Positions 1 to 64,000 of a stretch of DNA of 64,000 nucleotides are shown piece by piece. The position numbers and the translations under genes were made by a program. The stretch lies in assembly GCA_008632985.1 (NCBI GenBank), contig QPGO01000032.1, positions 431,330-495,329 of the forward strand, in the 5' to 3' direction. Numbering within the stretch: position 1 is the stretch's first letter; each line of letters begins with the position of its first letter. Source of the DNA: Psammoneis japonica. Taxonomy: Eukaryota. The notes under the pieces were generated by a model. That model had not been told where the DNA came from, searched no databases, and saw only the letters and a program-made list of their open reading frames with translations.

Positions 1-3000
1 GAGGGCTGTGGCTTGCAGAAGCCTTTTTGGATGATGACAATGAGGCCATTGTTGTGTGCTCACAACATTGTCTGGTGGCCCCTCTTGCTTGGCACTTTCC
101 AGATTGTGGGCATGCTTTGGAGTGGGAAGACACCTTTCTCAAACAAATGCTCTCCTTTTGAGGCAAGAGGAGCAATGGCCTCCATTCAGCACAAGCTCTG
201 TGACATGTTTGCAGCCCTCTGCAGTTTGGAGCTCTGCAGCACATTTTTGCAGTGCTCAGCTTCCAAAAAACAGGCAATGGAGTCACTGGCACAAATCCCC
301 CCTTCAACAAAGTTTCTTGTTGGTGTCCATGGAGATCTTGTGTCCCTTGAACAAAGTTTGTGGAAGCTCCTGATGTGCAAGATCTTTCCTCTGCCATTCT
401 TTGGCACGTGCTTGTTGAGGGCTGCTTTGATGCCTGGTGTGGGGCAACCCCTGACTGTTTGGACACAGATGCTGCATGCACAGCTGTTGTTTCTTCTGGA
501 GCTGCCAACAGCGTGTGTTGCAACATTTCATTCATCTTCTGTGCTCATGAGCAGCAAAAAGGAGCAAAAACAAGTCAAAGCTTGCTCTGAAACAACACTG
601 AAATCTGCCTGGCAGGCCATCAATTTTGAAGCTGACTTTCAAAATGTGTGGATCATCCAGAGCATTTGAGCTTGGATTGTGCATCACCACATTGAAGGTC
701 AGAATTTTGGCTGCCTCTTGCTGTGCCCAACCTCGCGCACAATTTTTGGATGGAGAGCTGTGTCTTTTGCACTCTTGCAAATGGCAAGCAAGACAAACCA
801 GCTGTGCTGTGGGCTGCAGCAGTTGTCAAACAAAGGCCGCTGCATTTTCAAAGAAATGGAGTGCAAAAAGGATGGCAAGGAAGGGAGAGGAGAAGGCACT
901 CAAAGAAAATCATTCAAAGGAGATCTCCTGCAATAGAGCAGGCTTGCCATGTGTTGGAAAACCAAGTTGCTGGAGAGGCTGCAAAGCAACAGATTTCAGC
1001 ACCTGTGAAAATTGTTCTGCATCACATGGGGAACATTTCATGATGATGATGACGTCACATTTGACAATGACAGTTAGTTGATGATGGCAGCAGGTTCTCT
1101 GGGATGCTTTAAGGCTGGATCGATGTTTAGCGGCATTTTTTTAAATAGCTCGTGATTTTATAATTTTCTCGTACTTCGCCCGTGTTATTTTGCGATGCCT
1201 CTGAGCACCCCCAAACACTTATGATATGTGTGTGTCTAGCCCCCATCAGGGCTGTTAGACCTTTATATGAACTACACTTATCAACCTTCAAACGCCAATT
1301 ATCGAATTGGGTGCGGTTGTTATATTCGACAAACCGCTGTTTTTCGCCAAAATCGGACTATTAATGGTAGATAAGCCGTAACTTTCCAGGAAAGGCCGAT
1401 AATTGGCGTTTGACTGGCTATAGACATATCTACGGTCGTTATTCTAGAGATCCCGAACCTTGATATTCATTGTCAATGCATTCTATGATGTCTTACAAAC
1501 GGACAAAGTTCGACCTGTCGCTGAATTTTTTTTTGGCGAACGCGCGCATTAATAGTACGAAAAATCCGGGTTATTTTTAAACATTTACGAGCTCTAAATA
1601 AAATCGACCGCTAAACATCGATCCATCCTTAACATCACAAGTTGGGAGACAGACATGAGCTTGGTTCTTCTGCAGTGTGTTTTGTTCTTGGGGTTCAAAA
1701 GTGACCCAGAGCTTGTCAAACCCAGCTTTGGCTTTCAAGCCCATGCAAAGCACCACAGCAAAATGACCCTGCAGAAGATCAAAATCTTTGTTGACTTCTC
1801 ATTGCTTGCTGGCAGTCCACTTCTGTTGTGCACAACTTCTGGTGGACATTTTTGAATGCACAAAAGCCAGGGCATTGAAAGCAAGTGCCTGTGCAATGCA
1901 CACACATCCCAATCCTGCAACTCCAAATGCCAAAGAGAAGTTCTCGATGCTCTTTGAAAATGAACGGATGAGCAGATTCCAGATCTGGGCCAATGAGAAC
2001 ATTGCTCACAAGAGCGCAAATGTGGAAAGCTTGTGCAGGGTTGGCCACTCTGGTTTTTTGTGCACTCTAAACTTGTTTTGCATCAACATCAAAATGAGTT
2101 GTGATTGATGGCAATTTCTGGACCCACTTTGAGCATGAGGCATCAACAACAGTCACCCAGTGTCAGCCATCATGGACGGGCAGTTGCATGAAGTCGTGTT
2201 TGTGGATGTGATGGAAAACAATGACTGACATGAGGTTCAGTCATTTCCGGCAGTCCTCTGTTGTGGCTCATTCTCTGTTCTGCATCACTCTCGTTGAAAT
2301 GTGTTGCCTCCTGGGTGTGGCCTGCAGATGTGATGGGAGACAATCATTGTCATTGGGTTCAGTCATTTCCAACAATCTTCTGTCGAGGCTTGCCCTTGGT
2401 TTGGACTTGCTCTCATTGACTGCATTTAGACCAAGTTCTGAAAATGAGGACAAACCATGATTGGCAGTGTTGTTGTCAGATGATGGTGTGGCATCCTTGG
2501 GCAGCATTTGCTTGCTCCACTGCAATCTGCTGCTTGGAAGACTGTGGCTGCTGGCAAGAGGAATGATGCCGGCCTGGCACCACCTCAGTGGTGAAGGAAA
2601 GACATGCACTGTCTCTTGCACCATGTTGCCATCAGCGTCCATTGTCAACCTGACAACAGCAAGTGATTCATCCTTGTCTTCATCATCATGCAAACCACAA
2701 ACACCCACCCTTGAAGAACACTTGTGCAAGCTGAAATTGGTGGGGTCATCGACGTCCTTGTGCCAGTGTGCAGAAGAATGCGGTGATGCTGGAGCCAGGG
2801 GAACAGCACACTCACAAAAAGCAGTCTCCAGCACAGGAGCCTGCTCTGTTCCCAAAACATTTGCCACGGCAAAGCTTCATCAAGTGCACTGTGCCTGACA
2901 GCTCAATGTGTGGATGTTGGCAAGCCTCTTGGGCTAAAATGTTGGTCAAGTTCTGCAAGAGAAAAACCCGGATGTGGGCACTTCTTGGACACTGCTGGAC

Positions 3001-3260
3001 ACAAAGCCTTTTCATTTCGTTGTGTTCTAACATTCAGTGCTGTGTGCTGACAAACGACAAATGCAACATCATTGTTACAATGACATTGTGTCAACAATGC
3101 CAAATGGCTTCAAGTTGAAGGGCTGTGGGTCCTGCCCACACAGGCTCAAGTTTCTTGAGCCTGTGCTGCCCGTGTCATCAATCATGACCTGCGGCACCCA
3201 AAAACACGTTCATTTTGTTGTTTGCATCCAGAATGTTCAAGTTTTCAGAATTTTGACAGC
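1..3260. mobile_element. Highly degenerate transposon-derived block depleted of both TpA and CpG (interrupted by a MITE at 1113-1628)
   Basis: No TA dinucleotide from 1 to about 930 and about 5 in 1633-3480. Only 2 CG in 1-600. Many short overlapping Cys/His-rich ORFs, none assignable to a family. TE origin is inferred from compositional identity with the recognisable TE at 37676-50040. Confidence 0.55.
1113..1628. mobile_element. 516-bp non-autonomous TIR element (MITE) with TTAA target duplication, Kolobok-like termini
   Basis: Left end GGCTGGATCGATGTTTAGCGG matches the reverse complement of the right end GGATGGATCGATGTTTAGCGG (1 mismatch in 21). TTAA flanks both sides (1109-1112, 1629-1632). 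5'-GG...CC-3' ends with TTAA fit Kolobok; a TA-TSD reading (Tc1/mariner) is also possible. No coding capacity. Confidence 0.85.
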
Positions 3261-3269
3261 ACCAACAAA

Positions 3270-5466
3270 ATGACAAGGAACAACCTTGATCCCACTTGGG
3301 ACACCTCCTCTCAAATCCATCATCCACAACTCGCTCATTGTGCTGGGACCACCCAACAATGCAACTGGCAAGTTGAGAGCTCTGACAAGGCAACAAACAT
3401 GAGCAGAGCTGATGACTCAACTGGAAGAGTGAAGCGCAGGGTGGACAGCGGAATCCCCTCTGTCGCTCCGAGTCGTCCCCGTACAAGCCAGAACCGTGGT
3501 CCCGACGATTCGATCCCGATGTCACGAGGTGTTGATGATGGGATGCCTTCTCTTCCGCCTCCTACGTACATCACGAAGTTATGACCCAAGCCCACAAGTG
3601 TTGAAAGAAGAAGACTCCACGAGACTTGCCAATGACGTTGATCAAGACATCATGGTGTTGTCAACGCAAGGAGACCATCTCCCAGAAGAAGAAGAAGATA
3701 TTGATAGCAACGAAATTGTAGAGGAGAAGGCTCAACAACCCATCAAGATCGGAAATCGATTCACCCGACGAACGAAGATCATGTTCGCCGCACTGCTATT
3801 GCTGGTTGTCGCAGTTTCAGTGGTTGTTCCGGTGTTGTTAATCGAGAACGATGATGATACTAGTGATCCTGCGCCCGCCCCGACCGACTTGCCTGGTAAT
3901 ACCAGCACTTTAGACCCTTCCCCTCCTGGAACTGATCCTCCAGGCACCGATTCTCCAGGCACTGATCCTCCAGGAACCGCCCCGCCGACAAGTACTCCAG
4001 GATTCGTCGTTCCGAATTCAGTGACTGCCCTCGACGAAAACCTCCTCCGGCTTGCTGTGACTTCAGCAAGACTCTGCATGGATGTAAACCAGAACAACAC
4101 CAAAGAACTCCAGCCCAAGGCGGCGGTGTTTACAGATGAATCTGACAAGTCAATGGTGGTCCAAAAGCTGAATCAGAGGTCTGCAAACAACGTGTGCTCC
4201 AACATGACTTGTGAATAAATGCTGCACATCTTTTGAGGGATTTCGTAGTGGTTACACCACGTCTTTTCAGACCGAGTTTGAGTGAGCGCTGTATCAATGC
4301 AAAGATAACTGCCAGGATTGCGAAGTTGTTTTGACGGGTACGTCATCTATTGTTATCCGTAAGGCCTTCTTATCTATCTTTTCTCATATTCTTATCAACT
4401 GCGCTCTCTTGTTTCAGGAACTAGTCAAGAAGCAGTAGTTGCGCACGTGGCCGCCGTGTTCTTGGACGATCTGGACCCGGCAATTTTAAACTTTGGACAG
4501 CCACGAACCCTTGAAGCTCCCTGCAATCCTATTAACCGCAGTCGCATGTTTCGTTTCATCAATACGATCGTCTTTGAAGACCAGCTCCTATACGACAGTG
4601 TACCCTTTCTGGCTTCCCGTGGAAATCCAGTACACATGGGCCATCTCTTTGTGCATGGAGAGGACATTCAAAACCTTGCGTATTTTCCTGACGGAGAGGC
4701 GCCAAACGTTGGATTTGGGGACATTGCTATAAGAAACGTTGCCGACGCTCACCTTTTGGTGCATTATTTAGCACGTCTTGAGACTCTTTGGATCTCAAGT
4801 ACACTGCCTGTGTCAATACAGTAGATTGATTTGCAATTGGAGAAAATGCTCACGCGGTAGTGAGTGCGTCGTACCTCGAATTTGTGGATTTGGTGTGTGT
4901 ACAGAGGGAAATATTGGAGATCCATGTTCAACCGATGATCACTGCTTAGCTGGAGTCTGCGTCGAGGCCGAGTGTGCCGAAGAAGACACCTTTTTTATGC
5001 CGTCTATGATTACTGAGCTTGACGTTGATTTCTTGTCATTGAGCCTCCAGTCTGCTAATTTGAGCGTTGCCTTGGCGGCTGAAGACACTGAAGCTCTGCT
5101 CCCAGATGCTTCTGTTTTCCTTGACGAACCTGACGAGGCTCTCGTTATGAAGCAAAACAATACCTGCTTTGTTGTCTTTAGAGGTACCACCCCATCTTTG
5201 GATGACTGGCGCCAAAACCTCGACCCAGGCACTGCTATGGACGTTTGTTCCACCACTGGAAAATGCTGCACCACTCGGGCCGGGTAGGTTCAGAGACGCA
5301 CAATCTCTCAAAAGTGCGCTTGGGCAAACAATGTGTTTCAAATATATTTGGGAGGGGACAGTGCACGGAGGGGTCAGTTGGCGACCCATGCGGAAACGAC
5401 GAGGACTGCGTGTTTTCGAGCTGTGGTTTCTTTCGTAACGAGTGTTTCCGTAATGATGAACCCTGA
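3270..5466 (+). pseudogene. Membrane-anchored class-3 lipase-like gene, disrupted (two lipase-like segments plus Cys-rich repeats)
   Basis: TM helix IMFAALLLLVVAVSVVVPVLL and Pro/Thr linker. An intron at 4338-4417 joins VVLTG to TSQEAVVAHVAAVFLDDLDPAILNFGQPRT (degenerate GxSxG elbow and FGQP motif). Second segment CFVVFRGTTPSLDDWRQNLDP. Multiple in-frame stops and frameshifts (3582, 4216, about 4281, 4822, 5285). Confidence 0.65.
3922..3985 (+). repeat. 15-bp coding tandem repeat (PPGTD/SPGTD x about 4)
   Basis: cctcctggaactgat-cctccaggcaccgat-tctccaggcactgat-cctccaggaaccgcc. Confidence 0.85.
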
Positions 5467-6390
5467 AGATATCATTTTCAACGAAGTTTTTTACCTGCAG
5501 CCTAGGCCTTACTCTTCTTAAAGTATCTTGTTTGTTTTAACAAGATGTTTTCCCTGCGCTCGACTTCCATTCCTTCCGTGGCCAGAAATACCGTACATTA
5601 AGTACCGGTATGGAGAGACCCGCCTACAGACACCCCACAATCACCTAAAACGTTGCAGTCCTTCGCATCCCATCATCTCGTCCACACACTCCCCCGATAG
5701 TAAACAAACACAATCATGATCGTTGCTGTTTGGTTGGTGCGGTCCGCGGATCGGGACTGACCACAATCAGATCGAAACGCTATCAATACTCTACTCATGT
5801 TAATTAGTTTCCCTATTTGGTGATATTTCGTAGCGAGCGAAATAGATGGAGATGGAGTTGGCCTCTAGCAGCGTAATACCAGCAGCCAAGGATATTAAGA
5901 TTAACCTCAAGCTCTCTTGTGGCACCTCTACGTGAAATACCGTAGCCCTATGAGTCCGATCTTCTCCTCACAAAGTCTCCGTGATCAGCGCGTGAAGCAG
6001 GCAACGTTCGTGCATTACGAACAAGAGAAGCTGTTGCGCACCAATTCATCGCGATCCCGTCGCCTGCTCAAATGATCTTCTAAAGTTGACTGGTTTTTGT
6101 TCAGAACTTTAATAGAGAGTCGAGCCACAGAAATGTAGCTCGTGAACACAGACTAATACTGTACGTGAAAAACACAGACAAATACTTGCTAACTACGTAT
6201 TATCAGTTTGCGAAACAAGATTCAAGCCGTCTTCTCCTCTTAACTTGTGTCACTCATGATCAGACCGTTTCAGTAACTCCATCTTGTACTAATGATCTCC
6301 ACTAAACATGCACTTCCAAACAATAGTCTAACACCCCACGAAAAGACGAGTTCATCGCCCCTGTTCGCTCAGCGCATTCTATCGTTCCTT

Positions 6391-7714
6391 TTAGGTCTTG
6401 GCTCTGCAGGTAGCGACGACTCCTGCAGAAAAACCAGAATTCTTGTTCAAGCCCATGTCGATTGCGCCCGTAAGTTCGTTGCGTCTCAAGTACGCATTCA
6501 TTGCAACTGAGACTTCGAGGTTCCCGAATGATTCCGCAACAGCCTTGGCAAAAGCGTCGGCCTTGGCGCTGACCCTGGTATAGGCCTCTGCTTCTGCTTC
6601 TCTGCAATACTCGCGGATCTTAATTGGCTGACACCAAGGGAAACGGTGGCTACCACAGAAATCCACCAACCACTCTTCGCAATTTTGAATCCAAGTGTAA
6701 CCGTCTGCATCGGCGACGACATCGGTGATGGCAGTAGTAATCGATTTGGCTTTGGACCGAGTGAAGCTCGACGCCCCTCCAACCACAACAGCCTCAAAGA
6801 AATCGATACTCCTGCCTTTGGATATAACGCTTACTAACTGAGAATTTCTGGACTCTGCAAGCGAACGGGAGAAAGCGGAAGAAGTGCTGACGGCATCAGC
6901 CTCTCCAGTAGCTTCCACTTCTCCACCTCCAGTGGTACACATACGATGTCTTTTCCACCTGTGATTACTCGGGAGGTCTCGGCACATTCCATTCGGTTCA
7001 ACGGCTGCACCAGCTGTGCCTTGAGAGAAAGCTGCAGCTTCGGACTGACTTCGGGCGAATGCCACAGAGAGCGTACACGTGTGCAACCTTGATCTGAAAT
7101 TGACTTCAGGGATTGGTCCGATACGTCCTATTTGCTGGACGGTGAGCTCGGCTTGCCCATAAACCATGGCATTCAGCCTTGTGAGGGACTTAGCCTGTGC
7201 CCAGCAGGTGGCTCCAGCTTCCACCATTGCGTAGACCGCACTCCTATCAGGTTCGTCTTGGTACAGTTTTGCGAATTCAAACTCTTCGACAATTTTAGAG
7301 TTGCACCACTCGATAGGATTGATGCACAAGTCTTTCGCCCCCAACCAGTACCAGACGTAAACATTCATAATATAGGTGTTCGTGCCCCGGGGACCAGGCA
7401 CGACTCTGACACCTGTGGGTAAGGCACCTCTTCCACCTTCCCTTTCAGAGGGTCGCGTACGTCGTAAATTGCGATGTTCTTGCTCGTCACCTTCCAAGAC
7501 GGCTTGTTCTTCTTCGACAGGACCACCTTCAGACAGGTCTTCAAGCTGCACCTGATATACGAGCAAAGAATATGAATGAGAACAGGGATGATGCAATGAG
7601 AAAGACTCCGTTTTTTCATGCAACACTTACTGAGGCATTGTTGTCCTCGGTGACCGATCCACTGACGCCAATGGCGCAAGCGGCCAATAGGAAAGCAAGG
7701 GTATGGAAACGCAT
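6391..7714 (-). CDS. Secreted Ala/Ser-rich hypothetical protein with paired cysteines, 2 exons
   Basis: ATG at 7714 gives the signal peptide MRFHTLAFLLAACAIGVSG. A GT-AG intron at 7552-7630 joins in frame to the 6391..7626 ORF. Repeated 'AEAEA..ASA.ADAFA.A' segments. Confidence 0.75.
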
Positions 7715-8449
7715 GGGTCTCTTGCTCAAGAGTCAACGTTTTGGTTTCTTGTATCTTGTACGGTAAGTGTTCTCTCTTTGAGATGATTTTGATTTTTTAT
7801 GAGAGAAACGAGAAGTGTTGTTGATGAATTGCAACGGGGTTAGTGGTCTCGAACAAACTCACGAATTCTCGTCTGATAAATGATCACAACATTTATTGTG
7901 ACCGTAATGGCTTTGTCATTTAGGTACATAGATTTGCCTTGGAAGACATGTTCACTGTATTTCCGTTAAATAATTGTAGTTTTCTTGCTTTGTCTCGAGA
8001 CATCCAATTTTGACTGAAAGTCATTCTCATCGTTAGTAGGTTCCTACTCATAAATCGAATGTCTTGAATTCTTTTCCAATCACATTAAGACCCAACATTA
8101 TCCTCATTCGCGGAAAGCAAGGGCGTTATATGATTCGAAAGACTTAAACAGAAACTGGCACTTCATGAAGACATATGTCTAAACCCAAATGACTTAACAA
8201 TCCCACAATCCCATTCGGTGCGCGGAAAACGACGCTCCCTCTCTACTGCTACGGGTGCTACTCTAGAGCTCTACTCTCTACTCTACTAGTGGCAGGAACT
8301 GCTCGCTAGCTAGAGAGAGAGCGCCCGAGCAGATGTGCCGGCACATCGTCACTCGTGCAGAAAATTCGTTCGCTAGTAGAGAGATCCCTCCGCCCCGAAG
8401 AATCATTAAGGCAAGCCTCTTTTCCATGCTTTGGTGTGTCCATTCTAAA

Positions 8450-10540
8450 CTTTTTTGGGTCATCATCTGCCAGGTCCGATGTGAAGTGTGTCGAGCAACC
8501 ATGTTGCAGAGAGATCGTTCGACAAAGCACCCCACACCATCACATCTCTGGCAAACTTCCAACTGAGCACAAGCCATGCTTTCTTGCATCATTTGCATCT
8601 GTGTGTGGGCCATTAAATTGGCAAGAGCCATCTCTTGCAGCAATCTTTTTCTTGCATCCACTTCATTTCTTGCTCCTTTGCTGCTGTCATCAAGGGCAGC
8701 GCATCATGGTGGTGTGGCAGAAGAAGTGCCAGCTGCACTTTTTTGCAATGTGCTCAATCATTTCTGTCACACAGATGCAGAGCAAGAGAGCTGTGGAGCT
8801 TTTTGTCATTTCTTCCCATTTGTCACCATGCTTGGCAGTGTGTGGGTTTTTGTTGGCGGCACTCGCGACAAGGGGATCTTCACCAGTGCAACTGACAGCG
8901 CTCTTTGAGGGAAACTTTCATTTCATTGGCAACAATGGATTGCAGCTTGTCTTCAGAGGCATTTGTGAGTTCCTTCACAGAGGAAATTCCATGATTTTCA
9001 ATCTTCTTTTTTTCGGTGTCTCCCAGTTTCTTGATCTTGGCAAGTGTGTCAGTTCAACAAATCGCCCCAGCCTTGAATGTTGAGTGCATCTAGAATGGGC
9101 TGGGTTTCATGGACACCCTTGACACACCTTGTCTCATTTCACATTTTTGATTGATTGTTGGGAGTGGAGATCAGGACTTTGCCAAAGCACGCAAGAAGTG
9201 GCTCCAAGGTGCGCCCAAGACACCCTTCTTGCCCATCATCTCACTCTTTGATGGGACTCCCACAGCTTGGAGGATGGACCTCTCAGTTGCATTTGACATT
9301 TGCTTGGCACCTTGATTTCCTCATCACTGTGGGTTCCATCATCTGCGTTGTGCCAAAAAACAGCAAAGCAGTGGCATGCTGGCAAGCTGGTGCCAGAGAA
9401 AAAAAGAAAATGGGGCACATCTGGTTCTTGCCAACATCAAGTTTCCTCTTTCATCCCATGGGAGCTGAAGCCTGTGCTCCATTGTCCCTGCTCTAAACCT
9501 GCCAATCTCACACTTCTTGTGCATCTCACCCCAATGTGAGATTTGCTCCATCCTCAATTTGGGCATCTCATCAGGATTCCAGCAATCTGGTGCTTCCCTG
9601 TTGGCTCTCTTCATGGCCTTGATCATTTCCAACTGGACTGACAACTGATGAGCCAAATTTTGCTGCCCTCATGACCATTGAGAATTGGGATCTCTGCTCC
9701 CCTGTTTTGTCTTTTTGACTTGCTGTGCTTTCCCATTGACCAAATTGCAAACAGGCCCTTTTGCAAGAGCATTGTCTCCTTGCTCACAGCAGCGCATGTT
9801 TCAAGCTGGCATTGTTTGAGGGATCAAAAGCCTGCTCTCAAGATCATTGGCAACAATCTTGGCCTCTGGCGAGTCTGTTGACAAAATTGGAGGCCCGCCA
9901 GAGGCGCACCTGTTTTGATTGTGTCAACCTTGCATTCTTTGCAATTTTTGTGGAGGTGCGCAGTGCTGCACATGATGTCTTTGATGTTCAAAGCAGTGGG
10001 GGGAATGCCAACAAGATTCTTCTTGATGGCAGGTGTTGCTCCATTCTGACCATCCCGCCCATCCTCATGAGGCACATGATCATGAGGCTCAAAACAAATG
10101 GATGAGCCACGTCATGTCACCGAGCTTTGCAAACATTGATGACACCTTTGCAGCCATCATTGTCTTGTTGAATCAAGATGTTGTCCTGTGCAATCTTGGT
10201 TTCAGTCTCTTGCAGATGGTTGTCATTGTGTGTGCCAGTGGTCAGTTTGAGTTGGCTTGTGGTTTGCCATCATCGTCAATGGCAGTGTCAGCAGCACAAA
10301 ATTGATTTTTGTTTAGTGTTTTGAATGGGGTTGGATGGAGATGGAAATCAATGTCTCTTTTTCGATTTAACATTCTTGATCTTCTGCTTTGCTTGGGGGT
10401 CCACCACCAAAAATGCGTGAAGAGCTTTCAAGTGATTCTCAATCTTTCCGTTGAGAGGTCCTTCCATGAATGGCACACAAATTACTTGGAGGACCCAATG
10501 TTTCAGGACTTTGCTCTTGCTCTACAGCTCTTGCAACTGA
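8450..10540 (-). mobile_element. Degenerate DNA-transposon-like relic, TpA-erased
   Basis: About 2 TA in 8620-10300, both in YTAR context. Fragmented minus-strand reading (..QISHWGEMHKKCEIG..LQLPWDERGNL..) is reminiscent of an eroded transposase but not assignable. Bounded by CTAG/TAGAG-rich patches. Confidence 0.5.
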
Positions 10541-10830
10541 CATGATCGAAAAAAGGCCTCCGTCACTCGCTGGAACTGGGTGTTTTCTAGAGTAGAGAGC
10601 GAGTGACGAAAGATGATTTTTGAAAAATGCAAAAGGTGATTTTTTCGCTGCCATTGTCAGACCGTCGATCACATCGGTGCTGCCTGCCTGCACGCAAAAG
10701 AAAGCTTCGACTTCTCATGCTCAAAAGATGACGGTTATTTTAGGCCGCAATTCGAATACCGGTAGGAGAGTATGTTGTCAAATAGCGAAGTAGGGGCCCT
10801 AGCTCTGTCTCTGTAGTTTTTCAAGGCTCT

Positions 10831-12694
10831 CTAAGATACCGTGGTGCACCCCCCTTCACTTTGGGGTATTCCGCCAAGAGTGTTGCACCCATTGGTCTGC
10901 AAATAGTCATATGCTGCCTTTGCCTTCACGATTCCAAAGCCATAATCCCAATCACACCCCGCCAATCCCTCGTCTTTTGCAGTGACTGCAAGAGCGTATC
11001 GAATCTCATGATTGGAACACTGCGGAAAATGACTCCAGACGAGGGCAGCTACGGCCGCAACATGTGGTGTCGCCATGCTCGTTCCTGTGAAGTACTCGTA
11101 CGAGTATTCCTTTACATCAGAACCTTGACGAAATCCAATATCTACGGTTTGACCTTGATAGGTACTGAGCAATGCTTCCCCTCGCTCCTTTTTGACACGC
11201 ACCAAGGGTATAGATGAAGATGTTGCATACCAATTTCCACTCGATCCCTCGGTTTCAAACAGAATCGCGCCAATCCCACCTCCGTTTACACAGCTTGCAA
11301 CCATGTCGTCAATCACTGTGTCAGGTTCTCCTCGATTCATGAGACAAATCGCACCATCGGCTTGGTCGCAACTCCCACTGCTACCTGTTCCACAATATAC
11401 CAGTTCACCTGAAACATCTTGTTGCGGCGACTCATAGATTATATTTGCTGGATAGCTAAAGTCGGTTGTGTGCACAGCTGTATTGGTCGTGGTGGTGGAT
11501 AAAATTCGGTGTCCAGGCGCTGCCAATTCAATCTGGTCGCAAAAATTTGAACCTTTCCAGTACGCTTCCGATTCGTCCACGGCAGTGACAGAAATGACGC
11601 TGGGATGGGATGCCGGGTATTGGTGCAAGTGCTTTCCGTGATTGCCGGCAGCCGCAACCATAATCATGCCGTGGTCTTCCACCGCACTCCGATACATGGC
11701 CTCGGCATTCACCGACATGCCATTGCCTCCAAGGCTCATGCTAATAACGTCAGCATTAGCGTCAATACAATCCTGAATTCCACCTAGAATATCCGACTCG
11801 AACGCTCTTGACGTGTCGCTGAGTCCACGAGCAATGTGAAGCTTGATGTTGCCGGAACCCACGACACCCTTGCCATTGCCCGACAGTGCCGCAATCACAC
11901 CCGCTAAATTTTGGAAAAAAGGAGATGGAAGAGTGAGTGAAAGAAGAAGGCCAAAAGAAAACAGCAGAGTGCACGGCAAAATGACCTATATGACTCCCGT
12001 GTCCATTGTTATCTTGGTTCCAAAGCCACGTTTGCGTTCCTCCATAGGCATCTAGACTACTGGTACCATTGACTTGATTGGGGTCGGTTGGTAAATCGGG
12101 ATGACCAATAGCATATCCTGTATCGACAATGCAAACGGTTGGCATAAAAGATCCGACTCCCAATTGATCTGCTTCTACCATGGAAATACCATACGGCACT
12201 TGTTCTGCAAGCGAACGGTCTTCTGTAATGTCTTGTAGAGCCTCAAAGCCGTAGACAGGATTATCCACCTCGACGCTTTGTATTCCAGGATGATTCTTGA
12301 GCTCTTGTATGGCATCATCTGAAACAAGTACCACGAGCAAACCATTCACTTCCTTGATGACTTGGCTTGCAACCGACACGGCATAGTCCTTTCCATTGTC
12401 ATTCAAGTATTTGACAATGATTCGTTCTTGTATTGGCTCCACTGTTTCTGTAGCTTTTCGAAGAATTGTTGTCGATTCCACCGTATCACTCTGTCGCCGT
12501 TGACCTGGTGACATTCTCAGTGATTGGGGCTTGTCATTTCTGAGATTTGTTATCGATGCCAACGTGTCGCTCTGTCGTCGTTGACCTTGTGTCGTTCTTA
12601 GCGATTGGGGCTGCTTGTCATTGTTTTGAGCCTGCACGGTATGGAACCAGTATGATACAAGAGGCAAGAAAAGGTTCATGCGAAGCTTCTTCAT
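10831..12694 (-). CDS. Secreted subtilisin-family (S8) serine protease with I9-like propeptide and PA-domain insertion, 2 exons
   Basis: Catalytic motifs IVDTG, HGSHIAG (across the intron at 11904-11985), AAAGN oxyanion region and GTSMATPHVA. N-terminal signal-like segment. Internal duplication QPQSLR..GQRRQSDT in the pro-region. Confidence 0.92.
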
Positions 12695-13114
12695 TATTCC
12701 TGTACCTCTTGCAACGAAACGAATCAATCACCTGTGAACAACAACAACAACTTACCGCTTTCCAACATTGTTTTTCCCGCCGACATTTTTTCAAAAATTA
12801 AGATGGCGGCAAGACTGAAATTTCAAAATCTACAGTCTTCTTCGTATTGCTTCTACATGCACATATCTTGTGTAGATTGTAGGAACGGTCGGTAGGCAAA
12901 ATTCTCACCTCAACGGAAGTGCGCTTCAATCGCGCGATCAGAAAAAGTTCCGTTCGTTTCTACGGAACTTCAACAAGCGTATCTTCCTCCATCTTGCAAG
13001 TGCGGGTTCGCCAACGAATCTTGCCTTGAAATGCGAACCCCAAAAATGGCAAGGCAAGAACAAAACATCTCATAAAAAAAGAAAACAGAAAATAGAAAGC
13101 CAAAAAGCACTGTC

Positions 13115-16100
13115 ATGTCTACCGACCTCAAGCGCTACGTTGGCCTCAGCCCTCAGGGTGGTCAGGCCACGGCGGTCAATCGCGATTCAATTCGCCGCAT
13201 CATTGCCGTCAAACTCGCGTCTCAAGGATTCGACGTTCCTACTGATCAGAACAAGGACGAAGGAGATCTTTTGAACCTCGCGTCGGACCTGTTTCGTGTC
13301 TACCTGGAGCAGTCCCGTTTGTTGGAATCGCACCTTTGTCCGATTGATCAACGCGTACAAGACTTTTTAGCCGACGCTCTGAAGGAAACGGGAGAGCCCA
13401 TTCCTCAGCTCCCACGCAAGTCACTCGTGGTGGATCGCTTTGGTATCGCCAAGGAACTTTCCTTTCCTGAAAACGCCGATGAGTTCCACAATTCCGAGAT
13501 TTCTAGTTATCGTCTAGACAAGGGCGGAGTCTTGCACAACCCTCTCAAGGACAAGCGCACCACCAAGGGTGTCTTTCACGTTGCCGATTATGGATTGCCC
13601 GTGCCGGCCGACAAGATTGCCGTGCCACCCGTCACGTATGCACGACTTCTCGCCAAGGCCTTTGATCCACCGTCGCAACTCAATCAACTCCCCTACACGG
13701 CCGATTGGGAAACGCCCGCTGAAACCATGGTGAGTCTTCAGCTTCGCCCTCTAGCGTGCCCTCAAGTACCGGGAGTGCATCCCGAAAAGCGTCTCGAGGT
13801 GCGATTCTTTGTTCCGGGGGCTGTGTGGCCAATCTGGACTTTGTCGAGAGCATTTTTGGCAATGCTGGTGACCCCAATTTGCCCGTCAATGATGCTGGAT
13901 TGGATACCGACCATTGGACGGGAACTACCGGTTGTGTTGTTCTTGCACCCCACTTGCGTCAATGCAAGAAAAGGATCTCGGTTTGCCCAACATTAAGGAT
14001 GCTACAGAAAAGCAAAAGGCGACCGGCATGTGTTGGGAGGATCCCGATGAACTCTACAATCGTGGAGAGTCCTTCAAGATTACGCTTCGCGACCACCGCG
14101 GAATTATGGTGACGATTTTAGCGGATAATTATTTTGGATACTGCAAAAAGGAAGTCAAGACGCAAATTGGACTCACCGCCAATGTCTTTGGACTGGCCGA
14201 AGAGGAGCATGCCGGTGGAGCGCTTGCCTTTAAGGCTGTGAATCTCGGAGAAAACTTTGCTCCAATCCACGATACATGAAGACTATTGTGCCTTCCAAGG
14301 CTGTGGAGAATACGTACTCGTTTGAGGATGCCGTCAAGTTGATGGGTGACTCTGTCACGGTTCATCCAGAAGGATACGGTAAGTTCTGATAAATCTCATG
14401 TGTTGTGTTTGTGAGATGCTGTTCGTCGTCACTCATTCGTTCAATTTAAATTTCCGCAGCCACGACAAGACGTATTCTGATATTCATATTCTACCCGAAG
14501 ACATGGAGCTATCGGTACAGACACAGTCGGCAACCTTTACCGACAAGACGTCTGGAGAAAAGAAGACGATTCGTCTCCTACCAAACCACACGTACGTCCA
14601 TCCCAGTGGATACAAGGTTCGTGTCAACCGCCACCCCAACGCTCCCAAGTGGCGCTTGATTGGAACGCTCGCCGAACCCACCTTTTGTCACAAGCCGTCC
14701 ACGGTGAGCGGTGGAGGGAAATCGGAAATTTCCAAAAGTCTCAACGACGCCGTCATTCACGGTCCCATCTTTATTGGAGAGTACGACGAGGATATGGCTG
14801 TGGTGGAGAGTATTATCAACCGCGACTACAGCGATTGCATTCTTGACGAATTCAAACCCTTCCACAGTGACCCGTCGCGTCCGATTCTAACCACGGATCG
14901 TACTTTGGGATCGGTAATCAAGCTATTGACTCCGATGATATTTATACTCCGAGCACAATGAGTTTGTGGAAAAGATTCCGAACCATATTCGGGCCATTGT
15001 CTTTGCTATCAAGAGCAGCTACAAACGCGACATGGGATCCGATTGGAAATCCCACTTTACGGTGGACATTACAAACGGGGTGCCGGGACACGAGTTGAAG
15101 TTTGACGGACGAAACCTTGTTGGATCCTATCTCCGTGTCGGTCTCTGGAAGAACGGAACGTGGCGAAACTACAAGATGCGTCAGGACTTTATTGCCGCCG
15201 ATAAGGTACAAACCGAAGACGACATTACGGCTTCTGTCGTTGTTCCTCGTGAGCAGATTCCCGGACTTCCCGCAGAGTACGACCGATACCCATCGTTGAA
15301 AATTTCGCAAAACTGCGAGTGGCGTCTCTTTCAAAGGCCGGATGATGCGATTCATCCAGGCTATGACAAGCAGACCGAGATTGACATGTCGTCAACCGGT
15401 CTATTCTGCTCCAATTTCCAACCCTTCCGATCGGCCGATATGAAGGAGTTTACAGAGGAGCTCTATTTCTACGACCTCTTCACCGATCCCATGAAGAAAC
15501 ACATGACGGATGCTGCCAACAGCGACGGCGTCAACATTTGCTCTGCCAAGCCGAGACTTGTTGAAGGCAAGCCAACCAAGAACCCGCGATACTTGCAGGT
15601 CCGTCCGGATGTCACTGTTCCGAGGGATCGCTACTTGGCAGAACTTGGCGCCAGGCTTTACCGGAGGGTGTCTGTCGAGGAGCCGTGTACATTCCCGGTT
15701 GTCGGAGTCCTGGGTGGTCGTAGGAACAACCCTCCCGATGAGCTCAATGGTATGAAGATTCGACCTCTCTGCGTCTACAACCCTATTCATTACCAAGAAC
15801 TTCCAGAGCTCTTCATGGACTACGTTTGCTGTGTCACGGGCAAGAGTCCCAGCACGACGGGTGCAGGATCCGAGGGAGCACTGAGCAAGGGGCCGTTCAA
15901 TGCCATTGGTGCTACCGCCGACCTTAACAACATGCTCGTCTCCATGATTCTCACTCAGTACGGTGGATTCAGCAGTGCCGCCGGATGGATTGGTCCCAAC
16001 TACCGCGTCGATCACGACATTAGTTTGCTCGTCCCGGAGCTGTGGTGCCGTATGACTCCTGAAGAGCGCGATCCAGAATTCTTGATCAAGAAGAAGTTCC

Positions 16101-16753
16101 TCGAGCCCGTGGAGGACTTTGAGTATGAAGGACGCATGATCCCTGCTTCTCGTCTGGGCTACCGCATCACGAAGCGCTTTGTCCACTACTTCTTCTGTCG
16201 CATTTTCGATAATCCCAACGGTGTCTTTGAAGAAGACATGTTGCAGCCCGAGACACAGGACATGGCAGTCTTTGTGGATGGAATCGAGAATATCGCACAA
16301 GCCATGGAGAAATCAGCCAAGCTCTACTTTGAAGATGGAATCATTGAAGATGCTTGCCCGCCACTCAGGGCTATTCTTCACGTCATGGCGTACGGTCACT
16401 ACAATGGCAAGTCCATCAAGGATCCTGAAATCCGTAGCATGTTTACGCGTGAAGCGCTGCTTAGCAGCAAGTGGTACAATGCACGTCTCGCAAAGAAGCA
16501 GAGCTGGGACGTTGCTCTTTGGGAGCGCAATGTGGCCTACCTTGAATCCTTTATGAAGCGCCCTGGATACGACGACATGTCGAAACAACTACAGCTGGCC
16601 AAGCGTTTGGAGGAAGGTCAGAAGCAGCTTGAATTCGTCAAGAGCGAAGCTTACATCAAGCAGCTTGTCGGCACACTAGGAGCTGATCCAATCCACGATG
16701 GATACGTTTGGGTGGAGCACCCCGACGGCGCGGTCGTTCGAGACATTCAGTAA
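13115..16753 (+). CDS. Pyrophosphate-dependent (PPi-type) phosphoenolpyruvate carboxykinase, about 1150-1200 aa; apparent frameshifts
   Basis: Motifs characteristic of the Entamoeba/Propionibacterium PPi-PEPCK family: GVLHNP.KDKRTTKGVFHVA, VANLDFVESIFGNAGDP, ADNYFGYCKKEVKTQI, EEEHAGGALAF, CHKPSTVSGGGKSEISKS, SLTGKSPSTTGAGSEGAL-like. Intron at 14379-14459. Frame breaks near 13820, 13970, 14275 and 14940. Confidence 0.88.
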
Positions 16754-17215
16754 AGCAACTCTCTTCGAGATTGCAGTAGGAATTACATTTTAGATTTTGC
16801 ATATTACAATTCTACGGTAGCACTCTTCAATTTCTAGAGTCCGTGTCGCGACATCATAATAAACATGTCGAAAGAATAGGTCCTCTCGAAAAGATTAGAG
16901 TACGAGAAGCATACCGAAACATATAAAGTAATTTTATCAGATCCGACGTTGCAAATCTTCCTCGACGCTTTCGCCAGTGACAAGCTGACGAAAGGGAGGT
17001 AATAAGACAGCGCAGAAAAAAGGAAACGTGAAATCAAAATACGTCGTTTTGCTTGACGTTTCACGGCTGCAAGCAAGTGAAACGATTTACATGAACTCTC
17101 GTCTTGGCAGCCCTAGAGGCACATCATGTCGCTCCCTGTTGCACAAAGCTACCGTATGGACCATGGAGATAGATCCTCGACGATGATTCCCAACCGTTGA
17201 AGATCTAGAGGCGCA

Positions 17216-18130
17216 CTAGAGGCACCTACTCTTTCCTGCACGCCTCCAACGGGCCACATTGCATGCAGCTTTGTGGTTCTGCTGCCAATCCTTGGCAATG
17301 CAATCATCACTGCAATACCATACGACGTAGCATCTGTTGCACACCTTCAAAACAACTTGTTCCATCCAGCAAATCGCCCTACCGGCCCACTTTCTGACAT
17401 CACTGTCAACATGGCGTTGGATTGCTTTCTTCATGACGTCGTCGCCGCCAGCAGCAAGCACCACCGACGGATTCCCACCAAGATGCAAGGCGGACAATAT
17501 TGCTGCTCCTCCACACAAGTCAGAACATTTGGGACGCCTCCATCGCCATATGAAATGACTTCTGACAGGACGATAGGCCTTGAAAAAAAAAAGTCCGAGT
17601 GCAAGAATAAGACGCATTGCGCATTGCTTCTTCAACAATGTTCGTTTGCATTTCGCCATCCGTGACGTGGTTCAGCAGGAACAAGTCTTATGCTGTGACT
17701 ACCCCATGCACTTGGATGGATATGGCTATCGTTTGATCGTGAGCCATCGAGGCCAACAATGTCAATATGAGATCGACCTACAACTTCTTTCGCGAACTCT
17801 GGGATTTCGCAAAAGCACCCACGCTGACCTCTCAGAGCGAGAAGAATGACCGGAATTCCACCAACCTGTACAACAGCCCGTTTGTTTTCCAAGTCCTCTT
17901 TGTAGTTTCTCGAAGCAATAGAGAGAAAAAAGATGCAACCCCACAATTGAGAACCGCACTGATGTCTCCAATCCGGACAAGCGCACGACTGGAACGGCTT
18001 TTCTTTTTGGCAATGACATCCATGAGATCCGCCAAGACATTACAGGCCCTCCTATCGTCTTGTTCGGACGACGGATTGCTCTGAAGATTGCTTAGAGACA
18101 AGCTCTGAGATTGATTCGCTCGTGTGCGCG
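17216..18130 (-). pseudogene. ARM-like + MYND zinc-finger protein, fragmented
   Basis: C-terminal VCNRCYVVWYCSDDCIAKDWQQNHKAAC is a zf-MYND half motif. Upstream helical ARM-like fragments (ENKRAVVQVGGIPVILLAL) lie in different frames. Could be an intact gene with errors or unresolved introns. Confidence 0.55.
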
Positions 18131-18558
18131 ATCATCTTGCTTGGGTGCGTCGGTTGCCTGCGGCTTTGCTTTAGCTCTGTTGCGTCTGCTCTTTTTCCCC
18201 ATGGTCGAATCAATTTACTTCGAAGCGCTACAGTATATCGTTGTACAGTAGTTGTGAGTTGCAGTGGATGGAGAACGCTCTGAGCAGAGAACGGCGTCGC
18301 TGATGTCGATGTCATTGCCGACTCCCTCCAGTCTGTCTTTCAGTCGGTTTCTTATCTCATTCCCGTACACCGTACGGACATTACTGAACATCACTGTACA
18401 AATATACACTACGTAGGAATACGTAGATCACCGTAAGTCAAGAAGATGCGAACAAAATCGAACGAAATCGAACGCACCCGGAAACGGCAGATCGCGCGGT
18501 GCTTTCTTGCTCTCACAATTTCCTCGCAAAGCAAATTTTCGCAACCGCTGTAAAAACA

Positions 18559-19554
18559 ATGGCTCCATTGCAGTGCTCGGCAACAAACGCGGCACTGCTC
18601 GCTTCTGCGGCATCGAGGCCCACTTCGTTTGTCCAACGGGCCCGTAAATTAAATCTCCCGACCAGGGATGAGATGCTACGTCGCGCCCCGTCGGTCACTC
18701 GTTTCTGGTCAGACAACGCGGATCTGTTGGAGAAGGCTTGGAATGAATGGCCAGGCACAACTGAAGGACAGACGCTTCCCGCTCTTCATGACTCCATCAT
18801 TGATCCAATGCTTCGTCATGCTGTGGAGGAGGCTTGGAAGGATCCTAGCAAAGAACATCTGGTGAAAGACTTATGGCAAGAAGTTTCTCCAGGTGTGTAT
18901 CAATGTCAATTTTTCGATCCAGACAAGATTCATGTTGTCAGAGAATACTTGGACAAAGCCGCCGAGGCAGGTATTCCGACTCGTCCTCCTTATGGAATTG
19001 TGCTTAACCGCAATGGTTTCATGTTGGACAAGCGATCCATTGGATATCTTGCAATACCGGAGTTCCAGAAGTTCTACAGAAACTTGATGGATACATACAT
19101 GCGCCCACTAGGACGACTCTTCTTTCCACAATACATTGGAAAGGATGAAGACTCAGAGACGTTTGGTTTCACCATTCAGTATCAAGCGGGAAAAGATCAG
19201 TCCATCCGACAGCATAGTGATTCATCCTCGTTGACACTCAACATAAATTTGAATTCTCCAACGGGAGAAGAATACTCGGGCTCTTCTCTCTATTTTGTGG
19301 ATCCTCTCACCGGAGATAAGAATGTGGTTAAATTTGCTCCTGGAGTTGCAATCATGCATCGTGGAGCGACGCAGCATGCTGCCCTTCCCATTACGAGCGG
19401 TGAACGGTCCAACATGGTGCTATGGCTTTACGGAAAAGACGGGCACCGAGGGTACTATCCGTACAGGTCGGAGGAGCAAATGAGTCCCGAGGAGCGCTGG
19501 ACAAAGCCTACACAAGAGGACTATGAATCCATGGATACGTGGGCGCCGTTTTAA
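18559..19554 (+). CDS. 2-oxoglutarate/Fe(II)-dependent dioxygenase (OGFOD2/PKHD-type)
   Basis: Uninterrupted ORF. HxD motif (QHSDSSSLTLNINL), distal His (HRGATQHAALPITSGERSNMVLW) and the 2OG-binding Arg. Confidence 0.88.
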   Translation: MAPLQCSATNAALLASAASRPTSFVQRARKLNLPTRDEMLRRAPSVTRFWSDNADLLEKAWNEWPGTTEGQTLPALHDSIIDPMLRHAVEEAWKDPSKEHLVKDLWQEVSPGVYQCQFFDPDKIHVVREYLDKAAEAGIPTRPPYGIVLNRNGFMLDKRSIGYLAIPEFQKFYRNLMDTYMRPLGRLFFPQYIGKDEDSETFGFTIQYQAGKDQSIRQHSDSSSLTLNINLNSPTGEEYSGSSLYFVDPLTGDKNVVKFAPGVAIMHRGATQHAALPITSGERSNMVLWLYGKDGHRGYYPYRSEEQMSPEERWTKPTQEDYESMDTWAPF

Positions 19555-20425
19555 TTTTAGAAGAAGATTGTAGATAGTAGCAGAAGCTTTGTTATTTTAG
19601 TAAAGGAAGTTTTCGCCATACTCTTTGTTTTTTTGTCGTCAAAACTTTCTTGAATGAAGTAGACACAATAAATTATTATTGCCTTGTAAGCATTGTAGTC
19701 CAAACTAGTAGGTGAATACTATGATGATAACACTACCTCTTTTAGTGACTCGCAACCCACTACTTAATCCTCGCGCACCAGCTCACTGCACTGCTTTCCA
19801 GAGAAGGAAACTTGGTCGCCCAATCAGGATTTTTAATATCCTTTACATGGCATGCTACGAAGTAATGTGAAACCATGGTGTCCCATATCGTTAGCAGAGA
19901 TTCGATTCCTATACTTCTAATACATCCTCGAACTTTGGCTTCGAGCTTACCGTGCAGGCAATGAGTCTAAGTAGATCTTGGCAACGGGTATCGCAAACAA
20001 GTTAAAGAGTTGGGATGCGCAGTCATCATGTTCTTTCGACGTTGCGACTTGTTGCCACAAACTACTCTAGCGGTCCCAGAAGATGAAGGAGGAATCGGTC
20101 AAAGCCGCAAAAACGTTCGTCTTCGTGGAAGAAGGCACTACGAACGCCGTCAAAGGTATAGATTGCAAGAACCAAGTTCACCGCTTGTTCCATTGGGATT
20201 GAACTTTCGAACAGCTGCACGAACTCTCCTACAAAGTGATGCCATTTTTTGGGATGGTCCTGTACTTGTTCTCTCTTAAACCTGGTAAGAGCAGCAAGCA
20301 CCGCTGTACGTTAGATCAAAATGCACTACTGTCACGTCAGATTGAATCCACCACCGCGTGCTAATTTACCGGTACGCGTTCTCCGTTGCCGCGATCGTTC
20401 CTCTCGGATATGCGCCTGCGATTTA

Positions 20426-23255
20426 CTAACTGGAAACGATATCCATGCTAGGTCTTTCAGGAGCAATGGCAGGATAGAACAAATTGTTTTCATTTGCTCC
20501 CGGCACTTTGGGGAGAAGATCGTCTCCCCACTTCCTAAACTGAATTACAGTCCCAGCTTGCTCGTCGCTGTGAAAGCCAGTCATCGTTCCAAAGTCTACA
20601 ACTTCTTCCGAGGCGTTGAATATCTTGGAAGATGTGGTATTGCTTCTCCCACTGGTGCCTCCGTAACCTCCAGCACGCCGCCTCTTGTTACTGGATCGCC
20701 TCCATGAGTCACCAGTCACGACAAACCCTCGCTTAGGGACGTTTGGGTGGTCCGGTCCTTCAGAAAACAAATCATTTCGTGGTAGGGAAGGACCATCACT
20801 ACGCAGGGAGATTGCAGATCCATTCGAAGTAACGTTGGACTTTCGTTCTGTCCACCAATTCTTCAATCCTTTAACATGATTCGATATGTCGTCTGCCGAC
20901 ATTAAGTCATGCTCTTGCTTTAGGGCTTGAAACTCAAACGCGCTCTGCTGAGTCATAGCGTTGATTTTGCTGCTAATGGTCTTAGCTAGCTCAAAACCTT
21001 GGCACGCGCAATCAAAAAGATCATCACACTCAGACGCTTTCGATTCGCCGTCCGCGTACTTTGATGTTGGAATCTGCTCAAGGGACTGCAGCGCAAGATC
21101 CGAAAAGGTGGTGGCCGCGTAGTAACACTCTACGCCTAGTGCAACTCTGTCTTCCAACACCTCTTCCATTGTTGGTGCCTTAATGTCTGTGCTAATAAAC
21201 AAGGCTGTAACGCTCTCAAAGGTAGTTTGAGCATCCTTTCGTCGACCTTGACGCCATAAAGCATTTCCCAGCCATCGGGTCGCGAGGCAAAAGAGTTGGT
21301 CAGCACACGTTATATCTGACGCAATTTCAACGCGACTGGAACCATAGTCGGTACCGTCTTTGATTGCTCGTTCTTTCAACTCTCTAGATGACTCCTGGGC
21401 TAGCTTTAGTTCTCGCATCCCCTGATTCATAATGGATGTCTTCTTTCCCATCAGCAAGCCACGTTCGACAAGGGATATGCCCAAGTTGGTGTGAGCACGT
21501 CCTCCGAGAAGCAGAAGGTTCCGACGAATCATACAGGATTCTTCTCTTGATAAGTTTGCTCTTGATTCCGTATCAAAATACTGCTCTTGGTGCGTAGCTT
21601 GTTGCTGTTCGACCAAATCGACCGCTTCGCGAAATAGCTTTTCGGCCTCTACGAGATGGACGCCCTCTATTTTGACTGGGTCTTTCTCGTGCAGCGTAGC
21701 TTGTAAAGAAAGCAGGAAATTACCCAATGTCATAACCGACTCACGCAGAGACTCTCGCGCGTCCCAAATCTATGAAGCCAAGAAGGAAAAGGGATCTTGA
21801 GAGCATAATTTCCAAGTCGGTTACACTTTTTGCGGCAGACGTTTTACTTACCTCAACGGCGTCCTGATCAGCTTTGTTCAAGATACGGCTCAAAACACGT
21901 CTCAGACCCTTTGCTTGGATACGAGCAGCCTTGATTTCTCCGAGTAGTTCAATTGCTTCTTCGGTCAGCTCCTCATTCGCCTCTATCTCATCTTTTTCTT
22001 CAGTTTCTGCAATCTGGCGAGACGCTTGTAAGTCCTCCGCATTTACACCAAGGCCTGTCTTAATCTGGTTGAGAGATGATACTTCCTTTGGACTCGCCTG
22101 TTTTCGTTCGTCGACCCTTACTCGCAATCCAGCCGACTCAGACTGAGCTGGAGGACACTCCTCATCTTCGCTGTCATCGCTGTCAATGATACGCCTTTTC
22201 TTCCTCGCCACATTCTGTTTTTCTTTATCGGCTCCTAGAGTGCTTGATTCAGAAACTTTGCTATCCCTTGTAGCTGTCGTTTCATTGATCTTGTTCTTCA
22301 CCATGGGCAGTGCCATGGCTCGGTTCCATTTGGATTGAATGTTCCATCCGTTTGGTAGAACTCCGCCCTTGTGTGTGACTTGAAAGTTGTCAGCCAGCCG
22401 AGCGAGTTGAATCTCCTTTTTGTTTGGGATACTGATAGTAAGGCGTTCAGCCTTATCTAGAGTCACCATCTCGACGGTACACCCGGTCGTGTGCTTGAGA
22501 TTAAGTATTCTCAACACGTCACTGCGAAATGCAGCTCTAAGATTGTTCAATTCACTGTTTGCCCGACCAACAGACGCTTCGTGCTGATCCAAACATAATT
22601 CAAAGCTCTGAGCTCCATGATCCAAAAGCGAGTCCCAAATATTGGATTGACGCCCTTGTGAATTATTGCGACGACCAGACCTTATCGTGTACAAGGCATT
22701 CAATATTCTAGTCCGTATGCCGACAGCTTCTTGGAAGAACTCATCCCAGCCAAAACCCGTGTAACCACGTGGCGCAGAATACAAATGCGTATACCCATCT
22801 GATTGAGAAGACATGGTTGAAAGTTTTGACGGATACTTTTGAAGTGGAACGTCCCCAACATGACGACATTCGCCGGTAACCATCAACACGCTTCCATCTC
22901 GGAGTCGAATATAGTTCTGGAAGAAACGGCTGAGAATCGCAATAAGTCTGCTCGTGTCATTTGTATCGTGTACCTCTTGCCGCTCCAGTGCTCTAAGATA
23001 ATCCGAATTCCAGTAATGCTTCAAGGCCAAAATACCGTTCCAGAAACTGCATCGCTTGAGAGACAATTGCTTCAAAGCAAAACAGGCATGCTCCACGGCG
23101 TGGTTGGCATTTTTGATCTCTTCTCGCAGTTCCAACTCTGACAAACGACTCTTTTTCTTATGCTTGGTGATATACCACGATACAGACGCTTTGAGACCAT
23201 CACACGCCTCTTGTAACGCTGCTTGATCGACAGTTGTATCCAGAGAGTTCATCAT
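20426..23255 (-). CDS. Large multi-exon hypothetical protein with helical/TPR-like C-terminal part (probably further 3' exons toward about 19950)
   Basis: Two long ORFs (504 aa and 435 aa) separated by a likely intron near 21773-21850. GRAHTNLGISL..TPR-like segment. Normal host composition. Confidence 0.65.
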
Positions 23256-23392
23256 GATGCGTTCATCATGGTCGCCTGTCGCCTGCGCCGTTGGCCGTTG
23301 GCCGTTGGACCGTTGGACCTCGCGAAAAAAGCATTAGACCTCGCGAAAAAAGCGCAGGGCCCTACGGTACTCTACCAGCACAGGCGCGAGAC

Positions 23393-23862
23393 TAGCGACC
23401 GGCTAAATGCGCAGTGCGCATTTTTGAGTTTTTGGGGCTCATTTTGCGCTAAATGCGCAAAAATGCGCTTGTACGTAGAAACGTACCAGGATTCTACGTG
23501 GTGTCACACCAAAACGTTGCAACCTGCTCGTGATGAGCTAGCAACTGCACAGAAGTAATTGCCATAAAACTCACTATTACATACATTTGCAGCTATTGCC
23601 TACTCAAGCAAGTGATGGTCTTTGCTGTGCAGTCGTTCAAACATGAGGATCTCAAGAATCTCGCGCAGGGTCTGGCCACGGGCAATGGATTTGTGCGGTT
23701 ACGGTTCTTGAAGCTCGAGGCAGCGCGCAGACCGCGCGCAGTGTTGGAGGGGGGCTGTGACGTCATCGATCAGTACTGTATCTACGCAGAAACACGTAGC
23801 CAGTTTCAGCGCATTTTTGTGCGCAAAACCTGGTTTCGACGAGCGCATTTAGCCGGTCCTTA
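23393..23862. mobile_element. 470-bp non-autonomous hAT-type element with 8-bp TSD
   Basis: TIR TAGCGACCGGCTAAATGCGC versus the right-end reverse complement TAAGGACCGGCTAAATGCGC (16 bp perfect core). Identical 8-bp direct repeat CGCGAGAC at 23385-23392 and 23863-23870. Subterminal TGCGCA repeats. An 8-bp TSD with TA(G) ends is typical of hAT. Confidence 0.88.
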
Positions 23863-25747
23863 CGCGAGACGCACGAACACCATGACGATGAGCACCATCA
23901 CATCGGACGCAACGCGTCTCAGGATGACACAGCATCGTTCTCCACTTGCCCATTTCAAGGAGATGGTTCACAATGTGCTGAATCATCAGTGGTTAAAATT
24001 GGGCAAGTGGAGATTGTAAGCTGAGGAAAAAACAAAACCAGAAACTGAGAGGCATCTTTTGTTCTTTTTTGTCGTGATTATTTGTAATTTTGTATAATCC
24101 TAATCGTCAACCTTGGCGTCATAGATCGGTCGTACAAGTATTGGTGCCGTATGACCATCTTTGGCAATGGCAGTTCGAAAGTTGACGGATGCCTTGTTGG
24201 TACATGCCGTTAAGGTTATCTGGAGCATATTTCAGTGACATTATTGTGGATTGTGGACGGCAATCCGACGGAGCATTTCTGTGTCAAGATTGCGGTGCCG
24301 CACGCGACTCTACAGGCAAAAAATCAGTAAGAGCCGCTCGCATAGCCTGATGATTTCATGCCAGTCATCTAGATGGCATTTGTGAATGGCACCGGTACCG
24401 GTTGGTCATCGAAAAATTACGACCGTTGTCAGATTAGAAGTATCTCGAACCTTCGCTTTGCTGTTGCTGGCGGTGAGCCGGGAAAAGTGGCTCCTCATTG
24501 CGACGGTTTCATGCGTACGAGTAACGAGAATGGCATGCGTGCAGGCTGCTGCAGGACAGATTGAGCGGGTGGACGATGCTACTCATGTCATCTGCCTACG
24601 GCCGGACTCACTCGACTTGAATGGAGAGTCGGTGGTCCTCTTCCGGTCGGCTTCTTCTGTTTGCATGGTGTAAAGATCACTGATACCGACAAGAAGGAGA
24701 AGGGAGCAAGTTCAACGTGTGTGAATACTGTATGATTATAATCATGAAACTGGCAAGAAGTGCTAAATGCAGTATAAAGCATAATTTTTTTTGTAGAACA
24801 GCGACAAGATCCAGGTACAAACACTCTAGAGCGTATACAGAGACTTTTATGCGCACCCAGATGCAAGTTTGAAAAGAAAGTTGAGAAAGACAAATAGGTC
24901 ACTCTTCCTATTCGTTCTTTGGTTAGCAGACGAACTAACTTTTGTAGAAGCAACAGGAGCAGCATGACATGTGGTATCCATTAACACAAGGGAAAACAGA
25001 TGATTATATATGCTACAAGGTAACCATCACTAGGTTGAAACAAAGCATGATTTTCAGTTTGCACGACGGACGACTAACGATCCATTTTCAACGACCTGTG
25101 CGTCGCACACAAGCCACACTTGGGATAAAAGGTGATTCCCGCAATTGCTACGGCAACGGGAACTTCATCGTTGCACGGAAACGCGCCAGATAAAACCAAT
25201 GGGCAGCAGTGAATCTGGCAGTTCAGAGCGGCGCATCCATTGTCGGCGCATTTGCATCCCAGGCAGCAGCAAGGGCATAGACAGGGGGCTCCAGGCTTGC
25301 AACATAACTCGCCATTAAGACAACAAACACCACACTAATAAAAAGAAGAAAATCGTCAATAAGAAGTGAGATACATTGGATGGGCTACATCACGAATAAC
25401 GGCATGTTCAAACTTCAAACAGCATGTTTTCCAGTCGCAGCTTTCTCGACTCAAAAGATGATCTTACTTTGCCGCTGCATCCCAAACATCCTGCTGTAGG
25501 TAGGCAAGAAATATTCAGGCAACATAGTGCACAGCACAATATAAGGTTGTCCTCGTTGACAGCGTCGTCGCCGCAGCACATCGTGAATGAATCGCGATAT
25601 CTCTTTTCTCATCAGTTTTCGTTTTCATGCCATTTTTCTTTGTTTTTTCGATTTCGTGATTCGTGCGGGACTTGATTTTGTGACACCTGCAACGGTATAT
25701 ATCCAGAGCACATCATCCGAACTCCGAACGCGTATTGTCGGCACTTT

Positions 25748-25930
25748 CTCTATCTACTCTCTACTCTAGCTAGAGAGTAGAGAGGAATACTCTCTCTCTA
25801 ATACAGTAGAGAGAGCTAGCTAGAGACTAGTAGAGAGTTTAGTAGAGTATGATAGAGGGCACTCATCGTAGAGACGAAGTAGAGTAACTCTCTACTAGCT
25901 AGCAGCTATTCCTCTCTACTGTAGGGAGAC
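25748..25930. repeat. Low-complexity CTCTA/TAGAG/CTAG-rich patch
   Basis: ctactctctactctagctagagagtagagag...gagagagctagctagagactagtagagag...ctctctactagctagc. Related words occur at 8240-8390 and 10585-10600. Confidence 0.7.
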
Positions 25931-26104
25931 ACAGCTACCCGAGTGCCTTCTTCCACCATGCGTACGTATCATTCCTACGCTATTCTTCTAGTAAATCTGA
26001 GCTTCCGATCAAGAGCCAACGGAAGTTCAATAGTTGCGGAGTGCGTCTCCGAACGGTGTCGAATAGCTGCCAACCTTATTTTAACAAAGCGTGAACTTCC
26101 TATG

Positions 26105-27256
26105 CTAGCTTTCCATCAAGGTCCGAGCATCCCTAAGTTCCCGACTCCTCCTTACAACCTCTGCAGGTAATTGATCGCCCAATTCTTCAAACCAAACCTC
26201 CTTTGCCGGAGCCCGAACCACCATGCGATAACTTTGAGTCAAGAAATCTAGTCCCAAAATAACGAGCGATGGAGACGTTGGTCCCCGTTCGTCATCCGTC
26301 AAAAACTCAATTCCCGCAAGGTTACCCACATAGACGTCCCCAGTCCCTAACGAGACACTACCGGCTTGAATGGGAACAGCCGAACTTGACGGAGTCAGTA
26401 TCGCTTTGCCACCATCGATACCGCCCACTTGCAAGGCCTCGTCTGTATCCTTGCCCGTCCTGATATTGGCGTCTACGGCAGCTTGTGGACTAAGCAAAGT
26501 AACAGGTGAGCCCGTATCAATGACAGCAGGTAGTTCCGTCCCATTGACCACGACGGGAATCGTTAAAAGACCGGTTGGCAATTCCTTGACGGGTACTCGT
26601 TGCAAACCCGGTCGAGCTTCATCGGAAAGTTCTTGACCGGTATAAAAAATGACTGTCGGTGGGTCACCATCTGTTCCGTACCAGTCAAGCTCGACACCGG
26701 CTGGGAAGGAATGAAAGAAGGGCAAACTGAGAAGCCCATCAATAATTCCGCCAGGACTCGGCACCGCCGCAACGACAATGTTTGTCATGAATGTAAAATT
26801 CTGCGGTAAGCCCACTAGCTGACAATCTCCTACTCTAAAGGCGTCTACCGGTTCCATCTCACCGCCCATTCCCGCCGCTCCAGCAATCTCCTGTCCGTCC
26901 ATTACCTTGGGCAAGTTCAATTCATCAATTAAGAAATCATCCAGACAGTTCATGTTGGCACCTGTATCTAAACAAAAACTCAGAGTCCTGTCATTATGCT
27001 CTGGGAATCGAAGCTGGAGTATCGGATAAGGCCCCTTGTATTCAAGGCGTGCCACAACAGCTATAACAGTTGGGCCTTGAGGCGGTGGCGGTGACGCTAC
27101 TTCGTTGTTGTTTTCCTCTGTTGCATGCCGACGGAGAAAGGTGGGTCTTGTCGGGTTCTGTGTCCTTGTTTGAACCAGAAAAGCCTCTGAAAACTCAGAA
27201 AAGTACAGTCTTACGGCAATTGCCAGGCATAAGAATAAATAGGAAGGCGGTTTCAT
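26105..27256 (-). CDS. Two-domain retropepsin-like aspartic protease with signal peptide + AF motif (likely plastid-targeted)
   Basis: Two DTG motifs (FCLDTGAN, AVIDTGS) and closing motifs DGLLSL and ILGLDFL. N-terminus MKPPSYLFLCLAIAV...SEAFLV. Confidence 0.85.
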   Translation of the reverse strand: MKPPSYLFLCLAIAVRLYFSEFSEAFLVQTRTQNPTRPTFLRRHATEENNNEVASPPPPQGPTVIAVVARLEYKGPYPILQLRFPEHNDRTLSFCLDTGANMNCLDDFLIDELNLPKVMDGQEIAGAAGMGGEMEPVDAFRVGDCQLVGLPQNFTFMTNIVVAAVPSPGGIIDGLLSLPFFHSFPAGVELDWYGTDGDPPTVIFYTGQELSDEARPGLQRVPVKELPTGLLTIPVVVNGTELPAVIDTGSPVTLLSPQAAVDANIRTGKDTDEALQVGGIDGGKAILTPSSSAVPIQAGSVSLGTGDVYVGNLAGIEFLTDDERGPTSPSLVILGLDFLTQSYRMVVRAPAKEVWFEELGDQLPAEVVRRSRELRDARTLMES

Positions 27257-27634
27257 GACAGTACTCAACCACAAGACGAGGTTTCTTTGTTGTCGATGAT
27301 GGCCGAGAGGAATGAAAATTCCAAAATTATTGATTTTATTGATGATGGGTTTCTGAGGTCCGCGCGACAAAGCGCGCGATAGAAAATCTGCGGCCAAGGA
27401 ACATTCACATTACCTTCACGTCCGAATACCATCATTAAAATTTCAAAATTTTTCGATACGTCAGAAAAAACATCACAAAAATCACAGCAACAACATATTA
27501 CAGTATCATCGCAAGTCCATCGTCCATACAGAAAGCAGAGCATCAGTTGCTGATAATTGGTAAACACCGAAAGCCCCAATCGCGAGGAAGAAGCAGTTGC
27601 TGCCATTACCCGTTGCCAGAGAAACAGAGGAAAC

Positions 27635-29199
27635 ATGAGATGCATACTGTGCACGGCTTTCTCTCATTATGTCCTTCTGGCTGCCGGATTGATTCATGTG
27701 TCCAGTTTTGTAATACCAAACTCTCACGTTAAAATCAGTCACATCGATACTACAAGTACAGAGTTTTCCAAAGTCAATGACGACGAAGAGAAGGTGGAAG
27801 CCAAACTAAACGAAAAAGTAACATATCTACCAACGCATGCGGCCAGTTTAGAACCTGCAGGAGTTCTTTGTGACACTTCGGATTGCAGAGAGGATGAATT
27901 AACCCACACGTTGCCGCACCGAGGTAAAAGTCGAAAGAGAGTGTTGGTGCTCTGCACCGGGGGAACTCTTACAATGTCAAACGATCCGTCCAAGGGAAAT
28001 TCACTTGCTCCCGTGCAGGGAGCTCTGACAGACTACTTATCAACAATGCGTGAATTGACCGAGGATCCAGAAATGCCAGAGGTCGTTGCGCATGAATACA
28101 CTCCGGTATGAATTATTGTATATTTTATTGAAGTTTGACACAATTCCAAACAAATCACCTCTCTCTTTTGTTTAGCTTATTGACAGCTCAGACATGGGTC
28201 CAGGCGACTGGAAAGTGCTCGCAGAAGACATTGCCGCCAACTATTGTGGGTCCACCCGTACTGACCACTCACTCTCTCTTGATGACGCTCATCTTATTTC
28301 TTTTATTCTTCATGTCATGACAACTTTTAGATCACTTTGATGGATTTGTCGTGTTGATGGGAACCGATACAATGGCCTACACCGCTTCTGCTTTGACATT
28401 TATGATGCAAAACTTGGGTAAGCCCGTTGTGTTTACCGGCTCGCAGATCCCTTTAAGGGAACCGTACAATGACGCACGTAAAAATCTCATCATGGCAACA
28501 ATCTTTGCGTCAAGCGACACGGTGTCAGAGGTAACTATATTTTTCCACGACAGACTGGTTAGAGCTTGCAGAGCAACAAAAGTAAACACCTCCAAGCTAT
28601 TGGCCTTTGACAGCCCCAATTTTGACCCTCTTGCCGAAATTGGAATCAACATTGAGGAAAAGGGCCATCTCTTCCGTCCGCCACCACGAGGTGCCTTTCG
28701 AATACGGACAGACATGGATACGCGTCTCATTACTCTTCGACTGGTGCCAGGGTTTGATGACACTATGATTATACTGATGATTCGCGCCGCCCGCGAGACC
28801 AATCTCAAAGGTCTGATACTGCAATTGTACGGGACGGGCAATTTACCAAGTCTCAAGGATGATCTCATTGACTGTCTGGCAGAAGCGTCGAAAGCGGGGG
28901 TTTGTGTTGTCGTGACGACACAGTGTCATACCGGCTCTGTGATTCTCGGACACTACGCGACTGGACAAGCCTTGAAGAAGGCCGGTGTGGTTAGTGCGAG
29001 CGACATGACGTTGGAGGCGACAACGACAAAGCTCGCCTATTTATTAGGAAGACAAGATTTGAGCGTTGATGAGGTGCGTGAATTGATTGGAGTGGATCTG
29101 AGAGGAGAAATCACGCCCGAGGGTCTGCTTCCACCTCCTCCCTTGGCAAGTACATATCAAAAGGCCATTGCCAAGCATAATAGAAGTCGAATATTTTGA
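27635..29199 (+). CDS. Type I L-asparaginase (AnsA-like), 3 exons, possible plastid presequence
   Basis: LCTGGTLTM, LIDSSDM, MGTDTMAYTAS and KPVVFTGSQIP motifs. GT-AG introns at 28106-28175 and 28246-28330 join in frame. N-terminus has a hydrophobic stretch followed by VSSFV. Confidence 0.9.
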
Positions 29200-29429
29200 G
29201 GCCAAGCTTGGCCTATCGTGAAATTCCACCGCTGCTGTCGACAACGAATGAGAGCACTACAAAGTGCCAAAGACACTTCAAACTAAAGCAGTGTGCTGTT
29301 CCAAACCAACAAAAAAGAAATGCTGACGACATGAAAGGAGAGTAAGAAAGCTAAACGGCAACCTAGGGGCTACACGTATAAAACACTTCTATCATCTAAT
29401 TTTACTCTAAGACCGATTTTTGTTTTCGT

Positions 29430-31029
29430 CTACAGTGCACAGCGAGTAGCCATGCTTTGGTCAACTGTACATTCAACTTGCCCCGACCATTTCCCGGCAA
29501 ACCGCACAAGGATAGCCAAAGGCCTGTTCGTGTGTTTGATAGAATAGGCCATTGGCCTTCCATTGAAGAGGCTGCACGAGACGCTGCCATTTGCAAGCGG
29601 GGCAGAATCGAAAAGGAGATCGTCAGCAAAATCAATCGTTACCACCTTTTGTCTCTCTACCGAAACCTTCTTTCGCGCTCGTGTGCTGCGGTAGCCAGCG
29701 TCGCGTTTGACCATGTTTCCTTCGATTCGAGTATCATGAACACTTGTAAAGTTGGCGTCCAACAGTACCGCCCCTCTTGCACAGGAACCAATCTTGACAT
29801 CATTTGCGCAACTAAAAAGATTGTTTGTAATAACCATTTCGTGGACAGCGTGTCGCCAATGAGGTGCGGTGAGAATCACGCTTGCATTCTTGAGAAACAC
29901 ATTGCCACTGACGAGCACTGGTCCTGATCCGGTAATGTTGAGGACCAGCGGCACCGTGTCCAGATAGCAGTCCACAACACGCGCTCTGCCGTTTATGACC
30001 ACAATTCCCAGTCCAACGCCATTATAATCCGACGTTTGGTGTCCATGGTCAGGATCCGTGACAAAATTCCATGGATGCACCCCGATAATGTGTTGTGCCG
30101 TTCAGTGTGACACAACTCCAATTTTTGCAGACCAAATGATCGAGTTGGTAATGTACCCGTCTTTCTGAGGATGGGAAAAGTGGATAGCCGTCCCGTTCAG
30201 TTGCGTGTAGTTATGAGCGCGCAAGTAATGACTTGGAAATTCACCAGCAAACACTCCCCGAATAATGGTTCCTCCACTTCCAAACGCCGTAATACCAAAC
30301 GTGCTAAATCCCAAAACCATGATTCCCGGCCCGACAGTGGCAAAACTTGTATGATCCAGATAGAGGCATCCTCCAGCTCGTTTCTTGGCATCTAGTGTAA
30401 GCTGCTGAACACCAATGTTCGATGTACACTGCCCACTTTCTTGCCAATCAGCAGTACAGTTGTGACCAAAAATTAGTAAAAAGGATTCGATCGATCCGTC
30501 TGCAGGCGAGAAATTGTCAGCCGCAAAAATAGTCCCACCCATTATCCACAGATTGCCCATGCCTGCAGGAATACGAACTGGCTCAGAGACTCTGTACCAC
30601 CCACCACGCAAATCAAGAACAGCACCACCACAGTTCTTTCTAATATGCTTTGGAGATAACAGTACTCGTTTGTCGCTGGTGGGAGCGTCGTGTTTACAGA
30701 GATAAGAAAGCGCCTCGATTGCTTTCTGAAAAGCAGCAGAGCTGTCCTTTTTGCCCAGTGGGTCTCCACCATAATCGATAGGGCTGATAGCAGTTGCTCT
30801 GATGGACTTTTTTCTCTACAATTACGGGATTCATGGACGATATCGAGCCGTCTTGATATGCCAGTTGAGTCGGATGCCAATCGGAAGGAGTCGTCGCCCT
30901 GCGCAGGTACATTTCCTGTTGACCTTCAAAATGTCCCTGAAGAGGAATTCCCAGCACAGGAAGCGACGTAGCAAGTGCGAGTGCGCATGTAAAGAATAAC
31001 ATACAAACAGGGTGATAAGTACAACGCAT
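29430..31029 (-). CDS. Secreted pectin-lyase-fold (QRT3/polygalacturonase-like) beta-helix protein; frameshifted in this assembly
   Basis: Signal peptide. GGDP.G.KDSSAAF and LDLRGGWYRVSEPVRIP N-terminal pectate_lyase_3-like motifs. 'DGYITNSIIWSAKIGV', 'H.WN' and 'VVDCYLD..PLV' resemble QRT3. Split over three frames. Confidence 0.7.
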
Positions 31030-31533
31030 GGCAAAAGAGCAAGGTAGTCATTTAGTAAAGCCTGCCATAGTTGACGAATAATTGACGACCGTCACGGTCA
31101 CAAGGCGGTGGCGATGCATGGTGCGAGGTCTGTCGCGATGTTTCGCAAGGGATTTCGAAAATTCAATATGATATTAGTATTTGCATATTTTAAATCTTAT
31201 TTCGAAATTTTTTGAACTTCAACTTTACTTTCTCTCTGCCAAATCCAGCGCCGAAGAAAAGATCCGAGATCGATTGTTGTCCAAAATCAAAAGCTTCGCG
31301 CCGCCATCCGCGATGATTCCAAAGGTGTTCCAGTCGTGCCGAGTCAAAAAATGCTTCTTCCGAATCACACACACCACATCAAGCGTCACTTTTGCAAATT
31401 CTGATGTGACCGCAGGTGCATCGAAGAGAGGCAAGAGATGTGAAAGCAAATGAACGTTGCGTCTTGGTAAAAAATAAGATCCATCAACGCATGCGCCGTT
31501 TTGTCTTTGCTTCTCTCTATTTTCAGAGATGAA

Positions 31534-34460
31534 ATGAGTGAGCTGGAAGAATTTGAAGAGGAGGAAGAATTTGAAGAGGAGAAAGAATTCTCTGAGGAAG
31601 AAGACTCAGAAGAATGCCCCTCTGAAGAAGAAGACGAGGAATCGTCTGATCGCAACGATGACTCAGAGTCATCGTCCCTACAAGATAGCGAGACTTCAGA
31701 TGAGGACTCCGACGACAACAGCAGAGAGCGTCGAGCGAAGATAAAGGCAGCCAGTCACACTGCCAAGGTTGTTTGCAAAGTTCCATCTGGAGACGAATCA
31801 TCGTCATCTTCGAGTGATGATGACTCCTCGTCTTCAAGCGGCGATTCATCACACTGTGTCATGGGGAGCGGTCCATCGAAGCGAGCAACCAGGCACTCTC
31901 GAAAGAAGTCCCCTCGTTCAAAGCTGTCCTCTAGAAAGCAAAAGAACTCACGGAAAGCCACGAGAACCTCTGTGCCGACCTCACTGATGGTGACACATCC
32001 TCCCACTATTCGGATGAAGAGGACAGCTATGACAGCGACGACGAAGTAGGTTGTGACTACGCCAACGACGAAATCGTCGCTGAAATCATTGATGACATCC
32101 GTCACAAGGACGCTGTTAGCTGGTGTCGCCCATTTCAAGGAGCCTGCTTTGCGAATGCTGGGCAGGCCGGCCATGCGAATCTGCCCGAGTGCGAACTCAA
32201 TGACGAAAATACAAAGGTCACCGTTCCAAGCATGTACGTAAAGGACGTCAAGGCTAGCAACGACCTCACTTTACAAGCTCAAACAACTGAAGGTACCTTT
32301 CATTTTCCAAAGGCAGGGACGAGTTTCACCTTTCCATTGCAAGAAGCAACAGCAAAAGCGAAAGACTGGTTAATCCTCTTCTTCTTTTCCTTTTTCTTTT
32401 CTGTAGATCTCAATGACTTGTCGCAAGTTTCACACCAGGCCGCTGGATTTGACTCCGCTAGTGGAAGACGGATGGCGATCCACCAAGATTGGAAATCGCT
32501 ACTTCATGAGTCTAGAAACGGGCGCCGAAACAGGAGGATACGCTCTTGCCCAAGTTATCAACAAAGACAACGCCAATGAACTGGTCGTTCCTAGAGTCCT
32601 GCTTGAAAGATTCACAGGCTTTGCCACAAGTGTGAATTCGAGGCGAGGGTAAGTCCGTTGCTTCCACCCTGATTGTGTGCTTTCCTAATTGTCAGCCTCA
32701 CCGTCCCTTCTCTTCACTTCTTGTCAGGTATGCAGTGTTTGAAGTTTCTCCTGTCGGCGGTGACTGGTTTGCCCTCTGGAACATTCAGATATTAGGAAGA
32801 GAAGAGGGCGGAACCGCTCCCTTTAAAACCAGTGAGAAGTCCAAGTCAGTCCTATCGATTTCCGGAGGAGGCAAGCGGTACAAGAAAGAGTACGAAACGG
32901 CTCGGCACCTTGGCGTGAGAGGTAGCGGTCGAATGATCAGCGAGTATGAGGCTGAAACCATTCGAGAGGCCGTTAGTGCCAAGGACTACGTTCCAATGAA
33001 GTGGATGGACGGAAAGTTTTCCGAGCAAATTGACGAGCCACGTCTTGAAGTCCCCGGGCTTGAAATATGCCGCACTGCGTATCCAGAGGGTGGCATGCGG
33101 TGGACGGACAAAGTTTGCGCCTTAATGGTGCCAAAGCCCCTGAATGGGCTTACATTTGACCTTCACAGCGTCAAATTTCACAAGGAAGGCCTCACCTGTA
33201 TGGGCCTTAACAAGGCTGAGGACGGCCACCCGGTAGGTGATGGATACAGGACTGCATTGAGTTGTCTCGGTGCAAGCACTCTTGACGTTGCTGCTCCAGA
33301 GTACGTACGGATTGGGGAAGAGTTGCAGAAATCCCTTCGTGACGTCTTTGTTCGTGACGAGGGCAACAACGAGCGTGATGCATTGAGGCTTCACTGTGTC
33401 AAGACGAAGCGCTTTCACCTGGAAAAGATGTCGAGAGGTGATAAAGTACTCAGAACGGCCGGTACCATTGCGGCGGTGACAGCAGTAACTGCTGGTGTGA
33501 TAGCTGGGGCAGCGACAGTTGCGGGAGGCGCTGTAGGTGCCGCTGTTGCCTCTCCAAAGGTACGGAGGTCACACGGCAAGGAAGACGAGAAGGTGAAAGT
33601 CGTGAATGGGTACATCAAGTATCCCGTTTACAAAGTAACTCCCGTCCTTTGTATTGGGCGACGTTGGTACGACCCATTCAAGCTTAAACCTTTGGTCCTG
33701 AAAAGCCATGTGACGCCAAAAGAAGTTCGATACCTTGATATCAGAATTGACAAGCTCACGAAGAAGAAGCGTGGCAGGAAAAGGGCATCCAAAATCAAGA
33801 CGGCTAAAAAGAAACGCCATCCCGCGGAACAGGACGCACATATGCTGCGAATGTCGGAACAGCAGCAAGTTGACGACGACGTACGCAGTGTAGTAAGCAA
33901 ATGCACTACAACGTTTGCGGACGGATCTGTCAAGAAAGAAACTTTCTTTTCGGACGGCACCAAGGTTACTGTACGCACCATGAATGCTCCAGCAGGTGGG
34001 AGCTCGGGATCTAGCAAGAAGAGCTCTGGCAACAGCAAAAAGAGCGGAAGGAAAACTTGCCTTTCTGTTCCTCAAGTGATCTGTGAGGACCACGATGAGT
34101 CAGTCCCTCAAGTAATGGATGCCATGAATGCTGTTCACATTGTCACACCTGAGACATCTCCGAAAAGGAAGAAGAATAAAGTCGGCGGCAGCGTCAAGTT
34201 GAAAGTCAGCAACTTCTGGGATGCGGAATGGCGTCGTCCGCAAGAAGGCACCAAAGGAGAGTCGTCCCTCTTCGATGTCCAAGCCAAGCAAGAGACACGT
34301 CAAAGAGGAGGCAGAATTTGTCGTTGGAGCCTTTGATAGTGACGACTCTGATGAGAATGCCAGCTTCCACCCGCCCGTTCAGGTATCCGGCATGAGCCAC
34401 GGTCAATTTGCTTCGTCGGCTCGCTTTTTGCGAACTGACAGTGGAGACGATCCGTTGTGA
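31534..34460 (+). CDS. Hypothetical protein with acidic/Ser-rich N-terminus and Lys-rich C-terminus, multi-exon
   Basis: EEFEEEEEF/SSSSS tract ORF, likely introns at about 32292-32406 and 32649-32728, then a 553-aa ORF. Frame breaks near 31960 and 34300. No recognised domain. Confidence 0.6.
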
Positions 34461-34759
34461 ATCGCAAATCTGTATGGTTTATCCATGATCCATTTTGAAC
34501 ACTACTACATGTTACGAACGCCATGCATTTTCATTCGCTTTCTTTTAATCGTTGAACCTTGTCGAATTTGGGAAATCGTTGAACCTTGTCGAATTTGGGT
34601 TTTCCTGCATTCCTGCATCCGCATACGGCATGCTTCTGCTGCTAGAATTGACCGTATCTTCGTCGTTTCACATAGATATTATGTGCCCAGTGCTTCTTAC
34701 ACGGGCTCGTTGTTACTAGACCTCGCAGGGAACGACTGATTTGACGATCACATCGTAGC

Positions 34760-36507
34760 TGTCTACTACTATGGTGTAATGCTAAGTAGGCATGCCCTAT
34801 CACTCTTTGGAGTTGGAGTAGTCAGTATAAGCTTTTGAGCACATGCAGCTTACATGCAACGTTATCGCTGGCTCTAAATCGTTACTTGACGTGCTGCCAT
34901 TTGGGATTTGTGACCTGTACTATAGGGAGTGACATACTTCCCGCTTTCTCTTAGAAGTACTAATGCGTTGTTTCGAGAATAACTTTCGTCATAAACAATC
35001 TATGCTACACATCCGATAGATCATCGATAGAACGCTTTGTTCCACTCATTGTTGTTTCACCATGAACGACTTCAGGCTTTTTGGGCGAAGGTGATGATCT
35101 TCGATTGGGCCCCCTTTCAAATATTTCTGGTTTCTGCCTGATAAACTCGTACAGCAAAGAGGTATGACCAAGAACATTGACATCGTGGTTCCGAATACTG
35201 GTTAACGCATAAGGCCAAAGAGCAGCAGGAAAGCCGACTTCGTGGGTGTCGGTACACCAATCCCAATAACCCACCGAGTTTCGGCTGCAGTAGTAATCAA
35301 TGTCGTCGAAGATCGCTTTTTGTTGTGACGTAACGGCAAAGGTGTCTCCGAAGCTTGCATGAACAAGAGTTTTGTTTCTTCCTTCCGCGAGCATATTTCT
35401 GATTCTGGATGTTACGCGCAATCCCCTCACATCCCGGCAGAAACGGATCTCCTTCAACGTAGAGTTACCCTTTAGGCCTTCTGTAATTACAGTGACACCC
35501 TGTCTTGTAATCGACGGGCAATAGCTCAAGTCCAGTTTCTCCAGTGACTTATTGATCAGGAGCATGTCTTTCATGAGAATTGCACCTTCCAAACCAACGT
35601 CGCTGCCCTTCAGCGACAAAGTCTTCAAAGTGCTATTGATGAACATGAGAGATTGCATCATTTCCGCAAATCCTCTCCCTGCTTTACAAGGAAGCTTTAA
35701 ATCGATCAGTGACTTGTTCACCGCGAGAGCCTGAGCAAGGGGACGACACACTTCATCCCCGAACATTGTCTCCGCGATGGGATCATCCATAAGTGCTACA
35801 GAATGCAGTTGCAGAGATTCAAGGCTCTTGTTTTTAGCTAACGCCTCACCAAGTGCCTTTCCATCAGCCACGCCAAGCGAAAAGTCATTCAAGCATAGAA
35901 CTTTCAACGAATGGTTTTTCGACAGCGCAGCGAAGAATTCAACTTTTTTGTTCTCGGCACCTCGTCTGCTTTCCACCGAACCGGGGTACCTTCTCAATTC
36001 GAGTTGTTCCAATGTATGATTAACCACCAATGCTTCTCCAAGTGCACACCAATCTTGGTGCTTGATCAAATAGTTCGACAATGTTAACCTCTTCAAAGTG
36101 TTGTTATCTTTGATTGATGCCCACAACGCCATGAAACTAGGTGCAACACTACGGTAGGTAGAAAACTCCAAGCCCTCCACAATACATGAACTCAACAGCT
36201 GCTCCGTAATCATCTTGACCCCCTCTCCATTGTACCAATAATTTTTAAACCTCAATGTACCTATTTGCTTTGGAACCGGACCTACCTTCAAGGCAGATGC
36301 TACTTCTTCCCATTGTATGTGTGCATGGATGCGAGCAGGTTTGAGACAAATATCCTTGAACTTTCTATTTCTTGCGATGTCACACAGAAACTTCCCCCTG
36401 CCGTCCTCAGACCTTAAGGAAAATTCTGCGCTCATTCTTTTATCTATCTTTATGGATTGGAATCGGAATTACAGCTGATGTGCGTTACTGACTACAGTGC
36501 TGGCCGT
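34760..36507. repeat. Left arm of a ~1.75-kb inverted duplication (partner 53429-55153) containing the LRR gene plus flanks
   Basis: Coding sequence, 3' flank (cactctttggagttggagtag.. / ctactccaactccaaagagtg) and 5' flank (tgcgttactgactacagtgctggccgt / acggccagcactgtagtcagtaacgca) are reverse complements. Confidence 0.92.
35005..36435 (-). CDS. RNI-like (NLRC3-type) leucine-rich-repeat protein, 476 aa
   Basis: Repeated 'L.EAL..N.SL..L.L' units (NNTLKRLTL, NHTLEQLEL, NKSLESLQL, NSTLKTLSL). C-terminal 'ALWP.AL..........LLYEFIR.KP' motif common in diatom LRR proteins. Confidence 0.85.
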   Translation of the reverse strand: MSAEFSLRSEDGRGKFLCDIARNRKFKDICLKPARIHAHIQWEEVASALKVGPVPKQIGTLRFKNYWYNGEGVKMITEQLLSSCIVEGLEFSTYRSVAPSFMALWASIKDNNTLKRLTLSNYLIKHQDWCALGEALVVNHTLEQLELRRYPGSVESRRGAENKKVEFFAALSKNHSLKVLCLNDFSLGVADGKALGEALAKNKSLESLQLHSVALMDDPIAETMFGDEVCRPLAQALAVNKSLIDLKLPCKAGRGFAEMMQSLMFINSTLKTLSLKGSDVGLEGAILMKDMLLINKSLEKLDLSYCPSITRQGVTVITEGLKGNSTLKEIRFCRDVRGLRVTSRIRNMLAEGRNKTLVHASFGDTFAVTSQQKAIFDDIDYYCSRNSVGYWDWCTDTHEVGFPAALWPYALTSIRNHDVNVLGHTSLLYEFIRQKPEIFERGPNRRSSPSPKKPEVVHGETTMSGTKRSIDDLSDV

Positions 36508-36529
36508 GAAGTACAGTGTAGACTATGAT

Positions 36530-37675
36530 AGAGAGATGCTGGTTGAATGTTGAATGTGATTGCGTGATGCATGATGGCACCATGATGCATCAGCAGGAAA
36601 CAGAAGAATCCACGGAATCGCAATCGCACGGAATGTGTGCGCGACTCCGTCCATCAAGAGCAAGACCTCAAAACGGAATGCGAATGACACGGAGCAAAAC
36701 GAAAAAAGCCTCATCAAAATCCGCCTCACATTCCGACTCATGTGCCACATTCCGCACCCAGGATGCAATTTGCACATTCCGTTTCAACATTTCGTTTGTT
36801 AGAAAGAGGCCATTTATTTTACATTCCATGATTTGCCATTCCTTTTGCCACGTTCCGTTTGTGGATTCCTTGTGCTCAATCAAAGACACAGAATGCAATG
36901 GTTTGACTTTCCGCGCTGCGATCAGCGTGTGGCATGCCAGCCACAGCATGTGATGTGGAGTGCACAGCAAAATGAAGTGAAGTTCTAAAATGGGATTGTT
37001 GTGCTGCTGCTTTTCCAGCCATTGAACAACAACTCTCCTGCTCCGCCCGTGCTGGTGCTCTGCCTGCCTTTGCACAACCCCCATCGCTTTGCTGCGCACC
37101 ACTCAGCCGAGTCTCAGAGTGATGTGCTTCTTTTTCTGACAATCTTGGTTGCCCACTGGATGACAAGGGGTGCTTCAACCTTTCCAAAACATGAGCACAA
37201 TGTGACAAATTAAAAAGTGAGCAAACAGGTTCAAGGTTGCAGAAAAAAGCCAAAAAGATGGCACACACGGGCTGTTGATGGGCACGACTGCCCCCACACT
37301 TCTCTGTCACCAGAAAATGGAGCAGCCAGTGATGCGGCGCCACACTCTCAGCTGCAAAGCGGCTGCACTTGGAATCAGAACCCTGTTGAAAATGCACCTC
37401 AACAGCAAAAAGAGAGAAGAAAATGAAAGTGCAAGCGAGCTTTGCTTGAAGTTCCAAGCAAAATCCCACCACAACTTGCCATCAAGCACGCCACAATTGT
37501 CACCCATCAAACCATGCAATCATGTGCTTGCTGCTGCCATTGTTTGTCATTGTTGCTTTGGATCCCACCGCTGTTGTGTTTCTTCATTTTGTGAGAGACG
37601 AGCGGATGAGAAGCAAGAGAAAAAATTGTGTCCAATGCAAATCCTCTAAAAAAACATGCAGCATTTAACGGAGTT
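36530..37675. repeat. TpA-depleted degenerate repeat, left flank of the nested element
   Basis: TA becomes rare from about 36530. Clustered CGGAAT/ATTCCG words at 36610-36870. No assignable ORF. Confidence 0.5.
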
Positions 37676-37950
37676 CGTCTGGTGGGGCAACAATCCGAGA
37701 TGCGAGCCAGCATGGCAAAATTTCCGTCACTGCGGAAAGTCGGATTTGTCCCATGTTGTTAATTTCCTGATGCTGACTCTGCACGCCGGCGTGCAGACAA
37801 CTGATGTTGTGCATTAAACCAAGCCACAATCTCACACGCTTAATGCCTGAGTTGATTTGTGCAACCCAATCTTGTCACCTGCCATGTGGTTTTTTTACCA
37901 TGTGGTTCGTCCCACTTGTTTTCATGTCATTCGTTTTTGCAACACGAACA

Positions 37951-40900
37951 ATGGCGGCCCCCTTCGCCATCGGAAATGATTGCCCCATGTGCGGCAAACG
38001 TTTTCTCCCAGCTGGTCTTTAACACCACCTGAGAGCTTGTCTTCCCTGCAAACTGTCCTTTTCTCAAAGCCTTCACGACGTTTCTTCCCGTCAATCCGAC
38101 CCCGCTCATGGCAAACACCCCCAAACTGGAGAATTGCACGAACAAGTGGATGTTGCCACCTCTTCCACCCCCAGCTCTCCTCCACTTGAATTCATCGCTG
38201 CAGGCCCCAATGCCAACGTGCTTCCAACTCCACAAGGTTGCACCCAGACACAGTCCCCGGCCGTTGCGCTCCAATTGTGCACCTTCACATGTCCCAGAGC
38301 TGCGGGGTTCCCACAACAACTCCGTTCTTCCCCACGTTCTTGACGATGTTTCAGACTGCCAGTTTCCAGACCCCGAAGAATTTGTTTCCCACACCGAGGG
38401 TTCTGCTGCCAATGTTGCAGAATCTGGCCCTTTTTCCACACTCAATCAAGTTGGACACCTCTCCGCGGACGAGGACCTTGTTGTGCCCAAAGCACACAAC
38501 TGCAAAACGACATCCATGGTCCGCATGTTGAATTTGTGCTGCTCCAAGGGTGTCCCAATCAGTCAACAGATGAATTGCTGAGAGACGGGTTCCAGTCCTG
38601 GGTGGGACTTTTTGTGACATTGGGCCCGCAGAATTCTACGTGCGAGCTCCGCAGTAAAATCATTGAGCAATGTGGACACATGAATGATCGCCAACAGAAA
38701 AAGAGGCAATTTTGCGAACGTGTCTCCTCCTCCACACTTGAAGCACATTCTTTGCAGCATGCCCAGGTGTGTTCTTTAGACATTAAAGAATGCACCCAGC
38801 GCATTTTTGTTGACACAAGTGCAGATGACAGAAAGCCTTTGGCTTCGCAAAACAGGCAGTGTGGAACAATTTTTTACAATGGAACACGTAGAAATGTATG
38901 TGCGAAACATGCAACGGGTGACAAAAAATAATCACGTCACAGTTCAGCAGTGCGAGGTCCCACCCAGAGCTGGAACACGTCGAGAACTGTGCAGCAGGAA
39001 TTCTCCAGTGGTGGGTTGTCCATCACTGGACAAATTCCCTCTTCTCGAACTTTCCTGTCCAAGCTCAAGTTGATGTTGCCTGGCGTTGTGCCCCCGGTGC
39101 TGCAGCGCATTCCTCTTGAGTCTGTGTCAATCGTCAACCAATTCAAGAACGACCCGCCTCAGGAGCTCTCTCCCGGCATCCCTGTGCACGACTTTTCCCT
39201 CCAACTGCAGGATCTGTTCGACGATCCCCTTTTTGCCGATCTTTCAAATCTTGATGTTCCTCCCGATTCACGTTGGTCTCAGGTGCTCTCCAGTGAACCC
39301 ATGTTGGACGAGAATGGTGGTTGGAAACTTTGTGACGATGCCGAAATGAAGGACGGTGAAACTTGCAGTGACTGTCATTGTGGCTGCATTTTTCCTGCCG
39401 TCCCCGGTTCCTTTCATGTGTTCGTTTTGCATTGCACCGACAAAACCGGGAAAGGACAGGTCGCACCTCATTCGATGGAGCCATTTGTTTTCTCTGTGAC
39501 TGTCATCAAGTCATGTGCCCACCGTCGTTTTGAAGCATGGCGTCCTCTTGGTTTCGTTCCGAAACACACAGGTTGCAAAACAAAGAATCCTGTTTTCGGG
39601 ATGAACGTCAGAAATTACCACCAAATTTCATCTGTCCTTCTGGCGTCTGTAATTCAAGCGCAAGAATCACCTCCTGTCTGCCGAGTCTGACTGGGCAATC
39701 AGCATTGTCACAAGTGCATTGTTGTCCACAGCGCAACATTGTTGGGCGATGCTGTTAACGCCGCACAAGTGACCGGCCGTGTTTCTGGTTGCGAAAACTC
39801 CCGCCGCATCAGTCATGCCTGTCACACTTCCTGGACCAACAGCAACGAACCTTTACATTGCTGCAGGTGCTTTTCCCAAGAACTGATGGAGCTTTTAACT
39901 GTTGCAGCACTTGGACCACCACCCGGTTCCACCGACAGTCCATGGCATCTTTGTGTCGAATCACAAATCGACACAGTGATGTCTAAGACGAAAGCCAATT
40001 CAATCCGTTCCAAGGCACGCAGTGCAGTCATCCGGTGCGTGAACATTTGTTCCACCACACTTCACAAGGTGTTTGGCCAACACACGGTTGACAATTCATT
40101 CTTTCATCTTCAGATGGGAGACAATCATCAGGGTGTGTTTGGGTTTGCGTCCCCTGATCCAATGCACATGTTCCAAGGCGGCACAGTCCCTCAGATGCTC
40201 TCTGTCATTCTCAATGATTTGCCCGATTCCTCCCAATCCCAACTGAATGATTTGGCAAACCGCACATTTGGATCTCAGTGGTGCAGACCAGGTCAGAGAT
40301 CTAACTTTCCACCGGTTGTCTTGCGAAATGGATTTTGTGCCTTGTCTGGTTTGACCTGCGACCAAAAGATGGGAAAGCTGTTTGCGTTGGCACTGATGGG
40401 TCAGACCAAGGAGGGACGGAGCATGCTCCGTCTTCGTTGCCATCCTGATTTTGACAAGACAAAGAAAAAACGTGCTTCTAATTTCAATGATCAGCCTTCA
40501 GAGTGTGAGTGCAAAGAAGAATGTGAATGCGAAGAAGAAGACAATGATGGTTGTGTGCACGAAGAAGGTGAATCCGTTTCCAACAACCACAACGATTTGC
40601 TTGGTGACGACGATGAGTCCACATGTGATTCAGACAAACGGCAACCAAATCCACAAGATGACGAGGAAGAGAGTGATGAGGAGGAAGTTTCCCCTGGGGA
40701 TCAACCACCGCAGGCCTCAACATCCTCGGTTGACAAGCCTTGCACTGACAAAGAATGCAACCACGATGATCCTGTCCACAACGAACATCTGGAGGATCAA
40801 TGTCGCCATCATGGGCACATGCACATGTGTCCTTGCACGATGCAGCTGACAGCAGCTCAAGCTCACATTTGTCACAACATTGTGTGGATGCAAACAAGAA

Positions 40901-42330
40901 ATGTCAACCCAGATCATCAATTCTGCATCCCAAACCATGCCGATTCCTCCGTCTCTGAGATTTTTACATGCTGTGCGGATCAACGCCAGTCCCTTCACAC
41001 AAAGGCAAATTCTCACGACCCACCGTTTGTTTGTTCAGAAATTGAAAAGGAGTTGCCTCTTGCATTCCGCCAAAGGCTAAACAGCCTGTGCGACGACCTG
41101 GAGCCGGCTTGTTGTTCAGTGGACTGTGACGATGTGGAACACTTGTTGCTGTTGCTCAACAAACTGTTGTTGTTCCACTCCTTCTGCAGCTGCGGTTCTT
41201 CCCTGCACTCATGTGCCAATCGAGCTGACATTGAATGTCGCCTGGTGCTTCTGATGTTCGAGCTGCGCAGCATGATCAATCATGGCGAAGGCACACATGG
41301 ATGGAAAACATCCAAGTTCCACGACCTGCTGCACTTGATCGCCGCTCTTTGTCGGTTGGGTGTGTTTTCTAGATGGGATGCCACCACCGGTGAGTCTGGT
41401 CTAAAGAAATGGGCAAAGCTCCCCAGTCAGACCTGCCAAGCATTGCAAGGCAAAGAAGAGTTCACACGTCAACTTGCAAGCCGACTGTGCGAGCAGAGTC
41501 TTTTGGAGAGAGCCAATGATTTGATTGTCCGTCCACATGCAACTCAGGATTCGTCTGTGGCAGCATCATTTCACCACGACCTTGGTCACGCCATGTTCAT
41601 GGTCAACCGAGTTGAAAAAACATGCTGCGAGTGCACCGGCACCTTGGAAATGAAAAGGGAATGAAGCGCTCATCTGGAGCTGGACGTTGTTGATTTTTTT
41701 TGCCATTGCAGCCAGTGGGGAATCCGGCGCAGGCACGTTGTTGTGCATTCCAAGTCAAATCTACAGGCCGAACACGAGTTGCGCTTTCGGGTGCACCCGA
41801 ATTGCCGCGAGGGTGGGCGATGGCATGACTTTGCATGTGTTGAATGCAGAAATGACGATGGAACCAACAGCTTGTTTCCAATGCAACTGCGTGGTTTCAT
41901 TCTGAGTGACGACGAAAAAGAAGTTGTTGCTTTTGGGAGAACTTGTCTGAAGCAAAGCGCCATGGAAACGAAAATGAGCAAGAACGGTTTGTCCCAGCAT
42001 TGGCAGATGGAGGGCACGTCACCCAAACGCACCTTTGGGTGTTGTCAGAAGAACATGCTCATTGGCGGTGGAATGGGCGTTGCATTGCCCAAGACAGCTC
42101 TTGTTGACCGGGGCAAAAAATGGAAGAAAGGCCAGAAACGGAAAAAAGCTGTTGAAAACAATTTAGAGGAAAGTCAAAATGTGACCAATTTGTCCCTGTC
42201 CGGCTCCATGTCCGATCGAGAGAAGTCTGATGACAAGATTTTGTTTGTCCTCGACATGAAGAATGAGTGGCCGGAGCTTTTTTTAAATGGTGGCTTGTGC
42301 TCGGGAGGCAGGAGTGTGTGTGAAGTTTGA
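37951..42330 (+). pseudogene. Plavaka/CACTA-like DDE transposase, disrupted and Tyr>Cys/His hypermutated
   Basis: N-terminal CxxC..H zinc knuckle. Motifs (HC)TDKTG, MEPFVFS..AWRPLGFVP, DPMHMFQGG, GWKTSKFHDLLH, WDATTGESGLKKWAKLPSQT and FRVHPN(C)REGGRW(H)DFA. Broken into at least 6 ORFs. Confidence 0.8.
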
Positions 42331-42337
42331 CAACACA

Positions 42338-44832
42338 TCACAACAAAGTGAGTCCCCTCACATGATTTTCTGGAATTCTGTCAACATTTTTTTGGTGCAA
42401 TTCCACAAGGTTTGAGTGCGACCACACACTCTCCGGGTCGGTTGTGTGATTGCATTTTGCAACAAAATCCTCCAGTCTGCACCATTTGTTGACTGAGAAA
42501 AATTCGATCCGATGTTTGAATCCGTGTGTCTTGGCAGCAGCAGTGCACAATTCCTTGTGTCTCATCGGCAAAAAGACTGGGCCGTTGTCATGGAGGAAAA
42601 TGAGCTCCTCTTTCAAACCATGTTTCCTTGGATGGTGCAGGTGACACGATGGCTGGTCCATGCACGCCATGGTCACTGACATTTTGTTGTTGCGCATTGG
42701 TCGCCGCGCTGCCTCACATGTCTTCCGTGCCTCATCTAGTTCGATTCCACTGGAATGTTCAACGGGAGAACTCTCTGCCACCATGTCAACCAGGTGCCGA
42801 TAGAATCCGTTTTTATCATCATCACTTAAAGCAGCAAATGTGGCATTCTCAGCTGGACAATCACCAAGGTGGGCACCAGATTGGATGCACAAATTTCCTC
42901 TCGCGCTTCCAAGCTGCACTGCTTTCCTTGTTTTTTCTGGTGTGCCCATTTCCTTGTGTTTTTTCCCGTCCGTCATCAACTGACGAGCCGTTTCCTTTGC
43001 TTCTTCCGTTGAGTTTGGATTGCGCAGCACCCTGTCTTGTTCTTCCAAAAAACTGATGAACAGATGTGGGTGATCTTCTGTTTTGGGTGTCCCATCATGC
43101 AGGCTCTTGTTGACGTTCTGCCACCTGAGATGGGAGGAACAGTGCACCTTGCTGAGGTCACCACCACATTTTGCTTCTTTCACTGATCGCATGATGCACT
43201 TGAACATCTCACCCCTCGGCCCAGTCAAAGACTCGAGTGTTCTCTCCCAAGCTGGCAAGGAGATGGTGGTTGACATGGACCGAACTGGCAGAGGTGTTCC
43301 GTTGCATTCCCTGCAAACCAACCCCTTGCACTCTGCAATGTGTCGGAGATGAACAGCTCCGTCGCAGCACTCACAAAACAGAATCCACAGCCACGCGATG
43401 CACCCGAGCATCATCGTTCGAGTCTTGCCCTCCTTCATCTTGATGCACCTTCCTTTGCTGCAGTCGGACGCGACGTTTGTTTCTGCCAAAGACAGAATCT
43501 TTTCCACAGCCTTGGCTGTTTCTTCCTGGTTGCTGAGTGTGTGCAGGTCAATGGCATCGGAATGTTCCTGCAGTGCTGCAATCAAGGACTCCGCATGAGG
43601 ACAATTGACATTTAACTCAAGCTTCTTCAGTTGGCTGTCAACAATCGACCTTGTGTGCGACAAGTGAGTGAAGCAGCTGTTTCTTGCAGGCACACAATTC
43701 TCCAATGGCTTGTCGACATTTTTTTGGGACAGAAAAACGGACCAGTCCTCAACCAAATGCGAGGCAAGTGCGATGTGATCGTGGTCAATGTCCTTCCCAT
43801 TGCTTGCATCTGAATGCCAAGTCGCTGCTCCAATTGAGGAGGTGTGTGCATGGAACTCTCTTAGAACGGCCCACAGATCGTCTGGGCAGTTCAGCCATCT
43901 TTGACATTTTGAGGCAACCCTTCGTTGGAGGGAGCTTGTCACACCCTGTTGCGATCATTGCATTCCATCCAGCATCCCACAGCAAACGCCATGCACCACC
44001 ATCGCGGAGAGCTGGAGCACCCACCTGCGCAACCTTGGAGATGCGCGGTCGGTTGCTCCCGGTGGGCATCCTGGCATTGCCACTCCCGCACCACAGCTTC
44101 TGCTCCATTTCCCACCAGCTGCATTGATCCCACCGTCCATGGAGCAAAACTTTCTGCATTTGTCTGCTTTTGAAAGGGTGACAAACTCATCACCGAGTCC
44201 AGTGCGTAATCCATCCTCAACGGCACTTGCAGTTTGAGACAAAAGGTCCTCATTTGCAATCTCCGGTGGCAATTGAAGCATTTGAAAAATGGGTTTGCCG
44301 TCTGCAGGAGTGTCAACTCCAGTGACATTGTGCTCATTGACGACGATCGGATCCCTTGGGCGCAACGAGGAATGAGGATGATTGCACGAATTTGGCATCA
44401 CACGAACGTCACCGCCGAGATTCGATGCCAGTTTCTTTGCAGACTCCAATCCAGTCACCGCGAGCCAGTTCACGTGCAAACAGAAATGCACCTGAATCTG
44501 GCATCCATGCTTTTTCTCGACAAACAACAGCTGTCTTTTCCATGAAGTTTTGATCTTTTGCAGATTGGCAAGATTGAAGTCGGGGAACAACTGGGCTTGT
44601 GACTTCTTCTCGTCTGTTGGGAAGAATGAGGTTGTTCCCCAACACTTGTTGTCTTGCCCATTCGGGGTGTCCAGGGGGTTGGCACTGTTTTGCCCAACAA
44701 CTGAAATTTTTTTCCTTGAGAAGGCCGGCCTTGCTGATTTCCCCAGTCTTGCACTTGCTCCTTCTGCCCATGCCCACCGCAGTTTGCATCAATGGCATCT
44801 AAAGCTTCGTCTGGCTTGTGGTCCCGGTCCAC
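42338..44832 (-). pseudogene. Transposon-borne accessory ORF of unknown function (534-aa segment plus upstream fragments)
   Basis: Long ORF 42338..43942 with a single Tyr in 534 aa. Upstream fragments 43955..44590 and 44470..44832 lie on the same strand. Inside the TIRs. Confidence 0.55.
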
Positions 44833-45147
44833 GAGAGACTTGGCATTCCAAGCCTTTCACAGTGGCATCTGACAGCACATGGGACACATTGCACAGCTTT
44901 CTAGATGTTCAAAGGAACATCTTGTGCAAACCTTTCCGTCAACACCATCAACTGCCTGCAACGAGTTTGCAACCTCACAAGCGGCAGTGACGCGGTTGCT
45001 TCTTCATGGAGTGAGAGCGATGCAGTTGATTTTTTCAACGCCATGTGGGTGCAAAACAACCAGTTCGTGTGTTTTGTCTGAGACAAAGTCCTTGATCTAG
45101 AGATCAACAAAATCCAAGAAGTGAGCGACAACCAAAACGAGAAGCCA

Positions 45148-46464
45148 TCACAAAAAATCTAAACAAAACACGCACCTCCGACAATGTTGCTCCACAATCT
45201 TCACAAGAAGGATGAATGCCCACCTGGTTTCTGTTGCGGTGCAGGTGTGCAACTGCAGATGGATGGAACAGAGGCATTTCCTCCAACTGATCATTTCGCA
45301 GGCACCTGGCAATCCACACTCTTTGCCAACCACAGCCCAGTTCTCACAAAGGCAACGGGCCACCGTCGCATCGACAGGCAGAAACACATTGCCAACGTCA
45401 GACAGCTTTTGATGGAAGTGAGTTGACGATTGACTGAAAAACGAATCTGTCAAGATTCTGTCATTGAAGTGAGATTTGAACCCAGTGTCCATCGACATTG
45501 AGCAATGGACACATTCCTTGGAAGCCCAATTTTTGCAACGATTGAGAGCAAGTGCATCGGCGACCATGTGATTTGGATTCGAAGCAACTGTTTGACGGCA
45601 GTCAACAGTGTGGACGTTGAATCCGTTTTTGACTGGTGCCTTGCATGCTGTGGCATCTCTGCACTCCTGGGAGGATGCGTCAGTCGTCCCGTCACCAAAG
45701 ACAAGGCCCACAACCAACATGTCATTGTTGACAACGTCATTCCCGGTGGTGCAGACATTGGGCAAGTCGGATGATTCATCACGACATCCGAAGCAATGGT
45801 TGTCCAACACTGCTTGATCAGCAAATGGTGGCTCGTCGCCTCCAAAGCGGTCCAAGCAAAGTCGAAAGTCTGCTGACATTTCCTTCATTGATTTGACCAA
45901 AAGTCCCTCCACACGGGAACCAACAGAATTGCCACAAACCTTGTCAGCAGGTGCGCTCTTTTCCAGTGAGTCATCGTCTTGCACGCGCTTCCTTTTCCTG
46001 GCAAGAGATTTTCTCCTTGCATCAGCCTGTCTTCGTCGGGTTGTCTGCAGTGACAATTCCTCTGCAACCTCCCTCAATGCAGATGACAGATGTTTGTTGT
46101 TGTGCACCGTCAAACAGTCACACAGCGCTCTTGGCCGGATGGCCAAAGCTTGTCCCATTGGAAGTGTGCCAAGAAATCCATCAGCATCGAGAGTGCGGAA
46201 CAAATGATTGATGCCAGTGGGAGACAGTCCGACAGAAGCTGCCTTCTTGTGTGTCAAGGTCCTCTTGCTGACATGCTGACTGGGTTGGAAATGCACATGT
46301 TGCCTGGAATGTTTGTTGTTTCGGTGATCAAGTCCTGTCAGAATGGGTGGCAGACGACAAATGTGGTGACAGCTGGAATGTGACAACGACATGGCAGGAG
46401 AAAACGGATGTTTGTTGCAGAGTGGGTTGCAACCAAGCAGAAGAAAACAGCAACACAGATGCAA
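45148..46464 (-). pseudogene. Transposon-borne accessory ORF of unknown function (438 aa, Tyr-free)
   Basis: Long ORF with a basic NLS-like tract (RRKSLARKRKR) and an alpha/beta-looking C-terminal half. Inside the TIRs. Confidence 0.45.
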
Positions 46465-48499
46465 AGAGGTTGTGTGACATTGTGAACACGTGGGCGTGTT
46501 CCCGGAGCATCACCTGGGACTGCAAAAAAACATGAAAGAATTGTCCTCAGCAATGAAAATTGAACTGTACAGAATCACTCTCTCACCTGGGTGACAGTGC
46601 GGAAAATTTGGCAAAAAATCAATTCTTTTTTGACGACAGTGTGTCGATTTATGTCCTGATTGTGTGCAATCAAATCAACAAGTTGAAAGACAAACATTGA
46701 AATTTCGTTCTCACTTTCAGCGACACATGACAAACAAATGGCACGACAGAATCCCCGGGCACAGCCCCACATAAAATTTCGATGCAGTGACCCTGCAGAA
46801 TCAAAGCCCCAACTGCCACACATCACAATCCATCAACAGAGAATCGGCGCTTCGATCGAACATGTTGTGTTCCAGTTGCCAACAGCACGACACACTGGGT
46901 GGCCTCGGATGCCTTGCATCGACCAAAGGCATCCTGGAATGTGTGTTTTCTTGCATGAGCTGCAGGATGATGTGGAGATGGCTGTTTGTTCACAAACAGA
47001 TGTTGCCACATGTGCTCAATGCTTTGAGAGAAGCAGCGAAGCAAGACAATGTGTTGAGAATGTGGAGGCGCGACTTTGGTGATCCCAGATGCACTTTGAT
47101 GCGGAAAAACCGGATGAAAAGGCTGTTGCGTGAATTGCGAGAGGTGCACATTGAGGGAGAATTTTGGACGATGAGTTTGCATGAAAGACTGGATGAAAAC
47201 AGAACTCACATCGACCGCAGAGCTTTCAATTGTTGCGTCGCAGTGGGGTGCATGGATGGTGACAGATTCAACCAGTGCAGCTTGCAACCATTTGTGAAAG
47301 GGTGGATGAAAAAGGAAAAGATCCATTGCGACCCGCACATGGACAAAGTGACGTTGACGACAGATTTGGTGGACTTGGACTGGAGACACCGGTGTGCGTT
47401 TCGCAGCAGCTGCCTTGCGCGATTGTGTTGGCTTGCCTCAAAGGAGACAAAGAATGCCACCACCCGTTTGTTGTGTGTGCTCTGCCGCCTGGAAGAGATG
47501 GTGAGGTGAGACTGGGAGGAGAAACCCATGTTAACGTGATTCATCTGGAAGAACATGACAATGGTGACAGAGCCTCCTGGCCGCACGCAGAGGGAACTCG
47601 CCCCCCACTGGTGAGCGGAGACACAGCAGTGCATGAAAAAGCGCTCTTGGGGTTGTGGATGTTCTGCACAGGAGTGCATTCAGCCAGACATGGTCACAAT
47701 GGTGGATTGTGCGAAGTTGTGGAGCGCTTGGGCGAATCGCACAAGACGGCGAGAGAAGAAGAGGCAGTTGACAATGAGGAAAACAGAAGTGTGAGAGCAA
47801 GGCTGGGCGATGGCTGAGGGCAAAGAGATGAGCCTGACAGCCTGGATGGTGCAAAATCAACACAGTGCATGCCACATCATGGAAATGTGCAACGGACCAG
47901 TGAGTTGGGAAATGCCGCAGGTCAAAACGGTGCTCTGTTCTTTGTGGCCGGGCAAGAACAAGATCAGGGCAGCTCAGAGCATGGTGACCAAGACGGCATG
48001 GCGAGGTGTCGCATGCCAGATAAAAAAGCAAAAAGCAGTGTCTGGACTGCAGCCCTTTCTTCTGTGAAAATCTGGACGAAAAAAAAATGGCTGGAGATTT
48101 GAAAATTGTGGCGTGCAACAGTGGGGAGCGCCATTGTTCTTCACGCGGATCATGAAATGCACAGTGAACGGATGATGCAAGGCTGACAATGACAAAACAT
48201 GCCATTCAAAAGGAATGTAAAATTCATCAATTGATGTTTGATGGTGAGTGCTTTGAAAAATTTGGCATGCAACAAAAGGGAGTTTTTAAATGGGGGCCAA
48301 CGGGCATGCTGGCAGGCGCACACTCAGGACTGGGTTGGCACAGAGGGAGGAATTTCATTGACACAAAACACGTTGGAGAGTGGGTGAGCAAACATGTCGG
48401 CACAAAAACGATTCATCAGGTGCGTGCGTTGTGGCATCATTGCACAAACGGGTTGGCAAGCTCATGCATGTCTTGTGACCTTCGTTGCAGTTGGCACCC

Positions 48500-49692
48500 A
48501 TGACACGGCAGAGACAGGATCACACAATGTGGAGGTTGCAGGAATGTCCGTCGTCAGCTCAGAGGCAGCAAGGAGAAAGTTTGTGGACGGCCAGATGACC
48601 AACTGCGTTGCGATGGCTGTGCACCCAAAGACAAAATTTGTGACACACGACGATGTCGAGTTGGCGCTCAGGAGCAAAATGCAGAAAAAGGTTTGCAAAC
48701 ACCTCAACGTGGACGCAAGTGACTCTGCAGTTTGGTGTGAAGCGAGCAAGGAGAAGGTGCGGAAAAGACTTGACAGAAGAAGAAACAACAGGCAGGAGGT
48801 TTTTAGAAAGAAGTTGGTTGGCAAGTGCTGCCAGGGCTGTGCGTGGATGAGATGGGCCAGTGTTCTCACAAATTGATTCTTGCTCAGAAAAAGCTAGATG
48901 CGATGCAATGCCAAGCGTCAAAGACGTCAAAAAGGGCAGGGCGTTGCCTCAAATGCACTTCTGGTTCTTGGAAAATTGCTGCTTCCTGGCAGCAGGAACA
49001 GAGCACTTTAAAACAGCAGACAGCCAAGGTGTCTGCGATTGGCTGACAACAAGCACGGAAGCTTTTGCCAGGCTGATGTGTGACAACTGCTGCGAAACAG
49101 CCGTGTCGGTGGCAGAGATCAAAGAGCAATTCGAACAAGGTCACGTGGCACAGCCACCAAAACAACCCGTGGCCACCAAGCACACTTTCTTGGGGAAAGG
49201 CTCAAAATGAAATCAAGGATGGAACCAGGATGGGATCGACAAGCACAACAAACTCTACAATGCTGTGGCAAAGGAGAGAGCAGATTGCGGCAGAGTCGAT
49301 GCACAGTGCCTGCAGACAAAGAAATCAGAGAGCGCTTGTGGCAAGAAAAGAAAGAAGAAAAAAAGGACAGCATGAGTGGATGGGCTGCTCCAAAAAATGA
49401 TTGGAGCAACAGCAAGGAGGAGGCCGAAGGAAGGAACGATGAGCAAGGGAGCAAAGAGGAAGAAGAAGAGGAAGAGACTCCAGGAGCAGCAGCAACCAAC
49501 AACAGCGCTTCAACACAAACGGGATCTCAACAAGGAGGAGTGAACAACAACACACAGAAGCAACCGAGGGTGCAACGAGGACGCGTGAGGAACGGCGGCG
49601 GCATTTGCCAGTGTGCAGCAGGAAATGATGGTGGCATTGATGTCAACCGGGAAATCCACTCAGTTTGGGAGCTGCAGCAGTGTAGAATGTGA
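48500..49692 (+). pseudogene. CACTA-type accessory (TnpA-like) ORF with one intron
   Basis: W..SKEKVRKRLDRRRNN segment joined by an intron at 48821-48887 to ..TTSTEAFARLMCDN..K(H)T, followed by an acidic tail. Resembles second ORFs of such elements (from memory, not searched). Confidence 0.55.
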
Positions 49693-50040
49693 AAAGCATC
49701 CAAGTGTTGCACTGTAAAATGATGGGAATGTTGTCCATGTGCTTGTTGGATTTAAAGCAGGGTTTGAAAGCAATGTGAATCGGGGGCTGTCACAAAGGCA
49801 AATTGTCGCACGGTGAAAAGTGGACGAGTGTTGCACTTGAAAATGTCGGGAACATTCTCCGCATGGTTGTCACATTTAAATTTTCTTGTGACACATGACA
49901 AAAAAATTTAGATGATGAAGCAAGATTTCTGACACCGCGTGTAAAAAAATTTAAATCAAATTTAAAAAAATTCAGACATGTCGGGCAAGAATGTCACGCG
50001 CGAGTTCGCGCGCAATGTCAGATTGTTGCCCCACCAGACG

Positions 50041-53000
50041 TTTTGCCAGGCATTGTCAAACAAACATCAAACATGACCACAAATGTTTTCCACATCAGTC
50101 ACTCCCAAGGTTTGAACTGTTGCTTAATTTCTTCTTTTAAAAGTTTGTGTTTGAGTGTGTGCCACCTTGCAATGAATGAGACAAACGCAGATTTCAGGGC
50201 TCTCATTCCAGCTCTGTTTGAGGACTTCAACCGTCACTTCTGCATTGTCACGCCAATTGCAACAGAGAATTTGATGCACTGCAAATGCAGAAATGCACAA
50301 ATTGAACAACATTTTTCATGACCAAAAGATGACAGAAAAACTCAAAGGCAATCCCCCCTTGAAACACCCCCGTCCCCCGTTGATCTTGTTGTTGTTGTTG
50401 CTTGAGTCATTGCAGCAAGAGAGAGAGAGATGAATAGAAAGAACTCAAGCAGCAGTGTTGCAAACCATGCAGATGCTCATCACTTCAGCTGCAATGTTCT
50501 CATTCCATGCTGTCTGCTGAATGACACAAAGCACAGTGGCATCACAACACACAGATGACAGAAAATGTGAAAACACGTTGACCTCTGTCCTGTGCACAGA
50601 ATGCAGGCATGTGCAGAAGACACAGGCTTGACATTCTGTGTGGTTGCAACAGAATGCAAAGAGGCATCAACACCTGTCTTGGTGGCAGGAACGGAATGTG
50701 ACCATCCCACCCTGATTGCTGACACTGCAGCGTGGAATGTGAGGGCACATTCCATGGAAAAGTCAAAAACAGAGTGCAAAAAAGGCCTCATTTTCTGCAG
50801 AACAAACAGAACGTGGAAAGAAGCATGCACTCCATGCAATTCCATGCAACTCCATTGGTTCTTGTTTCCTGTGATGTCATGGTGCAGACCATGCCTTTGC
50901 AAGCCATTTGTGCGGGGTGCTTGTGGCATCTGTGCTCATGATTCTGACACACAGACACCCACAACCTGCCCATTCTTGCCACACTTTTCTCATGTTGCCA
51001 GCACTGCCACGCTGCAGACCACAGCCAGGCCTTTTGGACATGGCAGGGCACAGGGGGGGCATCATTTTCCATTGATCGTGCCACGCAGGAGGCTCTGCAT
51101 GACATGCAGCATGCAAGCCAAGTGGCCCAGCAAAAGCCCAATCTGTGAATCGCGAACAATCTGTGTGGTTTTGTGCACAACCCATGTTGAGCACCATGTG
51201 ATGCAAACACCATGCATTGTTTTCATTCGCTTTCCTTTCTTGATGGTTGAACTTTGTCAACTTTGAATTTTCCTGCATTTCTGCATCAAACAGTGTGCTT
51301 CTGCTCCTGGAGTTGACCGCATCTTTGTTGTTTCACACAGACACATGTTGTTTGTTGCTTCTTTAAACAGTCAGGCAATGGACAATGGGCTCACATCATG
51401 TCCATCTGTGTCTCCCCCCTGCCCCCTGCCCTGACCCCAAATGGACCGGAAACAGATGGGCAAGACGAAGTCGGGGTTTGGGGCTTGCCACTTTCAAAAT
51501 CACCAAATTCACAAGGGGATCTTTCACACAAAATGACATCCAATGACTTTCACACACTTTGGAACATCACAAAAGTCACTGTCAACATGAAACATTCCAA
51601 GTTTTGCATTGCCTCAGTCATTTTCTGGTTGGGGCGCCATTGACTCCTGGCCAATCGATTGGCTGTTTCTCCATTTTGAGGTCATTTGTTTTAAAAACAT
51701 TTGAGTGCCAGCTGCACTTGTCTTTCATTTGTTGGTCTGCATCTGCAATTGTGGCATGACACTTTTTTCCATTGAAATGATGGGCACTTGGATTTTGTGC
51801 TTTTTGAGCACATGCTTGCCTTTTGTTCAAACCAGGTGGATCATGCACAAACAATCCAACCCTCTTGTTTGTTTCTGTGCCTGACAAGGACAATTGCATG
51901 GTGCAAGCCCAGATTGTTGCCATCTTGTCAAAAATCATTGTCCGATGATTGCAGTCTTCAGCTGCAATGCCTTGCACAGTCACTTGCAAGAGGAGCCTGA
52001 GAGCCTTCTTGGTGGGTCCCTCTCTTTTGTTGTTGTGTGCTCCTGAAGCAACCAAGGAACCCACTCAATGCCAATGATGTGCCCTTCATTTTCCTTTCTT
52101 CAAGCTTCTTTGTGAGACAAAGTCCTTTCTTGTTGTCCCTCTGGACAGAACCACATGAACCCAGTTGTCTCTGCAGTCAAAGTTGCTGAGAAAACCAGGC
52201 TCACAGTTGTCTCCCCTCCCCCCCTGGAGCTTGTGGTGCAAAGTCATTGTGTTGTTGCACAAAACTGGGAACTGGGTCAGCTGCATTTTTCTGACTGATT
52301 CTTGGAACTCTCTTGCAAATGAAGGCCATTGATTGACAATGCATGACCAAATGTGAGACAAGCCTTTTCCTCATGATGAGATGTGCCCAAAGACAATGAA
52401 CTCAACTTGTGAAACACAGGCTGACCTCACCCAATGACCATCAGTCCAGACTTCATCAACTCAAAATCATCTAAAAAATCATCTTCTGACAGCTCTAATT
52501 TCTCAGAAAAGCCAACAGTGTTGCTGGCCTCCTTCATCTCCACCACGTTCTCATTGAGGCTCATTGTCAGAGAGGGTGACAACCGCAAGAAAGCTTGAGA
52601 AGTGGGTCTGCATGCCTGTCAATTTGTCTCCAGCTTGCTTGATGTGAGCATCTGGACAAGCTGCCAACAAAATGTCATTGGACATCTGATCTTGAAAATC
52701 CACATGTTTGCACCTGGTGTTTTGCTTTTTTCCATTTGAGGAGATTGTTTGAGGTTGCTTGCTCGGAGCAGGACAAGGCCAAGGCCAAGGCCAATGTGCT
52801 GTTGAGGGGGGGGGGGGGGGGNNNNNNNNNNNNNNNNNNNNNNNNNNNNNNNNNNNNNNNNNNNNNNNNNNNNNNNNNNNNNNNNNNNNNNNNNNNNNNN
52901 NNNNNNNNNNNNNNNNNCAATGGCGCAGCAGGCTGTGTTGCTTGGGATGTCACTTTCCAGTGTCACCAGGCCCAGATGCAACCGTGCGCTTGTTGATTTC

Positions 53001-53190
53001 CTTCACATCATCTGCAGCCAACTTTTGAGTTGTTCAAAAGCATGAAAGAATCTCACCCACTGGATCATCTTTAAATCAGTGGTTTCCTCTGAGTTTGATG
53101 AAGCAGTTCAGCCATTCTTGACAGCTTGATGCCAGCCATTGTTCAAAGTCTTTGCGGACAAACAGCAGATGATGATGGATGCTCTTTTCG
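50041..53190. repeat. Degenerate repeat depleted of TpA and CpG, right flank of the nested element
   Basis: About 8 TA in about 3.1 kb, nearly all TTAA/CTAA. CG is sparse and TG/CA is very high. Confidence 0.6.
52822..52917. other. Assembly gap (96 N) preceded by a poly-G run
   Basis: Run of N in the sequence. Confidence 0.99.
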
Positions 53191-53498
53191 ATTAGTGGCA
53201 TAGAGTGTTTTATCTTAAATGTACATGTTCATGAAGGCAATGAGACACAGCCGTTCAGCGAAGCGTCCAGTGCGTCGTCTCGTTGTTCGTCGTGGTGTCT
53301 TGTTGGTCCTGTGAGTCGTCACCCATGAAGAGCGATCATTGCGGTGGCGCGCTAAACGTTATTTTCGGGGGCGGCAGTCAGTGCGGCACATAGCCATACT
53401 CCAATACATGCATCCCTTGTTACTTGTTACGGCCAGCACTGTAGTCAGTAACGCACACCAGTTGCAGTTCCGATTCCAACCCATAAAGAAAGAATAGC

Positions 53499-54928
53499 AT
53501 GAGCACAGACATTTCCATAAGGTCCGAGGACGGTAGGGAAAAGTTTCTGTCTGAAATAGCGAAACATCAAAAGTTCAAGGATGTTTATCTCAAACCTGCT
53601 GGCATCCAGGCAGATATACAATTGCAAGAAGCAGCAAATGCCTTGAAGAAAGGTCCGGTTCCAAAGGAAATAGGTACATTGAGGTTTGAAAACTATTGGT
53701 ACAATGGAGAGGGGGTCAAGATAATTACGGAGCAGCTGTTGAGTTCGTGCATTTTGGAGGGCTTGGAATTTTTTACCTACCGCAATGTTGCGCCTAGTTT
53801 CATGGCGTTTTGGGCGTAAATCAAAGATAACAACACTTTGAAGAGATTAACATTGTCGAACTATTTGATCAAGCACCAAGATTGGTGTGCACTTGGAGAA
53901 GCATTGGTGGTTAATCATACATTGGAACAACTCGAATTGAGAAGGTACCCCGGTTCCGTGGAAAGCAGGCGAGGTGCCGAGAACAAAAAAGTTGAATTCT
54001 TCGCTTCGCTATCGAAAAACCATTCGTTGAAGTTACTACGCTTGAACGACTTTTCACTTGGCGTGGCTGATGGAAAGGCACTTGGTGAGGCGTTAGCTAA
54101 AAACAAGAGCCTTGAATCTCTGCAACTGCATTCTGTAGCACTTATGGATGATCCCATCGCGGAGACAATGTTCGGGGATGAAGTGTGTCGTCCCCTTGCT
54201 CAGGCTCTCGCGGTGAACAAGTCTCTGATCGATTTAAAGCTTCCTTGTAAAGCAGGGAGAGGATTTGCGGAAATGATGCAATTCTCATGTTCATCAATAG
54301 CACTCTGAAGACTTTGTCGCTGAAGGGCAGCGACATTGGTTTGGAAGGTGCAATTCTCATGAAAGATATGCTCCTGATCAATAAGTCACTGGAGAAACTG
54401 GACTTGAGCTATTGCCCGTCGATTACAAGACAGGGTGTCACTGTAATTACAGAAGGCCTAAAGGGTAACTCTACGTTGAAGGAGATCCGTTTCTGCCGGG
54501 ATGTGAGGGGATTGCGCGTAACATCCAGAATCAGAAATATGCTCGCGGAAGGAAAAAACAAAACTCTTGTTCATGCAAGCTTCGGAGACACCTTTGCCGT
54601 TACGTCAAAACAAAAAGCGATCTTCGACGACATTGATTACTACTGCAGCCGAAACTCGGTGGGTTATTGGGATTGGTGTACCGACACCCACGAAGTCGGC
54701 TTTCCTGCTGCTCTTTGGCCTTATGCGTTAACCAGTATTCGGTACCACGATGTCAATGTACTTGGTCATACCTCTTTGCTGTACGAGTTTATCAGGCAGA
54801 AACCAGAAATATTTGAAAGGGGGCCCAATCGAAGATCATCACCGCCGCCCAAAAAGCCTGAAGTCGTTCATGGTGAAACAACAATGCGTGGAACAAAGCG
54901 TTCTATCGATGATCTATCGGATGTGTAG
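53499..54928 (+). pseudogene. Inverted paralogue of the LRR gene at 35005-36435, with nonsense codon and frameshift
   Basis: Near-identical protein. TCA>TAA at 53817-53819 and a 1-bp deletion near 54282 relative to the left copy. Confidence 0.85.
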
Positions 54929-55406
54929 CATAGATTGTTTATGACGAAATTAGTACTTCTAAGAGAAAGCGGGAAGTATGTTACTATAGAGGTCGCAAAT
55001 CCCAGATTACAGCACGTCAAGTACGCATATTAGAGCCAGCGATGACGTTGCATGTATGCTGCATGTGCTTAAAAGCTTATACGGTACTGTCTACTCCAAC
55101 TCCAAAGAGTGATAGGGCACGCCTACTTAGTTATACAGTACAGTAGTTAGACATCAGGTTTGGTAACATCCTCAAATCAGTCTAGTCGTCTCGGTGTGAT
55201 ACCTGGATGCGATGGGTCATGCTTCGATTCCGACACGCGGACACCAACAACCTCCGCCACAGATTTTTCTCACTTCGTCAGTGCAAGGAGACAACGCGAC
55301 ACGCGACGAAGGCAAAGGCAAAGCACAGATAGCCTGAAAGGGGACAAAGCAGCAGCACATTCTATTCATTAGTCAATCGATAATTACTTCTTGTCTCAAT
55401 TCAACC

Positions 55407-56070
55407 ATGTCGTTTCGTTCTACAGCGATACGCTTCATGTCAGCCAAGAGCAAGCAGGCGGCTGCTGCTGCGGAGAAACAGGCCAAACTCCGTGCTGCCA
55501 ATGAGGAAATGAAAAAGTACTTTCAAAACAGCAACCCCGTCCAGTTGTTGGAGGCCAATCGTCGTCGAAGTGCAACACGTGAATCCGAACATAAAATACA
55601 AATGGGAATGGGTAAGCTTCGTTTTGCAAGCATCAATGACCTGGCATACGTACATCGGTTACAGCAGTTTCTCCGAAGCGACTGTCCTCTTATTATCATT
55701 GCTCACAAGTTCCTTTTCAACGACTTATCATATTGTTTACAGCTGCTGCCTTTATATTTGCAATATTCACTGCACCATTGTTGGGGAAGCGTATTGCAAA
55801 GGACGAAGAGTTCCGAAGGGACTATATTCCTTCATGGTTTGACTATTCCATGCCGAAGCCACCCAAGAGCGAGTTTTCTAAGGATGAGCTCATTGCAAAG
55901 ATTAAAGCCATGCAAAAGGAGATGCATGAGAAGCGCCTTAGAGGCGAGTTGAGTGACGAAAATTAAATTATATGTCGAGACACTTTGCTGGGACCGACCC
56001 GGAGAAGGATGTTCATGGTTGGGGCAAGTTTCATCCCGGAGTCGAGGATGACGAAGATGTAGAAGATTGA
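55407..56070 (+). CDS. Small hypothetical protein, mitochondrial-type presequence and one TM helix, intron about 55612-55742
   Basis: MSFRSTAIRFMSAK start, gtaag donor, and second exon AAAFIFAIFTAPLLGKRIAKDEEFRR. Probable frameshift near 55960. Confidence 0.65.
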
Positions 56071-56207
56071 GAGGGAAATGATGCTATAAAGCATTCCAGC
56101 AAGAGTCTAAGTAGTTTATAAACAAGTGTCGATAATCTGATAGCACGCCATAAGTAGGTCTTCCTCTATCTCTAACAGAGAGAGGAAGCAAGTAGACCGC
56201 TTTTTCT

Positions 56208-57223
56208 CTAATCGTCCTCGAGATCATCCAGGTCATCATCGTCACCCTCTAAAAACAAATCACTCTGTACCTTGGTTGCAACCTCCTCAACTCCAGCGTC
56301 GCTTGTTCCTGGTGGTTTCTCTTCTTGTGCAGTGTCGTTATCCAAGTCGTCATCTTTGAACAAGTCACGCTTGTATTCAAACAAGTCTCGTCCAGAAAGC
56401 ACACCCAATCCTTTGCCACCCTTTTTCTTTTTGAGTTCTGCCTCTACTAATTTCTTTGCCTCTTGCAATCGCTTTTGACGTTTGCGTTCTTGCCATTCCT
56501 TGAATGTCTTTTCTGTGACGGGAGTACCCTTGATGCCTTTGCGTTTCAATTCAGCTACCTTTGCCTGCCGCTGCGATTCAATTTCATCTTCCAATGTCGG
56601 AACGTAATTGGGCTAGAATACAAGTAGAACAGCAGAACGTGAGTAAACACAAATAATATGTAAGAAATGAGAAGATTCAAACTGGTATTTCATTACGTAC
56701 GTCCTCTTTGAGCCTGTCCTCCATTTCTTTGGCGTCCATCTGATACATCCTGGGCGTTGCAAAGAAAACAGTTTTGAGCAACGGAACAACAATCACCAGA
56801 GTACAAACCATAAGTGATTCATTCTTACATTTTCATAGCCCGACTGGTACCAGCCTTTTTGTTATCGTCGTCATGATCTCGTCCTTTGGCTTCAACTTGT
56901 CCGGCCTTTTTATCCGTCGATTTGCCCTTTTTCTGAACCGCCAGTAGTGCTTCTCCAAACAAGGCATTTCGTTCTTCGTCCATGGCTTTCTTTCTCGCCT
57001 TGGCATTGGCCTTTTTTCGTTTCCGTTCTTCTTCTGCCTTGCGTAATTTGGGATCGCCCGAGTTCATCACATTCTTTTGAACCGATTGAATATGAGCCTG
57101 AACCTTTTTCGATTTGTTCTTGTTTTTGAGTCCGAACGTCTTGTCTTCAATTATTTTTTCCTTCTTTTTCATTGCCGACTTTTTCGACTCTTGATCCTTC
57201 TTCTTTTTCGTTTTGGTCGGCAT
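56208..57223 (-). CDS. ZC3H15/Tma46 (DFRP1)-like translation-associated protein, 3 exons
   Basis: KKKEKIIEDKTFGLKNKNKSKKVQ N-terminal motif. TLEDEIE..R, TPVTEKTFKEW and LSGRDLFEY DFRP motifs. Introns at 56750-56828 and 56613-56700 join in frame. Confidence 0.85.
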
Positions 57224-57649
57224 GGTTGTTGTGTGTTTGCTTTATTTTGTAACGCAGTGTGTGTTTAGTTTGTCACTGCAATGCTTTCTCAAAGTCTCGA
57301 GATGATTATTTGAACTCAGACAGTAGGAACCTGAAGATGGTATCAGACGTAAACTTGCTCGGTTCTTTCGCTAATAGATAGGGCGTATAAGGGGTTGTAA
57401 TGATTTCAAACAGGCGACAGGTCTTGTAATGACGCTTCTGTATTCACTCTACGCGAGTAAAGTGGGTCGACATAAACGCAAAAAAAATGTGTGCGCCATG
57501 GTCGTTCGTGCGTTGTTCGTTCAGACCGCCCTCCCGCCACACGTCTGAGGATCGGAAGGAAGGACAGACTTTGGAGGGAGTTTTTTCATTTCAAAATTTC
57601 GAAGTGCCAATAGTACTTTTGAAAAGACTACACTACCGTATGAGTTACA

Positions 57650-58960
57650 TTACTCCTTTGCCCACGATGGCATCATGTCATGAAACACACCCTCATTTGC
57701 CATTTTTGTAAGTCTGTAAAAATCTCTGAGATTGCCTTGCAGTTCCTGCACCAACTCTTCAGGACCAAAATCAATCGGTACATGCACCGTCACTCGAGCG
57801 TTTTCGGCAAAGGTAAAGTGAAAGCCACTTTCTTTCATTTTTCGTTTTCGCTTGTTCAAAGCCGACCCCGACGTGTTGAAGGACCGTGCTGGCAACAATA
57901 TCAAGACAATGTCGTCCCACATTTTCCCCATGTCTTCCATTTCCAACTCGTCAAAATTGTCATGGAGAACCAAGGACAATCGTCGCAGGGTCGGCAATTG
58001 ATCCAATAAGTCAATCGATGGGTCGACACGGACTCGACTCACAATGCCATCCACGTAGGTTTGTCGTCGTTTCGGACTGTCACCGATCCAGCCGGTCGTT
58101 TGCAAATCAATTTCAGCATCACGATAGGCCTCTTGATATATTTGCTCAAGTTTCTTATGATTGATGGATCGGACAAACTTGCGTCTTGATCGTTCGTAGC
58201 GACCGTGGATAATGGGACGTTGCAAGTCATTGGCAAACCGAGTCGGCGTTGTAAAGGAGGAGGAAGATGGAGAACCATGCTTGTCCTGTTCTAAAAATTC
58301 CAATTCCTTTTCCCATAGTTCATCGATATTCTCCTCTTCAATTTCGTCTAGACTAGTATCTATGGGTAATCCTGCAATTCCCAAGACATTTTGTATTTGA
58401 TTTCGAGCAATCCTCGTGAGTGCCGCCACGGCCGAATTGTATTCTTGTTCAGTTGAGTAAATGGACAAGGCTTGTTGTAGCTTGTAGGAAGGCATGGCCA
58501 ATTCAATACGTCGTCGAGTCGCAATACTACTATCCTGTGGTGAAGATGCGGTGGTCATTAAAAACTCAATCATGATTGGTTGTTTGGGCCACTCCACAGT
58601 GCGTAGCGGGCGCTGAGGCGACAAGGATGATGTTTGCTGAATCAAGTCGACATAGGCATTCAAATTTTGTATTGCCGTCAGATTGACTCGTTTTGCCAGA
58701 GAAGACGTCTGAACATCCGGATGGCACTTTAGGTAAAAGGGTTTTAGCATCTTTTTGAGATTTGAAATGCTATTGTTGATGCTGTTTTCGGTGCTTTCAT
58801 GAGAAGAAAACCATTTCTGTTGCTGTTGTTGTCTGTTGAAGTGATTGACTGGCTTTCCAACTGCATGAGGACTGAGTATTCTATTTGCAGATACCACATC
58901 GCATCGTCTTTGACATGTTGCGGAGAAGAAAGTGGTTGCTATTGACTTCAACATCGCCAT
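57650..58960 (-). CDS. TCAIM/DUF4460-like mitochondrial protein
   Basis: Transit-peptide-like N-terminus, then LKPFYLKCHPD..VNLTAIQNLN (DUF4460 J-like motif). Intact 436-aa ORF. Confidence 0.7.
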   Translation of the reverse strand: MAMLKSIATTFFSATCQRRCDVVSANRILSPHAVGKPVNHFNRQQQQQKWFSSHESTENSINNSISNLKKMLKPFYLKCHPDVQTSSLAKRVNLTAIQNLNAYVDLIQQTSSLSPQRPLRTVEWPKQPIMIEFLMTTASSPQDSSIATRRRIELAMPSYKLQQALSIYSTEQEYNSAVAALTRIARNQIQNVLGIAGLPIDTSLDEIEEENIDELWEKELEFLEQDKHGSPSSSSFTTPTRFANDLQRPIIHGRYERSRRKFVRSINHKKLEQIYQEAYRDAEIDLQTTGWIGDSPKRRQTYVDGIVSRVRVDPSIDLLDQLPTLRRLSLVLHDNFDELEMEDMGKMWDDIVLILLPARSFNTSGSALNKRKRKMKESGFHFTFAENARVTVHVPIDFGPEELVQELQGNLRDFYRLTKMANEGVFHDMMPSWAKE

Positions 58961-59206
58961 CGTTATAGCCGCGTACCGTTACTGTACTGTACACGGATTT
59001 GGAGATTGGGCTGATTTCGCGTCAGGTCCGGTGTCTCTTTTATGACCTTCGCATATGGATATAATTTATAGACTTTCCCCACCACTCATTTATCACGAGG
59101 TCTTCTCGAGCTCCGAATCACAGAAAACTGAGCGCCGGGATGATGCTGTGCCAATGAGCCGAGCCGCAGTGATTGCGTTGCCATAAACACGAGAACGGCA
59201 ACAAAG

Positions 59207-62200
59207 ATGCGTCCCATCTTCCATAAAACGTTACTTTTGTTCCTTACCTTACAATATGCCTACTCGTTTCTTTTGAATAGAGGTTGGAACGCTCCAACGA
59301 GCCGCACAAGTTTGCGTCGACCGTATCCTTTTCTGCTTGAAATCAAAAGATCTGCTGCTCGGCTCCACGTTTCGAGGACACCTTCTTCTTCTTCCAACAA
59401 TGGCGTCTCATCAAATGACAAGAATAATGAGGAACGCGTTGTGGTGTATCAAAAGATTGTATCGACTCCGCCCAAGGTGGATGCAGTGTTTTTTCTGGGA
59501 CACCTGGTCGATTACTTGACTGAGTACTTTGTTTTGCCCTCCAATCTACCCATTCCGTTTCAAGTTGTACCCGAAAATCAAGACGAAGCGAGTGTCAATG
59601 TCGTTGTCACGTGGGACTCACCACTCTCATCTAATTCGGAAACCACAAAACTACACGTTGAAGTGGTTGGGATTTTCACGTCGTCTGACGAGAAAAACAA
59701 CGACACTACCGAATCGTCTGTTCCAAACATGGCCATGGTGGTTGTCAAAAAGAAAAAGGACGTAGTACAAGGTACATCGTCGTTGCCCATCATGATGAAG
59801 AATTTGTTTGATGATTCCGAACGACAAATACTCAAGGCGCTCGATGTGGGTTTGGAAGATTTTGTGGCTGGGAAAATCAAAATGAAATCGCAGCAGACGA
59901 GACCTGACAATTATGAGAATGCGCAACAAGCTATTCAAGCGGAAGTGTTGGAACAAGAGGAACAGGATACTGTTTTTGATGGGAAAGGAGGTAGAGCAAC
60001 GGTAGCACCAGAGGACGTGCTGATTGACACTACAGCCGTACCATCAAATCCAGAGCCTACACCCAACGTAGCAAAGGAGAATGGTATTGAGGATTACGCT
60101 GTCAATGCTGCCAGGAAGGCACAGGAACTTTACAAGAAGAAAAAGAAACAAGATAGGGTAGCAGTCGCCACAAACTCGGTTCTCGAAAGCACAGAAACCA
60201 AGGGCGATTTTGCTGTGGAGGCTGCCAAACGTATCGCAAAACTTGAAGCGAAAAATAAACCACGAAAGACACGACAAAGGACATTGGCAAGACGAAGCCA
60301 CAGAGCCGCATCTCGTCCAATCCTACAAATAGTGGGGCAAATGGGTTTCGAGCCACCATTTCTACTCCGCGAACGTGGCAAAAGAACAAGGCCAAGAGGC
60401 TGGCTACTGCCGAAGTGACGAAAAAGAAAGTCGTCAACAACAACAAAAACAACGGCAAGATTGATTCTGATGATCGTGTTAAACAACGCTCTTTGGAGGT
60501 TATTCCCGAACCCTCAACTGACGTCGACAATGCCGTTTCTACCAAGTCTGATTCGACGCGTGATATTATTGATGCACAAGTTGTAAAGCCCAAGAATAAG
60601 ACTCCAAAGGTCGACACAAAGCGAAAGGTCAACTTGCGAGTTGTGGATAATACCAATATCGAGTCCTCGGCAGAAAACGAACAACTTCCTTTTGAACAAA
60701 TTATTGAATCAAAGGATGATGACGACGACAAGCAGTACAAGATTAAGGAGCTACCCAAAACACAAGTCAAAGCCGATAAAAAAGAAAAGCCGCGCAACAA
60801 GAAGAAAAAGACTGTATCCAAGGAACAAATGGAACGCGATGTCATGGAAGCTGCACAAAAGGTAATGTCGGAAATGACTTCCGACAAGAACGACATTTAT
60901 CCCGAGGAACTGTTGCAGGACGTGGTGGAATTTGGCAAGGCCAAGATAAGGAAGAAGCCGTGGGTCAAGGATTTGCCAGTGGTGCCTTTGAAAAGGCAAA
61001 GGAATTGTTGCAAGAACGTCAAGCGATTCGTGAGCAAGGAAATCAAAGAGTCGGACTCGAATACAAAGAAGTCAATCGAGACGTATCCAGCTCGTTGCGA
61101 CCAAATATTATGGACGCCAAAAACGCAGGAGATGGTACGGTCAACGAAGGAAAAAAGAATTGTCGGCCGAAGAAGAGTTGAAGCGTATCTTTCAGCTGGG
61201 GAACAAATGGCCGAAGGACGTATTACCACAATGTCCGAAGAGCCGGCTGATACACTAACGACTGCTGAAAATTCCAAAACCGCCGCCGAAAAAGAGGTCG
61301 ATGAATTGATTGCATCAGAAAGACCATTTCTAGTTATGCGAGAATACTGGATGAAGATTTGGCGGAGCTTGAGGTTCGTATCAACAATCCCCGGGAGAGG
61401 AAGTCGACGGTCCAAGGAAGAATCCTGTCTTTGACATTTTCTCTGGTCCAGAGCTGTACAATCCCAATGTCGACCCAGAAACTGCGGTGAACTGGCCAGG
61501 CGCGCAACCGGGAACCAAAGATGTCCGGCTTGCCAAGGAACTCGATGAAGCTGTCAAACAGGCCAAGTTTGCAGCAGGAGCATTGCTGGAGATGAGAGAG
61601 AAGCGGACGAAGACTCGACAGAGAAGCGTTGCTATGTTGGAAAGAAGGACTCTCTCGTGAGCAGTTTCAATCTTCGTCAATGCGTGGATGAAGCGGTGCA
61701 GGTTGGTCTCATCAGCGACCCGCTTGTGCTTTTGAGTGAGCGTTCCCGACTGCAGATGGTGTTGGATGAGCTGGCAAATCAGCCCGAGGAGCGCATCCAA
61801 GACATTATTTCCAACTACAAGGATTTGCTTCTATCCGAAAATTTCGTGGCGCTAGTTCAAGATAGATTAACTGCAATGGCTGACAAGGACCTTGAGGCCT
61901 TGAGACAAGACGACACGTCCTTGGAAGAGCCACATGCAAAGGAGCGCGAGCTTCTTGGTCATCTTGTGAATTATGCACAGACGTTGCTCAAGGAGACGCG
62001 TGCGCTCGGTGCAGAGTTGGAGGCCGCTCAATTGGAAATTGTCCGTTCCATCTGCGAGGTCGCCATGGATCCAGCACATCAAACAGAGGAGGAGACAGCC
62101 ATAGCACTGGCCGATGCAGTCAGAGACATGCGTCCCATGTTGGACGATACCTTTGTCGCATATCTCAAGTATGCAGTGGCTGAAGAAGAGGGTCGGTTGG

Positions 62201-62711
62201 CCCGCGCCGGTGTCCTTGACGACCCCGAACACAACGAATGGCTATTTGTACTCAAGATTGTGCAACAAGGAGTTTATGCTGAAATCTCGCGAGGTATCAG
62301 CCGTTACATAGACCACATTGGCTACGTGCTGCGCATGGAGACAAAAGAGGATCGACGTGCGCTGTTGAAAAAGTTCATTGACGTAATGCCCACCATGGAC
62401 GTCCGACCATTGTTCAGGTTGTTGATAACATTGCTGGTTCGCTGGGAGACAGTGTACGGGGTGAATTTGATGGTGGAGTGACCTTGGCGAAATGTCAAAC
62501 AAATACTGCAGCTTCGTCGTGATACCCATGACTTGTTGCCGCCCGAGAGGATAAAGCTCATGAGTCGCGATGCCGATGAGTGGGCCGCCGAGCAACGCAA
62601 ACGTCTCATGCAGCAAAGAAAGACAGCTCAACAACGGTTAAGGCAGCTCAAGAGACAAAGTCGTACGACGAAGAACTGAGAAGTCGAGGGGAGGTGGAGA
62701 GAATGGACTAG
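59207..62711 (+). CDS. Large hypothetical protein with signal peptide + SF motif (likely plastid-targeted); several frameshifts
   Basis: MRPIFHKTLLLFLTLQYAYSFL start. Consecutive long same-strand ORFs (403, 339 and 274 aa) linked by single-base frame changes. Helical C-terminal domain. Confidence 0.65.
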
Positions 62712-62792
62712 AGATAGCTAAGAGCGACAATAAGTGAAGCGTGGTTGTTATTCAAACCTTCAGCCTTTTGTTTCTACTGTCTCGTAGACATT

Positions 62793-64000
62793 TCACTGCT
62801 TCCGTTGTCCTAATGCTGCATCAAGAAGATCTTCATGCCACAGCTGAAAATTCCACAAGTATTCACCCTGGACTGTCTTTGCCATGACTTGAATGGGTTG
62901 TCCATCTAAATTCTTGCAGAGAGAAAGCTTGGTAATTCCCAAATCCAATGAATACGATCCAACATCCAAAAGTTGCTGATAGAAGTCAAAGGTGTACACC
63001 GATTCAGTATCAAAAACATACTCAGACGCGCGTTTTGGATTAGCCAAGTGACGCTTGCGAGCCGACTGCGAAATTGGATCTTTGGAATTGAAGATCCCAC
63101 CCAACACACTCAAGTCCTCGGGGATATCGTTTTCGCTCGCAATACAGGGTTCATTACCGGGCATGTCCGCAGAGACCGACTGCGAAGTGGCTGCCAAAAT
63201 GGCAAGAGCATACTGTGGCTCCTCGTCCAACACAATCTGCGCGCCTGGTGCCAAACGTCGAATCAAATTCGTCCCAGTGCGGACCATCCACGAGGGTGGA
63301 AGCTGTTTAGAGGGCGTTCAAACTCGTGGCCCGTCAAAACGTCAGATACCTTGAGGGGCTCCTTGAACCTGCCTTGAATTATTGATTGAAACTTGCGTCT
63401 CCGTCCCAGAAAGTATTGGGAGTCCGATTCAGGGTCATCGCTTGGGACATCTCGCAGACGTACCAGACACTGACCCTCGAACAAGTCCGAGCTGAAGCTA
63501 AACGGTACTCCAATGGGACATGGACCTGTTCCAAATTTCGGCACTTCCATTCTTGGACAAGACGGTGTGTTGAGGCACAGAAGGACAGGTCGATGCGGCC
63601 AAGTCTCAACATCTGGCAAATCCCATGCCTCGCGCATCTTCAAACCACCTGTCACACCTCTGGTACTAGCACGAACACTACGAGACATGCTTTTCTCTGG
63701 CTCCATGGCCCGAATCGACATGACTGATCGCATCCTCTCGAGCAACGATCCTGGCTCCGAGATACCAGCTGCTGGCCGCGGTGCTTCAAATTCAAGTTGC
63801 CTGGTAATCGTGTCGACATTTTCGTTCGCCACATCTTCCATGAAGGCTTCATCAATGCTTGCAGTTGGTGTCACCAACTTGGACAAGACACTAAAGTTCT
63901 GCTTGGAGATTGCGTAAAGCTTGGCGGGACCAAGACGCGTTTTCACTCCATAGATCAACGACACAGAGAAGAAGGCAATGCTCAGCATCAGTGCTCTGCG
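62793..64000 (-). CDS. DUF1769-domain protein (5' end outside window; frameshift near 63290)
   Basis: PFSFSSDLFEGQCLVRLR..YFLGRRRKFQSIIQGRFKEPL..DVLTGHEFERPL and RKRHL..YVFDTESVYTFDFYQ match the DUF1769 pattern. Confidence 0.75.

Follow-up and report, generated by a model that had tools for sequence, protein, structure and literature searches.

The locus examined here raises the question of why one part of a diatom genome should be almost devoid of the dinucleotide TA when the host genes beside it are not, and of whether mutation, selection, inheritance or an error of sequencing has brought this about. The window, by which we mean the whole stretch of 64,000 nt under analysis, comes from Psammoneis japonica (GCA_008632985.1, contig QPGO01000032.1, 431,330-495,329 of the forward strand), and contains a 12.4-kb mobile element for which the original prediction had proposed a transposon-restricted hypermutation of TpA to TpG or CpA. 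The counts behind that proposal hold: a direct count over 39001-39600 gives 0 TA and 31 CG (about 30 CG had been claimed), and the element as a whole, 37676-50040, has 58 TA where 485 are expected (Poisson P 6e-134), the expectation being the host per-base rate, which presumes that the ancestral elements had a host-like composition. Over 37001-50000 the observed/expected ratios (o/e) are 0.07 for TA, 0.63 for CG, 1.64 for TG and 1.55 for CA, compared with 0.57 for TA, 0.98 for CG and 1.15 for TG/CA in the 41,751 bp of the window that served as host reference, where TA usage is normal, as had been stated.

The shortage is real, and it is wider than first noted. A restriction to the element was too narrow: TA is depleted over an island of 16.7 kb, 36530-53190 (73 TA, 654 expected), whose single-copy-depth parts next to the element are equally TA-free, and in three other blocks, with 1 TA where 39 are expected in 1-1000, 5 against 67 in 1751-3450 and 5 against 74.5 in 8501-10400. 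The regions concerned are these:

1-1074, no strand: TA- and CG-poor block that extends past the window start.
1633-3481, no strand: TA- and CG-poor block with 5 TA.
8447-10313, no strand: TA- and CG-poor block with 3 TA.
36530-53190, no strand: the whole TA-poor island; TA density returns sharply to normal on either side.
36530-37675, no strand: older TA-poor sequence of single-copy depth, left of the element.
50041-53190, no strand: older TA- and CG-poor sequence right of the element; 50014-51481 is at the depth of single-copy sequence, and an N gap lies at 52822-52917.

A search for annotation of the TA-poor blocks other than the TIR-bounded transposon found none. All four blocks have abrupt edges (the left edge of the island lies about 25 bp from 36507, the end of a flanking inverted duplication), and within the TA-poor blocks the gap from one TA to the next reaches 1408 bp, compared with a median of 16 bp and a maximum of 242 bp in host DNA. 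Across the TA-poor regions TA o/e is 0.03-0.07 and TG/CA o/e 1.55-1.84; the older blocks have lost CG too (o/e 0.19), and dinucleotide counts reveal no loss of AA, AT or TT. Relative to host per-base rates, a TG+CA excess of +717 stands against a TA+CG deficit of 667 over 37001-50000, and one of +593 against a deficit of 594 in the four older blocks.

The element at the centre of the island has the following anatomy:

37676-50040, + strand: multi-copy DNA transposon of 12,365 bp, putatively Plavaka-related, delimited by 26-nt TIRs, contig breaks and depth.
37676-37701, + strand: left TIR, from an inverted-repeat pair.
50015-50040, - strand: right TIR, the other member of that pair.
38584-38981, no strand: MITE of 398 bp within the transposase gene, with 25-nt TIRs found as an inverted-repeat pair.
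38932-42330, + strand: transposase frame of 1133 codons with 2 internal TGA and 1 Tyr, based on phmmer relatives and P0121/P0122 alignments.
42338-44788, - strand: second long frame of 815 codons with one internal TGA and 1 Tyr.
45148-46509, - strand: third long frame of 453 codons with no Tyr.

The 26-nt TIRs are 92% complementary and start with CGTCTGG. Contigs of the Logan k-mer assembly break at 37704 and 50014, and their summed depth over the element is 500-2000, compared with about 60 in the host. The three reading frames across the transposase region hold 3, 28 and 51 stops, and the N-terminal part of the transposase lies upstream at 38033-38581, beyond the MITE, which is present in very high copy (summed depth 36,000-47,000) and has kept 8 TA, an incomplete depletion; other copies of the element omit 38563-38982. 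A phmmer search with the transposase gives 853 relatives at E<=1e-3, and it is in this protein family, the TIRs and the 12.4-kb length that the likeness to Plavaka (CACTA-like, PF18759) lies. The Plavaka assignment made originally holds through the relatives only. Pfam searches with the window's own ORFs matched 0 families, the frame 42338-44788 has no credible Pfam family and no informative PDB match, and among 13 relatives scanned a Plavaka match was found in P0139 alone (23.3 bits, cut-off 26.3); precomputed PF18759 assignments exist for P0234, P0270 and P0273, three of the six proteins listed, and P0234 and P0270 also match the window protein (E 3.3e-29 and 2.4e-25). CACTA elements are characterised by 5'-CACTA termini and a 3-bp target duplication; the termini here do not start with CACTA, and the flanking triplets, GTT and TTT, form no exact duplication. 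Descent from a CACTA element may still be compatible with these ends, since hypermutation could have changed them.

Before the shortage is interpreted biologically, it has to be weighed as an artefact, in which a modified base is misread in transposon DNA or polishing errors pile up in repeats, as the original prediction itself had cautioned. The Logan assembly of a public run independently gives the same TA-free sequence, with 0 differences over 36792-37704 (913 bp, depth 71) and over 50014-51481 (1468 bp, depth 60.5), where host depth is 59.4, and this reproduction at full single-copy depth makes an artefact unlikely. Strand-specific misreading, moreover, predicts a split into an all-CA and an all-TG version, each at half depth, whereas here TG and CA are interleaved; other public assemblies also contain Tyr-free relatives, and mutation-accumulation lines of another alga, sequenced on Illumina, acquire this signature de novo. 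Although the run is probably the assembly's source sample, with its platform off record, and the scaffold N gap sits within the island, we consider an artefact, all in all, extremely improbable.

The direction of the change can be read from tyrosine. Among the 657 aa of the frame 39691-41664 there is no Tyr, and among the 538 aa of the frame 42338-43954 there is one, which bears out the Tyr-free 641-aa segment and the 534-aa ORF with one Tyr reported earlier; at least 1.5% Tyr is found in 144 of the 150 family representatives among those listed. In the motif HPNCREGGRWHDFAC, where Cys or His had been proposed to occupy three Tyr sites, relatives carry Y at the first C column in 84 of 122 cases and at the H column in 84 of 118, but the last C is no such site, M, L, T and I being the commonest residues there. 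Over 11 columns in which Tyr is conserved among 132 relatives, the window copy has C at 5, H at 2, Y at 1 and another residue at 3, and when it is aligned in pairs with five closer relatives, C or H stands at 5/8, 8/18, 11/25, 5/11 and 10/16 of their Tyr positions, compared with 0 to 2 in control pairs of normal against normal proteins. This replacement of Tyr by Cys and His confirms that the change ran from TA to TG/CA, and a both-strand A:T>G:C process at TpA, limited to transposon-type DNA, is supported as the origin of the end state that we observe, as originally proposed.

The same observations bear on the possibility that the elements were selected to avoid TA, for instance against a nuclease that cuts at TA/UA, and spread in that form with no current mutation. 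Relatives called Tyr-free do have intact frames of 1127-1290 aa (P0234, P0255 and P0264), two of them, P0264 and P0234 (1200 and 1290 aa, one Tyr each), have C or H together at 14 former Tyr columns and the same residue at 10 of them in spite of only 42% identity, and 2368 of 6110 Logan pieces match the window copy at 95% identity or more. Open frames are expected regardless, however, since TA>TG/CA makes no stop, and conserved Tyr has been replaced by its single-transition neighbours Cys and His, not by the conservative Phe of normal relatives. The window copy is disrupted by a MITE and two stops, non-coding and single-copy-depth sequence is just as TA-free, and some other copies have TA where the window has CA, at 37140 and 52388 (among about 40 of about 3,900 variant places). 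The original prediction had pointed to the relatives as the place to look for inherited composition, and in 36 of 36 loci of metagenomic relatives the homologous region has a TA o/e of 0.44-0.74. Codon phase gives a further measure: per 1000 codons, the excess is +26.7 for TG and +21.9 for CA at phase 2-3, where only TG is synonymous, and +15.7 for TG and +22.5 for CA at phase 3-1, where only CA is synonymous. Since TG and CA are equally frequent at synonymous and non-synonymous phases, the mutation was neutral, and we reject inherited composition and selection as the source of the TA loss, an adaptive origin being highly unlikely.

Both strands are affected, since each of the four TA-poor regions tested has a TG fraction of 0.495-0.509, and a search of the TA-poor regions for strand tracts above host level found none; this lack of strand-coordinated tracts is unlike the trace expected from a processive single-strand deaminase in a single burst. 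About 90% of the element's TA has been lost, yet CG o/e is 0.63 and the 1133-codon frame has only 2 internal stops, an indirect sign that the loss was fast. Because TA to TG/CA never makes an in-frame stop, its targets retain long open frames and lose their Tyr codons. The loss also depends on sequence context: a Poisson half-site model, with per-strand survival set by the base 5' of TA, improves on uniform loss with a likelihood ratio of 119.7 on 3 df, survival per strand being 0.06 after A, 0.12 after G, 0.40 after C and 0.83 after T, and the element and the old blocks each show the rule on their own. In the order of loss T-A-Y comes first and T-A-G second, with T-A-A nearly kept, and by this half-site preference RTAY is wiped out and TTAA largely survives.

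This context bears on two candidate mechanisms. TadA and ADAT2-ADAT3 deaminate A after U/T (U33-A34 in tRNA), and their established substrates, like those of fungal A-to-I mRNA editing, are RNA. The T-A-Y preference found here agrees with the UAC of the TadA substrate. TadA/ADAT may be taken as a mechanistic lead and not as a claim of membership. The other candidate, which like the first was put forward originally, is Pol-eta-type error-prone repair synthesis, which would be brought to silenced chromatin and mutate the A of WA motifs. Of the two WA hotspots for Pol-eta-dependent A>G changes TA is indeed one, but AA, the second, is undepleted (o/e 1.27-1.28, host 1.15), AG is unenriched (0.91-0.98, host 1.00), and the strict dinucleotide specificity with its 3' pyrimidine preference is likewise at odds with such synthesis, which makes this a poor fit and scarcely credible.

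Three features serve as internal controls:

1109-1632, no strand: MITE of 524 bp with 25-nt TIRs (96%) and TTAA at both ends.
34734-36507, - strand: left copy of an inverted duplication, an LRR gene with 87 TA.
53429-55182, + strand: right copy of the inverted duplication, LRR_6, with 92 TA.

The MITE has kept 44 TA though nested in a TA-free block; TA loss advances with insertion age, and young nested MITEs retain TA. The copies of the duplication are 92% identical over 1784 bp (BLAST) and differ by 51 transitions and 41 transversions; their TA is normal, and neither is hypermutated. Duplication is thus not needed, 50014-51481 being TA-free at a depth of 60.5 and the duplicated LRR gene intact in TA. 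RIP in ascomycete fungi, by comparison, converts CpA to TpA, enriches TA, creates stop codons and requires duplicated sequence. The diatom process resembles it as a defence-like hypermutation of mobile DNA, with transitions only and a dinucleotide preference, but it runs in the opposite direction, as the TA and TG/CA ratios above indicate, never produces stop codons, and spares a 1.8-kb pair at 92% identity while affecting single-copy-depth sequence. With a diatom as host, the fungal framing of the original prediction (RIP, DNMT5, crosses) does not apply.

In the same blocks CG is lost and TG/CA gained, as expected of methyl-CpG decay. This decay shares with the TpA change a palindromic dinucleotide, strand symmetry, a site-by-site course, a TpG/CpA product and silenced DNA as its place of action, but it removes CG, not TA, and accounts for the CG loss only; nine of the metagenomic relatives have a CG o/e of at most 0.13, and TA is normal in all 36, the CpG-poor ones included. 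One could, however, imagine a counterpart on TpA itself, in which TA loss is the by-product of an epigenetic mark on the palindromic TpA (5hmU/5fU from a TET/JBP-type dioxygenase, or N6-methyladenine) with no dedicated mutator, mispairing or decay giving T>C or A>G in the way that 5-methyl-CpG gives TpG/CpA. The signature is similar to that of CpG decay in its palindromic dinucleotide, equal strands, site-by-site loss and lack of tracts, it occupies the same blocks as the CG loss, and it is stronger with insertion age; besides, 5-formyluracil mispairs with G, and in fungi TET/JBP genes occur in association with Plavaka/KDZ transposons. To our knowledge no such TpA mark is known in diatoms, and an assembled sequence cannot show one. 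Domain searches found no TET/JBP domain in the window or the element, the 44 TA in the 524-bp MITE inside a TA-free block speak against a chromatin mark that simply covers the region, unless that MITE inserted very recently, and the rate required, several-fold above methyl-CpG decay, is high for a side reaction. A precedent is nevertheless provided by dinoflagellates, in which a TET/JBP homologue makes 5hmU, a base that is concentrated in repeats and keeps transposons silent (PMC11572971). On balance we hold a base mark to be unlikely, though not negligibly so.

The original prediction knew of no description of a TpA-directed mutator, but one has since come to light. In their preprint, Mettrop et al. 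(bioRxiv 10.64898/2026.01.13.699255, April 2026 version) describe how viral DNA integrated in the genome of Bigelowiella natans is hypermutated from TpA to TpG/CpA. Two viral insertions acquired 231 de novo mutations, of which 230 were A>G or T>C; according to the authors every GC-directed change lay at TpA. Mutation ran at about 1000 times the background rate and affected the NCLDV region of 11 lines out of 15 and the virophage region of 6. The NCLDV region, a single-copy target, has a rho TpA of 0.45, TpA-poor CDS are enriched for transposon-typical Pfam families (DDE endonuclease, reverse transcriptase), and the preprint, which cites amphioxus ADAT2 DNA editing, proposes a B. natans ADAT2 homologue as its deaminase candidate (10.64898/2026.01.13.699255). 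The two cases have in common a change of TpA to TpG/CpA only, on both strands, in foreign DNA whose neighbouring host sequence is normal; a target in single copy, independent of repeats and apparently not hit constitutively; and clustered 1-kb windows poor in TpA and rich in CpA+TpG. When the cut-offs of that study are applied (rho TpA at most 0.43, CpA+TpG at least 1.52), which are species-specific there, 17 of the 64 consecutive 1-kb intervals of the window pass, 13 of them in one run, 40001-53000. The cases differ in host, a rhizarian there and a stramenopile (diatom) here; in evidence, mutation-accumulation lines with de novo events there and an end-state signature here; in depth, a modest depletion there (the NCLDV value above) and a near-complete one here (0.03-0.07); and in target, viral insertions there and DNA transposons with unannotated non-genic sequence here. 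The RTAY/TTAA rule is seen only here, the preprint giving no flanking-base rule (the word 'trinucleotide' does not occur in it, and 'motif', used four times, never refers to flanking bases), and here CpG loss joins the signature. We infer from these likenesses that the same kind of process is probably at work, and by this analogy the diatom locus is a new lineage for, and a far more complete example of, B. natans-type TpA hypermutation.

The explanation that we favour, and to which as a whole we give a probability of roughly 0.7, is therefore a targeted conversion of TpA to TpG/CpA in transposon and non-genic DNA, far outpacing other changes and with CpG decay alongside, read from the end state of the sequence and not from observed de novo mutation. 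A>G on either strand would convert TpA to TpG or CpA in transposon and other non-genic DNA, and methylated CpG would decay in the ordinary way in parallel. Chemically, a TadA/ADAT-type deaminase would most likely turn adenine into inosine within the DNA, presumably being directed at silenced foreign sequence; domain searches within the window found no deaminase or other candidate enzyme, in agreement with the earlier remark that the responsible gene is not evident there. The process may be episodic, and episodic action would account for the TA kept in young MITEs within TA-free blocks.

More tentatively, and as an idea that we think doubtful but worth stating, TpA editing might be an old SAR-wide defence, common to stramenopiles and rhizarians, carried out by one conserved enzyme with the R-T-A-Y half-site rule, under which some transposases persist without TA or Tyr. 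As the editing never writes a stop codon, its targets are not simply killed, and the intact, nearly Tyr-free frames of P0264 and P0234 may be of this kind. If this were true, transposase lineages without TA or Tyr codons would represent an arms race conducted through codon vocabulary.

The window carries the products of near-saturated TpA>TpG/CpA hypermutation of mobile DNA, which bears out the TA depletion at the centre of the original prediction. Sliding counts confirmed the TA-free stretch first noticed by eye, 39001-39600 (0 TA, 31 CG), and the rarity of TA across the whole transposon, where 58 TA stand against 485 predicted from the rate in host DNA outside the TA-poor blocks (1638 TA in 41,751 bp; Poisson P 6e-134). 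The depletion is thus element-wide as proposed, but the affected zone proved wider than the element, since the island at 36530-53190 holds 73 TA where 654 are expected. Observed/expected ratios over 37001-50000 are 0.07 for TA, 0.63 for CG, 1.64 for TG and 1.55 for CA, compared with 0.57, 0.98, 1.15 and 1.14 in host DNA. The same depletion is seen in three further blocks, 1-1074, 1633-3481 and 8447-10313, and in these, together with 50-53 kb, CG has been lost as well (CG observed/expected 0.19). Block edges are abrupt: successive TA in host DNA lie a median of 16 bp and at most 242 bp apart, and gaps within blocks reach 1408 bp. A 96-N scaffold gap (52822-52917) lies inside the island close to its right edge, and the right junction therefore depends on scaffolding. 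The features on which the analysis draws are as follows.

37676-50040 (+): multi-copy DNA transposon, 12,365 bp, with 26-nt terminal inverted repeats at its ends (inverted-repeat search)
38932-42330: transposase frame, a single frame with two internal TGA stops, extending upstream past the MITE at 38584-38981
38584-38981: MITE, 398 bp, with 25-nt terminal inverted repeats, within the transposase gene; 8 TA
1109-1632: MITE, 524 bp, with 25-nt terminal inverted repeats 96% complementary and TTAA at both ends; 44 TA
34734-36507 (-) and 53429-55182 (+): leucine-rich-repeat (LRR) duplicates, ribonuclease-inhibitor-like, inverted, 92% identical over about 1.78 kb, bracketing the entire transposon island

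The host is a diatom: diatom proteins match the asparaginase exon at 28321-29199 at 80-93% identity, and all species names among the exon's top hits are diatoms; the phenomenon is unrelated to fungi, and the fungal framing of the original prediction falls away. Because the Logan contigs break off at both ends of the transposon and their summed depth within it rises to 500-2000, against about 60 in host sequence, the element is multi-copy. A phmmer search against 1.84 billion representatives returned 853 relatives of its transposase at E<=1e-3, mostly of 1000-1400 aa. Pfam gave no match for the window ORFs of the element; a Plavaka match appeared in only one of 13 scanned relatives (P0139), under the cut-off, and a precomputed PF18759 annotation in three of six listed family proteins, so that the tie to Plavaka is an indirect one, suggested through relatives by sequence similarity. 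PDB sequence searches with the other two element frames yielded nothing informative, among 64 frames scanned with Pfam none from a TA-poor block showed a transposon, deaminase or TET/JBP domain, and self-BLAST of the window matched no TA-poor sequence to another copy. Elsewhere in the window, the ORF at 26105-27409 (-) encodes aspartyl protease domains of retroviral type (Asp_protease_2, gag-asp_proteas) and has TA at the normal level; it may be a DDI1-like gene of the host or else the remnant of a retroelement that escaped editing.

The direction of change can be read from dinucleotide arithmetic and from the protein family. Against host per-base rates, the TG+CA surplus over 37001-50000 is +717 for a TA+CG deficit of 667, and in the older blocks (the three outlying ones and 50-53 kb) the figures are +593 and 594. 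The Tyr counts originally given were correct: the 657-aa frame has none and the 538-aa frame one, and there is a single Tyr in all 1133 codons of the transposase frame. Among the listed family representatives, 144 of 150 have at least 1.5% Tyr, mostly 2-4%. At 11 columns with conserved Tyr (132 relatives), the window has Cys at 5, His at 2, Tyr at 1 and other residues at 3, and normal family members lacking Tyr in these columns have mainly Phe or Leu. Compared with five closer relatives, the window has Cys or His at 5 of 8, 8 of 18, 11 of 25, 5 of 11 and 10 of 16 Tyr positions, against only 0 to 2 in control pairs of normal sequences. The motif originally put forward as an example of such replacement stands at its Cys and His columns, where Tyr is present in 84 of 122 relatives at the first and in 84 of 118 at the second, and fails at its third site, which is no Tyr column. 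All 36 metagenomic loci encoding distant relatives (20-41% identity) have a TA observed/expected of 0.44-0.74 in the homologous region. Since the relatives are mostly normal in Tyr and their loci normal in TA, and the window often has Cys or His where they have Tyr, the ancestor was TA-normal and its TAY codons became TGY or CAY. Nine of the 36 loci (L010, L011, L016, L020, L021, L022, L024, L026 and L032) have lost CG (observed/expected 0.00-0.13) despite normal TA (0.46-0.60); elsewhere, this transposase family commonly shows methylation-type decay and no TpA editing.

An artefact of sequencing was weighed against the assembled reads of one public sample containing the stretch, two runs with little island coverage (X2, X3) being left out; the supporting run, of unrecorded platform, is probably the source of the assembly, and contigs conceal rare variants. 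Logan contigs reproduce 36792-37704 at depth 71 and 50014-51481 at depth 60.5, each with 0 differences, and a 10-kb host contig has depth 59.4. Misreading of a modified base on one strand would yield all-CA and all-TG versions, each at half depth; the sequence interleaves both at full depth, and an artefact is unlikely. Some 6110 contig pieces fall on the island at 80-100% identity, and transitions predominate at the places where they differ (A>G 588, T>C 633, C>T 778 and G>A 772, with 114-174 for every type of transversion). In a small, selected subset of about 40 listed among roughly 3,900 variant places, TA-retaining and CG-retaining alternatives are both present.

Had selection on an active element removed TA, synonymous routes would be expected. 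At codon phase 2-3, where only TG is synonymous, the excess per 1000 codons is +26.7 for TG and +21.9 for CA; at phase 3-1, where only CA is synonymous, it is +15.7 and +22.5. Conserved Tyr is replaced by its transition neighbours Cys and His, and not by Phe. The loss of TA is thus due to mutation, not selection. That the ORFs are long does not point to function, because TA>TG/CA never makes an in-frame stop and removes TAA and TAG. The coding frame is nevertheless in good condition, with 2 internal stops in 1133 codons, against 28 and 51 in the other two frames; from so few stops and a CG observed/expected still at 0.63, it follows that TA loss was several-fold faster than methyl-CpG decay and far above background change.

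Within the TA-poor blocks of the window, the survival of TA relative to host DNA depends on the flanking bases, as listed here by context class.

Survival of TA in the TA-poor blocks relative to host DNA, by flanking bases
TTAA: 0.70
CTAA/TTAG: 0.31
CTAG: 0.18
GTAA/TTAC: 0.11
ATAA/TTAT: 0.046
CTAC/GTAG: 0.042
ATAG/CTAT: 0.035
GTAC: 0.014
ATAC/GTAT: 0.008
ATAT: 0

A model of independent hits on the two strands fits 10 of the 10 classes, with per-strand survival depending on which base precedes TA on its 5' side (0.06 for A, 0.12 for G, 0.40 for C and 0.83 for T) and a likelihood ratio of 119.7 (3 df) over uniform loss; this half-site model is reproduced when the element and the old blocks are taken one at a time. 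On the purine strand, T-A-Y is targeted most and T-A-G next, and T-A-A is nearly spared. Outcomes divide 50:50 between TG and CA, and strand tracts of either were not found above the host-DNA level; the end state thus resembles many independent single-site events.

The order of events can be read from nested insertions. The oldest sequence has TA and CG observed/expected of 0.03 and 0.19, and the element without its MITE has 50 TA in 11,961 bp, its CG at 0.63 (37001-50000). Summed Logan depth over the 398-bp MITE is 36,000-47,000, against about 60 in host sequence, and the genome must therefore hold hundreds of copies of it. The MITE at 1109-1632, whose TTAA ends are as expected from TTAA target duplication, is TA-rich although the block surrounding it is free of TA and CG. 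As TA is kept in nested MITEs, depletion was not imposed at once on everything in the region, which leaves two readings, an episodic process or one that short elements escape. Duplication as such is not the trigger: the LRR duplicates retain 87 and 92 TA, and 50014-51481, at single-copy depth, is free of TA. The two LRR copies differ by 51 transitions and 41 transversions, among which any TA<->TG/CA excess per opportunity is at most 1.7-fold, which we do not count as signal.

The signature is present beyond this locus, as four further family members are Tyr-free or nearly so. P0234, P0253, P0255 and P0264 (382-1290 aa) have at most one Tyr each and uninterrupted frames, and come from public assemblies (P0234 and P0264 from ENA). 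P0264, whose cluster has 8 member sequences, has His at 12 and Cys at 11 of the 31 sites where the normal relative closest to it has Tyr. The closest relatives of the window's transposase, P0121 and P0122, are Tyr-poor (1.1-1.3%). None of the 36 metagenomic loci encodes any of the four, and a search with a three-sequence alignment confirmed no relatives among 345 metagenome and 30 viral-contig pattern matches.

The phenomenon had been thought undescribed, but a preprint on the rhizarian alga Bigelowiella natans (bioRxiv 10.64898/2026.01.13.699255) already reports TpA-specific hypermutation of foreign DNA, the one description so far according to the literature accessible to us. In the text available from that preprint, mutation-accumulation lines show a rate of about 6e-7 per site per generation in two integrated viral regions (11 of 15 lines with mutations in the NCLDV region, which is single-copy and silent, and 6 in the virophage region). 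Of the 231 changes there, 230 are A>G or T>C, every one of which the authors place on TpA. The genome holds 124 clusters of TpA-poor, CpA+TpG-rich windows and 324 low-TpA CDS, and in these CDS DDE-endonuclease and reverse-transcriptase domains are over-represented. The same available text has no mention of diatoms or "trinucleotide" and four uses of "motif", none on flanking bases, and we found no description of such hypermutation in diatoms in the literature. The window gives a striking case of TpA>TpG/CpA hypermutation from a major lineage new to this process, and one for which the flanking-base rule is defined.

As the leading model, we propose that an adenine deaminase would be directed to silenced foreign DNA; the B. 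natans authors propose an ADAT2-type DNA adenine deaminase (10.64898/2026.01.13.699255, available text). The main rival is a mutagenic mark on TpA. Thymine modification on repeats has a precedent in dinoflagellates, where 5hmU, made by a TET/JBP homologue, is described in the accessible part of PMC11572971 as enriched in repeats and silencing transposons. The function of diatom DNMT4 is stated as unknown in the part of PMC9998398 available. The window also encodes a host 2OG-Fe(II) oxygenase with an OGFOD2-like domain at 18427-19554 (+); since Pfam does not place it in TET/JBP, it does not stand out as a possible thymine dioxygenase.

These findings bear on annotation: from TA-depleted DNA, gene finders will call long Tyr-free "proteins", and homology and Pfam searches fail on these products. 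Silenced mobile DNA can be detected cheaply, and before any annotation, from its ratio of TA to TG+CA. Base-editing research would also have an interest in a natural DNA adenine editor whose motif is defined, and the hitting of T-A-Y and sparing of T-A-A give a sharper enzyme fingerprint for testing deaminases or base-modifying enzymes as candidates. The MITE at 1109-1632 is a ready natural reporter for ongoing TpA editing. Diatoms are among the ocean's most important groups of primary producers, and the signature in this diatom puts the process in a second major lineage, opening it to comparative genomics through genes that the two species with the signature have in common and that algae lacking it do not possess.

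Follow-up and report, generated by a model that had tools for sequence, protein, structure and literature searches.

Why has a stretch of diatom DNA lost almost all of its TpA dinucleotides, and what do the few remaining ones have in common? The question is raised by the interval 37800-45200 of the window analysed here, a 64-kb stretch of DNA from Psammoneis japonica. The interval is part of a larger TpA-depleted block and has 38 TpA left. The initial annotation had sorted these survivors by their flanking bases and had proposed a mutator with TAY as its target, which has two chances at RTAY, one at YTAY or RTAR (mixed sites) and none at YTAR.

Results

Across 37001-53000, TpA density is 1-10 per kb (odds ratio 0.02-0.16) with CA/TG odds of 1.4-2.1, compared with 20-65 TpA per kb in the rest of the window. 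The large depleted block extends over 36700-53190 (TA odds 0.02-0.16, CA/TG 1.4-2.1, CpG 0.13-0.79) and retains 73 TpA, namely 46 YTAR, 25 mixed and 2 RTAY. Smaller depleted blocks are found at 1-1000 with a single TpA and strongly depleted CpG, at 1633-3480 with 5 TpA and at 8500-10300 with 3 TpA. Density ratios of depleted to host DNA are 0.10 for TA, 0.52 for CG and 1.45 for CA/TG, while the remaining dinucleotides stay at 0.91-1.18. AA/TT is not depleted (1.05) and GA/TC is at 0.91. A polymerase eta WA signature, for which mutation of A after either T or A is expected, is rejected on the ratio of 1.05 for AA/TT versus 0.10 for TA, and the abundance of AA had rightly been held against it before. 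The block edges are sharp, and host genes such as the asparaginase gene at 28351-29199 show normal TA. An inverted duplicate that adjoins the large block (34734-36507 and 55182-53429; 1.8 kb, 92% identity overall and 98-100% in its core) shows normal TA as well. Duplication by itself is thus probably not the trigger, the large block being nonetheless high-copy.

The interval is diatom transposon-derived DNA with a dead Plavaka-like transposase gene in a high-copy repeat. By homology, the plus-strand sequence at 38932-42330 is a fossil gene for a Plavaka-like (CACTA-type) DNA transposase, with 1133 codons in one frame and two internal TGA stops at 39688-39690 and 41662-41664. At E ≤ 1e-3 it has 621 homologues, the best at 2.5e-90 and most of them 1200-1400 aa long, one of which (P0014) gives a weak match to PF18759 Plavaka; an Atlas lead connects the fossil to Plavaka clusters with a score of 0.92. 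The fossil contains 1 Tyr in its 1133 codons, against a family median of 2.74% Tyr, and has an excess of His (56) and Cys (63). A second fossil frame on the minus strand (42338-44788, 817 codons, one internal TGA) has 1 Tyr, 41 His and 36 Cys; no homologue at E ≤ 0.001 is found for it among proteins of 295-942 aa, and no Pfam family. The third long open frame, also on the minus strand (45151-46509, 453 aa), is free of Tyr and matches no Pfam family. No reverse transcriptase is present in the 97 open frames of the window, and no deaminase domain among the long open reading frames of the 64 kb.

The repeat character is evident from X1, a sequencing run of the organism, in which 6105 contigs fall on 36000-54000 at a likeness of at least 80%. 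Exact X1 contigs cover 36058-36716, 36792-37704, 50014-51481 and 53240-53876. Paralogous X1 copies differ from the window by 447 A>G, 481 T>C, 600 G>A and 619 C>T changes, with 77-114 for each transversion. Restriction of the depletion to transposon-derived DNA is thus observed in the large block, which holds the Plavaka-like fossil and the repeat contigs; repetitiveness refers to this block. Within it, a very high-copy insertion of 418 bp (38564-38981) is missing from other copies of the element: in 2 contigs the joint 38563 to 38982 skips the 418 bp, and the bin 38404-39004 around it reaches a depth of 89318. The insertion is less mutated, with 8 TpA (19 per kb) in contexts closer to host (2 YTAR, 5 mixed, 1 RTAY), and the sole RTAY of the interval 37800-45200 lies in it.

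The direction of change can be read from an undepleted homologue at 34456-34676 and its depleted copy at 51144-51341, both on the plus strand. None of the 11 TA is kept in the copy; 4 have become TG, 4 CA and 3 are ambiguous, and no site has changed in the opposite direction. At the 10 CG of the same pair, 3 are kept and 6 are CA/TG. Over all depleted DNA, estimated losses of 750.6 TA and 558.5 CG (together 1309) compare with a CA/TG gain of 1353. We regard the depletion, its direction and its mass balance as demonstrated by this analysis. The CG ratio, 0.52 for depleted DNA as a whole, falls to 0.09-0.29 in the blocks where decay has gone furthest; this loss is methyl-CpG decay, an ordinary process that affects the DNA in addition. 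TG and CA counts of the three fossil frames are 338/304, 242/239 and 141/146 regardless of orientation, which shows that both strands are attacked.

A recount of the interval returns exactly the numbers given in the initial annotation, 23 YTAR, 14 mixed and 1 RTAY, and likewise the YTAR shares of the other blocks (4/5 in 1633-3480, 2/2 in 8620-10300 and 7/8 in 50041-53190). The expectation of 1:2:1 used there was wrong, as the 1696 TpA of the non-depleted window, our host reference, are 291 YTAR, 902 mixed and 503 RTAY; this error was conservative and the real skew is larger, with p = 7.9e-7 for the interval against 1:2:1 and p = 1.5e-11 against the non-depleted window. The depleted blocks outside 37800-45200 serve as an independent replicate and give 30/13/1 (p = 2.9e-17). 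All 82 survivors, which alone carry the context signal, give 53/27/2 (p = 2.8e-26). Two local clusters exist, 8 TpA in 49753-50138 and the 8 in the 418-bp insertion, and after dropping both the skew is still 44/20/1 (p = 4.9e-24). As a control, the flanks of GA and AA cores in depleted DNA were compared with those in normal DNA and stay within 0.86-1.12 fold of them; the survivor skew is therefore not an effect of composition. The skew also follows the depth of depletion. For 19.1, 5.1, 4.5, 2.5 and 1.9 TA per kb the purine share at +1 is 0.56, 0.79, 0.78, 0.94 and 0.89, respectively, with 0.44 in the host.

Estimated survival is 0.369 for YTAR, 0.061 for mixed sites and 0.008 for RTAY, where non-depleted DNA of this window, in place of an element consensus, stands for the ancestral state, whose true NTAN make-up may differ somewhat. 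TAY is thus lost faster than TAR, as had been claimed. About 63% of the expected YTAR sites are gone as well, so TAR is attacked too and YTAR is not exempt, contrary to the initial annotation. On a logarithmic scale, -ln survival is 1.0, 2.8 and 4.82 for YTAR, mixed and RTAY; under additivity the mixed value would be 2.9. An interaction between the strands is absent (p = 0.79, and 0.69 in a model with +1 and +2). The two strands therefore act independently, and the proposed rule that RTAY survival behaves as the square of mixed-site survival relative to YTAR holds within this window.

The purine/pyrimidine term is strong in the model (p = 3e-23), and the ranking of TAY below TAR stands, yet the motif itself is too coarse. 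At +1, half-site ratios relative to host are A 2.47, G 1.20, C 0.43 and T 0.23 (p = 2e-24), and this survival order of A > G > C > T improves on the two-class distinction at p = 2e-4. The +2 base matters as much as +1 (likelihood-ratio test 81.7, p = 1.3e-17), with half-site ratios of A 2.61, C 0.51, T 0.41 and G 0.33 (p = 3e-30). The effect of +3 is weak and there is none of +4 or +5. An A at +2 is protective, with TAAA at 5.1x and TAGA at 3.3x, compared with TAGG at 0 of 120-scaled and TAGT at 0.12x; the TAC contexts are TACG 0.27, TACC 0.18, TACT 0.08 and TACA 1.04. The spared half-site is TA-R-A, and the remaining TA sit in T-Y-TA-R-A. These data show that survival depends on the flanks at +1 and +2 and that the strands are independent. 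Some of the counted survivors may be TA remade by ordinary G>A or C>T.

The products are biased in the complementary sense. At mixed sites of all depleted blocks, the net gain is 375 YTGY versus 94 RTGR. Sorted by the +1 base over all depleted blocks, each lost TA is matched by a net gain of 0.87 TG (C), 0.62 (T), 0.41 (G) or -0.14 (A). TGA shows no excess (density ratios of 0.96 for TGAA and 1.15 for TGGA), compared with 1.5-1.7 for TGTC, TGGC, TGCC, TGGG and TGTT. The product asymmetry is modest overall (odds ratio 1.19, p = 0.0017), and within 37800-45200 alone it is not significant (odds ratio 1.12, p = 0.18). In the polarised pair, scored by hand, one of six informative sites contradicts the model, TAGA having changed and not its TAGC partner strand.

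Discussion

We consider it probable that this transposon-derived diatom DNA has been reworked by a TpA-specific mutator that works at the DNA level, depends on flanking bases and treats the strands independently, with CpG decay alongside. Such a mutator would make only A:T to G:C transitions and would convert TA to TG or CA depending on the strand attacked. On the A strand it would recognise T-A-N1-N2, where T ~ C > G > A ranks the bases at N1 and any base except A serves at N2, and the rate of each hit would be set by the two bases beside the mutated pair. With the strands attacked independently, survival of a TpA would be the product of two half-site factors. Near-saturation would then leave the slowest class, TA-R-A on both strands, i.e. 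T-Y-T-A-R-A as in TTTAAA or TCTAGA. The mutator may target foreign or repeated DNA, and the reaction could be the deamination of adenine, carried out by a polynucleotide deaminase while the DNA is transiently single-stranded or flipped out.

TpA-only hypermutation has been measured in Bigelowiella natans, in mutation-accumulation lines, and the process seen here may be of that kind. According to the preprint by Mettrop et al. (bioRxiv 10.64898/2026.01.13.699255, 2026), of the 231 de novo mutations recorded in integrated viral DNA 230 are A>G or T>C, each of them at a TpA, the ongoing rate is about 1000-fold above background in some lines, and TpA-poor genes are enriched in DDE transposase and reverse-transcriptase domains. 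Both cases share change from TpA only to TpG/CpA, on both strands and in blocks of foreign or transposon-like DNA, and both show long-term clustered TpA loss with a gain of CpA and TpG as far as the preprint describes it. They differ in the host, which homology identifies as a diatom (stramenopile) here and which is a chlorarachniophyte there, and in the kind of evidence, sequence alone here and mutation-accumulation lines there. Depletion is also near-complete here, with TA odds of 0.02-0.16 compared with the 0.45 given for the NCLDV region of Bigelowiella. The main text of the preprint states no flanking rule (the words context, flank, trinucleotide and logo are absent from it; its figures and supplements, including Table S2, may bear on the matter), and the +1/+2 rule and the test of strand independence appear to be new. 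Our literature search on TpA-only hypermutation of foreign DNA returned this one 2026 preprint and no report from a diatom. The TpA-only signature at near-saturation in diatom transposon fossils thus comes from a different major lineage, and the window adds the quantitative flank rule and strand independence. A tentative extension, which we rate as possible, is that diatoms share a TpA-specific "reverse RIP" of the chlorarachniophyte type, which would make it a genome defence widespread among SAR-clade algae and directed at transposons and integrated viruses, with an enzyme that reads T-A-[T/C>G>A]-[not A] on each strand independently.

RIP of ascomycete fungi converts CpA to TpA, enriches TA and ruins transposon copies. 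It resembles our case in its dinucleotide-specific transitions on both strands, the ruin of transposons and the regional dinucleotide signature. The direction is opposite, however, as TA is destroyed here and CA/TG goes up, the A:T pair is concerned and not C:G, the adjoining 1.8-kb duplicate is untouched and the host is not a fungus. Fungal RIP is rejected since the sign of CpA>TpA is reversed in every depleted block.

Among adenine deaminases, the loop preference of TadA is U-A-C-G, and the tRNA substrates of eukaryotic ADAT2/3 mostly have a purine after A34, from which a TAY preference is not predicted. Table 1 of PMC10661471 lists the TadA/ADAT2 target as 5'-ACG. An agent of this type would be a CDA-fold deaminase (HxE...PCxxC) acting on DNA. 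TadA, ADAT2-ADAT3 and the TadA-derived adenine base editors would share with the mutator the change of A to I (read as G), the required 5' T/U and a favoured C at +1. Measured against U/T-A-C-G, our context has an absolute T at -1, and C but also T favoured at +1. It departs from these enzymes, whose natural substrate is a tRNA loop and not chromosomal DNA, in taking T at +1 at least as readily as C and in disfavouring A at +2 instead of preferring G.

The same mutator and flank rule could also attack the T of TpA, for example by TET/JBP-type oxidation to 5-hydroxymethyl- or 5-formyl-uracil that pairs wrongly with G; seen from this strand, R-T-A would be favoured and T-Y-T-A spared. TA is self-complementary, any TA>TG is T>C on the other strand, and none of the present counts separates attack on A in T-A-N-N from attack on the paired T in N-N-T-A of the opposite strand. 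Counted against oxidation is the chemistry of oxidised thymines, from which clean T>C change would have to arise at such efficiency. In dinoflagellates, 5hmU is described as TET/JBP-made, enriched in transposable elements and silencing, and older work cited in the same paper has thymine replaced preferentially in TA and TC (PMC11572971). This is likewise a base modification on the transposable elements of an alga with a bias for the T in TA, yet it is an epigenetic mark, and the TC that it also favours is not visibly affected here (GA/TC 0.91). We consider the thymine version unlikely.

It is much less likely that the excess of YTAR/TARA is inherited or secondary, whether from a TTAA/TTTAAA-rich ancestor, from TA made later or from selection on stop codons or signals. 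In favour of it, host DNA is the sole basis for the ancestral estimate, survivors are locally clustered (49753-50138 and the 418-bp insertion), and TAA and TAG are stop codons. The flanks of GA and AA cores are nevertheless host-like, the skew persists without both clusters and increases with depletion depth, and the products are biased in the complementary sense. Judged by NTGN counts, YTAR would make up about 21% of TA remade from local CA/TG and not 65%, and regenerated TA would persist only where the forward rate is low, which amounts to the same flank preference. Selection on stop codons is unlikely because the frames are dead, with internal stops and no Tyr to speak of.

Editing of transposon transcripts by an ADAR-like or ADAT-like enzyme, followed by reverse transcription into DNA, is highly improbable, even though A-to-G clusters are known in animal retroelements. 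ADAR resembles our mutator in its change of A to G and its 5' U preference, but it acts on dsRNA and prefers 5'-UAG (PMC10661471, Table 1), and TAGA is spared 3.3x here. The fossil is a DNA transposon and the 97 open frames hold no reverse transcriptase, TG and CA are gained equally in frames of either orientation, and non-coding parts are depleted equally; on the orientation, reverse-transcriptase and TAGA points, ADAR editing via retro-copies is rejected for this element. Errors of sequencing or assembly, for instance systematic miscalls where DNA is modified, are hardly credible as the cause: the window has a 96-N gap and X1 may be the assembly's own data, whose agreement would then not be independent, yet X1 k-mer contigs of normal depth (about 60) are identical to the depleted stretches, the edges are sharp, and the loss of Tyr codons with gain of His and Cys and the balance of TA plus CG against CA/TG fit real mutation.

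The DNA-level mutator thus remains our preferred reading, and its flank rule is a biochemical fingerprint that can be checked against the published de novo mutations and used for screening candidate deaminases or thymine oxidases on short oligonucleotides. If a "reverse RIP" is indeed shared, this four-base fingerprint would allow its enzyme to be identified, and with it a natural A:T>G:C editor of double-stranded genomes. Depleted blocks also pass for long open reading frames, since they lose TAA and TAG and never gain stops through A>G or T>C, and the resulting Tyr-free pseudo-proteins are a pollution of protein databases.

Depletion of TpA and gain of CpA and TpG

Dinucleotide counts per kb and in 250-bp steps delimit four near-TpA-free blocks at 1-1000, about 1633-3480, about 8500-10300 and about 36700-53190. 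TA occurs in them at 1-10 per kb (odds ratio 0.01-0.16) versus 20-65 per kb elsewhere, and CA and TG odds reach up to 1.4-2.1. As strand-symmetric density ratios between depleted DNA and the rest of the window, TA stands at 0.10, CG at 0.52, CA/TG at 1.45, AA/TT at 1.05 and every other dinucleotide at 0.91-1.18. With the rest of the window as proxy for the ancestral composition, the estimated loss in depleted DNA is about 751 TA and 559 CG, 1309 in all, versus a CA/TG gain of 1353. Transitions at TA and CG therefore explain essentially the whole change.

CpG odds fall moderately at 37-50 kb (0.53-0.79 throughout 37001-50000) and strongly in the other depleted DNA (0.09-0.29 at 1-1000, 2001-3000, 9001-10000 and 50001-53000). 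Since CpG loss varies among blocks whereas TA loss is near-complete in all of them, one process does not simply track the other, and the blocks may be of different age or methylation state. Self-comparison of the window, plain and in purine/pyrimidine coding, found no recognisable copies of one another among the blocks. Two short tandem duplications (2198-2297/2320-2419, which sits within a depleted block, and 12456-12531/12537-12612) are visible only in purine/pyrimidine coding, at 92%. Inside the large block, the plus strand at 47001-50000 has a GC skew of +0.20 to +0.24 and an AT skew of +0.16 to +0.33 that its neighbours do not share, and an assembly gap of 96 N lies at 52822-52917.

Class skew and strand independence of surviving TpA

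The initial annotation had counted the surviving TpA sites by flanking class, and a recount gives exactly its numbers in all four regions. The 38 survivors of the interval 37800-45200 comprise 23 YTAR, 14 mixed (YTAY/RTAR) and 1 RTAY sites; 1633-3480 holds 5 (4, 1 and 0), 8620-10300 holds 2 (2, 0 and 0) and 50041-53190 holds 8 (7, 1 and 0). Non-depleted DNA of the window, referred to here as host, contains 1696 TpA, with 291 YTAR, 902 mixed and 503 RTAY. YTAR is thus the rarest class in normal DNA, and its true enrichment exceeds the one seen against a 1:2:1 expectation. Relative to host, the skew is significant for the interval (p=1.5e-11), for the other depleted blocks (30/13/1, p=2.9e-17) and for all 82 survivors (53/27/2, p=2.8e-26). 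Between the two halves of the host DNA, class proportions show no significant difference (p=0.06). The survivor-context observation is confirmed far beyond chance. Leaving out the 418-bp insertion at 38564-38981 and the cluster at 49700-50140 gives 44/20/1 (p=4.9e-24). The sole RTAY site of the interval is located in this younger insertion. An A-rich stretch with eight TTTAAA-type survivors at 49753-50138 adjoins the boundary at 50041.

With host counts scaled to the length of the depleted DNA, estimated survival is 0.369 for YTAR, 0.061 for mixed and 0.008 for RTAY sites, with -ln values of 1.00, 2.80 and 4.82. If the two strands are hit independently, the mixed class is predicted at (1.00+4.82)/2 = 2.91. 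In logistic regression of survivors against host sites, the number of TAY half-sites strongly improves the fit (LRT 98.6, p=3e-23), and a strand-by-strand interaction adds nothing to it (p=0.79). The proposal had been a mutator preferring TAY, with two chances at RTAY, one at mixed sites and none at YTAR, so that survival would follow a squared rule. This rule is borne out by the mixed class (2.80 versus 2.91) and by the absent interaction. TAY is indeed hit faster than TAR and each site offers two independent chances, but YTAR is also attacked, with about 63% of its expected number lost. The survivor/host ratios of the ten strand-symmetric classes fall in the order that a TAY preference predicts: TTAA 0.32, CTAA/TTAG 0.16, CTAG 0.085, GTAA/TTAC 0.058, ATAA/TTAT 0.025, CTAC/GTAG 0.020, ATAG/CTAT 0.016, GTAC 0.007, ATAC/GTAT 0.004 and ATAT 0.

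Two flanking positions set survival

Each TpA can be read as two half-sites, one per strand, defined by the bases that follow the A in the 3' direction. Survivor/host ratios at +1 are 2.47 for A, 1.20 for G, 0.43 for C and 0.23 for T (p=2e-24), and at +2 they are 2.61 for A, 0.33 for G, 0.51 for C and 0.41 for T (p=3e-30). At +3 the signal is faint (p=0.001), and none is seen at +4 or +5. Among tetranucleotides, TAAA is enriched 5.1-fold, TAGA 3.3-fold, TAAC 1.8-fold and TAAT 1.2-fold in survivors, TACA is at 1.0-fold, and TAGC (0.33), TAGT (0.12) and TAGG (0) are depleted. Adding +2 to the model is highly significant (LRT 81.7, 3 df, p=1.3e-17), and four letters at +1 outperform purine/pyrimidine coding (p=2e-4). 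The fitted survival factors are 1 for A, 0.42 for G, 0.17 for C and 0.12 for T at +1, and 1 for A, 0.25 for C, 0.22 for T and 0.16 for G at +2. The +2 effect is also seen separately for A (odds ratio 3.4), C (8.9) and G (17.3) at +1. From both positions, the spared site is T-Y-T-A-R-A and not simply YTAR. The purine/pyrimidine rule of the initial annotation captures the core of this context; it misses the differences within purines and within pyrimidines at +1 (A versus G, C versus T) and the equal protection given by A at +2. In a control, the flanks of GA and AA cores shift only 0.86-1.12 fold between depleted and host DNA, so the blocks are not simply rich in A-tracts.

Among survivors, the context follows TA density across five regions. 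The share of purines at +1 and of TARA half-sites is 0.56 and 0.44 in the 418-bp insertion (19.1 TA per kb), 0.79 and 0.53 in the interval 37800-45200 (5.1), 0.78 and 0.63 in the rest of 36.7-50 kb (4.5), 0.94 and 0.75 at 50-53 kb (2.5) and 0.89 and 0.67 in the small blocks (1.9), compared with a host reference of 0.44 and 0.14.

Direction of change and products

The only usable pair of a depleted and an undepleted copy from the self-comparison spans about 200 bp, with 51144-51341 depleted and 34456-34676 normal in TA. In its well-aligned core the normal copy has 11 TA, of which the depleted copy keeps 0; 4 are TG, 4 are CA and the other 3 adjoin gaps or have changed otherwise. The 10 CG have become CA or TG in 6 cases and stayed CG in 3, and TA in the depleted copy never stands opposite TG or CA in the normal one. 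Six sites of this polarised pair, scored by hand, are informative, with 5 following the half-site factors and 1 against them.

The protein record of the large block agrees with the DNA pair on direction. A plus-strand frame at 38932-42330 of 1133 codons, open save for two internal TGA, encodes 1 Tyr, 56 His and 63 Cys. A search with its 657-aa core finds 621 homologues at E<=1e-3 (best 2.5e-90), most of them 1200-1400 aa in length; the best 150 have a median of 2.74% Tyr, 3.2% His and 2.1% Cys, and only 1 of these 150 has less than 0.5% Tyr. In this fossil frame, TAY codons have turned into CAY or TGY. In a BLAST-based comparison, only 4 columns are Tyr in at least 30% of homologues, and the frame has Q, F, C and C there, too few to use. 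One of the best 150 homologues (P0149), 382 aa long, has zero tyrosine and is possibly another hypermutated copy predicted as protein.

If TAY is the half-site that is hit faster, most mixed sites should become YTGY (equivalent to RCAR) and not RTGR (YCAY). Net gains, taken as counts minus the host expectation minus half of the CpG loss, are 375 for YTGY versus 94 for RTGR over all depleted blocks and 228 versus 73 over 36700-50040. For each TA lost, TG shows a net gain of 0.87 with C at +1, 0.62 with T, 0.41 with G and -0.14 with A. Density ratios are 0.96 for TGAA and 1.15 for TGGA versus 1.5-1.7 for TGTC, TGGC, TGCC, TGGG and TGTT. The raw odds ratio of this asymmetry is modest, at 1.19 overall (p=0.0017) and 1.22 outside the interval 37800-45200 (p=0.0011); in that interval alone it is not significant (1.12, p=0.18). 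TG/CA counts of 338/304, 242/239 and 141/146 in three fossil frames (one on the plus, two on the minus strand) reveal no transcription-strand asymmetry.

Nature of the depleted DNA

Contigs of run X1, the sequencing run of the organism, identify the large block as a high-copy repeat family. At a likeness of at least 80%, 6105 of them are placed on 36000-54000 (1033 at >=99%, 1332 at 95-99%, 2155 at 90-95% and 1585 below 90%), and summed depth is 450-2400 across most of the block versus about 55-70 at its single-copy edges. Contigs with zero differences span 36058-36716, 36792-37704, 50014-51481 and 53240-53876; the depleted sequence is thus present in reads, though the assembly may itself have been built from this run. 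Transitions, going both ways, make up most of the differences between the window and the other copies (A>G 447, T>C 481, G>A 600, C>T 619), with 77-114 per transversion type. In one example from the 2914 differing places, at 37125-37126, TG in the window stands opposite CA in another copy.

The fossil gene may derive from a Plavaka-like (CACTA-type) DNA transposase, now dead. In a protein atlas its neighbours belong to Plavaka/Transposase_21 clusters (score 0.92), a lead and not a proof. Its homologues have no strong Pfam domain, and 1 of 8 tested matched the Plavaka transposase family below threshold. Stops are never created by A>G or T>C changes, which remove TAA and TAG, so that long open frames here are fossils and no evidence of function. 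In a Pfam search of the 97 stop-to-stop frames with 90 aa or more in the depleted blocks, none passed the curated cut-off and three hits were at chance level, with neither a reverse transcriptase nor any other domain. A 538-aa minus-strand frame has no homologue among proteins of 295-942 aa. The 418-bp insertion lies inside the fossil transposase, is absent from the other copies and is only partly depleted (19 TA per kb). Its bin depth in run X1 is 89318 versus about 60 for single-copy DNA, and the insertion is probably a short, MITE-like element of very high abundance. In metagenome contigs, a protein-guided scan found no relatives, and an exact 22-base stretch of the insertion had no match.

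Mechanism and known systems

The data show transitions specific to TpA that hit the two strands independently, at rates set by the two bases adjoining the mutated pair. The simplest reading of the chemistry, which we infer, would be adenine deamination to inosine that is read as G. Early TadA editors prefer YAC. In Table 1 of PMC10661471 the TadA/ADAT2 target is listed as 5'-ACG, which the T before and the C after the mutated A recall; ADAR, listed there with 5'-UAG, fits worse because TAG-A is spared here. The main rival concerns the base attacked. Because TA is self-complementary, these data are also compatible with a modified T in R-T-A. The oxidation of thymine by TET/JBP marks dinoflagellate transposons, and an older report describes a bias towards TA and TC (both as given in PMC11572971). 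RNA editing followed by reverse transcription is at odds with an element of the DNA transposon type.

Adenine deamination has also been proposed for Bigelowiella natans in a 2026 preprint (bioRxiv 10.64898/2026.01.13.699255). Of the 231 de novo mutations that it reports in two integrated viral regions, 230 are A>G or T>C, all on TpA and in only some lines. By the same account, the genome holds 124 TpA-poor, CpA+TpG-rich clusters, and ADAT2/3 homologues are put forward as candidate enzymes. In the literature searched, which is not all literature, we found no report of TpA hypermutation or depletion in a diatom and no paper on this signature beyond that preprint. The phenomenon is probably a second instance of this very recently described kind of hypermutation; integrated viral regions are hit there, and a DNA transposon in a different algal lineage here. 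The words context, flank, trinucleotide and logo are absent from the main text of the preprint, as distinct from its figures and supplements. The flank rule and the test of strand independence are, as far as we could see, new.

Surroundings of the depleted blocks

Long ORFs outside the blocks match common families of eukaryotes, namely subtilase with a PA domain, asparaginase, 2OG-Fe(II) oxygenase/OGFOD2-like, DUF4460 and Duc1 families. For the asparaginase frame at 28351-29199 the top named relatives are from diatoms, with Chaetoceros tenuissimus first (86% identity), followed by Odontella, Cylindrotheca, Cyclotella and Thalassiosira, and we accordingly regard the host as a diatom. A 430-aa minus-strand frame at 26105-27397 carries retroviral-type aspartyl protease domains (Asp_protease_2, gag-asp_proteas) in DNA whose TA is normal or high; should it be the remnant of a retroelement, some mobile elements in this genome escaped the mutator.

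A 1.8-kb inverted repeat (34734-36507/55182-53429) flanks the large block at 200-240 bp from each edge. We dropped it as a source of a mutation spectrum, as its 109 mismatches are a generic mix in which TA changes are not dominant. The repeat is either the ends of one large element spared by the mutator or two younger insertions. Its arms are 92% identical overall and 98-100% in the core 35069-36069, with normal TA density. It contains a 476-aa minus-strand frame at 35005-36435 that matches no Pfam family and is split into two frames in the right-hand copy.
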